DNA from: Oscillospiraceae bacterium
GTDB taxonomy: Bacteria > Bacillota > Clostridia > Oscillospirales > CAG-382
Assembly (NCBI GenBank): GCA_015064945.1
Contig: SVRF01000005.1
Span: 4,428 to 68,427 of the forward strand
Length of the DNA: 64,000 bases
Reading direction: 5' to 3'
Positions 1-64,000 of this stretch are shown in pieces. The translations under genes were made by a program, and so were the position numbers. Numbering within the stretch: position 1 is the stretch's first letter; every line of letters begins with the position of its first letter. The notes beneath the pieces were generated by a model that saw only the letters and a program-made list of their open reading frames with translations, did no database searches and had not been told where the DNA came from.

Positions 1-851
1 CTCATGAATATAACAGGCATATCGGGGTTTTTAGCCCTTACTATGTCAAAAAACGGCTTGTGGGTAGCCTCCAGATGCTCTGCCGTGGGGGCGTTGTGGT
101 CGTAATCGTACACGAAAATTTCAGGGTGCAGATCAGCTATGTATTCGGCAATCTCCGGCTCGCCCTTGGCGCTGCCCGAAAAGCCTAAATTATATATTGC
201 ACAGTCGTACATCTTGGCTATTATACCGTCGTAGGAGTTACCTGCACGGCAGGCGCATCCCCCCTGTGTGATAGAAGAGCCGTAAAACAGCACCATACCG
301 TGGCTTTGCGGGGAAGGAGGAAGCAGCTGACTGTTCTCGTCAATGCCTATATAAAGGTCGGTAAGTCCGCCGTAAAGGGGCAGGGCTATGGTAACGTCCA
401 CAAAATCGCTGTTTGGTGCATCATCCTTGCGGGCTATATTTGCGCCGTCCTCAAACCATAGGTCGTCGGTTCTTATACAGCAACACATTTTAATAAAGCG
501 CATATCCTTGCCGCTATCCACATAAATCTCACAGCCCGTAGAGCCTGAAAGGGGCATATGACGCATATAGAAAGTGTTAAGCTTTTTTGCCTTTATTGCC
601 ACAAAGGGGGAGTTTGTGCGGAAGCGTATTCTGCCGCCTGCCAAATAGCGGGAAAGGTTCTCGATAGAAGGGTTAATCTTAGAAAGCTCCAAAGGCAAAC
701 GGCTGAAGATACCGTCCTCGCCCTTATGGTGCAGACCGCTTATCTCTGCGGCGCAGTCGATAGAGTTATACATTTTAATGGTGGGGAAACGGGTTACAAG
801 CGCCTCTGAGGGGGCAAAATTCTTATCAATTTTTTCAATATGCAAGCTCAT
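1..851 (-). CDS. SGNH/GDSL-family hydrolase, 5' portion (3' end lies beyond the left edge)
   Basis: Absent from the ORF track because it has no stop in the window. Frame checked codon by codon: open from 851 down to 3. The ATG at 851-849 overlaps the TGA of the upstream gene (ATGA). Translation MSLHIEKIDKNF...HGMVLFYGSSITQGGCA...NLGFSGSAKGE...VYDYDHN carries SGNH-like blocks. Confidence 0.75.
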   Translation of the reverse strand, partial: MSLHIEKIDKNFAPSEALVTRFPTIKMYNSIDCAAEISGLHHKGEDGIFSRLPLELSKINPSIENLSRYLAGGRIRFRTNSPFVAIKAKKLNTFYMRHMPLSGSTGCEIYVDSGKDMRFIKMCCCIRTDDLWFEDGANIARKDDAPNSDFVDVTIALPLYGGLTDLYIGIDENSQLLPPSPQSHGMVLFYGSSITQGGCACRAGNSYDGIIAKMYDCAIYNLGFSGSAKGEPEIAEYIADLHPEIFVYDYDHNAPTAEHLEATHKPFFDIVRAKNPDMPVIFM

Positions 852-1486
852 TTATTTACCGCCTTTCTCATATACGGATTATATTTTCTTTCGTCAGATA
901 GGGTGCTTTCTCTTTCGTGGCCGGGGTACACGCCGTAATCACCGGGCATTGCGTAAAGGAGGCGCAAGGACGCCATCATTTTACTCAGGTCGCCGCCCTG
1001 AAAATCGGTCCTGCCCATACCTCCCCTGAAAAGGGTATCACCCGTGAAGAGCATATCATCAAAGATATAGCAAACCGAGCCTTCCGTATGACCGGGAGTG
1101 TGGATAACCTGGAAGTCAAAACCGCATAAGCTTTGGTATCTGTCGCCGTCGCCGAAAACAACATCTGCTTTTTTAAAGGGCCACGGGTTTTCCTTAAGGA
1201 TACCTGATATAAGGTCACGTTCCAAAAGCATTTTGGCATCGGCTTTGTGGATGGCGACCTGTGTTTTTTCGGTACGAAGCCTATCCACAGCCAGAATGTG
1301 GTCAAAATGACCGTGGGTAAGGAGTATAAGCGCAGGGTATGCATCCATATCGTGCAGAGTGCTTTTTATAAGGATAGCGTCATCACCGGGGTCGATAACA
1401 ACGGCGGCACGGCTGCCATCCTGCTTAATGATATAGCAGTTAGTGCCAAGTCTGCCGACAACAAGTCTTTTTAGTGTATAGGGCAT
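848..1486 (-). CDS. MBL-fold metallo-hydrolase (glyoxalase-II-like)
   Basis: Metal-binding motif THGHFDH, then HTPGHT and TGDTLF..GRTDF. The track ORF begins at a GTG (1495) inside the SD GAGAGGTG; the ATG at 1486 (MPYTLK) is properly spaced. Confidence 0.85.
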   Translation of the reverse strand: MPYTLKRLVVGRLGTNCYIIKQDGSRAAVVIDPGDDAILIKSTLHDMDAYPALILLTHGHFDHILAVDRLRTEKTQVAIHKADAKMLLERDLISGILKENPWPFKKADVVFGDGDRYQSLCGFDFQVIHTPGHTEGSVCYIFDDMLFTGDTLFRGGMGRTDFQGGDLSKMMASLRLLYAMPGDYGVYPGHERESTLSDERKYNPYMRKAVNK

Positions 1487-1615
1487 TATGATCACCTCTC
1501 TCTTTGATTATAGCACACAAAAGACAAGGGGTAAAGAATTTTTTTGCCTTTTTGGAATAATTTACGCCGACCTTGGAAATAATATCCACGAAAACAAAAA
1601 GAGAGGTGACCACCT

Positions 1616-1789
1616 ATGACAGACAAAGAGCTTATGTATGTTGAAGACGCACTTTCCCACGCACAGTTTTTGAAGACCCAATGCGACGACACCGCAAGTA
1701 AGCTTAGCGACCAAAGCCTTAAGAGCTTTGTTGCAGGACTTTCAAGCAAGCACCAGCAAATATTCGGCAGCTTTTACAGTTTACTTTAA
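1616..1789 (+). CDS. small CotF-like protein (57 aa), below the ORF-track length cutoff
   Basis: ATG at 1616 lies 6 nt after GAGAGGTGA. Translation: MTDKELMYVEDALSHAQFLKTQCDDTASKLSDQSLKSFVAGLSSKHQQIFGSFYSLL, stop at 1787-1789. Helical, resembles the first half of a Coat_F domain; 13 nt upstream of the next CotF-like gene. Confidence 0.5.
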   Translation: MTDKELMYVEDALSHAQFLKTQCDDTASKLSDQSLKSFVAGLSSKHQQIFGSFYSLL

Positions 1790-1802
1790 AGGAGATAAGG
1801 CT

Positions 1803-2048
1803 ATGGATGACAAAAAGCTTATGGAAACAATGCTTTACGCCGTTAAAAGCACCTGCGATTTATATTTACACGGCGCAATAGAATCCCCCACAGGCAACGT
1901 ACACGGTGCCTTCAGCAACGCTTTAGACGAGGCTTTGGAGATGCAAAACCAAATCTACAGCAAGATGAGCGAAAAGGGCTGGTACACCACCACACCTGCG
2001 CCTCAGGCACAGATAGACCAAACGGCAAACAAGTTCTGTTGCCAGTAA
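1803..2048 (+). CDS. CotF-family spore coat protein-like (81 aa)
   Basis: ATG 1803 preceded by AAAGGAGA; the track start at 1728 is an upstream extension. MDDKKLMETMLYAVKSTCDLYLHGAIESPTGNVHGAFSNALDEALEMQNQIYSKMSEKGWY fits the Coat_F pattern ending in GWY. Confidence 0.65.
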   Translation: MDDKKLMETMLYAVKSTCDLYLHGAIESPTGNVHGAFSNALDEALEMQNQIYSKMSEKGWYTTTPAPQAQIDQTANKFCCQ

Positions 2049-2108
2049 AATTCCCCCACTGCTCACTTCGTTCGTAGTGGGAAGTTACTAAACATTACTG
2101 TAGCAAAC

Positions 2109-2136
2109 AAAATCCACCCAAAAGGGTGGATTTTTG
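2109..2136. terminator. bidirectional rho-independent terminator
   Basis: Stem atccaccc / gggtggat with loop aaaa, A-run on the left and T-run on the right. Lies between convergent genes. Confidence 0.8.
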
Positions 2137-2137
2137 T

Positions 2138-3733
2138 CTATAAATTTGCAAATATTGCGGCACCTTTGTTTTTAAGCCACACATACATCCAAAGGCATAT
2201 TACTATCAGTACTGCCGCTACTGCGCCCAAGAATACCAAGGGACTTATCGTATCACGCAGCAGCCAATACATACCGCCAAGGGCTGCCGTAAGCGCCCAT
2301 CCGCCCATAAGGCACAGGGTAACGGGCAGGCTTTGCTTTACGGGAACTGCCTCGTTTGTCCAGTCAAGGTTTGGCATTTTTAAATTAAGGCACAGCCCCA
2401 AAAGACAGATAAACATAAGATATGCTCCGCTTGCACCCACAACAAGGAAGGAGTAGCCGATATTGGGGCGAACCACATACAACAGCGCCGCCGTCAAAAT
2501 CGAGGCTGGGAGAGCTGTTATGCTTAGGTGGAGCTTGATTTTAGCCCACAGCACCTGCATAGGGGGCACGGGCATCACCTGTGTGAGCCACAGATTTTTG
2601 CCCTCCAAGGAGACAGACGGAGCCGTCACATAGTTCATAGACAAAGACATAAACATAGCGGCAACCGCCAAAAGCTCTACGATGCCTGCAGGCAAGGGCA
2701 ACAGGGCAAGAAGCTCTGCAAGTTTATCGCCCTTTATAAACAGCACTGCGGAGAGAACAAGCATCATAACAGAACCAAGGCCGCAGTTAAGCATATAGGT
2801 TGCGCTGGAGGTAAAACGCTTAAGCTCCTTACGGTACAAGGCGGAGGCAGCCGAAGCGGATTTTACTTCCCCGATCTTGGTCTTTTTTGCAGTGCTGCCG
2901 CCCGAAGCGGTGGCAATTTTGAAGAAGGTACGGGAAAGAATCCAATATATAAGAACAAAAAATACAACACAGCAAAGCAGGCAGATAAGCATATCTACAC
3001 CGTTTCCTGCCGCACCCAAGCCCATCTTGTACAGAGGGTACAAATAGCGCTTTACCTTTACTGCATAGAGAGCAGGATTTGCCGCCATAGAGCTAAGCAA
3101 GGTATAAGCCTTGCTGTACAAAGTGTAGTAACCCACAATAAAAGCCAGGGAAAGTATAACGGTAATATAGCTTTTACCTTTCAGCCTTGTGCTTATCAGT
3201 GCCACCAGCCAACCAAGCAAACAGGAAAGGCACAGGACAAACAAGCCTAACACGGGCATACAAGCAAGGGGCATAATCATCTGTAATACCGTAAGACCGC
3301 CTATATTTACGTAATATGCTGCAAGAGCAGGGCCCATTACTATAAGCTGAAAAACAAATCCTGTCAAAAACACGCCCAAAAGGCGGGAGGCAAGTATGGT
3401 GCGGGGCTTTATGGGCATAGCCAAAAGCATATCGTTATCCTTTGCCAGATACAGAGTGGAGTAAGTGCTGAACACACTGCCGATAATCCCTACCGCTATC
3501 GCCATAAGCCCCATCACCGCAAAATACAACCAAGAAAATCCTGCGTCGACAAAGGGCACGCAAAGCATTTCTGCCATAAGGTACATATAAAATCCTACGC
3601 TGGCGAAGACCAAAAGATATATAAGCACATACGCTATCAAAGGCTTTGCCTTCGCCGCTTTTTTGCCGTTTTTGGGTCTTGCCTCTCGGCAGAAAATCTC
3701 AAGCAGCTGTTTTTTAAGAAGAGTTTTAAGCAT
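2138..3733 (-). CDS. ABC exporter permease (multi-pass membrane protein)
   Basis: Many hydrophobic segments. Start moved to ATG 3733 (MLKTLLKK), preceded by GGAGG and overlapping the ATPase stop by 8 nt, which suggests translational coupling. Confidence 0.75.
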   Translation of the reverse strand: MLKTLLKKQLLEIFCREARPKNGKKAAKAKPLIAYVLIYLLVFASVGFYMYLMAEMLCVPFVDAGFSWLYFAVMGLMAIAVGIIGSVFSTYSTLYLAKDNDMLLAMPIKPRTILASRLLGVFLTGFVFQLIVMGPALAAYYVNIGGLTVLQMIMPLACMPVLGLFVLCLSCLLGWLVALISTRLKGKSYITVILSLAFIVGYYTLYSKAYTLLSSMAANPALYAVKVKRYLYPLYKMGLGAAGNGVDMLICLLCCVVFFVLIYWILSRTFFKIATASGGSTAKKTKIGEVKSASAASALYRKELKRFTSSATYMLNCGLGSVMMLVLSAVLFIKGDKLAELLALLPLPAGIVELLAVAAMFMSLSMNYVTAPSVSLEGKNLWLTQVMPVPPMQVLWAKIKLHLSITALPASILTAALLYVVRPNIGYSFLVVGASGAYLMFICLLGLCLNLKMPNLDWTNEAVPVKQSLPVTLCLMGGWALTAALGGMYWLLRDTISPLVFLGAVAAVLIVICLWMYVWLKNKGAAIFANL

Positions 3734-4439
3734 TTTCCGCCTCCAGATCCAAGAACACTTCTTCAAGAGAGTCGTCGCCCTTTACATCTTCCATCGTGCC
3801 GCTTTTTACAAGGACGCCGTTTTTTATTATTGCCACCTTATGGCACAGCTTTTCCGCCACCTCCAGCACGTGGGTGGAGAAGAATATTGCGCCGCCCTCT
3901 GCGCATATCTGCGCCATTATCTGTTTTAGTGCGTGGCTTGCCTTGGGGTCAAGACCCACAAAAGGCTCGTCCATTATTATAAGCTTCGGCTTGTGTATAA
4001 GGGCGGAGATTATGGCAAGCTTTTGCTTCATACCGTGAGAATAAGAGGATATAAGCTGTGACAGGTTATCGTACAGCCCGAAAATATCGGCGTACTTTTT
4101 TATGCTTGCCTTGCGTTCTTCTGCGGAAATTTTGAATATATCCCCTATGAAGTTTAAAAACTGCAGTCCCGTCATAAAACCGTAAAGGTCGGGGTTATCG
4201 GGGATATACGCCAGCTTGGATTTGCAAAGTACGGGGTCCTGCTTTATAGACGTGCCGTCAATAGAAATATCTCCGCTGTCAAATTGCAAAATACCGCAAG
4301 CCGCCTTAATTGTTGTTGTCTTGCCTGCGCCGTTATGACCGATGAAGCCGTAAATCTCACCCGGTTTTATGTGCAGACTTAAATTATCCACCGCCTTTTT
4401 TGCGCCGTAGCTTTTGCAAAGATTGTCTATTTTTAGCAT
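3726..4439 (-). CDS. ABC transporter ATP-binding protein
   Basis: Walker A GHNGAGKTT, signature YSHGMKQKL, Walker B LIIMDEPFVGLD; GGAGG SD upstream of ATG 4439. Confidence 0.9.
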   Translation of the reverse strand: MLKIDNLCKSYGAKKAVDNLSLHIKPGEIYGFIGHNGAGKTTTIKAACGILQFDSGDISIDGTSIKQDPVLCKSKLAYIPDNPDLYGFMTGLQFLNFIGDIFKISAEERKASIKKYADIFGLYDNLSQLISSYSHGMKQKLAIISALIHKPKLIIMDEPFVGLDPKASHALKQIMAQICAEGGAIFFSTHVLEVAEKLCHKVAIIKNGVLVKSGTMEDVKGDDSLEEVFLDLEAENA

Positions 4440-4501
4440 ATCTATCGCCTCCGTTTGTTGATATCATTACGATATCATATATTTTGAGTTTTGTCAATAC
4501 A

Positions 4502-4548
4502 AATCACCACAATAAGTCTGACCGCTTCTTGGGCTCCCTAACGAAAAA
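4502..4548. repeat. terminator-associated hairpin repeat, copy 1 (degenerate stem)
   Basis: aatcaccacaataagtctgaccgcttcttgggctccctaacgaaaaa; shares the ATCACC..AAG-TCTGAC-CTTCTTGGG..A-run layout with the other copies. Confidence 0.6.
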
Positions 4549-4573
4549 CGCCGCTTGCGGCAAGCAAGCGGCG
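4543..4573 (-). terminator. rho-independent terminator of the GHL10 lipoprotein operon
   Basis: Stem cgccgcttgc / gcaagcggcg, loop ggcaa; T-run on the minus strand (aaaaa at 4544-4548). Confidence 0.75.
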
Positions 4574-4585
4574 TCATTGTTCGAT

Positions 4586-6217
4586 CTACCAAGAAATACT
4601 TTGCATCACGGGAAGGAAGCCGTCCACTTCAACAGCGGTGTAATCCACCCGCTCGCCTGTTACGGGGTCGAACAGGTATTGATAGGAGAACACGCAGAAG
4701 CCGTCCACAGTGTCAAGGTTATCTGCTATCCACTCAAAGGAACGCTTAAGGATATCGCTGTTCTCTATCCACTCATTGGCGCCTGCACCGCCTGCGTATT
4801 GGTCGTATTTGCCCACCTTATGTAGACTGACGCCCAGAACCATATCAACGCTTTCCTCGGTGTTCATAGCTATCCAACGTCGGGAAAGTCCGTCAAAGGG
4901 TACGGTGGCGTGATCAAAGCCAAAATATATCTGGGGACATATATAATCCACATAGCCGATGACGGTGCACCAAGTTTCCACGTCCGCACCTAGGGTATTC
5001 ATATTGTTATCAATATTACCGGCAGGGGAAATGCCGAAAATCATATCCTTGTTTTCCGCTTTAACTGCATTATAAATCTGCTTTACAAGCAGATTTACGT
5101 TGTTTTTGCGGAAGTCGATAAGGGCTTGGTAGTCGTCCTGTGCTTCGTACGCTGCCCTGTCGTAGCTTGCATCGGCGGCAGGATAGAAATAGTCATCCAT
5201 ATGGACGCCGTCCACATCATAGTAACGGCAAATTTCGACAGCTGCGGCGGTAATATAATCCCTAACCTCTTCATAAGCAGGGTTAAGATAATAACGTCTT
5301 GAGGTCTTAAACAGATAGGTTTCGGACTTTTCCGGGTCGTTATACCATTGTTTTATGGGGTAACTGTCATTTATATAGGGCATCTCGTCAATGGCGCAAG
5401 CACGCATTGGATTTATCCACGCCTGAAAGGACAGCCCATACTTATGTGCCGCATCTATCATAATAGGCATAAGGTCATACAATGAGGTATTGCCGTAGGT
5501 AGTGGCAGTAAGCTTTGCGGCGTCGCTGTCCTTTAGGTTTTGGTTAGCGTCCCGGTTGCTGTTACCGTTTAAATAATCGCTCCAAGGATAATATTCGGAA
5601 AGGTACATACTGTCCCCATCGGGATGCACCTGTACAACTACGGTGTTAAAGCCGCTGTCTTTAATGTTTTTCATTATAACATCGATCTTAGCGGCAAAGT
5701 CATCCTCCGTGCGCTGTACGCCTGCCTCATAGTCATAGTATACGGGTATAAGATCCAACTGAGAAAGCCATATTGCCCTTTTGTTTTCGTAGTTAAGGGG
5801 CGTGTAGTCTGCATTTGCACCTTCAGGCAGTTCTTCCCTTGCGGCAAGCAGAGGGTCGCTTATGAGGGTAGATGCAGACTCCTTTGCGGTAAGCCCGTTA
5901 CTTATCTGCAAAATTATAGCATCGTGGCTGTTGTAAACAGCGCCTGCAGTTTTGCTTTGGGCAACGACCGTGCCTGCGTCACTTCCCTCTTTATGGCAAC
6001 AAACGGTTTTGACGTTGCTGTAGCCTGCCGCCTTTACTGCGGCAAGCGCCTCGTCCTCGGTCATACCGCAAACATCGGGAAGCTCTGAGGTGATTTCCGC
6101 TTCTTCGCTTGTTTCTTCCGACACAGAGGCGTTTGTTTGAGACTCCTTTGTGTTTCCGCAAGCCGCAAACGAAAGCAACAATGCTGACGCAAGCATCATA
6201 GCAAACAGTTTTTTCAT
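4586..6217 (-). CDS. lipoprotein with PASTA-like module and GHL10/UPF0748 (YngK/YddW-like) glycosyl-hydrolase-like domain
   Basis: Lipobox LSFAACG; PDVCGMTEDEALAAVKAAGY...GTVVAQS (PASTA-like); RAIWLSQLD, VVVQVHPDGDSMY, GVHMDDYFYP (GHL10 core). Confidence 0.8.
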   Translation of the reverse strand: MKKLFAMMLASALLLSFAACGNTKESQTNASVSEETSEEAEITSELPDVCGMTEDEALAAVKAAGYSNVKTVCCHKEGSDAGTVVAQSKTAGAVYNSHDAIILQISNGLTAKESASTLISDPLLAAREELPEGANADYTPLNYENKRAIWLSQLDLIPVYYDYEAGVQRTEDDFAAKIDVIMKNIKDSGFNTVVVQVHPDGDSMYLSEYYPWSDYLNGNSNRDANQNLKDSDAAKLTATTYGNTSLYDLMPIMIDAAHKYGLSFQAWINPMRACAIDEMPYINDSYPIKQWYNDPEKSETYLFKTSRRYYLNPAYEEVRDYITAAAVEICRYYDVDGVHMDDYFYPAADASYDRAAYEAQDDYQALIDFRKNNVNLLVKQIYNAVKAENKDMIFGISPAGNIDNNMNTLGADVETWCTVIGYVDYICPQIYFGFDHATVPFDGLSRRWIAMNTEESVDMVLGVSLHKVGKYDQYAGGAGANEWIENSDILKRSFEWIADNLDTVDGFCVFSYQYLFDPVTGERVDYTAVEVDGFLPVMQSISW

Positions 6218-6220
6218 AGC

Positions 6221-7807
6221 TTAGTTAAGCTTTGTATCTGCGTATTCCGCCACAAAGCTCATAAGATTATCTATCTCTTCCTTGGTGGAGGGAACACGGT
6301 CGCCGTTTACAGCACTTAAGATATTGGCAGAGGAGAAAAGGGAGAAGCCGCTGCAATGGCCGTAGCCTATAGCAAAATCAATGCAGGTCTTAAGCACGTC
6401 TTTGTTGTTTCTCCATTCGGAAGTAGAACCTTCTGCCGCAGGGCTGAGGTCCATACCGGGGATAAGTCTTATCTTGTCATTCTTAATAAGGGCGTGCCAC
6501 TGAGCATAGCGCTTATCGAAGGAAGAATTGCCGTAATCCATACCCTGATAAAGCTGAGGCATAATATAATCAACATAGCCCTCGCCTGCAAGCCAGGTAT
6601 CTACATCTGCAAACAAGCTTCTTGTATAGGAAAGACTGCCTGCAGGAGAGATGCCGAACATAACATTGGGGTTTTCTGCCTTAACGGCGGAGTAAAGACC
6701 GCTTACAAGCAGGTTTACACTGTGACGGCGGAAATATGCCTGATCGGAATACTCGGTTTGTGCCTGGAAGGCGGCACGGTCATATTCAAACCCCATATTG
6801 TTGGGATAAAAATAGTCGTCCATATGTATGCCGTCTATATCGTAATATCTTACTATCTCTGCAGCGCCGTCTATAATAAGCTGACGTACTTCTTCATAGC
6901 CGGGGTTGAGATACAGCAGATTGTCACACTTGATAACGTAGTCGTCCATGTGCTCTTCCACAAACTTACGCAGACCGTAGCTTATATTTACAAGTTCAAC
7001 AGAAGTGGGATCCATACAACGGAGGGGGTTTATCCAACCGTGGATACTAAGCTCCAAAGTGTGGGCTTCCTCTACCATAATTTCAAGAGGATCATAAGTA
7101 AAATCTGCGCCGTACATACCAACAACGTACTTGGAGGGGCAGTAGTAAGCGGAGGGATAAAAGCTGTCGCCGTTGGGACGAAGCTGAACAAACAGGGTGT
7201 TAAAGCCAAGTGCTTTAAGACCGCCGAAGAGGGTCTTTACTCTTTCGGTAAACTCCTTCTCGGTGCGCTGTGTGGTACCGTTTTTATATACGCTGTCCAT
7301 ATCGTACTGAGAAAGCCATACAGCCTTCATATACTCATAGTTTATGGGCTGATATGCGCTGTTTTCGCCCTGCGCCAGCTCGGTACGGGATTCTACCAAA
7401 GCGCTTTGTTTATATATCAATGCCTGTGCGCCTGCGGTAGGGCCGCTGGAAACAATAACAAAGCATTTTGTGCCGCGCTTATAGCTTTCGCCAACGGTAA
7501 GGTCTACCTCTGCAATTTTACCTGCGGGCACATCGTCCACATTCTTTTCGCGCACCTTAACGGTAAAGCCTGCGTCCTTAAGAGCCTGCTCCGCCTCTTC
7601 GGGGGTCATATTCATAACATCGGGCATAACTATATATTCGCTGTCCGTATCGGGGGTGGTACTTGCGGTGCCGGAGTTATCAGCAATAACAGATTCTTCT
7701 GCGGAAGAGTTATCTGTAGTCTTTTCTTCTTCCTTTGCTTTATCGCCGCAAGCGGCAAAAGAAAGCATCATAGCAGCGGATAGAAGCATTGCCAAAAGCT
7801 TTTTCAT
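6221..7807 (-). CDS. paralogous lipoprotein with PASTA-like module and GHL10/UPF0748 domain
   Basis: Lipobox LSFAACG; MPDVMNMTPEEAEQALKDAGF; KAVWLSQYD, LFVQLRPNGDSFY, GIHMDDYFYP. Only 3 nt from the downstream paralog. Confidence 0.8.
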   Translation of the reverse strand: MKKLLAMLLSAAMMLSFAACGDKAKEEEKTTDNSSAEESVIADNSGTASTTPDTDSEYIVMPDVMNMTPEEAEQALKDAGFTVKVREKNVDDVPAGKIAEVDLTVGESYKRGTKCFVIVSSGPTAGAQALIYKQSALVESRTELAQGENSAYQPINYEYMKAVWLSQYDMDSVYKNGTTQRTEKEFTERVKTLFGGLKALGFNTLFVQLRPNGDSFYPSAYYCPSKYVVGMYGADFTYDPLEIMVEEAHTLELSIHGWINPLRCMDPTSVELVNISYGLRKFVEEHMDDYVIKCDNLLYLNPGYEEVRQLIIDGAAEIVRYYDIDGIHMDDYFYPNNMGFEYDRAAFQAQTEYSDQAYFRRHSVNLLVSGLYSAVKAENPNVMFGISPAGSLSYTRSLFADVDTWLAGEGYVDYIMPQLYQGMDYGNSSFDKRYAQWHALIKNDKIRLIPGMDLSPAAEGSTSEWRNNKDVLKTCIDFAIGYGHCSGFSLFSSANILSAVNGDRVPSTKEEIDNLMSFVAEYADTKLN

Positions 7808-7931
7808 AAAACTTTACCTCTTTTCTGTGACAAATTTTATGCCATAATTATACGGATGTATTATAACACAGCCATTTATCTATGTCAACAAAATAAAAAA
7901 GGCATACAATGGTACAAAAGGAGGTTTTTAT

Positions 7932-8672
7932 ATGGCAAATGTTTTCTTAAGCCCCTCTACCCAAGAGTATAATCCTTACTATGACGGTAACGGCAACGAA
8001 GAATATTATATGAATCTTGTGGCAGACGGGATAGAGCCATATCTTAATGCAGCAGGGATAAGCTTTGGCAGGAACGACCCTGCCGGCAGGGTAAGCAACT
8101 CCATTGCTTTGTCAAACCAAGGGAACTACGGTTTACATCTTGCGTTGCACACCAACGCCGCAGGCGCGGGCAACGCAGGCAACGTAAGAGGGATAGACAT
8201 ATACTACTACCGTGACAGCCCAAGGGGCAAAGCGGCGGCAGAGGCCCTTGCGGAAAGACTGCGCAGTATATATCCGGGCACGGTGCGCACTCTGCCAAAC
8301 ACAAGCTTTGCGGAGCTTCGCTCTACACGGGCGCCTGCCATATTGGCTGAAATAGGATACCATGACAACGCCGAGGATGCAGAGTGGATACGTGCCAATA
8401 TTGACGCCATTGCCAAAGCGACGGCGCAGGCGGTTGCAGACTTTTTAAACGTACCCTTTGTTGACATACAGCCCGATGCGAACACAGGTCTGGTAAGCAC
8501 GGGCGGCGGCAAGCTGAACATAAGGGATGCACCCGATTTACAAGCGAATATCATAGGTCAAGCGCCAAACGGTTCTACCCTTAATCTTTTGGGCAAGGAG
8601 GGCGACTGGTACAGGGTCAACCGCGGCAGCGTTACGGGATATTCCTACGGACAATACATTAAACCCATATAA
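7932..8672 (+). CDS. N-acetylmuramoyl-L-alanine amidase (Amidase_3) with C-terminal SH3b-like domain
   Basis: LHLALHTNA...GIDIYY...AILAEIGYHDN pattern, then GKLNIRDAPD...GDWYRV. No signal peptide. AAAGGAGG SD. Confidence 0.85.
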   Translation: MANVFLSPSTQEYNPYYDGNGNEEYYMNLVADGIEPYLNAAGISFGRNDPAGRVSNSIALSNQGNYGLHLALHTNAAGAGNAGNVRGIDIYYYRDSPRGKAAAEALAERLRSIYPGTVRTLPNTSFAELRSTRAPAILAEIGYHDNAEDAEWIRANIDAIAKATAQAVADFLNVPFVDIQPDANTGLVSTGGGKLNIRDAPDLQANIIGQAPNGSTLNLLGKEGDWYRVNRGSVTGYSYGQYIKPI

Positions 8673-8717
8673 ATCACCCCTTGAAGTCTGACGGCTTCTT
8701 GGGGTCTCAGATAAAAA
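8672..8717. repeat. terminator-associated hairpin repeat, copy 2
   Basis: aatcaccccttgaagtctgacggcttcttggggtctcagataaaaa, immediately followed by a terminator hairpin. Confidence 0.7.
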
Positions 8718-8748
8718 CAGGTCGGGGTGCTTTTTGCATCCCGACCTG
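8718..8748. terminator. terminator hairpin shared by convergent genes
   Basis: Stem caggtcggg / cccgacctg with a 13-nt loop. A-run on the left (T-run for the minus-strand SBP gene), cggtttta on the right. Confidence 0.7.
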
Positions 8749-8763
8749 CGGTTTTATTATTCT

Positions 8764-10596
8764 TTATTCGCCTTGAGCTTGCTGTTGTGCAGCAGCGTTC
8801 TTAGCTTCTTCTTCCTGCTCTATCTTCTTGTTAATATCACGCCAACCTTCAAGCTCTGCCTTGTTAAAGTTGGGTGCGCCGTTGTAGTAATGCTCTACAT
8901 CGGAGAGTTTGGAAGAAACTGCATAAGAGTTCTTATAGAATACCAATGCGATTGCGGGGCTGTCTTCAACAAGAAGATTTTCCAGTTTGTGGAGAAGCTC
9001 TGCCTTCTTGTTACGGTCAGAGGTGTATACAGCCTGTTCTGCAAGTGTGTTGTATTCTTCGCTGTTATAGTGGGTGAGGTGAGCATCCACAAACGCTTCA
9101 TCTCTTATATCAACCGAACCGCCGGAGAAGCCGGAAGCAAAAGGAGCGAGATATGCAAGAGCGTTGGTGGAGGACAGGGAAAGATCCATTGCCAATACGT
9201 CAAAGGGCTTGTTGGAGGTGCCGTAAATGAGGCTTTGGAGATAGTAGGCGTTGTCCTGTGCTTCGCCTTTAACCTTAACGTCAAAGCCCAAGCCGCTCCA
9301 TACGCTTGCAACGTATTCTGCAACTGCTTTATTAACGCCGCTTTCCTTTTCTTCCACATAGCTTATGGTGAAGGAACCGGAGGTGACCTTTGCCTGCTTA
9401 AGAAGCGCCTTTGCACCTTCTACGTCGGTCTTATAAAGGTTGCCGCCCTTGGAACGGAATGAGCTGCCGCTTGTGGTATTGAATACGCCGTTGGGAACAA
9501 AGCCCGTTGCTGCTGTAGCACCGCAACCGACTATTTTGGCTATTTCGTTTCTGTCAATAGCCATGCTGAGCGCTTTTCTTACTTCCTTGGATTCGAAAAG
9601 CTTGTTTTCGGTATTGAAATAGTATACATAACTTGCAAGAGCGTCCTTGGAACTTACGGAAGCAGAACCGTAGGTATTGGGGTTAAACTCTGCCAAATAG
9701 TATACGTTGCCTGCCTTATAATCTGCGGCAAGCTGTTCCAAAGAACCAACCTCTTCACCGTTAGCGTTAACGCTGCCGTTAAGCTCGCAGATTATCTTAT
9801 GAGGAACAACCGCCTTGTCGAGAATATCATTTTCCTCATCGTTACGGAAGAAATGCTTATTTCTCTCAAATTCCATATAACGCTCGGAATCCTTACCGCC
9901 TACATTGTAGGAACGGAGGAAGAAAGGACCGCAACTGAGTATATCGGACACGTTAACCTTGGTAGACCATTCTTCAGCGTTTTCTACCTTGTCCTCACGA
10001 AGAGGGGCGAAAGCAACGTTTGCCACAGCTTCTGCAAACTGGGCAGCAACCTCGTCGCCGTTCTTGTTAACGTAGCCGTCTTCAAAGGTAACCTCTATTC
10101 TCTTGTCGTCAGCGGCAACAAGACCCAAGTCATCACTGGTCATATCGCCGTTCTTTACGTTCTTAGCATTCTTTATGCAGTAAAGAAGAGCTGCATAGGG
10201 GCTGTTGTTATCGGGAGAAAGTATACGCTTCCACGCATACACAAAGTCATCTGCAGAAAGCGCTCTACCGTCGCTCCAACCCGTTTCTTCAAGGGTGAAA
10301 TACATCTTGTCTTCAAGATATATGTCGTCGTAGAAATAGCCCCACTCGTCGGCAACGTAACCCTCAAGCTCACCCTCGCCGTTGATAGCGGTAAGAGTGG
10401 AGTATACAAGGCTGTAAACCTTTGAAGTGTCCGCATCCACAGAATATGCGGAAGGGTCAAAGGTGTTGGGAAGAGTTGCAACGCCCATCTTAATCATAGC
10501 GCCCTTTTCTTCTCCCTCAAGGGTGGTTCTGTTGCAGGCAACAAGGGTGCCTAAAAGCATACAGGATATTAATAATAAGCATAAAACTTTTCTCAT
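8764..10596 (-). CDS. ABC transporter substrate-binding lipoprotein, family 5 (peptide/nickel, OppA-like)
   Basis: Start set to ATG 10596 (MRKVLCLLL..LVACN lipobox) after GGAGG. WSDGRALSADDFVYAWKRILSP and overall length are typical of SBP_bac_5. No permease or ATPase genes adjacent. Confidence 0.8.
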   Translation of the reverse strand: MRKVLCLLLISCMLLGTLVACNRTTLEGEEKGAMIKMGVATLPNTFDPSAYSVDADTSKVYSLVYSTLTAINGEGELEGYVADEWGYFYDDIYLEDKMYFTLEETGWSDGRALSADDFVYAWKRILSPDNNSPYAALLYCIKNAKNVKNGDMTSDDLGLVAADDKRIEVTFEDGYVNKNGDEVAAQFAEAVANVAFAPLREDKVENAEEWSTKVNVSDILSCGPFFLRSYNVGGKDSERYMEFERNKHFFRNDEENDILDKAVVPHKIICELNGSVNANGEEVGSLEQLAADYKAGNVYYLAEFNPNTYGSASVSSKDALASYVYYFNTENKLFESKEVRKALSMAIDRNEIAKIVGCGATAATGFVPNGVFNTTSGSSFRSKGGNLYKTDVEGAKALLKQAKVTSGSFTISYVEEKESGVNKAVAEYVASVWSGLGFDVKVKGEAQDNAYYLQSLIYGTSNKPFDVLAMDLSLSSTNALAYLAPFASGFSGGSVDIRDEAFVDAHLTHYNSEEYNTLAEQAVYTSDRNKKAELLHKLENLLVEDSPAIALVFYKNSYAVSSKLSDVEHYYNGAPNFNKAELEGWRDINKKIEQEEEAKNAAAQQQAQGE

Positions 10597-10731
10597 TTCT
10601 ACCTCCAGAAAAAACACATTTGCGCAGAATTTATCAACAATCATTATATCACTAAAATAGCCAACAGTAAAGCCCTATTTTAACTTTTTATCTTTTGCAC
10701 AAAAAGGCTGTGTCTTGTTTGTGCAAAATGC

Positions 10732-11226
10732 TTACTCTTCCTCGATTTTTTCGTCCTCGTTCTTGAAAACAATAAGCTTACTGAGCACATAGTTGAGGAT
10801 TATAACCACTATCATAGACAAGAGGCCGGACAAAGTTTCGCCCCAACCCATAACGTCAACCATAACGAACATCATAAGCAGATCCAAAACGAAGGTTATA
10901 AGACGGGAAGCTATAAACTTAAAGAACTCTTTAAGACGTGCCTTGCCCTTGGCTGTGGAGCCGAAAACCATACCTCTGTTTGTCACATAAGCAAAGAGGA
11001 TACCTGCCACGTTGCGAAGCACCGTTGCCCACATATAAGACGAGTTGCCCAAGGAGTGCAACCAGCCCTTATAGTATATTTGTATGCCGAGGATATCCAA
11101 ATCAAATCCGTTACAAAGATAAAAAACCACAAGAGAAACAAGTGTGGTAAGGGCGCCGAAGAACAGATAAAGTCCTTTTTCCGTATGGAATACCCAATTC
11201 CAAAGCTTTTTTATAAACTTCTTCAT
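10732..11226 (-). CDS. GtrA-family membrane protein
   Basis: Start set to ATG 11226 (MKKFIKKLWNW). Four TM segments with GtrA-like features: FGALTTLVSLVVFYL, AYVTNRGMVFG, ILNYVLSKLIVF. Confidence 0.7.
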   Translation of the reverse strand: MKKFIKKLWNWVFHTEKGLYLFFGALTTLVSLVVFYLCNGFDLDILGIQIYYKGWLHSLGNSSYMWATVLRNVAGILFAYVTNRGMVFGSTAKGKARLKEFFKFIASRLITFVLDLLMMFVMVDVMGWGETLSGLLSMIVVIILNYVLSKLIVFKNEDEKIEEE

Positions 11227-11388
11227 AATTCTAATCACTCTCCGCAGAATATTATACATAAAAAACGGTCTGCCGTCAAGGGGTGGGAGAAAAACGGGAC
11301 AAAAAAGGGATGAAATACAAGCAAAGGCGGTGTTATACTGAAGGTGTAAGGGAAAACCACGCATATTTTTGCAGAAAGGAAGGAAAAA

Positions 11389-11772
11389 ATGAAAAAGCGC
11401 AGACCGCCTGAAGAGGCGGTCTTTTTAAATGCGGAGGACTGCAGGCAAAGACTTGCGGACTATTTTGAAAAGCATCTTGAAGAGAAAAGCGAGCTTGTGG
11501 CGGACGTGGAAAACCTTGCGGATTTTTTGGGCACCACAAGGGAAGGGCTTTTTGCTATGGAGCAGGACAAGGTCTACGGCTTTGAACTAAGGAAGGCGCG
11601 CAACCGAATAGCCGCCATAAAAAAGCAATTAGCTTTCAGGGGTAAGCTGCCGCCCGCTGTGCTCTCCTTCGACCTTAAAAATAACCACGGCTACCGTGAC
11701 AAAAACGAGGACACCGCCGCAGGTGCCGATACGGTCATCATAAAAGGGGTGGCTAAGGAATGGGCGAAATAA
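11389..11772 (+). CDS. phage terminase small subunit
   Basis: 127 aa directly upstream of and overlapping terL. C-terminal SFDLKNNHGYRDK resembles the conserved F.LKN..GY.D motif of Firmicute-phage small terminases. Confidence 0.7.
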   Translation: MKKRRPPEEAVFLNAEDCRQRLADYFEKHLEEKSELVADVENLADFLGTTREGLFAMEQDKVYGFELRKARNRIAAIKKQLAFRGKLPPAVLSFDLKNNHGYRDKNEDTAAGADTVIIKGVAKEWAK

Positions 11773-13106
11773 TTATAAGTCCCAACGAAAAGCAAAGGCT
11801 GTTTTTTGAGTCCGGGGCAAGGTACACCGCTTACGGCGGTGCAAGAGGCGGCGGCAAAAGCTGGGCAATGCGAATGAAGATGGTGTTGCTTGCCCTTAAC
11901 TACCCTGCCGTAAACATTCTGCTTTTAAGGCGCACACTGGGCGAGCTTAGGGAAAACCACATTCTGCCCTTGCAAAAATTACTTTGCGACATAGCCGAAT
12001 ACAGAGAAAGCCAAAAAGAGTTCCGCTTTAAAAACGGAAGCCGCATAAAGCTGGGCTACTGTGACGCAGAAAGTGACGTATTGCAATACCAAGGGCAGTC
12101 CTATGAAGTCATCGGGCTGGAGGAAGCTACACATTTTACCTATTTTCAATTCCAATGCCTTACGGAATGCAACCGTGTATCGGGCAGTATGGAAAAGCAC
12201 TTTTCGCCCAGAATGTTCCTTACCGCCAACCCCGGCGGCGTGGGACACGATTGGTTTAAGCGACTTTTTGTGGACAGACAATACCGTGGGAATGAAAAAG
12301 CGGAAAACTATGCTTTTATACGTTCCTTAGTCTTTGACAACGGCTATATTATGGAAAACAATCCCGAATATGTAGAGGCGCTTTTGGCACTGCCCGAAAA
12401 GCGCCGTGCCGCAATGCTGTACGGCGACTGGGACTCTTTTGAAGGAGCGTTTTTCCCTGAGTTTTGCAAAGATGTGCACGTTTGCCGTCCATTTAATATC
12501 CCTGCCCATTGGCAAAAGTTCAGGGGCTTGGATTACGGGCTTGATATGACCGCCTGTTTATGGATAGCCGTCTCTCCCGAGGGGCGGCTTTACGTATACA
12601 GGGAGCTTTACAAGTCGGGGCTTTTACTTTCCGAAGCGGCAAAAGAGATAAGGGCAAGCACCCCCGTGGGGGAAAGCATACGCTATACGGTAGCATCCCC
12701 GGATTTGTGGAACCGCAGACAGGAAAGCGGCAAAAGCGGCGCGGAGATAATGAACTCCGCAGGGCTTACGGGGCTGAAAAAGGCACAAAACGAACGCATA
12801 AACGGCTGGCGCGTGGTAAGGGAATACCTGAAGGACGGTGATAACGGCAAAAGCGGCGTTTGCATTTTTGACTGCTGTGAAAACCTTATACGCTGTCTGC
12901 CATTGCTTCGCTTTGACGAAAACGTAAAAGAGGATGTCGCAGGCACCCCCCACGAGATTACCCACGCACCCGAAGCACTGCGCTATGCCCTGATGTCAAG
13001 AGCACCTAAAAGTGCCGCACCGCAAGGCAAAAAGCTTTCCTACAGCTACAGCTTTGAAGGAGTACGGCCCGAAAAAGAACCCTACAGAAGCATTATTGAT
13101 TATTAG
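11760..13106 (+). CDS. phage terminase large subunit
   Basis: Walker A-like GGARGGGKSWAM near the N-terminus; IGLEEATH (Walker B region); C-terminal nuclease-like half; 448 aa. Confidence 0.9.
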   Translation: MGEIIISPNEKQRLFFESGARYTAYGGARGGGKSWAMRMKMVLLALNYPAVNILLLRRTLGELRENHILPLQKLLCDIAEYRESQKEFRFKNGSRIKLGYCDAESDVLQYQGQSYEVIGLEEATHFTYFQFQCLTECNRVSGSMEKHFSPRMFLTANPGGVGHDWFKRLFVDRQYRGNEKAENYAFIRSLVFDNGYIMENNPEYVEALLALPEKRRAAMLYGDWDSFEGAFFPEFCKDVHVCRPFNIPAHWQKFRGLDYGLDMTACLWIAVSPEGRLYVYRELYKSGLLLSEAAKEIRASTPVGESIRYTVASPDLWNRRQESGKSGAEIMNSAGLTGLKKAQNERINGWRVVREYLKDGDNGKSGVCIFDCCENLIRCLPLLRFDENVKEDVAGTPHEITHAPEALRYALMSRAPKSAAPQGKKLSYSYSFEGVRPEKEPYRSIIDY

Positions 13107-13114
13107 GAGGATGT

Positions 13115-14671
13115 ATGTTTAACAAAAAGAAGAACCAATGCACGGAGGACTGGTTGCTGTTCGAAAAAGGAAAAGAATACAACCACTCCATAGACCTTTA
13201 CTCCACCGTAAACCGCAACGAAAGGTTTTACAGGGGAGACCAATGGACAGGCGTTGATGCGGGCGGATTGCCCAAGCCTGTTTTTAATATATTCAAGCGT
13301 ATTATCGGCTATTACATTTCTTCCATAATGCAAAGCAAGACGGCGATACGCTTTACTTACGCCTCGCCCTTCGGTAATAACGGCGGTGTTTCTCAAAAGG
13401 AAGCGGAAAGTATTACCGAGGTTATAAATAAAATCATCGAAGCAAAGGCAGACAAGCACAAGCTTAACGACCTGCTTTCCGACGCCCTGACGGATGCCGC
13501 CCTTAGCGGTGATGCAATAGCTTATACATATTGGGATAAGTCGGTAAAGACGGGTCAGCCCTTTACGGGGGACTTTAAGACCGTGCTGGTGGATAACACA
13601 AACGTATTTTTCGGCAACCCCAACAGCAAAAATGTGCAGTCGCAGCCTTATATTCTTATCTCCTCCAGAGAAACCGTTGCCTCCCTTATAAAGGCGGCAA
13701 AGGAAAACAGGGTAGCGCAAAGCGAGATAGATAAGATACGTGCAGACGATGACACCGCCTATCAAAGCGGCGATATGGCGGAAAAAGAGCTGGAGGGAAC
13801 CAAGTGCACCGCACTTATCAAGCTGTGGAAGGACGAGAACGGGAAGGTCTGCTACCGCAAGTCAGTTAAAAATGCCGTTATATGTCCCGATACCGCCACT
13901 CCCCTATCTCTATACCCCCTTTGCTTTATGAACTGGACGGGGGTTAAAAACTCTTGGCACGGACAGGCTGTTGCCACAGGACTTATCGAAAACCAAATCT
14001 TCATCAACAAAGGCTTTGCCATGGCGATGAAGCACATGATGGACACTGCGTTTTCCAAGGTGGTTTATGACTCTACGATCATAGACAACTGGACAAACAA
14101 GGTGGGCGAGGCCATTGCGGTTAACGGTAGCGTGGACAGCGTTGCAAAGGTACTGCCTGCAGGTCAGATGCAGTCGGGAATGCTGGAGCTTTTGTCCCTT
14201 GCCATCAGCCACACCAAGGAGTTTTTGGGGGCTACGGACACCGCACTGGGTGACGTTGATCCCAGAAACACCTCCGCTATTCTTGCCTTGCAAAAGGCAT
14301 CAGCAATGCCCCTTGAAAACATCAAGCGCAACCTGTTTGCCTTTGCCGAGGCTATAGGGCTTGTTTGGTTGGATTTTATTTTTTCCTACTACGACGATCT
14401 GCGCTTGGTAGAAACAGGCAACGGCGGCTTTGACAAGCTACCCCTCAGCCGCTATAAGCATTGCATTTTTGATTGCAGGGTAGAGGCCGGTACTGCAAGC
14501 TATTGGTCCGAGATTGCTTCGCTAAACACACTTGACGCCCTCTTACAGGCAGGCAAAATCACACTAAAGCAGTATTTGGAGCGTATACCCGACAAGCTTA
14601 TTCCGAAGAAAGCAGAGCTTTTGGAGGATACTGAAAGCACGCAACAGCAATTGCAGAAAGGAACAGTATGA
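13115..14671 (+). CDS. phage portal protein
   Basis: 518 aa immediately after terL. N-terminal NERFYRGDQW portal-family motif; GGAGG SD. Confidence 0.8.
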   Translation: MFNKKKNQCTEDWLLFEKGKEYNHSIDLYSTVNRNERFYRGDQWTGVDAGGLPKPVFNIFKRIIGYYISSIMQSKTAIRFTYASPFGNNGGVSQKEAESITEVINKIIEAKADKHKLNDLLSDALTDAALSGDAIAYTYWDKSVKTGQPFTGDFKTVLVDNTNVFFGNPNSKNVQSQPYILISSRETVASLIKAAKENRVAQSEIDKIRADDDTAYQSGDMAEKELEGTKCTALIKLWKDENGKVCYRKSVKNAVICPDTATPLSLYPLCFMNWTGVKNSWHGQAVATGLIENQIFINKGFAMAMKHMMDTAFSKVVYDSTIIDNWTNKVGEAIAVNGSVDSVAKVLPAGQMQSGMLELLSLAISHTKEFLGATDTALGDVDPRNTSAILALQKASAMPLENIKRNLFAFAEAIGLVWLDFIFSYYDDLRLVETGNGGFDKLPLSRYKHCIFDCRVEAGTASYWSEIASLNTLDALLQAGKITLKQYLERIPDKLIPKKAELLEDTESTQQQLQKGTV

Positions 14672-15204
14672 CAAAAGAGCAGATCTACGAAATAATTGAA
14701 GATATTGCGGCAGACGCAAACACAAGCGTAGAGGACTTTTTGAAAGCCTTGGTACAGGAAAGGGCCGCCTTCTTCAATAAAAAGACAGCCGCTATGCCCA
14801 AGGACACGGCGGCTTACGTTGCCGCCGCCCGCAAGGAAGCCCTTGCTGCCCGTACAGAAAAGCGCAAGGAAGCAAAGAAGGCAAAGCTTAAGGAGGAAAT
14901 AAAGCGCTTCAGACAGCTATTCCCCAACGTTAAATCGGAGGGAATACCCGAGTCTGTCTGGAAGGATATGACGAACGGCATTCCCCTGCCCTACGCCTAT
15001 GCTTTATATTTAGCGGCAAATCAAGAGGACAAGAGCTACGCGGAAAGCGTTAACGCCAAGAACAGCGGTATGGCTCCGCCCCCCGTTAACGCCGACGAAG
15101 ACGAAGGCGAGCTTACCATGGAGCAAGTAGAGGCGATGTCCCCTGAAGCGATCAAGAAAAGCTTCCCCAAGATTTTGCGTTCCCTCAACAAATGGAAGAT
15201 CTAA
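14668..15204 (+). CDS. putative capsid scaffolding protein
   Basis: 178 aa, helical, Lys/Glu/Ala-rich (KRKEAKKAKLKEEIKRF). Lies between portal and coat genes; ATGA overlap with the portal stop. Confidence 0.5.
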   Translation: MTKEQIYEIIEDIAADANTSVEDFLKALVQERAAFFNKKTAAMPKDTAAYVAAARKEALAARTEKRKEAKKAKLKEEIKRFRQLFPNVKSEGIPESVWKDMTNGIPLPYAYALYLAANQEDKSYAESVNAKNSGMAPPPVNADEDEGELTMEQVEAMSPEAIKKSFPKILRSLNKWKI

Positions 15205-15230
15205 CACACAGATAAAGAAAGGATGTAATT

Positions 15231-16058
15231 ATGGCTAACTACAACAGTATTGAAAAAATTATAGCAGCGGAGATACTCCGCACCAACGAGGACAATCTTT
15301 TGGCAAACACCGTGTGCTACACCGATTTCAGCGGTGATATAAAAAGTGCCGGCGACAGCGTGACCTTTATCGGTCTTTCCGAGCCTTCCGTATATGACTA
15401 CACAGGCGAGGTTACCTATGAGGACATAGACGATGCGGCGACCACCCTTTACATCGACCAGGACAAGGCTTTCTCCTTTAAGGTAAAGGATATTGAAGCT
15501 CTCAGAAGCAGTGTGGGGCTTAAGGACTCACAGACCAAGCGTGCCTCCTACAACCTTAAAAATCAGGTAGACGCTTACGTTTTCGGCTTATATCCTCAGG
15601 CAGGTACTGCAATGGACAAGGTGGAAGCCACACCTGCCAATGTTTTGCAGGCGATTGCGGAGATGAAGCAGGTGCTTGAAGAAAAGAACGTGCCCGACGG
15701 CAGAATTTGGATAGTGGTGCCTCCTTTTATCAAGACCAAGCTTCTTTTGGCGGGCATTAAGTTTTCCGTTAACCAAGGTGTGAACGGCACAGGCAGCACG
15801 GGCTTTACCGATGAGCTTGGCTGTGACATTTACGTTTCCAACCAGCTTGCCACCGATGAGGACGGCAACACCGTAATGCTTGCAGGCTCCTACAGCTCTA
15901 TAGCTTACGCAGAACAGGTTTTGGAAACACAGGTCATTGACAGACTTGAGGACAGCTTTGATACCGCTGTAAGAGGCAGAATCGTCTTCGGTGCAAAGGT
16001 TATTCGTCCCGAGGAATTGGTTGCCTGCCCCGTATCCGACGGCAGCAACGAAATATAA
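15231..16058 (+). CDS. major capsid protein, P22-coat-like family
   Basis: N-terminus IIAAEILRTNEDNLLANTVCYTDFSGDIKSAGDSVTFIGLSEPSVYDY matches the pattern typical of P22_CoatProtein-family proteins. Position follows the scaffold gene. Confidence 0.72.
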   Translation: MANYNSIEKIIAAEILRTNEDNLLANTVCYTDFSGDIKSAGDSVTFIGLSEPSVYDYTGEVTYEDIDDAATTLYIDQDKAFSFKVKDIEALRSSVGLKDSQTKRASYNLKNQVDAYVFGLYPQAGTAMDKVEATPANVLQAIAEMKQVLEEKNVPDGRIWIVVPPFIKTKLLLAGIKFSVNQGVNGTGSTGFTDELGCDIYVSNQLATDEDGNTVMLAGSYSSIAYAEQVLETQVIDRLEDSFDTAVRGRIVFGAKVIRPEELVACPVSDGSNEI

Positions 16059-16081
16059 GAGCTTTATAAGGAGGATTTACT

Positions 16082-16438
16082 ATGAACAAGATACCCGTTA
16101 CTACAGTTGAAGGTCTTTACAAACTTACGGAGCTTAAGGCGCTTGAAGAAACCGAAGGCGGTACCTATGCCGCCGAGCTCAAGGGGGCAGATGACAGATG
16201 CTATTTTATAGTTGACAACACAAACGGCTCCGAAGCGGTAAGTGTTAGTCTTATTCCCGGTGATTACTGCGCAGGCGACAATAGAGAGCTTGGCACCGTA
16301 GATGCGGGCAAGACCGCCCTGCTTTACGTGGACAGCTCCTTCAGCAAAACCGCTGAGGGTGTTACCGTAAGCCTTGTACCCGACGCAATAGGCACAAAAT
16401 TAAGCGCTGTAGAGTTTTTACCCGTAGTGAACAACTAA
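16082..16438 (+). CDS. phage-cluster protein of unknown function (118 aa; possible head decoration)
   Basis: Strong SD TAAGGAGG; no motif recognised. Confidence 0.6.
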   Translation: MNKIPVTTVEGLYKLTELKALEETEGGTYAAELKGADDRCYFIVDNTNGSEAVSVSLIPGDYCAGDNRELGTVDAGKTALLYVDSSFSKTAEGVTVSLVPDAIGTKLSAVEFLPVVNN

Positions 16439-16460
16439 GCGCACACATCGATTAAGTTTA

Positions 16461-16501
16461 TGCTGCCCCTTATTTTTGCCGTGCAAAAAGAAGGGGCAGC
16501 A
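16461..16501 (+). promoter_or_regulatory. long stem-loop inside the phage-like cluster (attenuator or processing site candidate)
   Basis: 19-nt arms tgctgccccttatttttgc / gcaaaaagaaggggcagca (one mismatch), 3-nt loop cgt. No clear T-run follows. Confidence 0.5.
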
Positions 16502-16532
16502 CGGCTTTATACCGAAGAAAAAGGAGGTCTTT

Positions 16533-16928
16533 ATGACAGGAAAAGATATATATGACCTTGCCATCGAACTGTTAGGATACAAAAACGCCGACGGCAGTGA
16601 TAATGCGGACTGCGAGGATTATCTTAACCGTTCGGTGGGGCTAATAAATATATTGCTTGCCGAAACTTTATGGCTTGACCGCCTGCTTAGGCAGGACAAG
16701 AGTGCCTCGCCGGTATATATAAGCTCTGTCGGCGATACGGTGCGCTGTAACGGCAGGCTTGCAAGAGGAGTGTTGCCCTTTGGGCTTGCCGCCATGTTAG
16801 CTATGGAGGAGGACATACAGCTGTATGACCGTCTGCACAAGCGATACACCGATGAGATAAACCGCACAAAGGAGGAGGTTGCAGGTATACGTCACGACAT
16901 CTGCGACTGCTACCCATACCATGGCTGA
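16533..16928 (+). CDS. phage-cluster protein (131 aa; head-tail connector/adaptor candidate)
   Basis: ATG 16533 after AAAGGAGG. The track start at 16476 is a TTG inside the hairpin. Function is inferred from position only. Confidence 0.55.
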   Translation: MTGKDIYDLAIELLGYKNADGSDNADCEDYLNRSVGLINILLAETLWLDRLLRQDKSASPVYISSVGDTVRCNGRLARGVLPFGLAAMLAMEEDIQLYDRLHKRYTDEINRTKEEVAGIRHDICDCYPYHG

Positions 16929-18612
16929 TAAATTTTTGCTTTCCGTCAAGAAATTTGCGGGGCTTGACCAAAGGGCAGGCTGTTCCTCCACAGCAGAAGC
17001 CTTCCCTACCCTTACCAATTTCAGGGTCAACCAAAGCGGACATCTGGAAAAGCGGGGCGGCTACGGGCTGATTTACGAAGGAGTAGGCGGCAAGGTGACA
17101 CAGCTGTGGAACAAAAGCGGTAAGGTGTTTGCCGCAAGAAGGCGAACTGCTTTCAGACTGGAGGACGAAAAATTTGTGGCTTTAGGAGATGCCGACAGCG
17201 ACGTTACGGGTTTTTTTGAGTTTTACGACCGTGTATACGCCCTTGGCGGAAATATTTATCACGCCGACCTCGAATACCTCCAACCGGTAAAGGGCTATAC
17301 TCCTATTGTAGCAACCGCCTGTTCACCGGACGGCGCAGGAACCTTGTACGAAAAGGTAAATCTTATAAACCCCAACAGACGCGTGCAGTTTAACGGTGAT
17401 GGCAAATCGTTGGTCTACACCCTGCCTGAAACAAACATTTACCTAATAAGTGACATAAAAATAAACGGCATACATAAATCAAGCGGATTTTCTTTTCACA
17501 CCTCAAGCAATACAGTGGAATTTGAGGAAGCGCCGCCCGAAGGTATAAACAACGTGGAAATAAAATACTGCGTACATGAAAATTCCGAAGAAAGCGCAAT
17601 GATTTACAAATGCCGTTTTGCCACGGTTTTTGAAAACAGACTGTTTTTGTACGGCAATCCCGATTATCCAAACTACGTTTTCCACTCGGAAACGGCAAAC
17701 GGTATACCCTCGGCAGAGTATTTTACGCCTATGGGATACCACGTCTTTGACAAGCCCGTAAGTTCTTTGGTGTCCTGCTACAACAGGCTGTTGATGTTCT
17801 GTGAAGACTGCGCTTATTACACCTATTCCGAGCTTAAGACCGACAGCCTTGGCAGGACTTATGCGTCATTTCCGCTGTTTGAGCTGAACGCAGGCAAGGG
17901 CAGCCTTGCAAAGGGCAATATGCCCACCTGCAACAACGAGCCGATAACCCTATGCGATGACGGCATAAACCGATGGCGCTCTACCTCTATAGCCGACGAA
18001 AGAACGGCGATGCCTTTTTCCGAAAGGGTATACAAGCATATTGCGGTACTTAAGGAGCACAAGGACGAGCTTGTAATTATCAATCGAAAGGCACGGTCGG
18101 AGCTGTGGTTTGCCGTTGATACGGGCGTGCTTATATACAACTACGCCGCCGACTGCTTTTATTATTACGCAATACCTCATGTGTCTGCCCTGTGCGAGCA
18201 CGGGGAAGGAGTATTGCTTGGTATAGGAACAAATATCTATTTGCATAGTGACAGCTATACAGATGATAACGGCGAACAGATAAAGGCAGAGTTTGCCACG
18301 CCCTATTGCACCTTCGGTGCGCCGTACAGCTTGAAAAACCTTAACGGGGCGGGACTTAGCGTAGAAAGCGGCGGCGAGCTTTTGGGTAATCTTAGGGTAC
18401 AGCGTGGGAATTTGACCGAGGAGCAAGCCCTAAGCGAGCGTTTTGTTCTTCCTGCTATGGAGCAGGACGGCTGCAGACTGGTGCGTTGCAGGCTTCATCT
18501 GAAACGATTTTACAGTTGTAAGCTTGTATTTTACACGTATTCTCCTAAGCTTTGTATTACCGAGCTTTGCCTGTTTGGAAAACAGCTTACGGGATTTACA
18601 AGGAACAACTGA
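16921..18612 (+). CDS. phage-cluster structural protein of unknown family (563 aa; tail hub/nozzle candidate)
   Basis: ATG 16921 (MADKFLLSV) overlaps the upstream stop by 8 nt. Beta-rich sequence with no recognisable motif. Confidence 0.6.
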   Translation: MADKFLLSVKKFAGLDQRAGCSSTAEAFPTLTNFRVNQSGHLEKRGGYGLIYEGVGGKVTQLWNKSGKVFAARRRTAFRLEDEKFVALGDADSDVTGFFEFYDRVYALGGNIYHADLEYLQPVKGYTPIVATACSPDGAGTLYEKVNLINPNRRVQFNGDGKSLVYTLPETNIYLISDIKINGIHKSSGFSFHTSSNTVEFEEAPPEGINNVEIKYCVHENSEESAMIYKCRFATVFENRLFLYGNPDYPNYVFHSETANGIPSAEYFTPMGYHVFDKPVSSLVSCYNRLLMFCEDCAYYTYSELKTDSLGRTYASFPLFELNAGKGSLAKGNMPTCNNEPITLCDDGINRWRSTSIADERTAMPFSERVYKHIAVLKEHKDELVIINRKARSELWFAVDTGVLIYNYAADCFYYYAIPHVSALCEHGEGVLLGIGTNIYLHSDSYTDDNGEQIKAEFATPYCTFGAPYSLKNLNGAGLSVESGGELLGNLRVQRGNLTEEQALSERFVLPAMEQDGCRLVRCRLHLKRFYSCKLVFYTYSPKLCITELCLFGKQLTGFTRNN

Positions 18613-18626
18613 GAAAGGATGAGTAA

Positions 18627-20006
18627 ATGGATTATCAAAAGCTTATATCGGATGTAAAAGACGATATTGACAATTACAGTTTTGATGACAGCGAATATCA
18701 AAAGATATACGACCGTGCGTACAACGATTTGAAAGCAAGCTATTACGCACAGAGCCAAGCGTTGAAGCAAAACTACTACGGCGAAAAGCAACGTGCCGCA
18801 GGTGAAAACGCCCTAAGCACGAGGAATGCAACGGAACAGCTTGCCGCAAGAGGCTTGGCGCACTCCGGAGAAAGCGCCGATTTGGTGATAGGTCAAAACG
18901 TAGCATTAAACAACAGGCTTTCGGAGTTGGCGCAAAGCAATACTGCCGCCGAGGCAAAGCTTGTGGACGACTACGGCAAACAGCGTGCAGAGCTTGGCAA
19001 AAGTATGGCGCAGCAAGTAACGGAAGCAAGCAAGGCTGAAAAAGAAAACCTGTATAAAAGACTTGAGCACCTTGAGTCACTTTATGCAGATGACCAAAAG
19101 CTTGAGGCAGAAAGACAGCAGTGGGAGGCAGAAATGGAAGCCGCCGAAGAAAAGTGGCAAAGCCAGCTTGATTTCGACCGCTACGCATTTAATACTAAGC
19201 TGGATGCGGATGGACAAAAATTAAAGGCAGAGATGGATGCGGAAGAGAACAAATGGCAAAGTCAGCTTGATGCTGACCGTTATTTCTTTGACAGCGAGCT
19301 AGCAGCAGAAAGAGAGCAATGGGAGGCGGAAATGGAAGCCGCTGAAGAAAAGTGGCAAAGCCAGTTAGCATCGGATCAGTATATGCACCAAGCAAGCATT
19401 AACGCCGACAAAGAAAAATGGCAGGCACAGTTAGAAAATGACCGCTACAAATTCAACACAGAGCTGAATATTGAAGAAAAGGAAGATCGCAAAGACAGAA
19501 TTTACTCTTGGTTTTCAAACGTTTTCGGGCGGTTATTCGGCATAGGCGGCGGTGAAAAAGGAGACGAAGCCGACGGGCTTGCCCCCGATGTTACCATACA
19601 GTCTATGGCTAATAACCTGATAAGCCGCTACGACGACAAAACAGGCGGGCTCAGCGAATACACGCAAGACCAAGTGTACAGCGATTTTGCAAGACTTATC
19701 GCCACATCGGATCTGGACAGTCAGTATGCCACGGAAGTGCTTGCGGCATTGCGAAGCAAGGGCTTTAACAAAGATTTTGACATAGAGCTTGCATCCAAAG
19801 ATTATGTAAAAGAAGGCTATACGCTGTATAACCAAACCTTTGACGATTATTATGAGGGTATGCTTTCCGACGGTACACCTGCCGACGACGCCCTTACTGC
19901 CGCAACCGAAGCGGCAGAAAACGCAGTTACGGAGCATATCGATGCCCAAAATCTTGACAGAAATACAAGACGGCAAGTGCTTAGGATGTACGGCATAGGA
20001 TACTAA
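18627..20006 (+). CDS. phage-cluster coiled-coil repeat protein (459 aa)
   Basis: Four KWQ(S/A)QL..D(R/Q)Y repeats within a Glu/Ala/Gln-rich helical middle. A roughly 50-nt DNA repeat occurs at 19119-19168 and 19317-19366. Confidence 0.65.
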   Translation: MDYQKLISDVKDDIDNYSFDDSEYQKIYDRAYNDLKASYYAQSQALKQNYYGEKQRAAGENALSTRNATEQLAARGLAHSGESADLVIGQNVALNNRLSELAQSNTAAEAKLVDDYGKQRAELGKSMAQQVTEASKAEKENLYKRLEHLESLYADDQKLEAERQQWEAEMEAAEEKWQSQLDFDRYAFNTKLDADGQKLKAEMDAEENKWQSQLDADRYFFDSELAAEREQWEAEMEAAEEKWQSQLASDQYMHQASINADKEKWQAQLENDRYKFNTELNIEEKEDRKDRIYSWFSNVFGRLFGIGGGEKGDEADGLAPDVTIQSMANNLISRYDDKTGGLSEYTQDQVYSDFARLIATSDLDSQYATEVLAALRSKGFNKDFDIELASKDYVKEGYTLYNQTFDDYYEGMLSDGTPADDALTAATEAAENAVTEHIDAQNLDRNTRRQVLRMYGIGY

Positions 20007-20055
20007 GCCTTAAAATTTATCGTTTTCCCTTACATTTTATCAAGCAATTTCTAAA

Positions 20056-20098
20056 CAAAAAAAGCTGTAAAAACCGTTTTGGTTTTTACAGCTTTTTC
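20056..20098. terminator. bidirectional rho-independent terminator
   Basis: 13-bp stem agctgtaaaaacc / ggtttttacagct, loop gtttt, with an A-run before and a T-run after. Confidence 0.85.
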
Positions 20099-20099
20099 T

Positions 20100-20636
20100 T
20101 TATTCAAACATTCCTAAAGGTCCTTCGGATATACCGCCGTGGCTGTTAAGCCCACGGCCTTCGACGGTAATCTTTACCTTTTTTACACCTACATCGGAGT
20201 AATTGGCAATAAGCGTATTAACAAGGGAGCCCACACCGAAATACTCGGCAGTGCTGCCTGCGCGCACATAGTCCTCGTATGCCTTATTCATATTGATGTA
20301 AAGCACATCGCCATCAATATAGAACTCATCGGCAGAACATCCATCTATCAAACCGCCGTTTTTTACCATTTCGGCAACCAATGCCAATGCGTCACCTTTG
20401 AATTCAAGCTCTGTATATTCGAGATGCATATAATCGCTGTCGGGGCGGTATATTTTAACTTTGCCGGCTAATTCCCCGTTTGGTGCGGTAAGCACAACAG
20501 ATGTATCCACATCAACCTCGGACACGGTACTGCTGTCATCGCCTCCGTATTCGCCCAAGGTCTGCCGTTCTTCTTTACAGGAAACGGTAAAACAAAGCAA
20601 AGTGACACACAATAGTATAAATAATGATTTTTTCAT
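20100..20636 (-). CDS. GerMN-domain lipoprotein (sporulation/germination-associated family)
   Basis: Start set to ATG 20636 (MKKSLFILLCVTLLCFTVSCK lipobox). The remainder resembles a GerMN domain (..VKIYRPDSDYMHLEY..VKKVKITVEG..). Confidence 0.65.
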   Translation of the reverse strand: MKKSLFILLCVTLLCFTVSCKEERQTLGEYGGDDSSTVSEVDVDTSVVLTAPNGELAGKVKIYRPDSDYMHLEYTELEFKGDALALVAEMVKNGGLIDGCSADEFYIDGDVLYINMNKAYEDYVRAGSTAEYFGVGSLVNTLIANYSDVGVKKVKITVEGRGLNSHGGISEGPLGMFE

Positions 20637-20698
20637 AAAATAAACCTCTCTAAAATAATAATTGTTCATAAGGCATACCGAATTTATGAGACGTCGAC

Positions 20699-20742
20699 AA
20701 TCACCCCAAGAAGTCTGACGATTTCTTGGGCATCACGACAAA
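20699..20742. repeat. terminator-associated hairpin repeat, copy 3a
   Basis: aatcaccccaagaagtctgacgatttcttgggcatcacgacaaa. Confidence 0.75.
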
Positions 20743-20787
20743 CCACCCCAATAAATCTGACGATTTCTTGGGGGCCCCGACAAAAAA
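20743..20787. repeat. terminator-associated hairpin repeat, copy 3b (tandem with 3a)
   Basis: ccaccccaataaatctgacgatttcttgggggccccgacaaaaaa. Confidence 0.75.
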
Positions 20788-20811
20788 CAAGCCCGCAGTT
20801 ATGCGGGCTTG
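20781..20811 (-). terminator. rho-independent terminator of the tRNA operon
   Basis: Stem caagcccgca / tgcgggcttg, loop gtta; TTTTTTG follows on the minus strand. Confidence 0.85.
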
Positions 20812-20816
20812 TGCTT

Positions 20817-20892
20817 TGGAGCGGATTACGGGGCTCGAACCCGCCACCTCGACCTTGGCAAGGTCGCGCTCTACCAAATGAGCTAAATCCGC
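20817..20892 (-). tRNA. tRNA-Gly(GCC)
   Basis: Reverse complement GCGGATTTAGCTCATTTGGTAGAGCGCGACCTTGCCAAGGTCG...AATCCGCTCCA folds as a cloverleaf. Anticodon loop TTGCCAA; CCA encoded. Confidence 0.93.
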
Positions 20893-20897
20893 AAAGG

Positions 20898-20974
20898 TGG
20901 CGATCCGGATGGGACTCGAACCCACGACCTCTAGCGTGACAGGCTAGCGTTCTAACCAACTGAACTACCGGACC
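20898..20974 (-). tRNA. tRNA-Asp(GTC)
   Basis: GGTCCGGTAGTTCAGTTGGTTAGAACGCTAGCCTGTCACGCTAGAGGTCGTGGGTTCGAGTCCCATCCGGATCGCCA; anticodon loop CTGTCAC. Confidence 0.93.
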
Positions 20975-20977
20975 ATA

Positions 20978-21053
20978 TGGAGCTGATGATGGGAATTGAA
21001 CCCATGACCTCATCCTTACCAAGGATGCGCGCTACCGCCTGTGCCACATCAGC
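20978..21053 (-). tRNA. tRNA-Thr(GGT)
   Basis: GCTGATGTGGCACAGGCGGTAGCGCGCATCCTTGGTAAGGATGAGGTCATGGGTTCAATTCCCATCATCAGCTCCA; anticodon loop TTGGTAA. Confidence 0.93.
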
Positions 21054-21059
21054 ATTTTG

Positions 21060-21135
<76 letters not shown>

Positions 21136-21165
21136 AAATAAAGATTTGCGCCATTTAGAAAAGTT

Positions 21166-21240
21166 TGGAGGCGCCACCCGGAATCGAACCGGGGAATAAA
21201 GGTTTTGCAGACCTTGGCCTTACCGCTTGGCGATGGCGCC
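21166..21240 (-). tRNA. tRNA-Cys(GCA)
   Basis: GGCGCCATCGCCAAGCGGTAAGGCCAAGGTCTGCAAAACCTTTATTCCCCGGTTCGATTCCGGGTGGCGCCTCCA; anticodon loop CTGCAAA. Confidence 0.93.
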
Positions 21241-21261
21241 GTCCCTAACGCCCCAACGGGC

Positions 21262-21337
21262 TGGAGCGGATTACGGGGCTCGAACCCGCCACCTCGACCT
21301 TGGCAAGGTCGCGCTCTACCAAATGAGCTAAATCCGC
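21262..21337 (-). tRNA. tRNA-Gly(GCC), second identical copy
   Basis: Sequence identical to 20817-20892. Confidence 0.93.
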
Positions 21338-21381
21338 ATATAATGATGGGTGCGAAACCATCGCTGGTTTGCAAAAGATTT

Positions 21382-21458
21382 TGGCGATCCGGATGGGACT
21401 CGAACCCACGACCTCTAGCGTGACAGGCTAGCGTTCTAACCAACTGAACTACCGGACC
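21382..21458 (-). tRNA. tRNA-Asp(GTC), second identical copy
   Basis: Sequence identical to 20898-20974. Confidence 0.93.
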
Positions 21459-21521
21459 GTATCAGTCGCCACAGCTTTTGTTGAGGACGTTTTGTTGTGC
21501 CCCTCAAATCAGCGCTTGATT

Positions 21522-21550
21522 ATAATAGCATAGTTTTTTGCGTTTTGCAA
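21522..21550 (-). promoter_or_regulatory. candidate sigma-A promoter of the tRNA operon
   Basis: On the minus strand: TTGCAA (21550-21545), 17-nt spacer, TATTAT (21527-21522). An AT-rich tract lies upstream. Confidence 0.55.
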
Positions 21551-21657
21551 TAGTTTTTTTGAAATTTTTTTAATTTTTTTCAAAAATTTTTCAGTGCCTT
21601 TGCGAGCGAAGCATTTTACCCCTGTTGGCGCCAGTTTTTTGCACATATAAGTTTCAA

Positions 21658-21695
21658 GGCAGGCTTTGGCTTTACGTCAAAGCCTGCCGTTTTTT
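21658..21695 (+). terminator. orphan plus-strand terminator-like hairpin
   Basis: 11-bp stem ggcaggctttg / caaagcctgcc followed by gTTTTTT on the plus strand, where no gene is annotated upstream. Confidence 0.5.
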
Positions 21696-21731
21696 AAAAG
21701 CCTTGCTTTTTTTGTACAGCTTGTTTTAAGT

Positions 21732-22655
21732 TTATCCGTTCTTTTTACGTAGGATAAAATACAAAACCACACCGCCGATAACCAAAACGGCACCTGCTAT
21801 GGCAATTACAAGCCCATAGGGGAAACCGTCTTCATCGGATGAGGAGTCAGTGCTTGCGGAAGCGGAATTGCCGTCTGCATTATCGGGCGCTACGCTTTCC
21901 TCTGCGTCAGTGCTACCGATAGCTCCGCTGCTTTCTTCAGCTTCGGAGTTTTCGGTTATCGCACTGCTTTCTGCAGCTTCGCCGCTTTCTTCGGTTTTGG
22001 AGCTTTCCTCGGATACGTCACTCTCCTCAACCTCAGAACTTTCTGCAGAAGCGCTGTTTTCGCCGCTCTCTGTGCTTTCCGCCCCCTGTCCGTCGCCTAC
22101 GCTTATATCAAGCTTTGCACCGTTGGGAGGGAAATTTTCAAGCTCGGGGCTTACCATCATCATATAAACGTTTTCGTCCGCCTTATGCTTTATTTCAAGG
22201 CTTGTATCACCGGTCTTCTTTGCGGTGAAAACAAGAATAAAGCCCAAGGTATCGTCCTCGGTTACGGTATACTTATAAAAATCCAGCTCCTCACTGAGAG
22301 GGACATCCGGCACAACACGAAGCCAGCAATAGCCCGTGCCATCATTGGGAGAAAACAAAAAGCTGTAGTTTGTGCCCCAGGACTGAGGAATAATTGCGTC
22401 TTGATAGCTGAGCTCCAAAGCCTCTGAGTCGTAAAACAAAGGGAGGTCACAGGCTATGATGCCATCCTCAAGACTGATGTTATTTATAAACACCTTAACC
22501 TCTATAAGGTCGCCGACCTTAACATCTGTATTTTCACAAACGAAAACCAAGTCCGAAACGGGTGCATCGTCCATTTTTGCAAAAGCGCTTAAGCCTGCGG
22601 ACAAAGCAACCAGCATAAATGCGCAAAGGGTTGCTGAAACAATTCTTTTAATCAT
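21732..22655 (-). CDS. membrane-anchored cohesin-domain protein (single-cohesin scaffoldin candidate)
   Basis: Signal peptide MIKRIVSATLCAFMLVALSAGLSAFA. Cohesin-like signature VKVGDLIEVKVFINNISLEDGIIACDLPLFYDSEALELS. Ser/Glu-rich linker and C-terminal TM helix plus RKKNG. Start is ATG 22655 or TTG 22667. Confidence 0.65.
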   Translation of the reverse strand: MIKRIVSATLCAFMLVALSAGLSAFAKMDDAPVSDLVFVCENTDVKVGDLIEVKVFINNISLEDGIIACDLPLFYDSEALELSYQDAIIPQSWGTNYSFLFSPNDGTGYCWLRVVPDVPLSEELDFYKYTVTEDDTLGFILVFTAKKTGDTSLEIKHKADENVYMMMVSPELENFPPNGAKLDISVGDGQGAESTESGENSASAESSEVEESDVSEESSKTEESGEAAESSAITENSEAEESSGAIGSTDAEESVAPDNADGNSASASTDSSSDEDGFPYGLVIAIAGAVLVIGGVVLYFILRKKNG

Positions 22656-22731
22656 AGATTTGAACAAGCGCCTGCCATAACAGCAGGCGCTTTCTCCTTA
22701 AATTATAGCAAAAAATCAATTGCGGGGGTAC

Positions 22732-24885
22732 TTAAGAATGGATCATCTTTCTTACGTGAAGCAGGTCGGCTGTGGAAATAGCGCCCTTTTCAATTATGGA
22801 AGCTGCGGTATAGTAGATACCTGTGAGGGGAACACGGCCGGTAAGATGCTTTCTGATAATTGCATAGTCGGTGGAAGAAACAGATGCGTCACCGTCTATA
22901 TCGCCGTAAACGATAAGGGTGCAAGAGTCCTCGCCATCGGCAGACTTAAGAATGGTACCTGTACCAACCTTTGCGTTATCTGCAACAGCGTTGCCGTTCT
23001 TATCAAATACCTGTATATCGTCTACAAACATTTCCTTAATTTCGGAAGCAACGGAGCCTGCTTGATAGAAGCCCGTAAAGAGCTTTTCTTCAGTGTTGGC
23101 ATCATAATCCATCTCATAAGATTCGCCAAGGGTAAAGTTAGCAACGCCGTAAACCGCAGCGTCTGCCTTGGGTGCGCCTGCGCCGGTATTCTTTGCAGGA
23201 GTTGCAACAACAGAGTTGTCAGCAGAGGAGTAAAGAACGCCGCCCTTGGAATAGTAGTATGTGCAGGTGGGAGATACATTGATGTTAACAAGGTTTGCGG
23301 AATCGAACGTAGGAGAACCCCAAGTGATAGTGTTGGGGATATAAACGCTCTTAAGATTGCTCTTACCGGAAAATGCGGAGCCGGAGATACCGGTTACTCT
23401 GCAGTAGGTGTTAGAGCCGCTTACGTATACGTACTGGGGAATTTCTACGTTGGTAACGGTGTTGGCAACTTCAGTAGTAACTTCATAGGAGCCGCCGCCC
23501 TGAAGCATTTCATAATACTTGGTAACGTAAGTCATAAAGTACTTCCACATATCACCGGTGTTACGGGTGTAGGACTTAGAGGAAGTGTTGTAACGCATCT
23601 GCTGAGGACAGTTCTTTTCAGTGGAGTCCCAATGCTGACGGATACCTGTGCCGGGAGAACCGTCGCCGGGGTTAAGGCCCCATCTTACGCAAAGCTCTGC
23701 AGTAAGCAAACCCGCTCTGCGGCAGGACTTGTAGAAGCCGTTATCAAGGAAGGACTGCCAATTGGTGGTAAAGTCAACCCAACCGTTAACAGCAACTTCC
23801 ATACCGATGCCGTAGTAGTTACCGGTACCGGTAGAGCCGTCGCCTGCGTGCCAAGCAACTTCGTTATCGGGAATACCCTGATATATACCGTCAGTACCTA
23901 CCGTGTACTGCCAAGAAGATGTGGTACAAGCGGAGTTGGAGGTCTGATAGTTGTGGTTTGCCTTTGCGGTTGCGCCGGAAGCATAGTTACCTGTGTTGTG
24001 GATAACTACGTACTTTTTATTGTTGTTAACAGTACCGGGACGGTTATTTCTGGACTTGGAAACGAAGTCAGCCGTAACAGTGGTCTGATCTTCGGTACCC
24101 TTACCGATTATCCAAGTAGTGTTGTCAACATTACCGGAAGCGGAGCAGGGAGTGATGCCCGTGCCCTGAACAACTTCTGTCTTGGTGTAGCTGTTAGTAT
24201 AGGAGGTTACGTATGCAGTGCCTGCGGTGGTGTTTGCGCTGTAAACCAGACCCTGGCTGTCAGCCGCACCGGAAGCGCTGATGGTAGTAACGTCTGCCCA
24301 GATGTAGCAAGAGATCTCAGAGCAAGCGATCTTGCCGCTGTGCTTGATCTCAATTTTAATGTACTGCGCAGCACAGCCCTTCTCCTTGGTGAAGCCGATG
24401 CTGTATGCGGTTTCATCAGCGGGGGACGCAACGTTCTCACCCGCACCTGCGAAATTATATGTAACGCCATCATCGGATACATAGTAATTTACAGCAGTGG
24501 GAAGAGTGTAGCCGTTGCTGGAAGAATTGTGGAAGCGTGCATAGAAATCGGTAAAGCCGATAGCTTTGTAGCCCAGGTTGATAACAACGGTGGTTGTACC
24601 GGAGCCTGTTACTACAGACAGATAGGAGTTACCGGAGCCGGAGCCGCCGTCGGTAAGACGAACGCCGTCATCGGGATAAGTAGCGTCCGCAGCGGAGCCG
24701 GAATAGGAAACTGTGTAAGACTTAGAACGGGTAGCAGCGATCTTTTGACGCTGTGCGCTTACTGTGGTGGTCTTATCCACATCATACACCCAAATGGATG
24801 CGGCAGCCTCTGACAAGGAAGCGAATGCCGAGAAAATGGAAACCAACATAACAAGAGAAAGCGCTGTTGCAATAAACTTTTTCAT
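22732..24885 (-). CDS. secreted multidomain protein: F5/8-type-C-like module, Amidase_2 (PGRP-type N-acetylmuramoyl-L-alanine amidase), BspA-type LRR, dockerin
   Basis: ATG 24885 after AAGGAGG, with a signal peptide. Amidase_2 pattern: YVVIHNTGN...EVAWHAGDG...YGIGMEV...HWDSTEKNCPQ. Dockerin: GDIDGDASVSSTDYAIIRKHL...GAISTADLLHVRKMI. Confidence 0.8.
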   Translation of the reverse strand: MKKFIATALSLVMLVSIFSAFASLSEAAASIWVYDVDKTTTVSAQRQKIAATRSKSYTVSYSGSAADATYPDDGVRLTDGGSGSGNSYLSVVTGSGTTTVVINLGYKAIGFTDFYARFHNSSSNGYTLPTAVNYYVSDDGVTYNFAGAGENVASPADETAYSIGFTKEKGCAAQYIKIEIKHSGKIACSEISCYIWADVTTISASGAADSQGLVYSANTTAGTAYVTSYTNSYTKTEVVQGTGITPCSASGNVDNTTWIIGKGTEDQTTVTADFVSKSRNNRPGTVNNNKKYVVIHNTGNYASGATAKANHNYQTSNSACTTSSWQYTVGTDGIYQGIPDNEVAWHAGDGSTGTGNYYGIGMEVAVNGWVDFTTNWQSFLDNGFYKSCRRAGLLTAELCVRWGLNPGDGSPGTGIRQHWDSTEKNCPQQMRYNTSSKSYTRNTGDMWKYFMTYVTKYYEMLQGGGSYEVTTEVANTVTNVEIPQYVYVSGSNTYCRVTGISGSAFSGKSNLKSVYIPNTITWGSPTFDSANLVNINVSPTCTYYYSKGGVLYSSADNSVVATPAKNTGAGAPKADAAVYGVANFTLGESYEMDYDANTEEKLFTGFYQAGSVASEIKEMFVDDIQVFDKNGNAVADNAKVGTGTILKSADGEDSCTLIVYGDIDGDASVSSTDYAIIRKHLTGRVPLTGIYYTAASIIEKGAISTADLLHVRKMIHS

Positions 24886-24958
24886 TGTATGTTCCTCCTT
24901 AACAATAATATACAAAGTTTTTTCGGATGGATATTACACCCATTATCATTCTATGATA

Positions 24959-24987
24959 ATTATAAACTGCAGGAAAATTTTTGTCAA
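24959..24987 (-). promoter_or_regulatory. consensus sigma-A promoter of the amidase-dockerin gene
   Basis: On the minus strand: TTGACA (24987-24982), 17 nt, TATAAT (24964-24959). The palindrome attatcat-tct-atgataat (24942-24960) overlaps the -10 and the start region. Confidence 0.7.
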
Positions 24988-25157
24988 GGCGAAACGCCGA
25001 AAAAACGGGTTGTACGGTGCGTAGAAAAACTGCCCTTGTTTTTGTTATTTTTGCACAAAAGCTTATTTAATAATATAACGCACAAATGTTAACAAGCCGT
25101 TCAATAGTTAAGTATATACTGTTACGAACTTACAAATTGAGAAAAGTGAGCGCAAGA

Positions 25158-25661
25158 ATGACCGAGCTTATTTTAATGCAACTGTTGGTTTGCATAGTAC
25201 AATATTTCATTGCAACCAGTGAAAACATACGCAACATTTTTGTTGTTACCCTGCTGTTTAACGCGTTTAACCTGCTGTGCTATTATCTCAACGGAGATAT
25301 GGCAACCGTGTACTCCTACTTGGTTATATGCACACGGTCGGTTATCTACATTTACCGTGACAAGATAAAGAAGCATAAATGGCATTTTGCCATACCGATT
25401 TCGGCAATAGTGATACAAACAGCCGTTGGCTTTACCGCCATAGAAAATCCGTGGCAGCTGCTGCCCATAATTGCGCCCTGCTACGTAAACTATTACCTGT
25501 GGTTTTACGAAAGCACCCAAAAGCTTCGTTTGGGCAACATAGTTAACAACGGGCTTTGGGGAATATACAACTTTGCCACAGGGCTTTGGATAATCGGCAT
25601 TGTAAGGGCGATCACCGTAGCAATGAACGCCGTCTCTTATAAAACGCACAAAAAGGTATAA
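25158..25661 (+). CDS. small multi-pass membrane protein (YgjV-like?)
   Basis: ATG 25158 (MTELILMQLL). Five to six hydrophobic segments. The family call is tentative. Lower GC than its neighbours. Confidence 0.5.
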   Translation: MTELILMQLLVCIVQYFIATSENIRNIFVVTLLFNAFNLLCYYLNGDMATVYSYLVICTRSVIYIYRDKIKKHKWHFAIPISAIVIQTAVGFTAIENPWQLLPIIAPCYVNYYLWFYESTQKLRLGNIVNNGLWGIYNFATGLWIIGIVRAITVAMNAVSYKTHKKV

Positions 25662-25721
25662 CCGTCACACAAAGAAGGGCTGTGAAAAACTTTTGTTTTT
25701 CACAGCCCTTTTAGTTGAATT

Positions 25722-28622
25722 TTAATTTCCGCTTGTAAGGCGTTTTCTTATAATAACATAGTCGGTGGTGGTAATACTGCCGCTGTTGTCCATATCGCCT
25801 GCGCAGCTGTAGGCGCCGCTCAAAGCGTTCCTCTGCGAAACGTCCTTACGTACACAAAGCAGGTCTGCGGTATTAACAACGCCGTCGCCGTTAACGTCAC
25901 CCACATAATAGAGCTGATAACTTTCACCCGTTGCTTTAACGGTTACGGTTGCGCCGGTCGTGTTACCGGTTACGCTTACCCTATTATCCAAGAAGAGGTT
26001 GGCGATCGCATCGACGCTCATGCCCGCATCAGGAAGAGAAACATAGCCTTCTGCCTTAAATACGGAACCGGAGCCCGGTGCAACAACACCGAACTCGGGT
26101 GCGGCGTAGCTTACGCTTTCACTTGCCGCCGAGCCAAAGCTTATCCTTGCGCCGGGATAAACCGTCTGTGTTGCCACATCGATGCCCGTAAGATAAACAA
26201 TGTCGCCGGCTTTTGCTGCCATTGCGCTTGCATTGCCGCTGTATGCCGCACCGTGAAGACCTATAACAATGCCGTTTGCGGGAGCGGTGCAGGTATAAGT
26301 ACTGTCACCGTTGGCTGAGTAGGTGGAAGCAACCACGTATCTGCCGTTTGCAGAGTCGTAATTACAAATGATGGTGCGCGCCCAGGTAAGGTTTGCGTTG
26401 GTAGAAGTAAGCGTGCCCAAGCTTGGGGTAAAGATAACTGCGTTATCCGTATTGATACGGGTGTTAAAGGACGTGAAATTACTGCTGTCCTTGCCGCCTT
26501 CGCCGTAAACGCTTACCTCACCCACAAACAGGTGAGAGCTTGTGAAGAATATGCGGAATATTATATATCTGTCGGTTGCAACGGCTGTGAAAACAGACTC
26601 GTAAGGTATGACCTGATATGCATCAGTCTGTGCACTTACTATGGTAGGTGCAAGAGATGAGTGATAGTAATAGGAACTGCCGTCCTCCCCCGCGTATACC
26701 TCTATCGACTTAGGTGCACTGATGCCCCAAGGGGTATAATGGCAAACAGAAACGCCGAAGCCCGTTATGTTTTTAACTGCGCCTAAGTCCACCTTTATAT
26801 CAGTATAGCTGCCCTTGCCCTCTATATAGCCGTGGGCAGAATTAACGTGATATCCCGTCCAGGGCGCAGAAGTAGCCGTGGCGCCGAAAAGCACCCCGTC
26901 AGTCATCTCGCAAATACCCGTATCAGGATATGCGGTATTAGCATCGTGGGTATCGTAAGCTCCACCCAAAGAAATCCTGTCGCCTTTGGTGCTTGTATCG
27001 GCAATAAGTGCGTTTATCTCGGCTGCAAATTGCATTTTTTGTGCTTCTGTATAAGCAGAAGAGTTAACCATGCGTTTCCCTTCTACATAAGCATAGTCTA
27101 TTCTGTCAAGTGCCAGATCACTGTAAAGAGTGGTGTTTACGGAAGCCGCCGCACTTAGTGCACTTTGAAGCATAGCCTTGCCGCTTCCAAGCTCTCTAAG
27201 CTCCATTATAGCACGCTTGTGGTCACCCATAACGCTGGTGCTTCTGTTATAAATCGCCTTGGCCTCTGTCAAAGCCGCCTGCAAAGCCGCACTGCTGTTA
27301 ACGGCAAGTACGCCCTCCGCCTCGGTAATTTTTGTCTGCAGAGCAGATTTTACCGTCGATTTGGTAGCGCTTGAACGGCTGACTATAAGGATACAGTCCG
27401 CTATTGCTCTGGTACTGGACTGAACATATCCCGCACTGCCGCTGCCCGTGTTGGAAACATACATTGCACTGGAGCCGCCGCCGTCCATACGGATGACGTT
27501 TACACACCCCATCTGCTCCATTGCGTCTGCCACGTCTCTGAGAGTAAGAGAGCCGCCGCTGCCGGTAGAGCCGCCCTCACTTGTGAAGAATACATAGCTA
27601 CCGTCTGCCTTTTGACCGAAGGCTGTCCAACGTGCCTGAAGGGTAACGGAATGAGTACCGATAGTGGAGTCGATGCGGGTACGGTCAACGCCGTCCTTAA
27701 CCAGCCAACCTACATTGGCGATAACGGAGTTTGCTTTTTCCATAATCTCCTTGGAGGCGCTTACGGTCTCCTCTGTATTAATGGTGATGGTATCCCCTGC
27801 TTTAACACCGGAAATATAGCTTTCATAGGACGAACCGCTACGCATAAAGAGAATAAAGGTGTCTGCATACACGCCGCTTTCACCCAGAGCGCCGCCGTAA
27901 GTGTTTTTGGTAACGGAAACAACCTCGCCCACAAGAGTCTGTCCCACTGCAAGATCGGTATTATCAACCTTTTTGCAAAGAATCTCTGTACCGGGGCAAA
28001 CGGAATAGCTGTCACACTTAGTACCGCAAGAGGTATCAAAATAATAAAAACGCTCGCTCCAACTGCTTGCAGAGGCAGAGCCGCTTGTTTTGTTTATGTA
28101 ATAAATCATATCGGCATAATCCTTGCCGCCTATATTCAGGGTATATTTCAAGTTGCTGTTTACAACATTCATACTGCCGTCGGAGCCGAATGCAACAACC
28201 TCACCCGAAGCACCAAGGTGGCCTGCAACAACCTTACCGTTGGAAATGCAAACGCTGGTAAGAGTGCCGTAGGGGGTGCCCATAGAGAAGAACGAGCCGT
28301 TAATTACACCTGCCACGTTGTAGCCGTATTTGTTTGTTGCAATACTGTATTGGGTTGCAAGGGTTCCGGATGTGCCTGCATACCCCTGAAAAGACATAGG
28401 TATAAACCCGTTAGCGGGATTAAAGGTAAGAGTCGTACACGCAAGGGTGTTTCCGTTCTGTCCGCTGGTAACGTTGTACTTTGCATAAGTAACGCCCGTT
28501 TGAACAGTATGTCCTGCAGTTTTGCTCATACCGAACGCCGCAGACGTATGTATGGGACATACGGAAAGCGCCATTACAAGCACTAAAAGCACCGCCGTCA
28601 GCTTGGAAAAAAGCTTTTTCAT
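25722..28622 (-). CDS. secreted phosphodiester glycosidase (NAGPA/DUF2233-like) with F5/8-type-C-like module and dockerin
   Basis: Signal peptide. GVINGSFFSMGTPYG...RWTAFGQKADGSYVFFTSEG...VIRMDGGGSSAMYV is typical of the phosphodiester glycosidase family. Dockerin: GDVNGDGVVNTADLLCVRK...DMDNSGSITTTDYVIIRKRL. Confidence 0.75.
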   Translation of the reverse strand: MKKLFSKLTAVLLVLVMALSVCPIHTSAAFGMSKTAGHTVQTGVTYAKYNVTSGQNGNTLACTTLTFNPANGFIPMSFQGYAGTSGTLATQYSIATNKYGYNVAGVINGSFFSMGTPYGTLTSVCISNGKVVAGHLGASGEVVAFGSDGSMNVVNSNLKYTLNIGGKDYADMIYYINKTSGSASASSWSERFYYFDTSCGTKCDSYSVCPGTEILCKKVDNTDLAVGQTLVGEVVSVTKNTYGGALGESGVYADTFILFMRSGSSYESYISGVKAGDTITINTEETVSASKEIMEKANSVIANVGWLVKDGVDRTRIDSTIGTHSVTLQARWTAFGQKADGSYVFFTSEGGSTGSGGSLTLRDVADAMEQMGCVNVIRMDGGGSSAMYVSNTGSGSAGYVQSSTRAIADCILIVSRSSATKSTVKSALQTKITEAEGVLAVNSSAALQAALTEAKAIYNRSTSVMGDHKRAIMELRELGSGKAMLQSALSAAASVNTTLYSDLALDRIDYAYVEGKRMVNSSAYTEAQKMQFAAEINALIADTSTKGDRISLGGAYDTHDANTAYPDTGICEMTDGVLFGATATSAPWTGYHVNSAHGYIEGKGSYTDIKVDLGAVKNITGFGVSVCHYTPWGISAPKSIEVYAGEDGSSYYYHSSLAPTIVSAQTDAYQVIPYESVFTAVATDRYIIFRIFFTSSHLFVGEVSVYGEGGKDSSNFTSFNTRINTDNAVIFTPSLGTLTSTNANLTWARTIICNYDSANGRYVVASTYSANGDSTYTCTAPANGIVIGLHGAAYSGNASAMAAKAGDIVYLTGIDVATQTVYPGARISFGSAASESVSYAAPEFGVVAPGSGSVFKAEGYVSLPDAGMSVDAIANLFLDNRVSVTGNTTGATVTVKATGESYQLYYVGDVNGDGVVNTADLLCVRKDVSQRNALSGAYSCAGDMDNSGSITTTDYVIIRKRLTSGN

Positions 28623-28661
28623 AATCTATCCCTCCAAATAATTATACTTTATCTGTTAACC

Positions 28662-28690
28662 ATTATACAGATAAACCGCAAAGCTGTCAA
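28662..28690 (-). promoter_or_regulatory. consensus sigma-A promoter of the phosphodiester-glycosidase gene
   Basis: On the minus strand: TTGACA (28690-28685), 17 nt, TATAAT (28667-28662). The inverted repeat tatctgt..acagata (28650-28673) overlaps the -10. Confidence 0.7.
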
Positions 28691-28761
28691 TATTACAAAA
28701 CCAAGTTTGGTAAAAAACTGAGCCTTTATACTATTTTTGTGCATTTTTAGCAAAATAACTG

Positions 28762-28790
28762 TTGCTTTGCGTTGTTATTTATGATATAAT
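28762..28790 (+). promoter_or_regulatory. candidate sigma-A promoter of the 1544-aa gene
   Basis: TTGCTT, 17 nt, TATAAT, with an extended -10 (TGATATAAT). Confidence 0.6.
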
Positions 28791-28837
28791 TGCTATATAT
28801 TTTATTGCTGTACTAAAGTTAGGAAAGGAAATTTGAT

Positions 28838-31800
28838 ATGAAAAAGCTTAAAAAAACACTTGCATTGCTTCTGTCAATGCTGTTTATTCTCCCTCTCCTC
28901 CCAACCATAGGCGAATCCGTAATGGTTGATGCCGCAACAGGTCTTGAAAGCGGCACGGTTGTTTATTACGAAGACTTTAATTATGCAAACAACAGCTCTA
29001 AGGCGGCTGTGCTTTCTACCTTGGGCTGGACTTTGTCAGAGGATCTGAACGCCAACAAAACCAACTACTCCTTTGTAGACGGCAGACTTTTGTGCGACAG
29101 CTTAAGCACGGGCGCTACTGCCGACTCTTACGTTACGGTACTTGACGATGCCGATATGGGAGAAATTATTAAAAGCGACTACTCCATCAGCTATAAAATC
29201 ACCTATGTAGAAGCGGCAAACTACACCCGTTACGGCGCTTTTATCTACAATTACAACGGATATAAAAGCTACAATTCCGTACACCTGCGCATTGCCGGTT
29301 ACGGCAACAACCAGGTCAGGACATCAACTACTTGGAAGGATTATGAAGCAGCCGGATCCTATTATATGAAAGCCACGGGCACTTCCTCTGTCTCCTACAA
29401 GCTTTTCGGCGTAAATTGCCTTGAGGCAAACGCTTCCTCCAATACCGCCTACCCCTTTGTAGGCAAAGAGTTGACCGTAAGGATAGCCATTGACGCAGAC
29501 GTAGGTCCTACCGTATACGTCAACGGCACAAAGCTTTCCGTACCCACCGCCACTTATAAAGAGCTTTTCCTTTCCACAGCTCAGTACGCGGCGGCAATAG
29601 CACTTAAGAACAGCAAAGAGGTTAAGTACTATATAGACGACTTTATGGTTTACACGGGCCTTGGCGAAGTGCCCACAAGTGTTACAAAAGATAAAGTCAC
29701 CTATGTTTCTCCCATAGAAAAGGCTGATCCCAACGCAATTAAGGTTTTGTCCTTTAATACCCTTTTTGAAAACCAAAGTACAGATGTTTTCGGCAACGGC
29801 ATTACCCGTACCTACCACATGAGCAACGTTGTTTCCGGCTTGCGTCCCGACATTATCGGCACGCAAGAGCGCAACGCCACCAACAAGTCCGGCGTTACCG
29901 CCCTTCTTCAGTCCGATGGCGGCTACGGATTGGCTGACGAATACAGAACAGACACAAGCGTTGCAAACGTTGTTTCTTACGTACCCATACTGTATAACAC
30001 GAGCAGATTCAGCCTTGTGGAAAATGATGCTACCAACAACAATAACGCCCACGGCGCATTGCTGTTTGACAAGAGCTACAACATAAAGGATATGACCGCA
30101 GCTCAGATTGCCGCTTATGCAGGCACCAAGGGCTTGGCGTGGGCAGTGCTTAAGGACAAGAAGACAGGCGGCTACGTGCTTGCGCTTAACGCACACTTTG
30201 CCCTTAACACCAGCTCTTATACAGGCTACTCCGACGAAGAAGCCAAAGAAGCAAGACTTTCCAATGCGGCACAGGCATACGAAAAGATGGAGGAGATATA
30301 CGCCGTATACGGTGTTATCCCCACAGTATTTACAGGCGACTTTAATATGCGTGCATACGACCCTGCATATAAATTGCTTACGGAGTACTTTGAAAGCTCG
30401 ATATACGGAAGCACCGACTTTATTAGATACGAATATTCCATGAACAAGGTTACGGGCTACGACTTTACACGTGCTCCCAACGCACCCATAGATCATATAT
30501 TCTACACCGACCAAAGCCTTGTACCCACCAGGTATTACGTAGGCAACAAGGCACCGGAGCTTATGATAGCCTCCGACCACTTGCCCGTTATGACCACTTT
30601 CTCCTACAAAGCCGTGAACGCCCCCACTCCCTCGCACCACACCAATATATACAGCGGCACGCAATTTGTTACTTTAACGGGTGACGGACTTATATATTAC
30701 ACCACCGACGGTACAGATCCCAGAAGCTCTGCCACCAGAAAGCTTTACGGCAAAGCAATATCCGTAAACGACGATACGGTTATTAAGAGCTGTTGTAAAG
30801 TAAACGGAGTTTACAGCGATGTTAACCGTGTTACTCTGTTTTTCTCTGCTCCTATATATATAACCGAGGCGATTAAAAACACCGCCGGCACCGACCACCT
30901 TGAAGGCATTGAGATATACAACGCCTCTGACGTAGAAATAGACCTTAGCGATTTTGTGCTGTGGTCCTACAGCAACGCAACGGAATCCACCTGCCTTAAT
31001 GTGGCAAACGCAAGCGTTACCTCTCAAATGTATATGGGGAAACACGACGGAGAATATGTTCTGCCTGCAGGCGAGACGGGTTTTTGCCCCATCGTATTTT
31101 CCGACAGCTATCTTATAAAAGACAAGATTTCCGCCACGGAAAGCGCATACCTTGTTACCGTTAACGAGGATGCCACCAAGGTCACCTACCATTTGGACAG
31201 ATATGCGGCAGCAGTGGCTTATACCGGTATGGGCAACATATCGACAGACCGCATCTTCCCCATAGACCGCACCGCAAGAAGTATAGGCTATACCGACAGC
31301 GGCGTGCTTGTAAAGCGCCACGACTATTATAATGCTACAGACGGGGCGATCAATAATATTTCAAGCTCATTCAATATGGGCAACAGCAACTACACAAAGC
31401 TGTTTATCACTATAGCAACCGAGGACGAAGTTTCCAAAGCGTTTTGCGTGTGCAACCTTGACTCTACCGACGGCGGTATAACCAGCACTACGGATTCCGC
31501 AGGCACGGTTACCACAACGGTAAAAGAAGGTTCATTCAACTTCACTCCCTCCTCTGACAAGCTTATGACGACCCAAAGCTTTACCGAAAAAGGCTACACC
31601 TTAGGTTCTCTTACCACGGAGCAGGTAAGTGCATTTAATACGCTTGAAGCTGAGAGGTCTTTGGAAAACGGCATCGCTATACACAATGCGGCAGAGTTTG
31701 CGGCAATGAGTGCGGGCGGCAATTATTATCTTGCCAACGACATCAGCATAAGCTCCACCTATTCCGCCGTGTTTACAGGCACGCTTAACGGTATGGGGCA

Positions 31801-33472
31801 TACGGTTACCGCAAGCGTACCTATGTTTGAGGATATGAGCGGTACGGTTAAGAACCTTACCGTTGCAGGCAACATTACCGTAAGCGAAGGCTACAACAGC
31901 GCCGTTTCCAAGCAAGTGACGGGTAACGCACGTTTTGAAGACGTAATAATCAACGCAAACCTTGCAGGCGGCTCCTCCACAGGCGGCCTGTTGGGCTACG
32001 GCGTAAGCGGAAACTCCATTGTTGTGCTTCGCTGCATAAACAACGGCAACCACAGCGGCACAGGACAGATAGGCGGTCTCGTAGGCTATACACAAGGTAT
32101 AACCTTATCCATGGACGAATGTATAAATTACGGTAAGATCAGCTCTACCTCTTACAGCGGCGGTCTTATCTGCCGTTTCGGCAAAAACGCCGCAACCATG
32201 GCATACCGTTGCAACATCACCAACTGTATCAACTACGGGGAGGTAAGCTCAACCCGCACCCGCGCCGCAGGTATAATCAGCTATACCGTAGGTAATGTAA
32301 CCATATCCGGCTGTATAAACCACGGCTACATCCACGCAGAGGGCTCCCCTGCCGATTTTAACGCAGGCGGTATTTACGGTCAGGGCGGCTCTACATACAC
32401 CTCCGGTACGGAAACCCTTAACACCAAGAACAGCCTTGCAATCAGCGACTGCTACAATTACGGCAACGTGGAGGGTACCTTCTCTGCAGGCGGCATCGTG
32501 GGCAAGACCTCCGGCGTTGCACCTGCAAGCGGCTATATTTACAGCATCGAGCGTTGTGGTAACGAAGGCAACATAAGCGTTACTGACGGCGGCGCTACTT
32601 CTCCTACCAGAGGCGCCGGCGGTATAGCAGGGTATTTCTACGGCACCACCAACCACAGAATTTCTTCCTGCTACAACGTGGGCAACATAAGTGCTGTTTC
32701 TGACTCTACCTCCGGTCCTATGAAGGTATGCGGCATAATAGCCTACTTCAACGGCACAAAGGTGTATTTTGAGAACTGCTACAATGCAGGCAAAATAACC
32801 GCAAGCGGCACGCCGGCTGCGTACCAACTGTATTATAACAACCACGCCACAGGCGGCGACAAGAATTATATAAGGAACAACTATGCGTTAGCGGTAAGCG
32901 GCGCAGTTTACGAAAAGAACGGCACGCAGGCTTCCTCCTGTACAACTTTCACCTCCGCACAGCTTGCAGACGGCAGTCTTAAGACAAGCATAAATAAAGG
33001 AGCAGGCGAAACCGTGTATTTCCAACAGGTAGGCACGGAAACCCACCCCGTACTGCGTGAACACAACGGCTTTAAGCTTTGGGACATAGTTTTGAAGGAC
33101 AAAGCAGACTATAAGGAAACCGAAAGCTTTATCTACAGGGTAATGCCTAACACCGCCGCAAAGGACTTTGAAGACCGCTTCTTAAGCAAGGTAAGAGTAT
33201 TTGACGGCGAGACAGAGCTTAATCAAAGCGCAAGCCTTAAAACGGGACAAACGGTGTGCTCCTTTGACCGCAGTGTAGAAATGGCTGTTGCCGTTATAGG
33301 CGATATGGACGGCGACGGCGACATTACATCCACGGACTACGCTGTAATATTGAAGTGCATAGGCGGCAGAAATGCCCTGCCCGAGCTTCAAAAGGTTGCG
33401 GGTGATATTGACGACAGCGGCCACATAAGTACTGTAGACCTGCTTTGTGTAAGAAAACAACTTAAAGGGTAA
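28838..33472 (+). CDS. giant secreted protein: LamG-like N-domain, endonuclease/exonuclease/phosphatase (EEP) domain, CHB_HEX_C-like, lamin-tail domain, GLUG-type repeat array, dockerin
   Basis: EEP motifs: LSFNTL, IGTQE, LNAHF, FTGDFNM, PIDHIFY, SDHLPV. LTD: IYITEAIKN..EGIEIYNASDVEIDLSDFVL. Eight or more GG(L/I)xGY-type repeats. Dockerin: GDMDGDGDITSTDYAVILK...GDIDDSGHISTVDLLCVRKQL. Confidence 0.8.
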   Translation: MKKLKKTLALLLSMLFILPLLPTIGESVMVDAATGLESGTVVYYEDFNYANNSSKAAVLSTLGWTLSEDLNANKTNYSFVDGRLLCDSLSTGATADSYVTVLDDADMGEIIKSDYSISYKITYVEAANYTRYGAFIYNYNGYKSYNSVHLRIAGYGNNQVRTSTTWKDYEAAGSYYMKATGTSSVSYKLFGVNCLEANASSNTAYPFVGKELTVRIAIDADVGPTVYVNGTKLSVPTATYKELFLSTAQYAAAIALKNSKEVKYYIDDFMVYTGLGEVPTSVTKDKVTYVSPIEKADPNAIKVLSFNTLFENQSTDVFGNGITRTYHMSNVVSGLRPDIIGTQERNATNKSGVTALLQSDGGYGLADEYRTDTSVANVVSYVPILYNTSRFSLVENDATNNNNAHGALLFDKSYNIKDMTAAQIAAYAGTKGLAWAVLKDKKTGGYVLALNAHFALNTSSYTGYSDEEAKEARLSNAAQAYEKMEEIYAVYGVIPTVFTGDFNMRAYDPAYKLLTEYFESSIYGSTDFIRYEYSMNKVTGYDFTRAPNAPIDHIFYTDQSLVPTRYYVGNKAPELMIASDHLPVMTTFSYKAVNAPTPSHHTNIYSGTQFVTLTGDGLIYYTTDGTDPRSSATRKLYGKAISVNDDTVIKSCCKVNGVYSDVNRVTLFFSAPIYITEAIKNTAGTDHLEGIEIYNASDVEIDLSDFVLWSYSNATESTCLNVANASVTSQMYMGKHDGEYVLPAGETGFCPIVFSDSYLIKDKISATESAYLVTVNEDATKVTYHLDRYAAAVAYTGMGNISTDRIFPIDRTARSIGYTDSGVLVKRHDYYNATDGAINNISSSFNMGNSNYTKLFITIATEDEVSKAFCVCNLDSTDGGITSTTDSAGTVTTTVKEGSFNFTPSSDKLMTTQSFTEKGYTLGSLTTEQVSAFNTLEAERSLENGIAIHNAAEFAAMSAGGNYYLANDISISSTYSAVFTGTLNGMGHTVTASVPMFEDMSGTVKNLTVAGNITVSEGYNSAVSKQVTGNARFEDVIINANLAGGSSTGGLLGYGVSGNSIVVLRCINNGNHSGTGQIGGLVGYTQGITLSMDECINYGKISSTSYSGGLICRFGKNAATMAYRCNITNCINYGEVSSTRTRAAGIISYTVGNVTISGCINHGYIHAEGSPADFNAGGIYGQGGSTYTSGTETLNTKNSLAISDCYNYGNVEGTFSAGGIVGKTSGVAPASGYIYSIERCGNEGNISVTDGGATSPTRGAGGIAGYFYGTTNHRISSCYNVGNISAVSDSTSGPMKVCGIIAYFNGTKVYFENCYNAGKITASGTPAAYQLYYNNHATGGDKNYIRNNYALAVSGAVYEKNGTQASSCTTFTSAQLADGSLKTSINKGAGETVYFQQVGTETHPVLREHNGFKLWDIVLKDKADYKETESFIYRVMPNTAAKDFEDRFLSKVRVFDGETELNQSASLKTGQTVCSFDRSVEMAVAVIGDMDGDGDITSTDYAVILKCIGGRNALPELQKVAGDIDDSGHISTVDLLCVRKQLKG

Positions 33473-33490
33473 TTATCCCCGACAAGCAAA

Positions 33491-33537
33491 ATATCCTCAA
33501 GAAGTTTTACGACTTCTTGAGGACGCCGACAAAAGAA
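33491..33537. repeat. terminator-associated hairpin repeat, copy 4 (compensatory stem variant)
   Basis: atatcctcaagaagttttacgacttcttgaggacgccgacaaaagaa. The stem CCTCAAGAAG/CTTCTTGAGG keeps pairing through a double substitution. A half-motif ccccgacaagcaaa lies at 33477-33490. Confidence 0.75.
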
Positions 33538-33538
33538 C

Positions 33539-33558
33539 ACGGTGGCGTGAGCCACCGT
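33539..33558. repeat. 20-nt GC-rich hairpin, copy A
   Basis: acggtggcgtgagccaccgt, identical to 33782-33801. Confidence 0.8.
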
Positions 33559-33693
33559 CAAGCTGATGACAAACTTGTCATCAGCTTGGCAGATTGCTGA
33601 GAAAGAGCGCAGACAAGACGAACCGAGGCGAAAACTGTACATAGGTACTGTAAGCCGAGGTTCGTTTTGAACGAAAAATACAATGTAATGCAG

Positions 33694-33727
33694 AAAAGTC
33701 AGGAACTCGTCCCTGACTTTTCATCTT
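33694..33727. terminator. terminator-like hairpin in a structured intergenic region
   Basis: Stem aaaagtcagg / cctgactttt with an 8-nt loop; T-rich on the plus side, A-rich on the other. Confidence 0.55.
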
Positions 33728-33781
33728 TGTGTGTATTTATATTTTTCTTTTTTCGTGGTCTGTGCCTTTGTCAGCGGTCTG

Positions 33782-33801
33782 ACGGTGGCGTGAGCCACCG
33801 T
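33782..33801. repeat. 20-nt GC-rich hairpin, copy B
   Basis: acggtggcgtgagccaccgt followed by gttttta. Confidence 0.8.
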
Positions 33802-33814
33802 GTTTTTATATACT

Positions 33815-34426
33815 CTACAGAATCTCTTTAAGCATTGCCGCAAGCCCTTTTACAAGGCCTTTAATCTCTTTGTCCGAGGTGTTTACAAGCAGGTCATAGT
33901 TTTGGGATGCGCCCCATTTTTGGCCCGTGTAAAAGTCATAATACTTTGACCTGCCCTTATCTATCTCATTTATCCGCTGCTTCATCTCTTTTTCCGTAAT
34001 ATCCTCGCCCTCTTCTGCACGTGCCAAACAGCGCTGCAGACGGCTTGCAAGGTCCGCATACACAAAAATACGGTAGGGGCTTTGCTCACGCAGGATATAA
34101 TCGGCACAGCGGCCCACTATAACACAGTCGGACTTGTCTGCCAAGTCTTTCATAATACTGTCCTGTGCCTGATACACAGACTGCATCTGGGTAAATTGGT
34201 AATCCCCCACGTAAGCAATGCTTTTGCCTATGGTTATGGGGTATAGCTGATGGGGCTTACACTCCACCACGCTTCTTACATAGCTTTCGGAAAGCGAGGT
34301 CCTTTTGGCAATTTCCGCAACTATCTCTTTATCATAATACTCAAAGCCCAGCTCCTCCGCCAAGCGTCTGCCCAGCTCTCTGCCGCCGCTGCCGAATTGA
34401 CGTCCTATGGTGATGATTTTTTTCAT
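33815..34426 (-). CDS. cytidylate-kinase-like family protein (AAA/P-loop)
   Basis: N-terminus MKKIITIGRQFGSGGRELGRRLAEELGFEYYDKEI is typical of the Cytidylate_kin2 family. Confidence 0.75.
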   Translation of the reverse strand: MKKIITIGRQFGSGGRELGRRLAEELGFEYYDKEIVAEIAKRTSLSESYVRSVVECKPHQLYPITIGKSIAYVGDYQFTQMQSVYQAQDSIMKDLADKSDCVIVGRCADYILREQSPYRIFVYADLASRLQRCLARAEEGEDITEKEMKQRINEIDKGRSKYYDFYTGQKWGASQNYDLLVNTSDKEIKGLVKGLAAMLKEIL

Positions 34427-34441
34427 AACAAACCCTCCTTA

Positions 34442-35782
34442 TTACATATAATGATATTTCTTTTTGTATTTAAGCACAAAGAATACTGTTACGCAAATCG
34501 ATAACAGCTCTGAACCGAAGGCGGAAAGCCAAATACCGTCCAGCCCCAAAAGTTTTGGCAACAAAAGCACCAGCACTACCTGAAAGACAAAGCTGCGGAG
34601 GAAGGATATTGCCGCCGACACTGCTCCGTTGTTAAGCGCGGTAAATAAAGCCGAACCGAAAATATTAAGTCCGCTGAGCAAGAAGCTAAAGGCGTAGATA
34701 AAGAACCCCCTGCGGGTCATATCACAAAGCTTTTGGTCATAACCCACAAACATATCCGCCAAGATGCCCGACGCCAAAACGCTGACCGTAGCCATAAATA
34801 CGCCGCCGCATAGCATAACGGTTACGCTTTTTTTGAACATATTTTTAAGCTCTTCTCTATTCCCTGCACCGTAGTTGTAGCCTATTATGGGAGCGCTGCC
34901 CACTGAATAGCCGAAAAACATAGCAAGGAACAAAAACGCCACGTACATTATAACCCCGTATGCGGATACGCCGTCCTCACCTGCTAACTTCATAAGCTGA
35001 AGGTTGAACAAAGTGCCTATGATCGAAGCGGAGATATTGCTCATCAGCTCTGATGAGCCGTTTGTGCAAACCTTTAAAAGCACCTTGCCGTAAAAAGAAG
35101 GTTTGGTAAACCTAAGCAGGCTGGTGTTCCTTCTTGCAAAATACACAAGGGGGATTGTACCGCCTACGCATTGGCTTAGTGCGGTGGCAAAAGCCGCACC
35201 CTCAAGTCCGAAGGGGTGAACCAACACCGCATCAAGGATCATATTTGTAAGTCCCGCCGCAACGGTAACAAAAAGCCCAAGCTTTGGCTTTTCCGCTGTC
35301 ACAAAAAAGCTTTGGAACAGTATTTGCAACATAAAAAAGGGCAGTGCGCAAAGGTTTATAATGCCGTAAGTAACCGCATAGCTAAGCATATCCCCTTCTG
35401 CGCCCATGAAGATACCTACGGGGCGCAAAAGCACAACACCCACCGCGCCAAGGACAACGCCGCTTAAGGCAGTGACCAAGGTAAGCATAGTAAAATATTT
35501 GTTTGCCAGCTCACGCTTACCCTCACCCAGCGTCTTTGCCACAACAGCCGTGCCGCCCGTACCGAACATAAAACCTGCGGCACCTATCATCATAACAAAA
35601 GGCCAAATGAGATTAATAGCGGCAAAAGGCGTTTTGCCCACCACGTTGGAAACAAAAAGACCGTCCACCACACCGTATATGGAGGTGAAAACCATCATTG
35701 CCACGGAAGGAAGTACAAAACGTATAAGTCTTTTATATGTAAAATGGTCCGATAACTGAATTTTGCATCTGTTTTTTTCCAT
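34442..35782 (-). CDS. MATE-family efflux transporter
   Basis: ATG 35782 (MEKNRCKIQLSDHFTYKRLIRFVLPS). Twelve hydrophobic segments; typical MATE N-terminus and length. Confidence 0.85.
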   Translation of the reverse strand: MEKNRCKIQLSDHFTYKRLIRFVLPSVAMMVFTSIYGVVDGLFVSNVVGKTPFAAINLIWPFVMMIGAAGFMFGTGGTAVVAKTLGEGKRELANKYFTMLTLVTALSGVVLGAVGVVLLRPVGIFMGAEGDMLSYAVTYGIINLCALPFFMLQILFQSFFVTAEKPKLGLFVTVAAGLTNMILDAVLVHPFGLEGAAFATALSQCVGGTIPLVYFARRNTSLLRFTKPSFYGKVLLKVCTNGSSELMSNISASIIGTLFNLQLMKLAGEDGVSAYGVIMYVAFLFLAMFFGYSVGSAPIIGYNYGAGNREELKNMFKKSVTVMLCGGVFMATVSVLASGILADMFVGYDQKLCDMTRRGFFIYAFSFLLSGLNIFGSALFTALNNGAVSAAISFLRSFVFQVVLVLLLPKLLGLDGIWLSAFGSELLSICVTVFFVLKYKKKYHYM

Positions 35783-35913
35783 ATCCGTATCCCTTCTGAA
35801 TACATTATATCCTTTGTTGCGGTTTGTGTCAACACAAAGCTCTGTTTTTTCGACACTTTTCACAATTATTTGCATAGGTTTTTTATTTTTTTGTGCAAAG
35901 AAGCAAAAAACTA

Positions 35914-35942
35914 TTGCACAAGAGCAAAAGCTGTGATATAAT
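35914..35942 (+). promoter_or_regulatory. sigma-A promoter of the aquaporin gene
   Basis: TTGCAC, 17 nt, TATAAT, with extended -10 TGATATAAT. Confidence 0.65.
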
Positions 35943-35977
35943 ACGCCCGTAGGAAAATTTTGTTAGGAGGTCTTTTT

Positions 35978-36655
35978 ATGCAATCCTTTAAAAAATACGC
36001 GGCAGAGTTTATAGGCACCTTTGTGCTTGTATTCTTCGCCTGCGGCGTTGCCGCCGTTACAGGCTGTACCGGCGAGGCTGATGCCGCTTATGTTGCAACA
36101 GCCTTGGCGTTTGGTCTTGTTATCGTGGCAATGGCTTACTCTATAGGCAATGTTTCCGGCTGTCACATCAATCCTGCCGTTTCCATAGCTATGCTTGTAA
36201 GCGGTAAACTTGGTGTTGTTGATTTCATCGGCTACGTGGTTGCCCAGTTTGCAGGCGCAATAGCAGGTGCCGCCGCACTTATGGGCGTGCTTGGCGATGA
36301 CTATAAGGTTCTCGGCTTGGGCGCAAACGGGCTGTACAACAACGACGTAACAGCTTCCATTATCATCGAGGTTATTTTGACCTTCGTGTTTGTACTTGCC
36401 ATTCTCGGCGTTACCTCTAAGGTGGAAAACGGCGCAGTTGCGGGCTTGGTTATAGGTCTTTCCCTTACCCTTGTGCATCTGCTTGGCATCTACTTTACAG
36501 GCACCTCAGTTAACCCCGCCAGAAGTTTCGGCCCTGCACTTTTCATGGGCGGCGAAGCTTTCAGTAACGTGTGGGTATTTATCGCCGCACCTTTGGTAGG
36601 CGGTGTGCTTGCAGCGCTTGTTTATAAGTTCCTTAGATTAAAAGAAGAAAAATAA
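35978..36655 (+). CDS. MIP-family channel (aquaporin Z-like)
   Basis: Two NPA boxes (HINPAVS, SVNPARS). ATG 35978 after GGAGG. Confidence 0.9.
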   Translation: MQSFKKYAAEFIGTFVLVFFACGVAAVTGCTGEADAAYVATALAFGLVIVAMAYSIGNVSGCHINPAVSIAMLVSGKLGVVDFIGYVVAQFAGAIAGAAALMGVLGDDYKVLGLGANGLYNNDVTASIIIEVILTFVFVLAILGVTSKVENGAVAGLVIGLSLTLVHLLGIYFTGTSVNPARSFGPALFMGGEAFSNVWVFIAAPLVGGVLAALVYKFLRLKEEK

Positions 36656-36678
36656 TTAAAAAAACTGAAAATTAGCTA

Positions 36679-36707
36679 TTGACACGGGGCAAAGCTTGTG
36701 ATATAAT
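36679..36707 (+). promoter_or_regulatory. sigma-A promoter of tRNA-Ser
   Basis: TTGACA, 17 nt, TATAAT, with TG extension (TGATATAAT). Confidence 0.75.
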
Positions 36708-36745
36708 ATGCCTTGCGACCGAGGGCAATGCCCCGTGTGAGCTGT

Positions 36746-36837
36746 GGAAAGATGGCTGAGCTGGTCTAAGGCGCACGACTGGAAATCGTGTTGGCGTTAA
36801 TAGCGTCACCAGGGTTCGAATCCCTGTCTTTCCGCCA
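36746..36837 (+). tRNA. tRNA-Ser(GGA)
   Basis: GGAAAGATGGCTGAGCTGGTCTAAGGCGCACGACTGGAAATCGTG + long variable arm + CAGGGTTCGAATCCCTGTCTTTCCGCCA; anticodon loop CTGGAAA. Confidence 0.92.
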
Positions 36838-36840
36838 AAA

Positions 36841-36870
36841 GATGTGTAGTTTTACTGCACATCTTTTTTT
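36841..36870 (+). terminator. rho-independent terminator after tRNA-Ser
   Basis: Stem gatgtgtagt / actgcacatc (one mismatch) followed by TTTTTTT. Confidence 0.8.
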
Positions 36871-36893
36871 GTTTTTAAACTATCGGAAATTAC

Positions 36894-36931
36894 AAAAAGC
36901 CTCTCACAGCAACAGCCGTGAAAGGCTTTTT
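36894..36931. terminator. bidirectional terminator at the left edge of the low-GC islet
   Basis: Stem aaaaagcctctcac / gtgaaaggcttttt (one mismatch), 10-nt loop. Confidence 0.7.
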
Positions 36932-36944
36932 GTATAAATATCAA

Positions 36945-37322
36945 TTAACGGCCAATAGCGGTGGTAAACGCGGTCATTTTACCGCCAATGATATCCACCT
37001 GAGCTTTTCTTCCGTCTACAAGCTTAAGAATGCAACGGTTTGCGGGATGCTTTTTGTCACCCACAGAAACCATTGTGCCGCCTTTTTCAACAATTTCAAA
37101 GGATTCAACATCCCCTGCCTTAATGTAACAATCCGGCTGATTTGAACCGTAGATTACAACTCCGGCACCCTCAACGCTCACATAGGAAACATCGGTAAAG
37201 TCGCCGCCTTTAACGCCGCGGTTAACCGCACCGCACAAATCAGACGAATTTATGCGTTCCATTGTTGTTTTAAAGTACTTGTTGTCTTCCTTTAACTTCT
37301 TAAAAAAATCCTTAATTCCCAT
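36945..37322 (-). CDS. hypothetical soluble protein (125 aa)
   Basis: AAGGAGA SD. No recognisable motif. 17 nt downstream of the membrane-protein gene. Confidence 0.65.
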   Translation of the reverse strand: MGIKDFFKKLKEDNKYFKTTMERINSSDLCGAVNRGVKGGDFTDVSYVSVEGAGVVIYGSNQPDCYIKAGDVESFEIVEKGGTMVSVGDKKHPANRCILKLVDGRKAQVDIIGGKMTAFTTAIGR

Positions 37323-37339
37323 CTTTTTTCTCCTTACTT

Positions 37340-38377
37340 TTATTTTATGCCTGTATTGACAAGCATTTTATTTACTGTTTTAAACTTCTCTTTCGGAAAA
37401 TATTGTTCAGGGGTAGCGCCACTGTATTTTATGGAAGTAACATCGAAAAGTATAGTAATCTCATTCAAGTCACTTTTGCACAGTTTAACGCTGTTTTCAT
37501 CCGAAGCGTAAGCAATATATGTAACATTAAACTGCTCGCTGTCGTTCTTTCCAAAGCTTTCACTTCGAGGATCGAAGAACATTTCCGTTTCGCCAAGCAA
37601 ATTTCCGTTTTTATCAACAAAACGCATAACCCCCTCAACCATGCTGATTTTGCCGCTGCCTTTGTTGGTAAGCGAAGCCTTATATACCGCTTCCACATAG
37701 GTGCCGTCGTTTGTATATTCCAGCTTTTCGGTTATAACCAAGGAAACATTATTGTCGCTATAGGCAGAGGAGAGATATACGATTGTAGGCAATGCAAGCA
37801 CCCAACAGGCAAGCAGCACAGTTGCCACCTTTTTGGGAGTCTTAAAAAACTTTTCTTTTCCTTCTTCGGCTATTTTGTCATACAAGTGTTGACGGCAGTC
37901 TTCCCACAAAGCTTGTCTCTTATCGTCGTGAATCACGCGATTTCTTTCAACAAAGAATTTAAACACACCGGTAAAGCCCAAAGAAACGGCTTTTAACCCG
38001 AATAATATTACAGCACCGCCGCTTTTGACCTCTCGCTTTTTCACATACACGGGCTTTTGTCCCGTTAACGGATTTTTTGGGCCGTAAGAATAATCATATC
38101 TGTATATAGGCTCAGCCTTGTTCTCCCCGTTAAAATCTTTTCTTTTTTTAGAGGAGATATTAAGCCCGTAGTTCGTGGTGAACACCGAAATACATATATT
38201 GGCAAACAGCATAGCCAAAAAGCCCGGCATACCCGCAATCGCCATAATACTGCTGTTATATTTGCTGAACCAATACGCCCAACACCCCACGGACACGAAT
38301 ACAACCCAGAAAATTATTTGCATAACAACGGTATGTAAAAATACATATTTTACAGTTTGTCTCTTTTCTTCTTGCAT
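37340..38377 (-). CDS. hypothetical membrane protein (345 aa; four TM helices plus C-terminal beta-rich domain)
   Basis: ATG 38377 (MQEEKRQT) after GGAAGGA. Hydrophobic segments at the N-terminus and mid-protein. AT-rich coding sequence. Confidence 0.65.
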   Translation of the reverse strand: MQEEKRQTVKYVFLHTVVMQIIFWVVFVSVGCWAYWFSKYNSSIMAIAGMPGFLAMLFANICISVFTTNYGLNISSKKRKDFNGENKAEPIYRYDYSYGPKNPLTGQKPVYVKKREVKSGGAVILFGLKAVSLGFTGVFKFFVERNRVIHDDKRQALWEDCRQHLYDKIAEEGKEKFFKTPKKVATVLLACWVLALPTIVYLSSAYSDNNVSLVITEKLEYTNDGTYVEAVYKASLTNKGSGKISMVEGVMRFVDKNGNLLGETEMFFDPRSESFGKNDSEQFNVTYIAYASDENSVKLCKSDLNEITILFDVTSIKYSGATPEQYFPKEKFKTVNKMLVNTGIK

Positions 38378-38411
38378 AAAATATCCTTCCAAACTCTGAT
38401 TTTTTAAACTC

Positions 38412-38454
38412 TATGGGCTATCTATAGACCACATTGTATCATATATAGCCCATA
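38412..38454. promoter_or_regulatory. perfect 10-bp inverted repeat in the divergent promoter region (operator candidate)
   Basis: tatgggctat (38412-38421) and atagcccata (38445-38454), separated by 23 bp, between the membrane-protein gene and the HTH gene. Confidence 0.5.
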
Positions 38455-38509
38455 TTGTCAAGTATAAATATGTATAATCCACTCATAACATCATTTAAAG
38501 GAGTGCTTT

Positions 38510-38752
38510 ATGGATACTTATACTGCTGTTAAAATCAGGCTTTTGGAGTTGTGTGACAAAAACCGTATGTCTATACACAAATTAGCACTTGTGTCTGCCG
38601 TTTCCCCCTCTACCATAAAAAACATATTGTACGGCAAAAGCAAAAATCCCGGCGTGGTTACGATAAAAATGCTTTGTGACGGGCTTGGAATAACCCTACA
38701 GGACTTTTTTGATGCGCCTGTCTTTTATCAGTTAGAGCAGGAGATAAAATAG
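38510..38752 (+). CDS. XRE-family helix-turn-helix transcriptional regulator (80 aa)
   Basis: RLLELCDKNRMSIHKLALVSAVSPSTIKNILYGKSKNP is a typical HTH_3-like segment; AAAGGAG SD. Confidence 0.8.
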   Translation: MDTYTAVKIRLLELCDKNRMSIHKLALVSAVSPSTIKNILYGKSKNPGVVTIKMLCDGLGITLQDFFDAPVFYQLEQEIK

Positions 38753-38803
38753 AATCACCCCAAGAAATCGATAGATTTCTTGGGGACTCCGGCAACAAAA
38801 AAA
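38753..38803. repeat. terminator-associated hairpin repeat, copy 5 (perfect stem)
   Basis: aatcaccccaagaaatcgatagatttcttggggactccggcaacaaaaaa; 10-bp stem CCCCAAGAAA/TTTCTTGGGG. Confidence 0.8.
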
Positions 38804-38824
38804 TCCACCATTCGGTGGATTTTT
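38799..38824. terminator. bidirectional rho-independent terminator
   Basis: aaaaatccacc attc ggtggattttt. Confidence 0.85.
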
Positions 38825-38839
38825 CGTTGCCTTATGTAA

Positions 38840-40207
38840 CTATTCTTTTACTGTTTCCGCAATTTTTACGGCTATAGCGCACTCTATACGCTTTTTGAAC
38901 AAATCACAGCCGTAGCTGTAAGTGCCGCTTATATCGCCCGTTGCGTGGTAGGCGTTGGCGGCACAACCGCCGCTGCAATACAGCTTTGCCCAGCAGTTTT
39001 CACACTCGGGACGGGTATAGGCGTTACAGGAAGCAAAACGGTCGCGGAGTTCTGTATTGGTAACGCCCTTCCATATATCGCCCATGCTGTATTCGCTGTC
39101 GCCCACAAACTGATGACAGGGGAACAGCTCGCCCCAAGGGGTAACAGCAAGATACTCCGTACCGGAGCCACAGCCTGCGACACGCTTGTATATGCAGGGG
39201 CCGCCCGTAAGGTTTATCATATAGTGATAGAATGTAAAGCCTTTACCCTCTTTGTTGCGCTTTATCATCTCGTCCGCCAGCTGCTCATACTGAGCGTAGA
39301 GAAGGGGTTTATCCTCCTCGGTAAGCGCGCAGGGGTCAGAGGGAGGCACAACTACCGGCTCCATACTTAGCTTTGTGAAGCCAAGGTCTGCCATGTGAAG
39401 TATATCGTTCAAGAAATCCGCGTTGTGGTGGGTGAATGTGCCGCGCATGTAGTACTCTTTATCGCCCCTTGCCTCTACAAACTTTTTAAAGCGGGGAACT
39501 ATTGTATCGTAGCTGCCGTTACCCTTATAGTCTTTTCTGAAGCGATCGTTAACCTCTTTTCTGCCGTCAAGACTAAGCACCACATTGTGCATCTCCCTGT
39601 TGCAAAACTCGGTCACTTCATCGTCAAGCAGAACACCGTTTGTGGTAAGAGTAAAGCGGATATTTTTGTTATGTATTTTTTCCTGCTCTCTGCCGTAGGC
39701 AACAAGTGCCTTTACCACGTCCCAATTCAAAAGCGGCTCTCCGCCGAAAAAGTCTACGTCCAAATTGTGGTGGGTGCCGCTGTTTTCAATAAGAAAATCA
39801 AGCGCACGCTTACCGGTCTCAAGGCTCATAACCGCACGGTCGCCCTTATACTTGCCCTGTCCTGCAAAGCAATAGGAGCAGTTGAGGTTACAGGTATGAG
39901 CCACGTGCAGGCACAGCGCCTTTATTGTGTAGCTGTTGCGGCGGTAGTTTTTGGCTATGTCCGCAAAGGCATCCTTAGTGAACAGCTTACCTGCACTTTT
40001 AAGCGCCTCTATATCCTCAAGGCAGTCCTTAACGTCCTCTGCGCTGACATCGGGATATTTGGCGCATATCTCTTTTTCTATTTCCTCGGCGGTGGCGGTC
40101 TCGTACATAGCGATAACGTCATAGGTTGGCTCGTCCACCAAATGAACGGAGCCGCTGAAAACGTCCAGCACCACGTTGTAGCCGCACTGCTTAAATTGAT
40201 GTATCAT
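38840..40207 (-). CDS. scfB: radical SAM/SPASM thioether-forming SCIFF peptide maturase
   Basis: CxxxCxxC cluster (CNLNCSYC), C-terminal Cys-rich SPASM region (CGSG..C..CENCWAKLYCSGGC). Immediately downstream of a SCIFF precursor. Confidence 0.88.
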   Translation of the reverse strand: MIHQFKQCGYNVVLDVFSGSVHLVDEPTYDVIAMYETATAEEIEKEICAKYPDVSAEDVKDCLEDIEALKSAGKLFTKDAFADIAKNYRRNSYTIKALCLHVAHTCNLNCSYCFAGQGKYKGDRAVMSLETGKRALDFLIENSGTHHNLDVDFFGGEPLLNWDVVKALVAYGREQEKIHNKNIRFTLTTNGVLLDDEVTEFCNREMHNVVLSLDGRKEVNDRFRKDYKGNGSYDTIVPRFKKFVEARGDKEYYMRGTFTHHNADFLNDILHMADLGFTKLSMEPVVVPPSDPCALTEEDKPLLYAQYEQLADEMIKRNKEGKGFTFYHYMINLTGGPCIYKRVAGCGSGTEYLAVTPWGELFPCHQFVGDSEYSMGDIWKGVTNTELRDRFASCNAYTRPECENCWAKLYCSGGCAANAYHATGDISGTYSYGCDLFKKRIECAIAVKIAETVKE

Positions 40208-40223
40208 AATATTTTACCCCGAC

Positions 40224-40256
40224 AGAAAAATTAAGGAGGGCTTAGCACTCCTTAAT
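40224..40256 (-). terminator. intra-operon hairpin plus T-run between scfA and scfB (partial terminator/attenuator candidate)
   Basis: Stem attaaggag / ctccttaat followed on the minus strand by TTTTTCTGTCGG. Confidence 0.55.
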
Positions 40257-40281
40257 CTTAATATACTTTGTTATTAAAAGC

Positions 40282-40428
40282 TTATTTATCCTTCTTTTCG
40301 CAGTTCTGGTTAGCAACACCGCAAGAGGTCTTGCAAGCAGACTGACAAGAGGTCTGGCATTCGCCGCAGCCGCCGTTGTTAACGGACTTGTTAAGGTCGC
40401 GAGTTTCAAGTGTAACTATCTTTTTCAT
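40282..40428 (-). CDS. scfA: SCIFF (six-cysteines-in-forty-five) ranthipeptide precursor, 48 aa; missed by the ORF track
   Basis: Minus-strand ATG 40428 after TAAGGAG. Translation: MKKIVTLETRDLNKSVNNGGCGECQTSCQSACKTSCGVANQNCEKKDK, which contains the hallmark GGCGECQTSCQSACKTSC core. Confidence 0.9.
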   Translation of the reverse strand: MKKIVTLETRDLNKSVNNGGCGECQTSCQSACKTSCGVANQNCEKKDK

Positions 40429-40465
40429 TACTAATACTCCTTATATAAAATTATCTAACACATAG

Positions 40466-40494
40466 AGTATACTACAAATATCCCTTGCTGTCAA
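40466..40494 (-). promoter_or_regulatory. sigma-A promoter of scfAB
   Basis: On the minus strand: TTGACA (40494-40489), 17 nt, TATACT (40471-40466). Confidence 0.65.
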
Positions 40495-40522
40495 CAGTTT
40501 TGTTACCAATTACTCCGCTAAA

Positions 40523-41485
40523 TTATTTTTTGCGTATTCTTACAATAAAACGATACAGCCGCGGAGATACAGCAAAAACCTGAGCGCGGCGCTTAAAGGA
40601 TTTATCAAGCTGAGGTTTAATTGTTTTGTATATCCTTTTGAATTCTTTTATATACAACGCCATAAGGTCTTCTTTTCCTCTCATGGCAGGCTCGGTGTAA
40701 TACTCCATAGTTATATCACAAAACAGTTTGGAAACATGAAAGCTAAGCTTCTCCTCGGAAGCGAAAAGCTCCGTCCTTTGCAACAGCACTCCTAACAAAT
40801 TAAGTCTTTCCACGCTGAACGCCAAGTTTGTCACCGATGACGGGTTTTGGGTATATACATAAAACGGCTCGGAAATAACCGCCACTTTGGTATCAAACGT
40901 TATAAGGTGGTTTACAAGGTATTCGTCTTCGGCAAAACGCCCTTTAAGACGCAGCCCATCAAAACGCTCAGCTTTTATTATCTTGTTCCAAGGAGCAATA
41001 ACCACCCCGTTGTGGTAAGGTGAAGCGTACAAATGCTTTACCAAAAGTTCTTTACCGCTTACAACGGCGGACTCAAACGCCCTTTCCTCTTCATTAAGTG
41101 GGTATATAACGCCGTCCGAGTTCATCCAATTCCATAAGCAAACCGTTATATCAACATCTGTTTCTACCGCCTTTGTCATCATGGTACTGTAAGCTTCGGG
41201 CAAAAGATAGTCATCGCTGTCAACAAAGCTTATGTAATCACCCTTTGCCACATCAAGTCCAGCGTTCCGCGCAGAAGAAATACCGCCGTTTTCTTTATCT
41301 ATAACTTTTACGCGCTTGTCTTTGGATTGGTAATCTTTACAGATGTCGAGACTGCGGTCCTTAGAGCCGTCATTAACAAGTATTACTTCCAAGTTTTCGT
41401 AACTTTGAGAAAGTATGCTGTCAACACACCGTGCAAGAGTTTTTTCTGCATTGTATACGGCCACAATAACGGTTAATTTTTTCAT
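40523..41485 (-). CDS. family 2 glycosyltransferase
   Basis: N-terminus LTVIVAVYNAEKTLARCVDSILSQSYENLEVILVNDGSKD and the FVDSDD (DxD) motif. Confidence 0.85.
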   Translation of the reverse strand: MKKLTVIVAVYNAEKTLARCVDSILSQSYENLEVILVNDGSKDRSLDICKDYQSKDKRVKVIDKENGGISSARNAGLDVAKGDYISFVDSDDYLLPEAYSTMMTKAVETDVDITVCLWNWMNSDGVIYPLNEEERAFESAVVSGKELLVKHLYASPYHNGVVIAPWNKIIKAERFDGLRLKGRFAEDEYLVNHLITFDTKVAVISEPFYVYTQNPSSVTNLAFSVERLNLLGVLLQRTELFASEEKLSFHVSKLFCDITMEYYTEPAMRGKEDLMALYIKEFKRIYKTIKPQLDKSFKRRAQVFAVSPRLYRFIVRIRKK

Positions 41486-41501
41486 AAAGCACTCCTCGCT
41501 A

Positions 41502-42845
41502 TTATTTTTTTACAACTCCCACAAAAGGCAACGCGCCTTTATCGCTTATGCAACCGTTAAGATTTGCGTTGGCAAATGTCTCCGTTATGCGCTGTCCCGG
41601 TATCAGCATCGGAATACCCGGAGGATACGCCCACACATATTCGGCTGCGATTCTGCCCGCGCAATCCTTTTGCTTCAGCATTTCCGACTGAGCGTTAAGC
41701 GCCTCCTCAATAGTGGTTTCCATCGCTCCGTTGCAATACTGCGGCTGTTTATGGCTGCAATTATAATTAGGCAAAACATCATCCGCCTCTGCAAGGGCGG
41801 CGTAAAGTGCGTTGAAGCCCTCTTCACTGTCACCTGCGCCTGTCATAGCAAGTACAAAGCTTTTTGTGGCGCATTCCGTCTCTATCCCACGGTTACGCAA
41901 AAACTCTGCCAGCGCAAGTCCATCCTTGCCCGTTATCACAAGCTTTGAGGGATCTTCTACAGGGAATAGCTTTACGGAAGCAAGGCTTTTAGCTTTCTCT
42001 TTAAACCTTTTTATGTTACCGAACCAGTTTTCAAACAGCGATAAATCCTGCAACAGCTCCACACACAAATCCACCGACGCCATAAGAGGATAGGAGGGGC
42101 TGGAGCTTTGGAATATTCTTAAATAATGGGCAAGCCTTTGTCTGTCCACCCTGTCACCGCAAAGATGAAGCAAAGCGGCAGGAGTAAGGGCAGGCAAGGT
42201 TTTGTGCAGACTTTGTACCACCGCATCCGCTCCCGCTTTTACGGCGCCGCCCGTAAAATACGGAGATAAATCCAGATGCGCGCCGTGAGCCTCGTCAACA
42301 AGCAACGCAACACCTGCATCGCGGCATAAATCGGAGATAGCCTTAATATCGGAGATCACTCCCTCATAGGTAGGGCTTGTCATTACAAGAAACGACGCAT
42401 GAGGGTTGGCTTTTATCGCCGCTTCCACCGTTTTAGGGTTTAAAGAACCGTACACACCAAGGCTTTTCACATAATCCGGCATTACAAAAACGGGTCTGTA
42501 CCCAAACAACTCCAGCCCATGGTAAACACTGCGGTGGCAGTTGCGGGCAACCAAAACCGTATCTCCCCGTTTACCCAGCACACCCATAGCGGCAAGGTTA
42601 CCGCAGGTGCTGCCGTTGGCAAGCACATAGCTTTTATCCGCACCCCAACGCTTTTCCGCCGCTTCTGCAAGGCTGCGCAGTATGCCCTTTGGGTTGTGCA
42701 GGTCGTCTGCGCCCTCTATTTCGGTTATATCTGCCCATGCACCCAAAGCCCACAGCTTTTCAAAAGCGCTGTTCCGCTTGTGGCCGGGCATATGGAAGGG
42801 ATACGTGCCCATATTTTTTATAAAATCGTATACACCCTTTGCCAT
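41502..42845 (-). CDS. PLP-dependent Orn/Lys/Arg decarboxylase-family protein
   Basis: FHMPGHK near the N-terminus, SPTYEG, DEAHGAH, and the SLHKTLPALT PLP-lysine motif. Confidence 0.8.
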   Translation of the reverse strand: MAKGVYDFIKNMGTYPFHMPGHKRNSAFEKLWALGAWADITEIEGADDLHNPKGILRSLAEAAEKRWGADKSYVLANGSTCGNLAAMGVLGKRGDTVLVARNCHRSVYHGLELFGYRPVFVMPDYVKSLGVYGSLNPKTVEAAIKANPHASFLVMTSPTYEGVISDIKAISDLCRDAGVALLVDEAHGAHLDLSPYFTGGAVKAGADAVVQSLHKTLPALTPAALLHLCGDRVDRQRLAHYLRIFQSSSPSYPLMASVDLCVELLQDLSLFENWFGNIKRFKEKAKSLASVKLFPVEDPSKLVITGKDGLALAEFLRNRGIETECATKSFVLAMTGAGDSEEGFNALYAALAEADDVLPNYNCSHKQPQYCNGAMETTIEEALNAQSEMLKQKDCAGRIAAEYVWAYPPGIPMLIPGQRITETFANANLNGCISDKGALPFVGVVKK

Positions 42846-42918
42846 AAAATGATCCTTTTACTAAAATTGCTGTTGACCCTTTGTGGGGACAACAGCAATT
42901 TGTGTTTTTAAGCTAAAA

Positions 42919-44958
42919 TTATTCAGCAGTTTCTTCTGCGATAGCTTCGGTAGCAGCTTCTTCTGCGCCGATGGAAGCTTCTTCAACTATCTCAAAGCCT
43001 TCGCCAAGTTCTTCTGCGGGGAGAAGCGCTCTGCGGGAAAGGCTTATTCTCTTTCTTTCTTCGTCGATAGCTATAATCTTAACCTCAACTTCGTCACCAA
43101 CAGCAACAACGGAAGCAGGTGCGGAAACGGGCTTTGCAGCCAGCTGAGAGTTGTGGATAAGACCGTCAACGCCGGGAATGATTTCAGCAAATGCGCCGAA
43201 TGCCATAAGGCTAACAACCTTAACCTTTATGTCGTCGCCAACCTTGTAGTTAGCAACAAAAATGTTCCAAGGATTGTTCTCTTCGGTCTTGTAACCGAGA
43301 GAGATACGCTTCTTTTCAACGTTTATAGCCTTAATGTAAACTTCGATCTTATCGCCAACCTTAAGGATATCAGCAGGGTTCTTGGGTCTGCCCCAGGAAA
43401 GCTCGGTAATGTGAGCCATACCGTCAACGGGACCCAGGTTGATGAATGCGCCGAAGGATGTGAGGGAACGAACGGTGCCGGTGAACTTCTGACCAACTTC
43501 TGCAGTTGCGTAGAATTCTTCAACAGCCTTCTTGTGTTCGCTTCTCTGAGCAAGTCTGATGGAACCAACGGCACGCTTGCGCTGGTCGTTGATTTCGATA
43601 ACCTTAAAGGAAACCTTCTTGCCCTTAAGAACGTCGAGGGACTCGTCCTTGGGAACGCCGGTCTGGGAAGCGGGAACAAATACTCTTACATTGTTGCTGG
43701 AAATAACAACGCCGCCCTTAACAACTTCCTTAACGGTACCTTCGAGGATAGCGTGTTCGCTTTCAGCTTCAACGATGGTGCCCCAGTTCTTGGAAGAATC
43801 AAGACGCTTCTTGGAAAGGTGAACAACGCCTTCTGCGTCGTTAAACTTAACGGGAACAACTTCAATTTCGTCCCCAACCTTAAACATTTCGTTAAGGTCT
43901 ACACCGCTGTCGTCGGTGATTTCGTCATACGGGAGAATGCCGGTGTGCTTCGTCCCGAGGTCCACGTGGATTTCGGCGGGAGTAACAGCGGAAATAACGC
44001 CGACTACCCTTTCTCCTGTATGTAAAGTCTTGAAGCTCTGGTCAAGCATCTCCTGGAAAGAAAGCTCGCCGTTGTCTTCAGTGTTTTTGATGATGTCTGC
44101 CATGGTTTCTCTTACCTCCTGAATTATACTGAACGGGGTCGATGCCCCGGCAGTTATTGCAATATTATTACAGGCGCATATATCTGCGCTGTAGGGTGCA
44201 AGCTCTGCCGCCCTTTCTATGTGCAACGCCCTTGTACGGGTCGCCGCCAGCTCCCAAAGCTTGGCGGTGTTGGAGCTGTTACGCCCGCCGACCACCACAA
44301 CCAGGTCGCTTTTTTCCGCCAAGGCAAGAACCTCCTCCTGCCTTTTTTCGGTTACACTGCATATTGTATCAAAAAAATTTGCATTTGTATATAGTTTTTT
44401 TATAATTTTTTGACTTTTTTTCCATTCCGGCATAGAAAATGTGGTTTGCGCCACCATCACAAAGCCTTTTTCACCGAAAATTGCGCCTTCACCAGAATTC
44501 AAAAACTCGGTAAGCTCCTCCGCTTTGCTTGCAACCACTGTCTGCCCGCCGGCAAAAGAGCGTATACCTTCCACCTCGGGGTGCTTGGGGTCGCCCATTA
44601 TTACAAGCGGAGTACCGTTTGACGTATGCTCTGACACTATGCCGTGTATTTTTTTAACAAAGGGGCAGGTCGCATCAAGAACCGAAAGCCCTGCCGCCGT
44701 TAGTGCCTCCATAGTTTGCCTTGGAATACCGTGGGTTCGTGCCACCACACGGGTGCCCTCGGGAAGCTTCAGTGCCTCCTCGGCAGAGATGGCGAAAACG
44801 CCCTTCTCCTCCAAGCTTTTTATATAGCTTTTGTTATGTATAAGCTCGCCTATAGTGTACAGGGGCTTGCCCTCTGCCGCCTCCGCCTCGATAAGCTTTG
44901 CGGCACGGTCTACGCCGAAGCAAAAGCCCGCACTTTTTGCTATTTCAATTTTCTTCAT
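42919..44958 (-). CDS. ispH: bifunctional 4-hydroxy-3-methylbut-2-enyl diphosphate reductase / ribosomal protein S1-domain fusion
   Basis: N-terminal IspH (SAGFCFGVDRA, ATCPFV, HNKSY). C-terminal four S1-type repeats (..GTVRSLTSFGAFINLG.., ..VKVVSLMAFGAFAEI..). Confidence 0.88.
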   Translation of the reverse strand: MKKIEIAKSAGFCFGVDRAAKLIEAEAAEGKPLYTIGELIHNKSYIKSLEEKGVFAISAEEALKLPEGTRVVARTHGIPRQTMEALTAAGLSVLDATCPFVKKIHGIVSEHTSNGTPLVIMGDPKHPEVEGIRSFAGGQTVVASKAEELTEFLNSGEGAIFGEKGFVMVAQTTFSMPEWKKSQKIIKKLYTNANFFDTICSVTEKRQEEVLALAEKSDLVVVVGGRNSSNTAKLWELAATRTRALHIERAAELAPYSADICACNNIAITAGASTPFSIIQEVRETMADIIKNTEDNGELSFQEMLDQSFKTLHTGERVVGVISAVTPAEIHVDLGTKHTGILPYDEITDDSGVDLNEMFKVGDEIEVVPVKFNDAEGVVHLSKKRLDSSKNWGTIVEAESEHAILEGTVKEVVKGGVVISSNNVRVFVPASQTGVPKDESLDVLKGKKVSFKVIEINDQRKRAVGSIRLAQRSEHKKAVEEFYATAEVGQKFTGTVRSLTSFGAFINLGPVDGMAHITELSWGRPKNPADILKVGDKIEVYIKAINVEKKRISLGYKTEENNPWNIFVANYKVGDDIKVKVVSLMAFGAFAEIIPGVDGLIHNSQLAAKPVSAPASVVAVGDEVEVKIIAIDEERKRISLSRRALLPAEELGEGFEIVEEASIGAEEAATEAIAEETAE

Positions 44959-45532
44959 TATTTATAATGTCACAAACCTTGCCGAATATATATTGGGACT
45001 GAGCCGTCCTGTCTCCTGCCGCCGCAAACTCCTCGGTAGATATGGGCTTACCGACGATCAAACGTGTTTTTCTGAAAATTCCCGCTTTGCCGCTTGGATA
45101 AACTACCGCAACGGGCAACGCCTGAGCCCTGCCCAAGGTACATATCATAGATATCCCCTCAAGCCCTTGAGAGGCATCCACCTTGCCCTTAACACGGGTT
45201 CCTTGAGGGAAAATGCCTACACTGCCGCCGTTTTTAAGCACATCCACGCATTGACGTATCGCACCAAGGTCTGCCTGCTGACGGTTTACAAAGATCATAC
45301 CTGCTTTTTTCAGGACCTTGCCCAAAATCCCCTTGTTAAGCTCGGTCTTTGCCATAAAGCTTAACTTGGGCTTGAACGCACATACCAAACACACGGGGTC
45401 AAGCAACGAAACGTGATTTGCGCAAAGAACGAAGGAACCCTCAGGTATATTCTCTCTGCCCTCCAGCTTGTACCTGAAAAGCACTTTTACAAAGGGCCTG
45501 GCAACAGCTCTTGCAAAACCGTAAAAAGACAT
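44945..45532 (-). CDS. plsC: 1-acyl-sn-glycerol-3-phosphate acyltransferase
   Basis: NHVSLLDP (HxxxxD) and IFPQGTR motifs. Confidence 0.85.
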   Translation of the reverse strand: MSFYGFARAVARPFVKVLFRYKLEGRENIPEGSFVLCANHVSLLDPVCLVCAFKPKLSFMAKTELNKGILGKVLKKAGMIFVNRQQADLGAIRQCVDVLKNGGSVGIFPQGTRVKGKVDASQGLEGISMICTLGRAQALPVAVVYPSGKAGIFRKTRLIVGKPISTEEFAAAGDRTAQSQYIFGKVCDIINNEEN

Positions 45533-46206
45533 TACGCAAGCACCCCGTCTATAATTTCTTTTGCCTTCAAAAAAGTTTCCTCCGGCGTAAGGGCGCTGTT
45601 GTCAAACAAAACAGCATCTTCTGCCGCAACAGCAGGCGCCACTTCCCTGCCGCTGTCGTTCTTATCCCTTCGGCGCATATCCGCAAGCACCTCTTCCTCG
45701 GTAACCTTTTGTCCTTTTTCCAAAAGTTCTGCATAACGACGCTTTGCCCTGACCGTATCGTCAGCCACCAAAAACAGCTTAACCTGTGCATCGGGCAGGA
45801 TAACCGTACCGATATCCCTACCGTCCATAACAGTGCTGTTGCGCTTCGCTATATCACGCTGAAGATTAAGAAGGAACGCACGCACCTCGGGAATTTTGGA
45901 AACGTCCGAAGCGTACATGGAGGATTTAGGAGTACGTATCTCATCCCCCACAGGCACGCCGTCAAGGGTCACAACACCTCTGCCGTTCTCAAGGCGCATA
46001 TCAATGTCGATATGGGGCAAGGAGGCGATGATATTTTCCACATCGTCAGAGGCAAAGCCCTGCCTTTGTATATACAAACCCACGGTGCGGTAAAGAGCAC
46101 CCGTATCTATATATATGTAGCCGTAGTGCTTTGCAACGGCGGAAGCCAGCGTGCTTTTGCCGGAACCGGAAGGTCCGTCAATTGCTATGTTTATAATTTT
46201 ATCCAC
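45532..46206 (-). CDS. cmk: (d)CMP kinase
   Basis: IAIDGPSGSGKST P-loop. Start proposed at GTG 46206 (VDKIINIAIDG), 6 nt after GGAGGA; the track ATG at 46239 has no SD. Confidence 0.85.
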   Translation of the reverse strand: MDKIINIAIDGPSGSGKSTLASAVAKHYGYIYIDTGALYRTVGLYIQRQGFASDDVENIIASLPHIDIDMRLENGRGVVTLDGVPVGDEIRTPKSSMYASDVSKIPEVRAFLLNLQRDIAKRNSTVMDGRDIGTVILPDAQVKLFLVADDTVRAKRRYAELLEKGQKVTEEEVLADMRRRDKNDSGREVAPAVAAEDAVLFDNSALTPEETFLKAKEIIDGVLA

Positions 46207-46421
46207 AGCGTATCCTCCAAAGGTTACAATCGGTCTCATTTTAATTTACTACATTTTTTAACTTTTTGCAATAGAAAAACGGAAAATATATTGCCATTTT
46301 TTGCAGATATAAAGTCGTCAAAAAGAAAAAAAGCTTTATTTTTAAAAAACTATTGCAAATTTTCTTGTTTGGTGTTATGATATGTAATTGAATAAATCGC
46401 AAATTTGGAGGTTTACCTATA

Positions 46422-48866
46422 ATGAGTTCCGTTCTTGGCAGAAAATCCTTAAGAAACAGAATCATTGCTTTTACCGTTGCTTGCCTTTTGGTTATAGGCG
46501 GTATAGTAGCTGTTTTTTGGGATTACCACAAAAACACCAACAAAATTTTTAACGACGACACCTTTGCACAGGCTATCGCCAAGGCTTTGTCCGACAAAAC
46601 CGGCGAAAAGATTAATGCAATAGACATTGATAAGGATATGCTTAGCAAGTATACCTCCTTCATCTACACCGTTTACGAAGACCGCACAGGCCTTGCTGAA
46701 GATTTTCAGGGCAACGGTCCTTTCTATCCTGCAGTTATTTTGGGCACTCCCGAGTATACAGAGTACTATATAAATAACAACTACCTTACCGACCTTGAGA
46801 AGGAAGATGAAAAGAAGGAAGAAGAGGAAAAGGAAGACGAAGCTTCTAAGACCGAACCTTCTAAGGAAGAAGCATCTTCCGAGGTTTCCGCTGAATCTGT
46901 TGAAAGCAGCGAAGAATCCTCTGAAGCCGTAAGCAGTGAAGAGTCCTCTGAAGCCGTAAGCAGTGAAGAATCCTCTAAGGAAGAAAGCAAGACCGAAAGT
47001 GCTACCGAGAGCAAGAAGGATGATGACAGCTCTGTAGCAGATGAAGAAGAGGAAGAAGTTGTTGTTCCCGACCACCTGGTTGTTTTCCACGTTTTCACCG
47101 ATATAAATGACCTTTCCCTTTTCAGCAATATAGAATTGCTTCAGCTTAGCGGCTACACCACCAGAAGCATGTATTCTTACTATCAGTACTATTACCAGAT
47201 GTACTCTATGTACGGCTACTCCGCTGAGCAGAACCCTGCATATCTCCCCTACGTAAGCCTTCAAGCTTATGGAAACGCTAACGATATGACAAGCATTACA
47301 AGCCTTGACCAGATACCCGGCCTTGAAAAGCTTAAGTATTTGTCCCTCGGTTTCTCCGGCATAGACAGCCTTGAAGGTATTGAAAAAGCTGCAAACCTTG
47401 AGTATCTTGAAGTTGCTGGTTGCGGTCTTGAAGACGTCAAGGCTCTTGAGGGTCTTTCCACCCTTAAGCGCGTGATCCTTGCTTCTAACGACCTTACCTC
47501 TCTTGAGGGTATCGAAAACAACAAGGACCTTGTTGTTGTTTCTGCAGAGTTTAACCAGCTCACTTCTCTTAAGGCGCTTGAAAACACCACAAAGCTTACC
47601 ACCCTTTCTCTTAACGGCAATGCTTTGACCAGCCTTGAAGGTATTGAAGGCAACAAGTCCACCCTTAAGACTCTTAACGTAAGCAATTGCATAGATAACG
47701 AAGCAAAAGAAGCTGCTGAAGAAAGCAAGGCAGAAAGCAAAGAAGAAGGCAACGACGAAGAAGACGAAGACGATAAGACCGGCAGAACTCTTGCTGACAT
47801 CTCTGCTCTTAACGGCTTTACCGCTCTTAAAACTATGGACGTTTCCGGCAATGTTATAACTGATATTGCTTGCATCGCTACTATGTCTTCTCTTGAAACT
47901 CTTACCGCTTCCGACAACCTTATTGCAGCACTTCCCGCAGACTTTAAGGAAGCTAAGAAGCTTAAGACCGTAACCGTTGACAACAACGAAATCACCACCA
48001 TCGGCGGCGTTGGCACCGCACCCAAGCTTGAATCCCTTACAATTAACGACAACAAGATTACAAGCCTTGACGGTATCGGCGACAGCAAGACTATCACCAC
48101 CATAACCGCTGATAAGAACGAGATAGCTGACCTTGGCAACATTGACAAGGCTACCACCATCACCAGTATAAGCGCAAGCGAAAACAAGATTGCGGATATT
48201 ACCGCACTGGGCGCACTTAAGAACCTTACCACCCTTAACCTTGACAACAACGAGATTAAGGAGCTTAAGGACCTTTCCAAGCTTACCAAGCTTGCAACCC
48301 TTAACCTTGGCGGCAACGAATTTACAAGTATTGAAGCACTTGGTGCCCTTAAGAAGGTTGCTACCCTTGACCTTTCCGATAACGAAAAGCTTACCGACAT
48401 AAGCAAGTTTGATAAGATCTTTGATGCGGCTACCCTTAAGAACTGCGACTTCTCCATCACTCCCGAAACTGAAGATGACGACAAGGACGAAGACGAAGAT
48501 AAGGAAGTTGACACCACTAACAAGGTTATAAAGAAGTGGGAATCTCTCCTCACATTCGGCAAGACCACCTTTACAGGAATCCCCAAGGACGTACAGGACG
48601 AGATAAAGAAGTACAGCGAGAAGAAGGAAGAAGAGGACAAGAAGGATGAAGAATCCTCTAAGGAAGAAGCTTCCGATGAAGAGTCTTCCGAGGCAGGTTC
48701 CTCTGAAGAAACTTCCGTTGCTGAGTCTTCCGAAAGCGCTGAAAGTTCTGAAGGCTCTGTAGACTCCGCCGAAAGTGCTGAAAGCTCTGAAGCATCAGCA
48801 GACTCCGCCGAAAGCGCTGAAGCGTCCGAAGACTCTGCTGAAACTTCCGAAAGTGCAGCAGAATAA
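46422..48866 (+). CDS. membrane-anchored leucine-rich-repeat surface protein with acidic Ser/Glu-rich regions
   Basis: N-terminal TM segment (IIAFTVACLLVIGGIVAVFW). More than 15 internalin-like 22-aa LRRs (L..L.L..N.I..I..L). SE-rich low-complexity segments at both ends. Confidence 0.75.
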   Translation: MSSVLGRKSLRNRIIAFTVACLLVIGGIVAVFWDYHKNTNKIFNDDTFAQAIAKALSDKTGEKINAIDIDKDMLSKYTSFIYTVYEDRTGLAEDFQGNGPFYPAVILGTPEYTEYYINNNYLTDLEKEDEKKEEEEKEDEASKTEPSKEEASSEVSAESVESSEESSEAVSSEESSEAVSSEESSKEESKTESATESKKDDDSSVADEEEEEVVVPDHLVVFHVFTDINDLSLFSNIELLQLSGYTTRSMYSYYQYYYQMYSMYGYSAEQNPAYLPYVSLQAYGNANDMTSITSLDQIPGLEKLKYLSLGFSGIDSLEGIEKAANLEYLEVAGCGLEDVKALEGLSTLKRVILASNDLTSLEGIENNKDLVVVSAEFNQLTSLKALENTTKLTTLSLNGNALTSLEGIEGNKSTLKTLNVSNCIDNEAKEAAEESKAESKEEGNDEEDEDDKTGRTLADISALNGFTALKTMDVSGNVITDIACIATMSSLETLTASDNLIAALPADFKEAKKLKTVTVDNNEITTIGGVGTAPKLESLTINDNKITSLDGIGDSKTITTITADKNEIADLGNIDKATTITSISASENKIADITALGALKNLTTLNLDNNEIKELKDLSKLTKLATLNLGGNEFTSIEALGALKKVATLDLSDNEKLTDISKFDKIFDAATLKNCDFSITPETEDDDKDEDEDKEVDTTNKVIKKWESLLTFGKTTFTGIPKDVQDEIKKYSEKKEEEDKKDEESSKEEASDEESSEAGSSEETSVAESSESAESSEGSVDSAESAESSEASADSAESAEASEDSAETSESAAE

Positions 48867-48890
48867 TAAGGCACACTAACCGAATATGAT

Positions 48891-48913
48891 AAAGGGGGCT
48901 GACAGCCCCCTTT
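48891..48913 (+). terminator. terminator-like hairpin
   Basis: aaagggggct gac agcccccttt; weak T-run. Confidence 0.55.
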
Positions 48914-48946
48914 GCAAATAAAAAATCAATTTTAGGAGAAAATATT

Positions 48947-50035
48947 ATGAGCCAGAAAATAAAATGCGGTATTATCGGCGCAACCGGTATGGTTGGTCAG
49001 CGTTTTATAACCTTACTTGAAAACCATCCCTATTTTGAAATAGCAGTACTTGCAGCCAGTAGCGGCAGTGCAGGCAAAACCTATGAAGAAGCAGTTGGCA
49101 GCCGTTGGAAGCTTGCCGCTCCCATGCCTGAAAAGGTTAAGAATATGGTAGTTATGGATGCGGCTAAGGTTGAAGAGGTAAGTGCACTTGTTGACTTTGT
49201 ATTCTGCGCAGTTAATATGCCCAAGGACCAGATCTTGGCACTTGAAGAAGCGTATGCAAAGGCAGAAACCCCTGTTGTTTCCAACAACTCCGCTAACCGT
49301 TGGACTCCCGACGTTCCCATGGTTATTCCCGAAATCAACCCCGAACATTTGGAAGTTATCGCTATGCAGAAGAAGCGTTTGGGTACCACCCGCGGCTTTA
49401 TTGCCGTTAAGCCCAACTGCTCTATCCAAAGCTTTGTTCCCGCAGTTACTCCTTTGCGCCAGTTCGGCATTACAAAGGCTACCGTTACCACCTTCCAGGC
49501 CATCTCCGGCGCAGGCAAGACCTTTAAAGATTGGCCCGAAATGAACGATAACGTTATCCCCTACATAGGCGGCGAAGAAGAAAAGACCGAAAAAGAGCCT
49601 CTTAAGATTTGGGGTAAGGTTGACGGCGCTGTTATTAAGCCCGACACAGAGCCCGTTATTTCCGCACAGTGCATACGTGTTCCCGTTTCCGACGGTCACT
49701 TGGCAGCTGTTTCCCTTTCCTTCACCCGCATTAAACCCTCTGTTGACGAAATAATCAACATTTGGCGTGAATACAAGGGCGAGCCTCAGATTTTAGGCCT
49801 TCCCAGCGCACCTTCTCAGTTCATCACCTATTTTGAAGAGTTTGACCATCCTCAAACAGGCGTTGACCGCATGATAGGCAACGGCATGGGCATCTCCGTA
49901 GGCAGACTTAGAAACGACCCCGTGTTTGACTATAAGTTTGTTTGCCTTTCCCACAACACCCTCAGAGGTGCGGCAGGCGGCGCTGTTCTTATAGCCGAAA
50001 TGCTTTACAGAAAAGGCTATATCCAGGCTAAATAA
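48947..50035 (+). CDS. asd: aspartate-semialdehyde dehydrogenase
   Basis: GIIGATGMVGQRF NAD-binding N-terminus, active-site KPNCSIQ, C-terminal HNTLRGAAGGAVL. Confidence 0.9.
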   Translation: MSQKIKCGIIGATGMVGQRFITLLENHPYFEIAVLAASSGSAGKTYEEAVGSRWKLAAPMPEKVKNMVVMDAAKVEEVSALVDFVFCAVNMPKDQILALEEAYAKAETPVVSNNSANRWTPDVPMVIPEINPEHLEVIAMQKKRLGTTRGFIAVKPNCSIQSFVPAVTPLRQFGITKATVTTFQAISGAGKTFKDWPEMNDNVIPYIGGEEEKTEKEPLKIWGKVDGAVIKPDTEPVISAQCIRVPVSDGHLAAVSLSFTRIKPSVDEIINIWREYKGEPQILGLPSAPSQFITYFEEFDHPQTGVDRMIGNGMGISVGRLRNDPVFDYKFVCLSHNTLRGAAGGAVLIAEMLYRKGYIQAK

Positions 50036-50038
50036 GCC

Positions 50039-50506
50039 ATGCGTAACATCTTATTTATTTGCTACGGCAATATATGCCGCAGTCCAACGGCAGAGTTTTT
50101 GTTTAACGACGCCGTAAAAAGCAGAGGGCTTGAAAAAACGTTTCTGGGCGAGTCGGCGGCAGTCGGTGACGACAACATTAAGCCCGACGGCAGCGGATAC
50201 GGCGTTTACCCCGTGTGTAAGCGGATGTTGGAAGCGCGTGGGATAGATTGCAGTGCAAAGCAAGCACGTCTGCTTACAAAAGCGGACTATGATAAGTACG
50301 AGCTGCTTTTGGTTATGGATAAGCAAAATTACCGTGCCGCCCTTAGAATTTTAGGGGGCGACCCTCAAGGAAAAGTCAAACCCTTGACGGAATACACAGG
50401 CGGCGGCGAGGTGGAAGACCCTTGGTACACCCGCAATTTTGATAAAGTCTTTGCGCAGATAGAAGAAGCCGTTAACGCTTTGCTTGACGAGCTGACAACA
50501 AAATAG
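50039..50506 (+). CDS. low-molecular-weight protein-tyrosine phosphatase
   Basis: CX5R(S) P-loop ICYGNICRSP near the N-terminus; DPWY near the C-terminus. Confidence 0.85.
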   Translation: MRNILFICYGNICRSPTAEFLFNDAVKSRGLEKTFLGESAAVGDDNIKPDGSGYGVYPVCKRMLEARGIDCSAKQARLLTKADYDKYELLLVMDKQNYRAALRILGGDPQGKVKPLTEYTGGGEVEDPWYTRNFDKVFAQIEEAVNALLDELTTK

Positions 50507-50519
50507 TACACAAAAGAGG

Positions 50520-50566
50520 CTGTCTAAAATGCTTTGATCTTGGCATTTGGACAGTCTTTCTTTTTT
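50520..50566 (+). terminator. rho-independent terminator (imperfect stem)
   Basis: ctgtc.aaatgc / gcattt.gacag followed by tctttcTTTTTT. Confidence 0.6.
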
Positions 50567-50872
50567 GGATAAAGCGTTTGGATTTGTCCGTAGTGCGGCG
50601 GTTTACTGCCGACGAAACGTTACCCTTTGTTAAAACTCCGGTGTCTACGCTAAAACGTAAATGTTGCGATTGCAAAATACTGTGCAATCGACAAAAAAAC
50701 AAAACGCAAAGCTGAACCGAGCTGAAAAGGCACTTACAGTCACTTTTTGCCGCCTTTTTGTTCACTATTATGCGAACAGTTTCGTTGTTGAACGAAAATA
50801 CACAATATGCACAAAATCCACCGCCCCTTTTAGTGCAGCTCTACAAAAACGATTTTTAGCACACATTTTACG

Positions 50873-50901
50873 TTGACAGCCAAAAAACTACAAGATATAA
50901 T
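50873..50901 (+). promoter_or_regulatory. consensus sigma-A promoter upstream of the dockerin relic and dockerin gene
   Basis: TTGACA, 17 nt, TATAAT. Confidence 0.7.
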
Positions 50902-51007
50902 ATAATCACAGTATCGGTATATTTAAAAGGAGAGGTGAAAGCAAAATCTTTTTTCGTGTACGTCTTGTCCTGCTTTGGGACAAGGTTTTGTAGAAAGGAG
51001 ATATAAG

Positions 51008-51122
51008 ATGAAAGCTAACAAAAGAAAATGTTGCCGATGTTAACAATGATGGCGTTATAGATAACGACGATTTAACTCTTATATCTGCATATATTTCCGG
51101 CGAATCTGTGGTTTTACAATAA
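51008..51122 (+). pseudogene. frameshifted mini-ORF encoding a single dockerin repeat
   Basis: ATG 51008 lies 7 nt after AAGGAG and gives MKANKRKCCRC then stop. The +1 frame (51012-51122) reads KLTKENVADVNNDGVIDNDDLTLISAYISGESVVLQ then stop. One fewer A in the run at 51020-51023 would join the two frames. Confidence 0.55.
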
Positions 51123-51149
51123 TATATAACCAACAAGGAGGTATTTATT

Positions 51150-52253
51150 ATGAAGACTGTTATCAGAACATCGGTTTTGGTATTGCTTTTACTTGCTCTC
51201 GCGATACTGCCAGCCGTAGCGGCTGGTATATCTCCCAAAGAAATTGCAAACGAGGACGAAGCGTGGAAAAATGAAATATCGGATGAACTTTGGGCGATAA
51301 TGAACGAAATGTCTGATGAGGACACTACTCTTATCGTTATGTATGTAAAAAACAGACCTACAGACGAAGAGGTTGATGAAAAAGTTGTAGAAAGAACCGG
51401 CTGGGCGCGCGAAATGTTTATCGAAATGTCTTACTCGAGCGTACATAATCAGGAATACAGGGATCAGTATAATAACGTGTTTATTCCTGCGATGATAACA
51501 AAAACAGAAGAAGCGCTTGGGCTTGCGTCGGGCACTCTTAACCAAGAAAGCCCGCAGGTGATTGAAACCATAACAGCAGAGAAAGATAAGGTATATGATT
51601 GCTTCAGAGAAATAAGAGCAGAGATGTTTGATAATTTTTATGCTAACATCAAAGCGGTTAACGGTATAGAAGTGCTTTACATAGCAACTTATAGCGGGAG
51701 TATAGGTGTTGATGCAACAAAAGCAGAAATAGAATTTTATGCTAAGTCGGAAGATTTTGTTGCGTTGAGTGACGGTCGCTGGCTGCGTGAACCGCAGTTT
51801 CCTGATTACGATTATGAAGTCAGCGAAGATCCGAGTAATGAAGATATAAGCGCCGACGACTACAGTAGTGAGTACATAAGCGACGCAGAAAGCACCGACG
51901 ACTACAGCAGTGAGTACATAAGTGACGCAGAAAGCACCGACGACTACAGCAGTGAGTACATAAGCGAAGAAGAAAGCGCTGACAATCTGAGCTCGGAAGC
52001 GTTTCCGGAAGGAACGGGTAGTGAAGAAACGTGCAGCCAAGAAGAGCCTAAGGTAATTCCTATGGGCGACGTTAACGTCGACGGAGTTATAAACAGCCTT
52101 GACGGGGCGCAGGTGCTTAAGCACGACGCAGAGCTTATTGCCCTTGATAGAGAGGGGCTTGCTGTAGCCGACGTTAACGGTGACGGTACGGTTAACAGTC
52201 TTGACGCAGCGCAGATACTTAAGTACGACGCAAAGCTTATTACAGAGTTTTAA
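51150..52253 (+). CDS. secreted acidic protein with C-terminal dockerin
   Basis: Signal peptide MKTVIRTSVLVLLLLALAILPAVAA. Tandem DDYSSEYISDAEST repeats. Dockerin: GDVNVDGVINSLDGAQVLKHD...DVNGDGTVNSLDAAQILKYD. Confidence 0.8.
   Translation: MKTVIRTSVLVLLLLALAILPAVAAGISPKEIANEDEAWKNEISDELWAIMNEMSDEDTTLIVMYVKNRPTDEEVDEKVVERTGWAREMFIEMSYSSVHNQEYRDQYNNVFIPAMITKTEEALGLASGTLNQESPQVIETITAEKDKVYDCFREIRAEMFDNFYANIKAVNGIEVLYIATYSGSIGVDATKAEIEFYAKSEDFVALSDGRWLREPQFPDYDYEVSEDPSNEDISADDYSSEYISDAESTDDYSSEYISDAESTDDYSSEYISEEESADNLSSEAFPEGTGSEETCSQEEPKVIPMGDVNVDGVINSLDGAQVLKHDAELIALDREGLAVADVNGDGTVNSLDAAQILKYDAKLITEF
51855..51980 (+). repeat. 42-nt tandem repeat (three units) inside the coding sequence
   Basis: gacgactacagYagtgagtacataagYgacgcagaaagcacc x2, plus a diverged third unit. 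Confidence 0.85.
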
Positions 52254-52278
52254 TCTCCTTTCTTAAACCCAATAACAA

Positions 52279-52316
52279 GCCAAAGGCTTTTCGGCGTATG
52301 CTGAAAAGCCTTTGGC
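52279..52316. terminator. bidirectional terminator between the dockerin gene and dinB
   Basis: 13-bp stem gccaaaggctttt / aaaagcctttggc. Confidence 0.8.
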
Positions 52317-52361
52317 TTGATTGTCGGAGTCTCTGAGAAGTCCAACAACTTCTTGGGGCGA
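52317..52361. repeat. terminator-associated hairpin repeat, copy 6 (opposite orientation, degenerate stem)
   Basis: ttgattgtcggagtctctgagaagtccaacaacttcttggggcgat. Confidence 0.65.
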
Positions 52362-52400
52362 TTTTACCGATTTTGCCCTTGTTTCAAAGGGGTAGCAAGG

Positions 52401-53627
52401 CTACGGGCTTACTGCTGCAAAGGGCCGAGTACAATGGGACACAAAGCCTCTGCCGCAAAGACTGGCAGGTAACAGGGCATTGTTGCCGTACCTGTCGCAT
52501 ACCGCATCCATCACCCTGTTAAGGGCACTCTTTTTTTCGCCCCGATTGGGGTCGCTAAAGAAATCCGTTTGAGCAGGTGCACGCACATCGCTAAGCCCTA
52601 TGGCGGTAACAGTAAGAGAGCGCAAGGGCAAGGGCGCCCCTGCCCTGTCCGCAAACAAGGCGTAAGCGGCGGCGGCAATATCGCCGCTGTCATCGCTTGC
52701 CCGCTCAAGGGGTACCTGATATTGCTTTATTGCCAGATTTGTATCTCTTAGCGAAAGGCTTACGCCGCGGCAGACAAGACCGTAAGCCCTAAGCCTTCTG
52801 CCCACCTCCAAGGACAGCCACAGTATAAAGTCATGCACCTCCTCATCGGTTTTAAGATCCGCGGGCGGTGTCATACCGTTACCCACGCTTTTAACGGGCG
52901 GACGTTCTTCCTCGCTTAACACGGGAGAGTAGTCCAAGCCGTTGGCATAGACCCACAGGGTATGTCCCGTTTTACCCAAAGCACTCCTTAAAAAATCGGG
53001 ACTGCACTGTGCCAAAGCTCCCACAGTATTTATGCCGTACTTTCTGAGGGCGGCAGCGGTAGACCGCCCTACCCCGAAAAGGGCGTTTACAGGCAGGGGA
53101 AAAATCTTTTTCTTATAGTTTTGTGGGCTTATAAGGGTAACGGCGTCGGGCTTTTTAAGGTCAGAGCCAAGCTTTGCAAAAATCTTATTGAAGGATACCC
53201 CTACACTTACCGTTATATCCAGCTCCCTCTTGACCTGCTCTTTAAGAGTCTCTGCCACAAAGACCCCGTCCTTAAAGGTCTTTATGCCCGTGCTCAGGTC
53301 AAGCCAACACTCATCCAACCCGAAAGGCTCTACCTTAAAGGCATAGTCGTTATATATGCGGCGTAACTCCTTGGAATAATTAGCATACATATCATAATGG
53401 GGCTTGACTGTTATAAGCTCCGGCAGGCACTTCTTTGCCTCTGCCACGGTCATCCCCGTTCTTACACCTGCACGCCGAGCCTTTATGCTTTGCGCCAGCA
53501 CTATGCCGTGTCGCTCCTCTACCGCACCACAAACCGCCACCGCTTTATCTTTTAACGACGGGTCAAGCGCCGCCTCCACCGATGCAAAAAAGCTGTTTGC
53601 ATCGGAATGTAATATCACTCTTTCCAT
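52401..53627 (-). CDS. dinB: DNA polymerase IV (Y-family)
   Basis: ATG 53627 (MERVILHSDANSFFASVE) after GGTGAGG. Typical Y-family N-terminus and length. Confidence 0.88.
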   Translation of the reverse strand: MERVILHSDANSFFASVEAALDPSLKDKAVAVCGAVEERHGIVLAQSIKARRAGVRTGMTVAEAKKCLPELITVKPHYDMYANYSKELRRIYNDYAFKVEPFGLDECWLDLSTGIKTFKDGVFVAETLKEQVKRELDITVSVGVSFNKIFAKLGSDLKKPDAVTLISPQNYKKKIFPLPVNALFGVGRSTAAALRKYGINTVGALAQCSPDFLRSALGKTGHTLWVYANGLDYSPVLSEEERPPVKSVGNGMTPPADLKTDEEVHDFILWLSLEVGRRLRAYGLVCRGVSLSLRDTNLAIKQYQVPLERASDDSGDIAAAAYALFADRAGAPLPLRSLTVTAIGLSDVRAPAQTDFFSDPNRGEKKSALNRVMDAVCDRYGNNALLPASLCGRGFVSHCTRPFAAVSP

Positions 53628-53635
53628 AGCCTCAC

Positions 53636-53688
53636 CAAACATTTGTTCTAGCAAAAGCATTATACACCTACGAACAAATGTTTGTCAA
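53636..53688 (-). promoter_or_regulatory. dinB promoter with two LexA (Cheo-type) boxes
   Basis: On the minus strand: TTGACA (53688-53683), 18 nt, TATAAT (53664-53659). cGAACaaatGTTTg at 53671-53684 lies in the spacer. A second aGAACaaatGTTTg on the minus strand at 53636-53649 lies in the leader. Confidence 0.7.
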
Positions 53689-53710
53689 GTGCTTTTTTGT
53701 TTTAAAATTA

Positions 53711-53739
53711 TTGACTTTTAAAAAACATGGTGATATACT
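53711..53739 (+). promoter_or_regulatory. sigma-A promoter of comFC (and possibly atp)
   Basis: TTGACT, 17 nt, TATACT, with TG extension (TGATATACT). Confidence 0.6.
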
Positions 53740-53764
53740 GTCTTCTATATAAAAGGTGAACAAT

Positions 53765-54517
53765 GTGAATAGTATAAAAACGGCGTTTAAATTGCTTGCA
53801 AAGCACGTTCCGCGCTGTTTGGTATGCCGCAACGCTGTAACGTCGGCAGGCTATCCCCTATGCGAAAACTGCAGCAGCTTTTACAGCAAGCTTATAAGCA
53901 CAGACTGTAAAGAATGCGGTAAACCCGTCAGGGACTGCAACTGTGTAGAGGTAACGCCTTGTCTGAAGTTTTACAGACTTTTTGAATACGAGGGCGACAC
54001 CGCAAAGGACATAATATACCGACTTAAGCGAGCAGCTTCACCTGTAGATTTCATCTTTATATCACGTAGGCTTAAGGAGCGTATACAATACACGTCGGGC
54101 AATATTAATTTTGACTGCGTTTGCTATGTGCCACGCAACAAAAAGGGGATAGCAAAATACGGCTATGACCACGCAAAGCTTTTAGGTGATGCATTGGCAA
54201 AGCGGTTTGGCATACCCTGTATAGCATTACTTGCCCACACCGGCGCAAAGGGCGAGCAAAAACGTCTTAGCAGGATGTACCGCGGCTTTGCGGCGAAAAC
54301 AAGGTTTGAGGTGAACAGTTCTGCTCTGCAGAACGGTAAGCTGCCGTATAAGCGTATACTGTTGGCAGATGATATAGTTACAACAGGTAACACTATGGGC
54401 GAATGTGCCCGTATACTTAAAACCTGCGGTGCAAGGCAGGTGTTTGGCGTTGCCATAGGGCACACTCCAAGCAGAGACAAAAACAGGAGGAAAAGCGAAG
54501 ATGGGAGAAGCTTCTGA
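53765..54517 (+). CDS. comFC: ComF-family phosphoribosyltransferase-domain protein
   Basis: Zn-finger-like CLVCRN..CENC and PRT motif ILLADDIVTTGNT. GTG 53765 is correctly spaced from AAGGTG, whereas the track start (GTG 53756) overlaps the SD. Confidence 0.75.
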   Translation: MNSIKTAFKLLAKHVPRCLVCRNAVTSAGYPLCENCSSFYSKLISTDCKECGKPVRDCNCVEVTPCLKFYRLFEYEGDTAKDIIYRLKRAASPVDFIFISRRLKERIQYTSGNINFDCVCYVPRNKKGIAKYGYDHAKLLGDALAKRFGIPCIALLAHTGAKGEQKRLSRMYRGFAAKTRFEVNSSALQNGKLPYKRILLADDIVTTGNTMGECARILKTCGARQVFGVAIGHTPSRDKNRRKSEDGRSF

Positions 54518-55175
54518 AGTTCTGTTTACGCTTTTGGGGCTGGACGTTACAGCCGAAGTAATTACAATGTGGGGCATTATTGCACTTATTGCCGTAATAA
54601 GCCTTATTGCCACCCATAATATGAAGGAACGCCCGAGGGGGTTCCAAAACCTTATTGAAACAGGCGTGGAATACCTGCTGAACTTTTTCGGCGGTATTCT
54701 GGGCGAAAAAAGGTGCAGAAGGTATTTTCCTTTTCTTGCCACCCTGTTTGTTTTTATAATCTTTTCAAACTACTCGGGGCTTATACCCGGCGCAGGGATA
54801 TTCCGTGGTTTTAAGGCGCCTACATCATCACTTTCCGTTACCTTGGGCTTAGGTGTGGTATCCTTTGCCGCCTTACAGTACTACTCCTTCAGAATAGGCG
54901 CACGTCACTATTTCAAGCGCTTTGTATCCCCTGTGGCGTTTATGTTGCCGCTTTTGATTTTGGACGAGTTTATTAAGCCTGCTTCCCTTGCCTTGCGTTT
55001 GTTCGGCAACATCTTCGGGGAGGAGACCGTAACCGAAGAGCTTTACGGACTTTTGCCCATAATTGCGCCTATGCTTATGATGGGACTGTCACTGCTGTTT
55101 TGCGGTATACAGGCAGTGGTGTTTACAATGCTTACCGCTATTTATCTTGAAGAAGCTACAGAGATTGAAGAATAA
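54501..55175 (+). CDS. atpB: F0F1 ATP synthase subunit a
   Basis: Multi-TM protein with the essential-Arg motif LALRLFGNIFGEE. Confidence 0.88.
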   Translation: MGEASEVLFTLLGLDVTAEVITMWGIIALIAVISLIATHNMKERPRGFQNLIETGVEYLLNFFGGILGEKRCRRYFPFLATLFVFIIFSNYSGLIPGAGIFRGFKAPTSSLSVTLGLGVVSFAALQYYSFRIGARHYFKRFVSPVAFMLPLLILDEFIKPASLALRLFGNIFGEETVTEELYGLLPIIAPMLMMGLSLLFCGIQAVVFTMLTAIYLEEATEIEE

Positions 55176-55190
55176 AGGAGATTTACATTT

Positions 55191-55421
55191 ATGGAAAACG
55201 CACTTATCGCTATCGCTGCCGCTATTGCTATTGCAATAAGCACAATTTGCCCCGCTATCGCACAGGGTAAGACTGCATCCAAAGCTATGGAAAGCATTGC
55301 CAGACAGCCTGATGCGGCAAAGGACATCCGTTCTACCCTTATTATATCCATGGCTCTTATAGAAGCGCTTACCATCTACGGCCTGCTTGTAGCTTTTATG
55401 CTTGTAAACAAGGTACAGTAA
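55191..55421 (+). CDS. atpE: F0F1 ATP synthase subunit c
   Basis: 76-aa helical hairpin with the ARQP loop; carboxylate in [11 protein letters not shown]. Confidence 0.9.
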
Positions 55422-55425
55422 GACT

Positions 55426-55851
55426 ATGACTGTACAACTTTCTGTTGTTATATGGACAATAATTAATTTTGTCCTGCTTTACTTGGTGCTTAATTTTCTG
55501 TTGTTTAAGCCTATGCTTAAATTTATGGACGAGAGAAACGCCAAAATAGAGCAGGGCAAGACTGCTGTTGCCAAAAAGCAAGCGATGCTCAGAGCCAAGG
55601 AGGAGGAAAAAGCCGCCTTTATTGCCTCGAAGGATCGCCTGCTTAAGGAAAAGGTGGAGGACGGTGTTGCCGCCGCAAAGGAAGAATGCCGCAAGGCCCG
55701 TCTTGATGCCGAAAAGCAACAAGCTGACGCTGTTGCCAAGGAAACTGCCGCGCTCAAAGAGGACGAGGCGGCACTTAAGGAGACCTTGGGTAAAGCCTTG
55801 CCCGCTTTGTCTGACAAGGTAGTACAAAGTCTTTTGGAAAAGGGGCTTTAA
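55426..55851 (+). CDS. atpF: F0F1 ATP synthase subunit b
   Basis: N-terminal TM helix followed by a long Ala/Lys/Glu-rich helix. Confidence 0.8.
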   Translation: MTVQLSVVIWTIINFVLLYLVLNFLLFKPMLKFMDERNAKIEQGKTAVAKKQAMLRAKEEEKAAFIASKDRLLKEKVEDGVAAAKEECRKARLDAEKQQADAVAKETAALKEDEAALKETLGKALPALSDKVVQSLLEKGL

Positions 55852-55854
55852 TCT

Positions 55855-58093
55855 ATGGAGCATTTTATTTATGCGCTTATAAATTTTGCTCTTCTTGCGG
55901 CAATTGTGTATTTTGCCGGAAGAAAGATAATTTTGCGCATTTTTAAGGAAAGAAGAGAGCGTATAGAGTCCGCACTTGATCAGGCAGAAACGGCACTTAA
56001 CAGCACTGAAACAGCTACGGAAGACAATTATATTGCCGACGCCGAAGCGGAACTGGAAGAGGAAGCAAAGCGCATTATTGCGGACAGAAGCGCCGAGATG
56101 GTAACGGAAAACAGCCAAAACCTTGAAAGGCACAAGCAGCTTTTGGCTTCCGAGGCAGAGTCTATGCGCAAGGATGTTTTGGACAAAAGCCGTGACCTTA
56201 CGCTGGAAGCCTTGCATTGTCAGGTTATTGCTCTTATGTCCGAAAAAAGCATAGCCGCAGAGTTCAGAAAGCACGAAAAAGCTATACTTGAAAAGATCCT
56301 TGACAGAATATGTCTTACCCCCGGCGACCGTTCTTATCTGGTGCATCACGATGTGCTTTACGTAACCCTTACCTCGGCTTTCCCCTTGGAAGAGGAGCTT
56401 GTCAAGCGGGTTGAAGATAAAGTAACAAAAATGCTTGACGAAGTAAACGGCAAGCCTTCCCTTTGGGTTCTTACCGACGAAAACTGCATCGGCGGCTTGA
56501 AGCTTAGAATAGGTGATACCGTTTACGACGGCACTGTTTCCAACAGCCTTGAGCAGATGGTTAAAAAGCTTAAAGACTATCCCTTGGACAGTGCAGATAC
56601 CGTTGCCTCGGTGGAAGAAAAGCTTATGGAAGGGCTTAGCAACTACGCCCCCGCCATTGATAAATATCAGCTGGGCAGGGTTGTAAGTATATCCGACGGT
56701 ATATGCTGGCTGGACGGTCTTGCAGACATTATGTACGGCGAAATCGTAGAGTTTGAAGGCGGCACCGAGGGTATGATACAGGATATCGAGCCCGGCAGAA
56801 TAGGCTGTGTAATCTTTGACAAATACGAGTATATAGAAAGCGGTACCCGTGTGCGCCGTGTAGGTAAAATGGCAAGCGTGCCGGTAGGTGACAAGCTTTT
56901 GGGCAGGGTTGTTGACCCCTTGGGCAAACCCATTGACGGGCTTGGCACTATCTGGGCAGAGGAAACACGCCCCATTGAATTTAAAGCGCCCGGTATTACC
57001 GCCCGTAAATCCGTTTGTGCGCCTATGCACACGGGCATTAAGGCTATTGATGCCCTTATACCCATAGGTAAAGGACAGAGAGAGCTTATTATAGGTGACA
57101 GGCAGACGGGTAAGACCGCCATAGCTTTGGACGCCATCATCAACCAAAAGGGCAAAAACACCGTATGCATCTACGTTGCCATAGGTCAAAAGGATACCAC
57201 GGTAGCAGAGATATACGAAAAGCTTAAGGCGGAAGGCGCTATGAGCTACACCACCATTATCTGCGCCAACGCTTCCTGCTCTGCTTCCATACAGTATATA
57301 GCACCTTTTTCCGGCACCGCTATGGGTGAGTATTTTATGTACGCAGGCAAGGATGTGCTTATCGTTTATGACGACCTTTCCAAGCACGCAGTAGCTTACA
57401 GAGAACTATCTCTGCTTCTGCACAGGCCCTCCGGCAGAGAAGCTTATCCCGGCGACGTGTTCTACCTGCACTCCCGCTTGTTGGAGCGCAGCGCAAGGCT
57501 TGCCGACGAGCTTGGCGGCGGCTCTATGACAGCGCTTCCGATTATAGAGACCCAATCAGGTGACATATCCGCATATATCCCCACCAACGCCATATCCATT
57601 ACAGACGGTCAGATATTCTTGGAGACCGATCTGTTTAACGAGGGTCAGCGCCCTGCAATAAACGTTGGGCTTTCCGTATCCCGTGTGGGCGGTGCGGCGC
57701 AGACGAAGCTTATGAAGCAGGTGTCGGGCAACCTTAGAATGATACTTGCCCAATACAGAGAGCTTTCTACCTTCGCCCAGTTCGGCGCAGACGTGGACGA
57801 CAGCACCAAGGCAGCTCTTATCAGTGGTGAACGGATGATGGCGGCGCTTAAACAGCCCCGTTACGCTCCCCTTACCGACGGCGAGACCGCTCTTGTACTG
57901 TTTGCCGTAAGCGAGGGCTTTGCAAAAAATGTAGAGCTTGCAAGAATGGCAGAGTTTGAAAAAGAGCTTATAAAAGAGTTTAAGGACCGCAAGCAAGCCA
58001 CTATGGCAATGCTTAACCGCGGCGACAAGCTTGACGACAGGCAAAAAGAAGAACTTAAGGCAGAAATAGACGAGTTTGCAAAGAGGTTTGTAT

Positions 58094-58110
<17 letters not shown>
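55855..58110 (+). CDS. atpA: in-frame fusion: b'-like TM/coiled-coil + delta (OSCP) C-terminal domain + complete alpha subunit
   Basis: Residues 1-~140 are b-like (MEHFIYALINFALLAAIVYF plus a charged helix). Residues ~150-240 are delta-like (..WVLTDENCIGGLKLRIGDTVYDGTVSNSLEQMVKKL). The alpha part runs from ~246 (..SNYAPAIDKYQLGRVVSISDG, Walker A GDRQTGKT). Codons 56461-56700 were read by hand and contain no stop. Confidence 0.8.
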
Positions 58111-60565
<2,455 letters not shown>

Positions 60566-60573
60566 CAAGAAAA

Positions 60574-60589
60574 CAATCACCCCAAGAAG
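60574..60589. repeat. partial copy (left arm only) of the terminator-associated repeat
   Basis: caatcaccccaagaag runs directly into the atp terminator hairpin. Confidence 0.5.
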
Positions 60590-60618
60590 GGATTATCTTA
60601 AAAAGGATAATCCCTTTT
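60589..60618 (+). terminator. rho-independent terminator of the atp operon
   Basis: gggattatc ttaaaaag gataatccc followed by TTTT. Confidence 0.8.
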
Positions 60619-60631
60619 CTATTGGGCGGAC

Positions 60632-60660
60632 TTGACAAAGCCCCCATAAAGTTATATAAT
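60632..60660 (+). promoter_or_regulatory. consensus sigma-A promoter
   Basis: TTGACA, 17 nt, TATAAT. Confidence 0.75.
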
Positions 60661-60715
60661 GATGCTGTGCGCTTATATCTGTGCGCACGTTTATACCGAA
60701 AGGAGATAAATTACT

Positions 60716-60898
60716 ATGAAAAAAGCTTTGTCTTTAATTCTTGCCTTTATAACCTCTATGTTTTTTACCCTTCAGGCGGCGGCTGTTGAAGGCGCTACTC
60801 CTGCAACAGGCGAAAGCGGCCCTTGGCTTTGGATCGTGCTTGCAGTGGTTGCCGTTGTATTGGTTGGCGTTATTTTTACAACCGGTAAAAAGAGATAA
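60716..60898 (+). CDS. 60-aa secreted/anchored mini-protein
   Basis: AAAGGAG SD. Signal peptide MKKALSLILAFITSMFFTLQAAA, short segment VEGATPATGESGP, then a TM helix and a KKR tail. Confidence 0.65.
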   Translation: MKKALSLILAFITSMFFTLQAAAVEGATPATGESGPWLWIVLAVVAVVLVGVIFTTGKKR

Positions 60899-60948
60899 AG
60901 ATTTGTCCCCCCCTGTCCCGCACATAACAAGGAACAAGGAGATCTAAT

Positions 60949-61821
60949 ATGAAAAAGATTACTAAAGCCGTTATCCCTGCCGCGGGGCTCGGCACCCGTA
61001 TGCTTCCGGTTTCCAAGGGTATACCTAAGGAGATGTTGCCCATTGTGGACAAGCCTTGTATACACCATTTGGTTGAGGAAGCGGCGGCATCCGGCATTAC
61101 CGATATACTTATAATTACAGGCCGCGGTAAGGAGTCTATTGAGGATTACTTTGACTACAACCTGGAATATAATAATAAGCTTCTCTCCTCCGGTAAGGAG
61201 CATTTGATGCATGAGCTTAACGCTATTGCCGACTTGGCAAATATAAACTTCCTGCGTCAGAAGGAAGCAAAGGGCTTGGGACACGCCGTATACTGTGCCA
61301 AAAGCTTTATAGGGGACGAACCCTTTGCGGTGCTTTACGGAGATGACGTTATAATTTCAGAAACGCCCGTTGTTAAACAGCTTACCGACGTGTACTACAA
61401 GTACGGCTTGGGCGTTGCAGGCGTTAAAAGCGTAACCAAGGAGCAGATCGTTAAATATTGCTCCCTTAAGGTGGATCACCTTGAAGGTAACACCTACAAG
61501 GTTAGCGATATGATAGAAAAACCCTCGCCCGATAAGATATTCTCTTTGCTTTCCATATTGGGCCGTGTTGTACTGCCCCCCGAGATATTCAGCATTTTGG
61601 AGCATACGCCCAGAGGCGCAGGTAATGAGATACAGCTTACCGACGCTATGAGGGAACTGGCGGTAACAAAAGGTATGACCGCTTGCGAATTTGAAGGCAA
61701 GCGCTACGATATGGGCTCTAAGCTTGGTCTTTTGATGGCGAATGTAGAGCAAGGTCTTAAGCACCCCGAAACAGGTGAGGCTTTCCGTGAATTTTTGAAG
61801 GAGCTTGCACCCAATTTATAA
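60949..61821 (+). CDS. galU: UTP--glucose-1-phosphate uridylyltransferase
   Basis: KAVIPAAGLGTRMLPVSKGIPKEMLPIVDKP N-terminal signature. Confidence 0.92.
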   Translation: MKKITKAVIPAAGLGTRMLPVSKGIPKEMLPIVDKPCIHHLVEEAAASGITDILIITGRGKESIEDYFDYNLEYNNKLLSSGKEHLMHELNAIADLANINFLRQKEAKGLGHAVYCAKSFIGDEPFAVLYGDDVIISETPVVKQLTDVYYKYGLGVAGVKSVTKEQIVKYCSLKVDHLEGNTYKVSDMIEKPSPDKIFSLLSILGRVVLPPEIFSILEHTPRGAGNEIQLTDAMRELAVTKGMTACEFEGKRYDMGSKLGLLMANVEQGLKHPETGEAFREFLKELAPNL

Positions 61822-61833
61822 GGAGCTGTTGTT

Positions 61834-62319
61834 ATGAGCAGAATAAGTAAGGCGAATTATTATCTTGAGATAGCAAAGACCGTTGCAATGCGCGGTACCT
61901 GTTTGCGCCGCAAGTTCGGTGCAATTATAGTTAAGGACGACGTTATTGTGTCCACAGGCTATGCAGGCGCACCCAGAGGCCGTGTTAACTGCTGTGACCT
62001 TAACTTTTGCCTTAGAGACAAAATGAACATCCCCCGCGGTGAAAGGTACGAGCTTTGCCGCTCTGTCCACGCGGAAGCAAATGCTATTATTGCCGCATCC
62101 CGCGACAGGATGCTTGGCGCAACTCTTTACCTTGCCTGCGTTGACCCCAAAACGGGCGAGTCTGTTGGCGGTACCTGCTGTTGTCAGATGTGCAAGCGTC
62201 TTGTTATTAACGCAGGGATAGAAAAGGTTGTCGTGCTGGAAGACGGCGGCAATTACAGCGTTTACGAGGTAAGCAGTTGGATAGAAGATGACGACAGTTT
62301 GGGCAAGATAGGTTATTAA
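61834..62319 (+). CDS. dCMP deaminase-family zinc deaminase (ComEB-like)
   Basis: HAEANAI and C..CCQMCKRLVINAGI zinc-binding motifs. Confidence 0.85.
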   Translation: MSRISKANYYLEIAKTVAMRGTCLRRKFGAIIVKDDVIVSTGYAGAPRGRVNCCDLNFCLRDKMNIPRGERYELCRSVHAEANAIIAASRDRMLGATLYLACVDPKTGESVGGTCCCQMCKRLVINAGIEKVVVLEDGGNYSVYEVSSWIEDDDSLGKIGY

Positions 62320-62327
62320 AGGATTAT

Positions 62328-63062
62328 ATGAGCGTAAATAAAAGCACAAAAAAAGGCGGCGGCAGGCTTAAGGAAGCACTTGGTATCCTCGGCGTGCTTG
62401 TTGCCGCATTCGGCATAATATACGGCATTCTGAATATACCAAGCTGTGAAAGGGAAGAACCGCCCCACAAGGCGGAAAAGGTTTGGGCGAAGGTTACGGA
62501 TACGGAAACGGGCATTACTTATATCGAATGTCCCGACGGATACGGGCCCACACAGGTTAATCCCGAAAGAGTGTTTATGGAATGCACCGAGGGCAACAGC
62601 ACCCTTAAGTTTTACGAGATACGTGATACGGATACTTCAAGGTTTATTGCCCTTAAAGAGGTAAACGGCTACACCGTATACAGGGCGGAGTCTGTTACTG
62701 CACCAAGTATAAGAAGCTTTACAACCGGCACGGCAAGGCTGTATATGGCAGGAGCAACCGTCCCCATTGACTATTTTTATACCAAGGAAGCCGCAGGCGG
62801 CGATGCAGAGCTTGACGGGACTGCCTACATCAATATGGTAGTGGATGCCTTCAGCGGCGGCGGAGTAAGCAGCGCCACCGGCGACTGGGGCGAAAAGAAT
62901 AACTTTTCTATATGGCTTACTTCCAAGGATTTCCCCGGACTTTACTACAAGGTAGAGTTTAAGGTTGACGTAAACGGTGCCGCATATTTGTATGACAGAG
63001 TTACCGAAAAGCTGGTAAGCGCTCCCAAAGCGCTTGTGGCCAAAATTGTCGGTCCCAATTAA
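62328..63062 (+). CDS. hypothetical membrane-anchored protein (244 aa)
   Basis: N-terminal basic segment followed by one TM helix (ALGILGVLVAAFGIIYGIL). No motif recognised. Confidence 0.6.
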   Translation: MSVNKSTKKGGGRLKEALGILGVLVAAFGIIYGILNIPSCEREEPPHKAEKVWAKVTDTETGITYIECPDGYGPTQVNPERVFMECTEGNSTLKFYEIRDTDTSRFIALKEVNGYTVYRAESVTAPSIRSFTTGTARLYMAGATVPIDYFYTKEAAGGDAELDGTAYINMVVDAFSGGGVSSATGDWGEKNNFSIWLTSKDFPGLYYKVEFKVDVNGAAYLYDRVTEKLVSAPKALVAKIVGPN

Positions 63063-63064
63063 CT

Positions 63065-63508
63065 ATGGAATTCGGAAAAATAAAGGACAAACACATTACC
63101 GCCGCCGCCGAATTGGAGGCGGCGTGTCTTGATACTGCCTGGACTGAGGCGCAGATAAAGGAAGCCGCCGCAAGGGAGGATACCCTGTATCTTTCCGCCA
63201 CGGAGGGAGAGGAGCTTTGTGCCGTAGCAAGCTGTGTTTTTTCTGCCTTTGAGGCGATGATAGAAAACGTGGCTACAGCAGAAGAACACAGGCGCAAAAA
63301 CGCCGCCGCAGGGCTCTTACGGCTTATAGAAGCAGAGGCGGCAAACAGAGGGTTGGAGCAGATAAGCCTTGAGGTGGCAAGCAGAAACGCCGCCGCAATT
63401 GCCCTTTACACAAAAGCGGGCTTTAAAAGGGCAGGTATTAGAAAGGGCTTTTACAGACGTCAGAACGATGACGCTTTGGTTATGATAAAGGAGCTTGATG
63501 CGCAATGA
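63065..63508 (+). CDS. rimI: GNAT acetyltransferase, RimI-like
   Basis: GNAT core (..[23 protein letters not shown]..). ATGA overlap with the tsaD start, which is the classical rimI-tsaD synteny. Confidence 0.7.
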
Positions 63509-64000
63509 GAATTTTAGGCATAGAAAGCAGCTGCGACGAAACCGCTGCCGCAATTGTTGAGGACGGCAGAATGACTCTGTCCTCGGTGGTGGCGTCCCAA
63601 GTAGATATACACGCACTTTACGGCGGCGTTGTGCCGGAGATAGCCTCCAGAGCACATACCGAGGCTCTTTGCACCGTGGTAAACGAAGCGCTTGAAAAAG
63701 CAGGGCTTACCATGGAGGACATAGACGCTGTTGCCGTTACCTACGCACCGGGACTTATAGGCGCATTGCTTACGGGTCTTAGCTTTGCAAAAGGGCTTAG
63801 CTACAGCAGCGGAAAGCCCCTTATACCCGTACATCATATCCGTGGGCATATTGCCGCAAACTACGTGGCGTTTGAGGAGCTGAAGCCGCCCTTTATAGGG
63901 CTTGTTGTAAGCGGCGGACACACCTCTTTGATAAAGGTTAAGGATTATACGGAATTTGAGACCATAGGCGTAACCCGTGACGACGCGGCAGGCGAAGCCT
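63505..64000 (+). CDS. tsaD: tRNA N6-adenosine threonylcarbamoyltransferase, 5' portion (continues beyond the right edge)
   Basis: Not in the ORF track (no stop in the window). [22 protein letters not shown]...[12 protein letters not shown]...HHIRGH is the canonical TsaD N-terminus. Confidence 0.9.

Follow-up and report, generated by a model that had tools for sequence, protein, structure and literature searches.

A membrane-anchored single-cohesin protein encoded beside an amidase-dockerin protein in an Oscillospiraceae genome, a non-cellulosomal cohesin-dockerin system with envelope-polymer enzyme families

Background

Single cohesins that are bound to the cell and capture dockerin proteins directly are represented by OlpA and OlpC of C. 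thermocellum, which are anchored by SLH modules, and by ScaE of R. flavefaciens, which is anchored through sortase/LPXTG; these monovalent anchors serve cellulosomes or amylosomes. Cohesin-dockerin modules also occur outside plant-fibre degradation, as in the NanJ sialidase and GH84 proteins of C. perfringens, where they interlink secreted glycosidases and toxins that act on host glycans, with no membrane anchor and no wall-lytic cargo. The phage lysins XlyA (PBSX) and PlyL (prophage LambdaBa02), both amidases, are cytoplasmic, have wall-binding domains and depend on a holin for their release.

Peptidoglycan-active enzymes have also been found within the cohesin-dockerin networks of gut Clostridia. 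ScaK of R. champanellensis, in which a muramidase is joined to a cohesin within a cell-free cellulosome, reportedly lyses other species. The muramidase is a GH25 lysozyme (Morais 2016), and the dockerin-lysozymes and D-Ala-D-Ala carboxypeptidases of the rumen have been put forward as a means of attack or defence (Bensoussan 2017, PMC6487960). In addition, single-cohesin proteins anchored by a C-terminal transmembrane helix occur in rumen Ruminococcus spp. and R. difficilis (PMC13463774). The original prediction for the locus studied here was of an unusual use of cellulosome-type assembly for attacking or remodelling microbial envelopes. Since ScaK, the rumen dockerin-lysozymes and the transmembrane-anchored single cohesins are precedents, the novelty is lower than was claimed, and the ecological hypothesis is already in print in the rumen and ScaK work.

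Results

Gene content of the locus

The region 21732-33472 of the 64-kb stretch of DNA that we analysed (the window), from an uncultured Clostridia bacterium of the gut, contains four genes in the predicted places, one encoding a single-cohesin protein and three encoding proteins that carry a signal peptide and end in a dockerin. The dockerin peptides quoted in the original prediction are present in these proteins; Pfam matched the Cohesin, Amidase_2, NAGPA, Exo_endo_phos and Dockerin_1 domains, and catalytic residues are intact in the amidase, NAGPA and EEP domains. As had also been predicted, Pfam detected no plant-polysaccharide or starch glycoside hydrolase domain in the three cargo proteins, nor did it in the other scanned window genes, in which respect the locus differs from the ScaK system. 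The data support a non-cellulosomal cohesin-dockerin system whose cargo families act on bacterial envelope polymers.

A gene for an Imp-YgjV family inner-membrane protein (25086..25661, forward strand; Pfam E 9.8e-14) points away from the amidase gene and towards the NAGPA gene. It occupies the same position in L009, L011 and L013 as in the window, and L017/L019 lack it. Directly downstream of the cohesin gene, ARAGORN located a cluster of seven tRNA genes (Asp, Gly, Cys, Phe, Thr, Asp, Gly; 20817..21458, reverse strand), a conserved neighbour at which strains also vary: L003 diverges from the window exactly at 20814-20817. A conserved phage-like head-gene block adjoins the locus as well; it has no place in the tethering model discussed below.

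The cohesin anchor

The cohesin gene (21732..22655, reverse strand) encodes 307 aa from the ATG at 22655, and its open frame reaches a TTG at 22667. The product consists of a signal peptide (22578-22655), a cohesin module (22086-22577), an acidic Ser/Glu linker (21819-22085) and a C-terminal transmembrane helix with an RKK tail (21735-21818; AlphaFold2 helix at residues 280-306), all on the reverse strand. The Pfam Cohesin match (PF00963) of the 21732-22667(-) product is marginal and partial in coverage (E 2.4e-5, 25.0 bits vs a gathering score of 24.1), and that of the L013 orthologue spans profile positions 6-113 with 25.6 bits. The match is credible because the AlphaFold2 model (pLDDT about 90 for residues 30-190) is a nine-stranded beta-sandwich superposable on solved cohesins, with the best 50 Foldseek PDB matches all being cohesins (E down to 8.7e-9). 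The best of these are C. perfringens cohesins (2vo8, target-normalised TM-score 0.83; 2w1n; 2jh2) at a sequence identity of 12-17%, and OlpA (3ul4) and OlpC (4dh2) are also among the best.

The same signal peptide-cohesin-acidic linker-transmembrane architecture recurs in nine lineages and in some 20 additional cluster representatives, in a small family (47 matches among 1.84 billion representatives) with one cohesin per locus. With its single cohesin module, the protein is not a scaffoldin with several cohesins but, as judged from its modelled architecture, a predicted monovalent membrane anchor that would tether one enzyme at a time, a point that we add to the original prediction. A single cohesin on a membrane anchor implies a tether for single enzymes, and therefore the assembled multi-enzyme complex that had been proposed is not borne out. 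Its transmembrane-helix anchor distinguishes it from the SLH-anchored OlpA/OlpC and the sortase-anchored ScaE.

The amidase-dockerin protein

The secreted Amidase_2-dockerin protein (22732..24885, reverse strand; 717 aa; Pfam run on the open frame 22732-24915) contains an Amidase_2 domain at 23602-24015 (PF01510, 6.6e-20, 72 bits) and a dockerin at 22741-22908 (Dockerin_1 9.3e-6), both on the reverse strand. Its catalytic residues are intact, namely, H (HNT), E (GMEV) and H-x7-C, in which the two His and the Cys are the Zn2+ ligands, and the ligands and the catalytic Glu are conserved across nine orthologues; the domain belongs to the predicted PGRP/Amidase_2 family of peptidoglycan amidases. 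The closest solved catalytic domains are those of XlyA (3hmb, E 1e-18) and PlyL (E 9e-4), which share the zinc ligands and the catalytic Glu; unlike them, this amidase carries a signal peptide, and its catalytic domain is accompanied by three further modules and a dockerin. PHROG endolysin matches cover the catalytic domain only, which is also the only part (23%) of the protein that is matched by phage genomes, and none of 50,697 phage records contains the full amidase-dockerin architecture. The flanking modules are conserved and weakly discoidin-like and LRR_5-like. As to the binding modules of the original prediction, the discoidin-like ones have weak matches (E 0.05 and 0.02) in the proteins encoded here, supported through orthologues and precomputed matches only, LRR_5 stayed under threshold, and GLUG had no Pfam match in the locus proteins even at E<=1.

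The NAGPA- and EEP-dockerin proteins

The second cargo protein (25722..28622, reverse strand; 966 aa) is a secreted NAGPA-type phosphodiester glycosidase, as predicted, with a core match at 27384-27815 (PF09992, 1e-20, 75 bits) and a dockerin at 25737-25901 (Dockerin_1 5.7e-10) in which the two helix motifs are in swapped order, both on the reverse strand. The invariant DGGGS motif with its catalytic Asp (PMC13474241) is intact, and RMDGGGS aligns with the motif in the structures 6pky and 3ohg. NAGPA-dockerin orthologues are present in L009, L011 and L013, while the NAGPA paralogue at the corresponding upstream position in L017/L019 carries an N-terminal transmembrane helix as its own anchor. 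NAGPA, Amidase_2 and SH3_3 are naturally fused in one protein (P0036), and fusions of NAGPA to cell-surface phosphoesterases have been reported (PMC11488536).

The third cargo gene (28838..33472, forward strand), which is restricted to L009, L011 and the species of the window, encodes a secreted EEP phosphoesterase-dockerin protein of 1544 aa. Its N-terminal 290 aa have no assigned domain and are followed, all on the forward strand, by the EEP domain (about 29720-30607; Exo_endo_phos 1.5e-5, 25.3 bits vs a gathering score of 24.5), CHB_HEX_C/Fn3_assoc (Pfam, 30647-30823), an LTD-like segment (30848-31078; Pfam LTD 2.4e-6, under its gathering score), a Gly-rich repeat region with no Pfam match (about 31715-32887) and the dockerin (33299-33463; Dockerin_1 1.2e-7). 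The EEP half of the predicted EEP plus lamin-tail combination is supported, with catalytic positions N23, E60, D217/N219, D268/H269 and D296/H297 invariant in the alignment of the window, P0042 and P0043 proteins, and the LTD half is weak. In a profile comparison with the PDB, the best matches of the EEP domain were 3g6s (1.7e-14), 3mpr (1.9e-7) and 4c1r (1.1e-6), the last being BT3783 of B. thetaiotaomicron, and no nuclease was matched at E<=1; the fold comparison, from a low-confidence model (pLDDT 51), returned the same top three. However, we know of no solved structure of ExeM-like extracellular EEP nucleases, so the PDB comparison omits them. With that scope, the nearest solved relatives of this domain appear from sequence to be Bacteroides EEP proteins, including the mannose-6-phosphatase BT3783, rather than nucleases, which is a new point.

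Like the ExeM/Xds nucleases, the protein is secreted and combines an EEP domain with an LTD-like domain. The order in ExeM is LTD, an essential OB-fold, EEP and GlyGly-CTERM (PMC6085458), whereas here EEP precedes the LTD-like segment, Pfam gave no hit to an OB-fold, and at E<=0.01 the protein had no match to an NCBIfam nuclease family. The ExeM-type layout in the original prediction is therefore not upheld, and together with the relationship to BT3783 these results leave the proposed nuclease with DNA as its target weakly supported. We found no description in the literature of NAGPA or EEP enzymes as dockerin cargo.

Dockerins and promoters

All three locus dockerins exceed the PF00404 gathering score of 22.9 (26.2, 39.7 and 32.3 bits) and share the helix motifs TDYxIIRK and DLLCVRK. 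The predicted pairing of F-hands holds for the NAGPA and EEP dockerins, where both calcium loops are canonical. The amidase dockerin has one canonical and one degenerate F-hand, the second loop (AASIIEKGAIS) missing its acidic calcium ligands in all nine lineages. In L013 the RK pair is lost in both the amidase and the NAGPA dockerins. A fourth dockerin in the window, at 51150-52253, has neither motif and is of a different type.

Of the consensus or near-consensus sigma-A promoters that had been proposed for the three dockerin genes, those of the amidase and NAGPA genes are perfect TTGACA-17-TATAAT promoter-like sites (24959..24987 and 28662..28690, both reverse strand), and that of the EEP gene (28772-28801) matches at only 9/12 positions. 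A perfect site lies at the equivalent position before the amidase gene in 9/9 lineages, suggesting strong vegetative expression, and the NAGPA site is conserved in L009 and L011.

Conservation of the gene pair

In nine lineages the amidase-dockerin gene is next to the cohesin-anchor gene despite variation in the upstream flank, an adjacency that supports a cohesin-dockerin link between their products. As far as the compared sequences indicate, this pair is the only deeply conserved part of the locus, and the NAGPA and EEP genes seem to have joined it in sub-clades, which was not part of the original prediction; the conserved adjacent partner of this anchor is a peptidoglycan amidase, in contrast to the cellulosomal or amylosomal cargo of known monovalent anchors. 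Between clades, the cohesin (27-32% identity) and the dockerin (40-50%) are the fastest-evolving modules, and the amidase core is 69-83% identical. Across lineages, the cohesin module and the dockerin are anticorrelated in net charge (Spearman -0.72, n=9 related lineages, uncorrected for phylogeny). Relatives come from ruminant gut metagenomes. Three distant relatives of the amidase-dockerin protein (P0031, P0028 and P0030) have no cohesin gene nearby.

Discussion

We consider it only a little short of an even chance that the locus encodes membrane-tethered enzymes that dismantle peptidoglycan and phosphodiester-linked polymers, with the producer's own wall as the most likely substrate. According to this model, the Sec-exported single-cohesin protein would be held in the producer's cytoplasmic membrane by its C-terminal transmembrane helix, and its acidic disordered linker of about 90 residues would project the cohesin into or through the wall, where secreted enzymes with a cognate dockerin would be captured, one per anchor. 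The domain assignments, the catalytic motifs, the architecture of the anchor and the conserved pairing of the genes are observed, and we infer the binding as well as the substrates and the self-targeting. With a dockerin-bearing amidase and a membrane-bound cohesin, the arrangement is different from that of ScaK, in which the enzyme is fused to the cohesin of a cell-free cellulosome. The ancestral, always-present cargo would be the XlyA/PlyL-type MurNAc-L-Ala amidase, and in the clade of the window two further dockerin enzymes may have been recruited beside its gene. The NAGPA-type glycosidase would cut sugar-1-phosphate diesters, leaving a sugar-6-phosphate. Removal of a 6-phosphate of this kind is the reaction of the nearest characterised relative of the EEP phosphoesterase, and the EEP enzyme may then release the free sugar, a two-step logic suggested by analogy. 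The NAGPA 'uncovering enzyme', which shares the DGGGS core, and BT3783 are from other organisms and act on other substrates (lysosomal N-glycans and yeast mannan), and no bacterial wall substrate has been demonstrated for either family in the literature that we found. Taken together, these chemistries would fit a stepwise dismantling of peptidoglycan and attached phosphodiester-linked glycopolymers, possibly teichoic-acid-like ones or the GlcNAc-1-P linkage unit.

The same enzyme families are compatible with tethered contact weapons or matrix-dispersal enzymes directed at the peptidoglycan, teichoic acids or capsules, and eDNA of other microbes, giving an advantage in gut competition. Part of the original prediction stands here, as the families do act on bacterial envelope polymers, but no result shows other microbes to be their target. 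The ScaK lysozyme and the rumen enzymes proposed for 'attack' (PMC6487960) are precedents, and the additional binding-type modules, though weakly supported, would also suit foreign surfaces, which counts against own-wall action. Nevertheless, given its linker of some 90 residues, an anchor in the producer's own cytoplasmic membrane has limited reach beyond the producer's own wall, a conserved pair with a consensus promoter in nine lineages does not look like a regulated accessory weapon, there is no evident immunity gene, and the DNA-targeting component is doubtful; we therefore regard this explanation as unlikely. Somewhat harder to credit is nutrient scavenging, in which wall debris of dead bacteria would be digested near the cell and the sugars, peptides and phosphate imported by nearby transporters. 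The NAGPA and sugar-6-phosphatase-like EEP enzymes do mirror the stripping of phosphomannan by Bacteroides, with BT3783 among the nearest relatives, a YgjV membrane protein is conserved within the locus, the window includes other wall-active genes and one for a peptide-binding protein of the SBP_bac_5 family, and the relatives come from ruminant gut metagenomes. Yet the deeply conserved core is the amidase and anchor only, SBP_bac_5 is 11 kb off, past the phage-like block, and a link to transport, through YgjV or otherwise, is hypothetical.

Of this genome the analysis covered the 64-kb window, and the remainder may contain other cohesins, to which the dockerins could bind instead of the adjacent one, the clustering then being historical. 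The fourth dockerin, which has no visible partner in the window, and the three distant relatives with no cohesin gene nearby would agree with this, but strict adjacency in nine lineages despite flank turnover, the unusually fast evolution of both cohesin and dockerin, the parallel changes in the two L013 dockerins and the charge anticorrelation make it improbable. Even less can be said for the amidase and anchor serving the phage-like block as a domesticated, GTA-like system for particle release or local wall opening, which we regard as highly improbable. In its favour, five lineages retain the block together with the tRNA cluster, the cohesin anchor and the amidase-dockerin gene despite changes in the other flank, capsid identity is 89-91% in comparisons that give 60-70% for the amidase, and the amidase core is endolysin-like. 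However, the amidase gene is unlike one of a phage lysis cassette, as it encodes a Sec signal peptide and is preceded by a conserved sigma-A promoter of its own; the genes lie on the strand opposite to that of the block, past the tRNA cluster; the cohesin is in no phage record, and none matches more than the catalytic part of the amidase; and the adjacency may reflect inherited synteny beside a tRNA integration site.

Conclusions

The membrane anchor, the perfect promoter before the amidase gene in 9/9 lineages and the membrane-anchored NAGPA paralogue of L017/L019 fit action on the producer's own wall at least as well as action on other microbes. Since the anchor sits in the producer's membrane, its own wall is the more likely substrate, an argument from location rather than evidence, and the tethered enzymes may serve turnover, remodelling or cell separation.

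Genes and domains of the cohesin-dockerin locus

The locus contains four large genes and one small gene. The cohesin protein (21732-22655, minus strand, 307 aa) opens with a signal peptide and a single cohesin module, from which an acidic linker of ~90 residues, rich in Ser and Glu, leads to a transmembrane helix and a final RKK at the C-terminus. Beside it lies the amidase-dockerin gene (22732-24885, minus strand), whose 717-aa product has a signal peptide, an Amidase_2 domain and a dockerin at the C-terminus. These are followed by a small gene for an Imp-YgjV membrane protein (25086-25661, plus strand), the NAGPA-dockerin gene (25722-28622, minus strand, 966 aa) and the EEP-dockerin gene (28838-33472, plus strand), the last encoding a 1544-aa protein in which an EEP domain is followed by a CHB_HEX_C/Fn3_assoc module, an LTD-like segment, a region of Gly-rich repeats and, at the end, a dockerin.

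The original prediction had recognized one cohesin protein and three dockerin enzymes here, and Pfam confirms this, backing every catalytic and docking module of the locus, the cohesin being marginal at the sequence level. An AlphaFold2 model of the cohesin protein is confident across residues 30-190, and its best 50 PDB matches are all cohesins, led by non-cellulosomal modules of C. perfringens and by OlpA and OlpC, which are monovalent anchors. Catalytic residues, whose absence on alignment would have refuted that prediction, are in place in all three enzymes: the zinc ligands His/His/Cys and the catalytic Glu in the amidase (aligned to XlyA), the DGGGS motif in the NAGPA domain, which is invariant in NAGPA and bears the catalytic Asp (PMC13474241), and the canonical N, E, D-N, D-H and D-H positions in the EEP domain. 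Calcium loop 2 of the amidase dockerin is degenerate. The accessory modules fared less well, as Pfam detected no GLUG module, and the discoidin and LRR_5 matches in the window proteins are sub-threshold. An NCBIfam search assigned no family to any of the four large proteins, and relaxed Pfam scans of the N-terminal 290 aa of the EEP protein, its Gly-rich repeats and a fourth dockerin protein (see below) gave nothing usable. None of the Pfam-scanned genes in the window encodes a plant-fibre or starch hydrolase.

Conservation of the amidase-dockerin and cohesin genes

The presence of asd, ispH-S1 and the ATP synthase operon shows the window to be chromosomal. At 55855-58110 (plus strand), ATP synthase subunit b, delta (OSCP; its C-terminal half) and alpha share a single 751-aa frame without stop codons, which reflects a triple fusion or else a sequencing artefact. 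Contigs identical or nearly identical to the window were found in JGI, ENA and Logan metagenomes, and the nearest genomes are MAGs with the label Eubacteriales or Clostridia, of which two come from goat caecum.

Relatives of the cohesin protein are scarce: a word-indexed search returned six proteins, and a search of 1.84 billion cluster representatives gave 47 matches at E ≤ 1e-3. Some 30 of the 47 are 256-360 aa long, and all 21 of these that we inspected are laid out alike, from signal peptide through cohesin and acidic linker to transmembrane helix. For the amidase-dockerin protein, about 20 clusters of orthologues were found, at 58-94% identity. In all nine lineages for which DNA was available (the window species and the metagenomic contigs L009/L010, L011, L012, L013, L017/L018, L019, L022 and L023/L024), the amidase-dockerin and cohesin genes adjoin in the same orientation, and a local HMM finds exactly one cohesin of this family per locus. 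The upstream flank of this pair varies by lineage. The NAGPA-dockerin and YgjV genes are limited to the window species, L009, L011 and L013, and the EEP-dockerin gene to the window species, L009 and L011. L017 and L019 instead encode a short NAGPA protein that lacks a dockerin and has an N-terminal membrane anchor of its own, while L022 and L023 carry unrelated genes upstream. Since the pair is kept while its upstream flank varies, the apparent four-gene locus consists of a deeply conserved pair and two later-added dockerin enzymes.

Further wall-related genes occur in the window at 4586-8672, namely two GHL10-PASTA paralogues in tandem and an Amidase_3-SH3_3 protein. Distant relatives of the amidase-dockerin protein (P0029, P0031 and P0032, about 1040 aa) have a GHL10 domain in the same polypeptide and no cohesin gene nearby. 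Two more distantly related contigs, L020 (2287-6904) and L021 (2369-6672), each have two tandem amidase(-dockerin) paralogues, adjoined in L021 by a polysaccharide deacetylase. An internalin-like LRR protein of the window (46422-48866, plus strand, 814 aa, LRR_4/LRR_8) has no detectable dockerin or cohesin.

Predicted partners of the cohesin

Several observations bear on whether the cohesin partners these dockerins. The adjacency of the pair is strict although its flank turns over, and the three locus dockerins have the helix motifs S/T-T-D-Y-x-I-I-R-K and x-D-L-L-C/H-V-R-K in common, in swapped order in the NAGPA protein. The cohesin and the dockerin are the fastest-diverging modules, with 27-32% and 40-50% identity between clades, respectively, versus 69-83% for the amidase core. 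In L013, the R-K pair is lost from both the amidase and NAGPA dockerins, and the cohesin is much less acidic. Over the nine lineages, the net charge of the cohesin module falls as that of the dockerin rises (Spearman -0.72, n=9, without correction for relatedness). Mirror-tree correlations of the module identity matrices were high for every module pair, and therefore say nothing specific about cohesin-dockerin coupling. On the indirect evidence above, the amidase dockerin is likely to bind the adjacent cohesin, and the NAGPA and EEP dockerins are somewhat less likely to do so.

The fourth dockerin protein (51150-52253, plus strand, 367 aa) has an N-terminal part without a domain assignment, a tandem acidic repeat (DDYSSEYISDAEST) and a dockerin (NSLDAAQILKYDA) that differs in type from those of the locus and is R. 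flavefaciens-like. This dockerin type is also found in other organisms on the adaptor proteins P0049, P0066 and P0068, which carry cohesins of the same family as that of the locus.

Promoters and intergenic signals

The amidase and NAGPA genes are each preceded by a perfect consensus promoter, and the EEP gene by a weaker match. In each of the nine lineages a perfect TTGACA-17-TATAAT site is found 65-95 nt ahead of the amidase gene, and its conservation points to strong vegetative expression. Perfect TTGACA-N16-18-TATAAT sites are common in this genome, however, with eight in the 64 kb (7860, 24959, 28662, 35804, 36679, 50873, 53659 and 60632) versus 0.01 expected from shuffles. The stretch that separates the amidase stop from the start of the cohesin gene (22656-22731, minus strand) contains a TGcTATAAT extended -10-like site, AAGGAG, a perfect GC hairpin of 8 bp (GCGCCTGC...GCAGGCGC) and an upstream open reading frame of 8 codons whose stop overlaps the cohesin ATG. 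These putative signals may serve translational coupling or attenuation.

A phage-like block beside the pair

A phage-like head/packaging block of nine genes (11389-20006, plus strand) lies directly past a tRNA cluster, and encodes the small and large terminases, a P22/SU10-type portal, a capsid and five other proteins; no integrase, replication or lysis genes were found in it. Five lineages have this block next to the pair and its tRNA cluster: the window, L017 (14601-22154), L019 (14136-22157), L022 (13580-21503) and L023 (14451-22163). The capsids of the other four are 89-91% identical to that of the window, versus 60-70% for the amidase and 30-70% for neighbouring genes. The nearest phages are only about 30% identical. 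The block may be a domesticated or GTA-like element. We consider a functional link between the pair and the block highly unlikely, because the locus cohesin is absent from phage records and phage matches to the amidase are confined to its catalytic core. We rejected a prophage endolysin as the identity of the amidase, since it has a signal peptide and a conserved promoter of its own, and since neither its architecture nor the cohesin occurs in phage records.

Contig L003, from the same species and 99.9% identical across the locus, diverges from the window at 20814-20817, exactly at the 3' end of tRNA-Gly, and in its diverging part (L003 11805-12705) has a dCMP deaminase gene in place of the Germane lipoprotein and the phage-like block. 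We no longer take L003 to prove that the block was inserted and can be dispensed with, since the divergence falls at the tRNA-Gly end and the contig ends 0.9 kb further on; another element may have inserted there. The position looks like an integration or variation hot spot.

Probable identity of the EEP protein and proposed chemistry of the cargo

The original prediction assigned the EEP protein the layout of an ExeM-type extracellular nuclease, which it probably is not. ExeM has the order LTD, OB-fold and EEP, with an essential OB region (PMC6085458), whereas the locus protein has its LTD-like segment after the EEP domain, gave no OB-fold hit and matched no NCBIfam family. Searched against PDB, the EEP profile matched only Bacteroides EEP proteins, namely 3g6s (1.7e-14), 3mpr and 4c1r, the last being the mannosyl-6-phosphatase BT3783, and no nuclease at E ≤ 1. 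The top three matches of a low-confidence fold model (pLDDT 51) agree with these; as the model was built on an alignment of three sequences, a word-indexed search with the EEP-LTD region having returned two proteins, we counted the fold matches solely alongside the profile result. LTD domains are general companions of cell-surface phosphoesterases, to which NAGPA is also found fused (PMC11488536), and protein P0036 is a natural fusion of NAGPA, Amidase_2 and SH3_3.

The BT3783-like matches, the NAGPA-phosphoesterase fusions and the P0036 fusion suggest a coherent chemistry for the cargo, in which the three enzymes together would dismantle peptidoglycan and its phosphodiester-linked polymers. 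NAGPA would cut a sugar-1-phosphate diester, the EEP enzyme would take off the phosphate remaining at the 6-position, and the amidase would remove peptides. For bacterial NAGPA-family proteins and for secreted BT3783-like EEP proteins, this would be a first hypothesis on substrates that can be tested. A narrower proposal, which we regard as rather improbable, is a dedicated cohesin-tethered pathway for the junction of peptidoglycan and phosphodiester-linked polymer, with NAGPA cutting either the GlcNAc-1-phosphate linkage or teichoic acids of the poly-sugar-1-phosphate kind, the 6-phosphate falling to the BT3783-like EEP enzyme and the stem peptides to the amidase. If true, it would be the first described catabolic route for the murein linkage unit and the first role assigned to bacterial NAGPA proteins in Gram-positive walls.

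Probable tethering and possible targets

As each anchor has a single cohesin, the system is probably a tether rather than a scaffold. The anchor would be located in the producer's cytoplasmic membrane and hold one enzyme at a time, the three enzymes competing for anchors. It differs from OlpA/OlpC and ScaE, which are attached by SLH modules or sortase, in using a transmembrane helix; a recent description of single cohesins with transmembrane anchors comes from rumen ruminococci (PMC13463774). The system belongs to a class already known, non-cellulosomal cohesin-dockerin surface display.

The proposed surface complex attacking microbial envelopes and DNA holds in part: the cohesin and dockerin enzymes stand, the nuclease probably does not, and the wall under attack may be either the producer's own or that of others. 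The membrane anchor, the conservation of the pair as stable chromosomal genes, the promoter, and the NAGPA paralogue anchored directly in the membrane in L017 and L019 all favour the producer's own wall, while the additional putative binding modules and published precedent favour foreign cells or debris. R. champanellensis ScaK is reported to bear a GH25 lysozyme on a cohesin protein, and for the dockerin-lysozymes and carboxypeptidases of the rumen Bensoussan et al. put forward a use in attack or defence (PMC6487960). The idea of the original prediction thus has published forerunners, and the novelty lies in this particular conserved pair with its membrane anchor and in the cargo of NAGPA and EEP enzymes.

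If foreign cells are the target, gut Clostridia would have in this system a lytic device that works on contact. As a strictly conserved pair, amidase and anchor offer a compact system for measuring the co-evolution of a cohesin-dockerin interface. If the tether is real, cohesin-dockerin pairing would be a general, exchangeable holder of wall-active hydrolases at the Gram-positive surface, standing in for SLH, LysM, SH3 or choline-binding modules.
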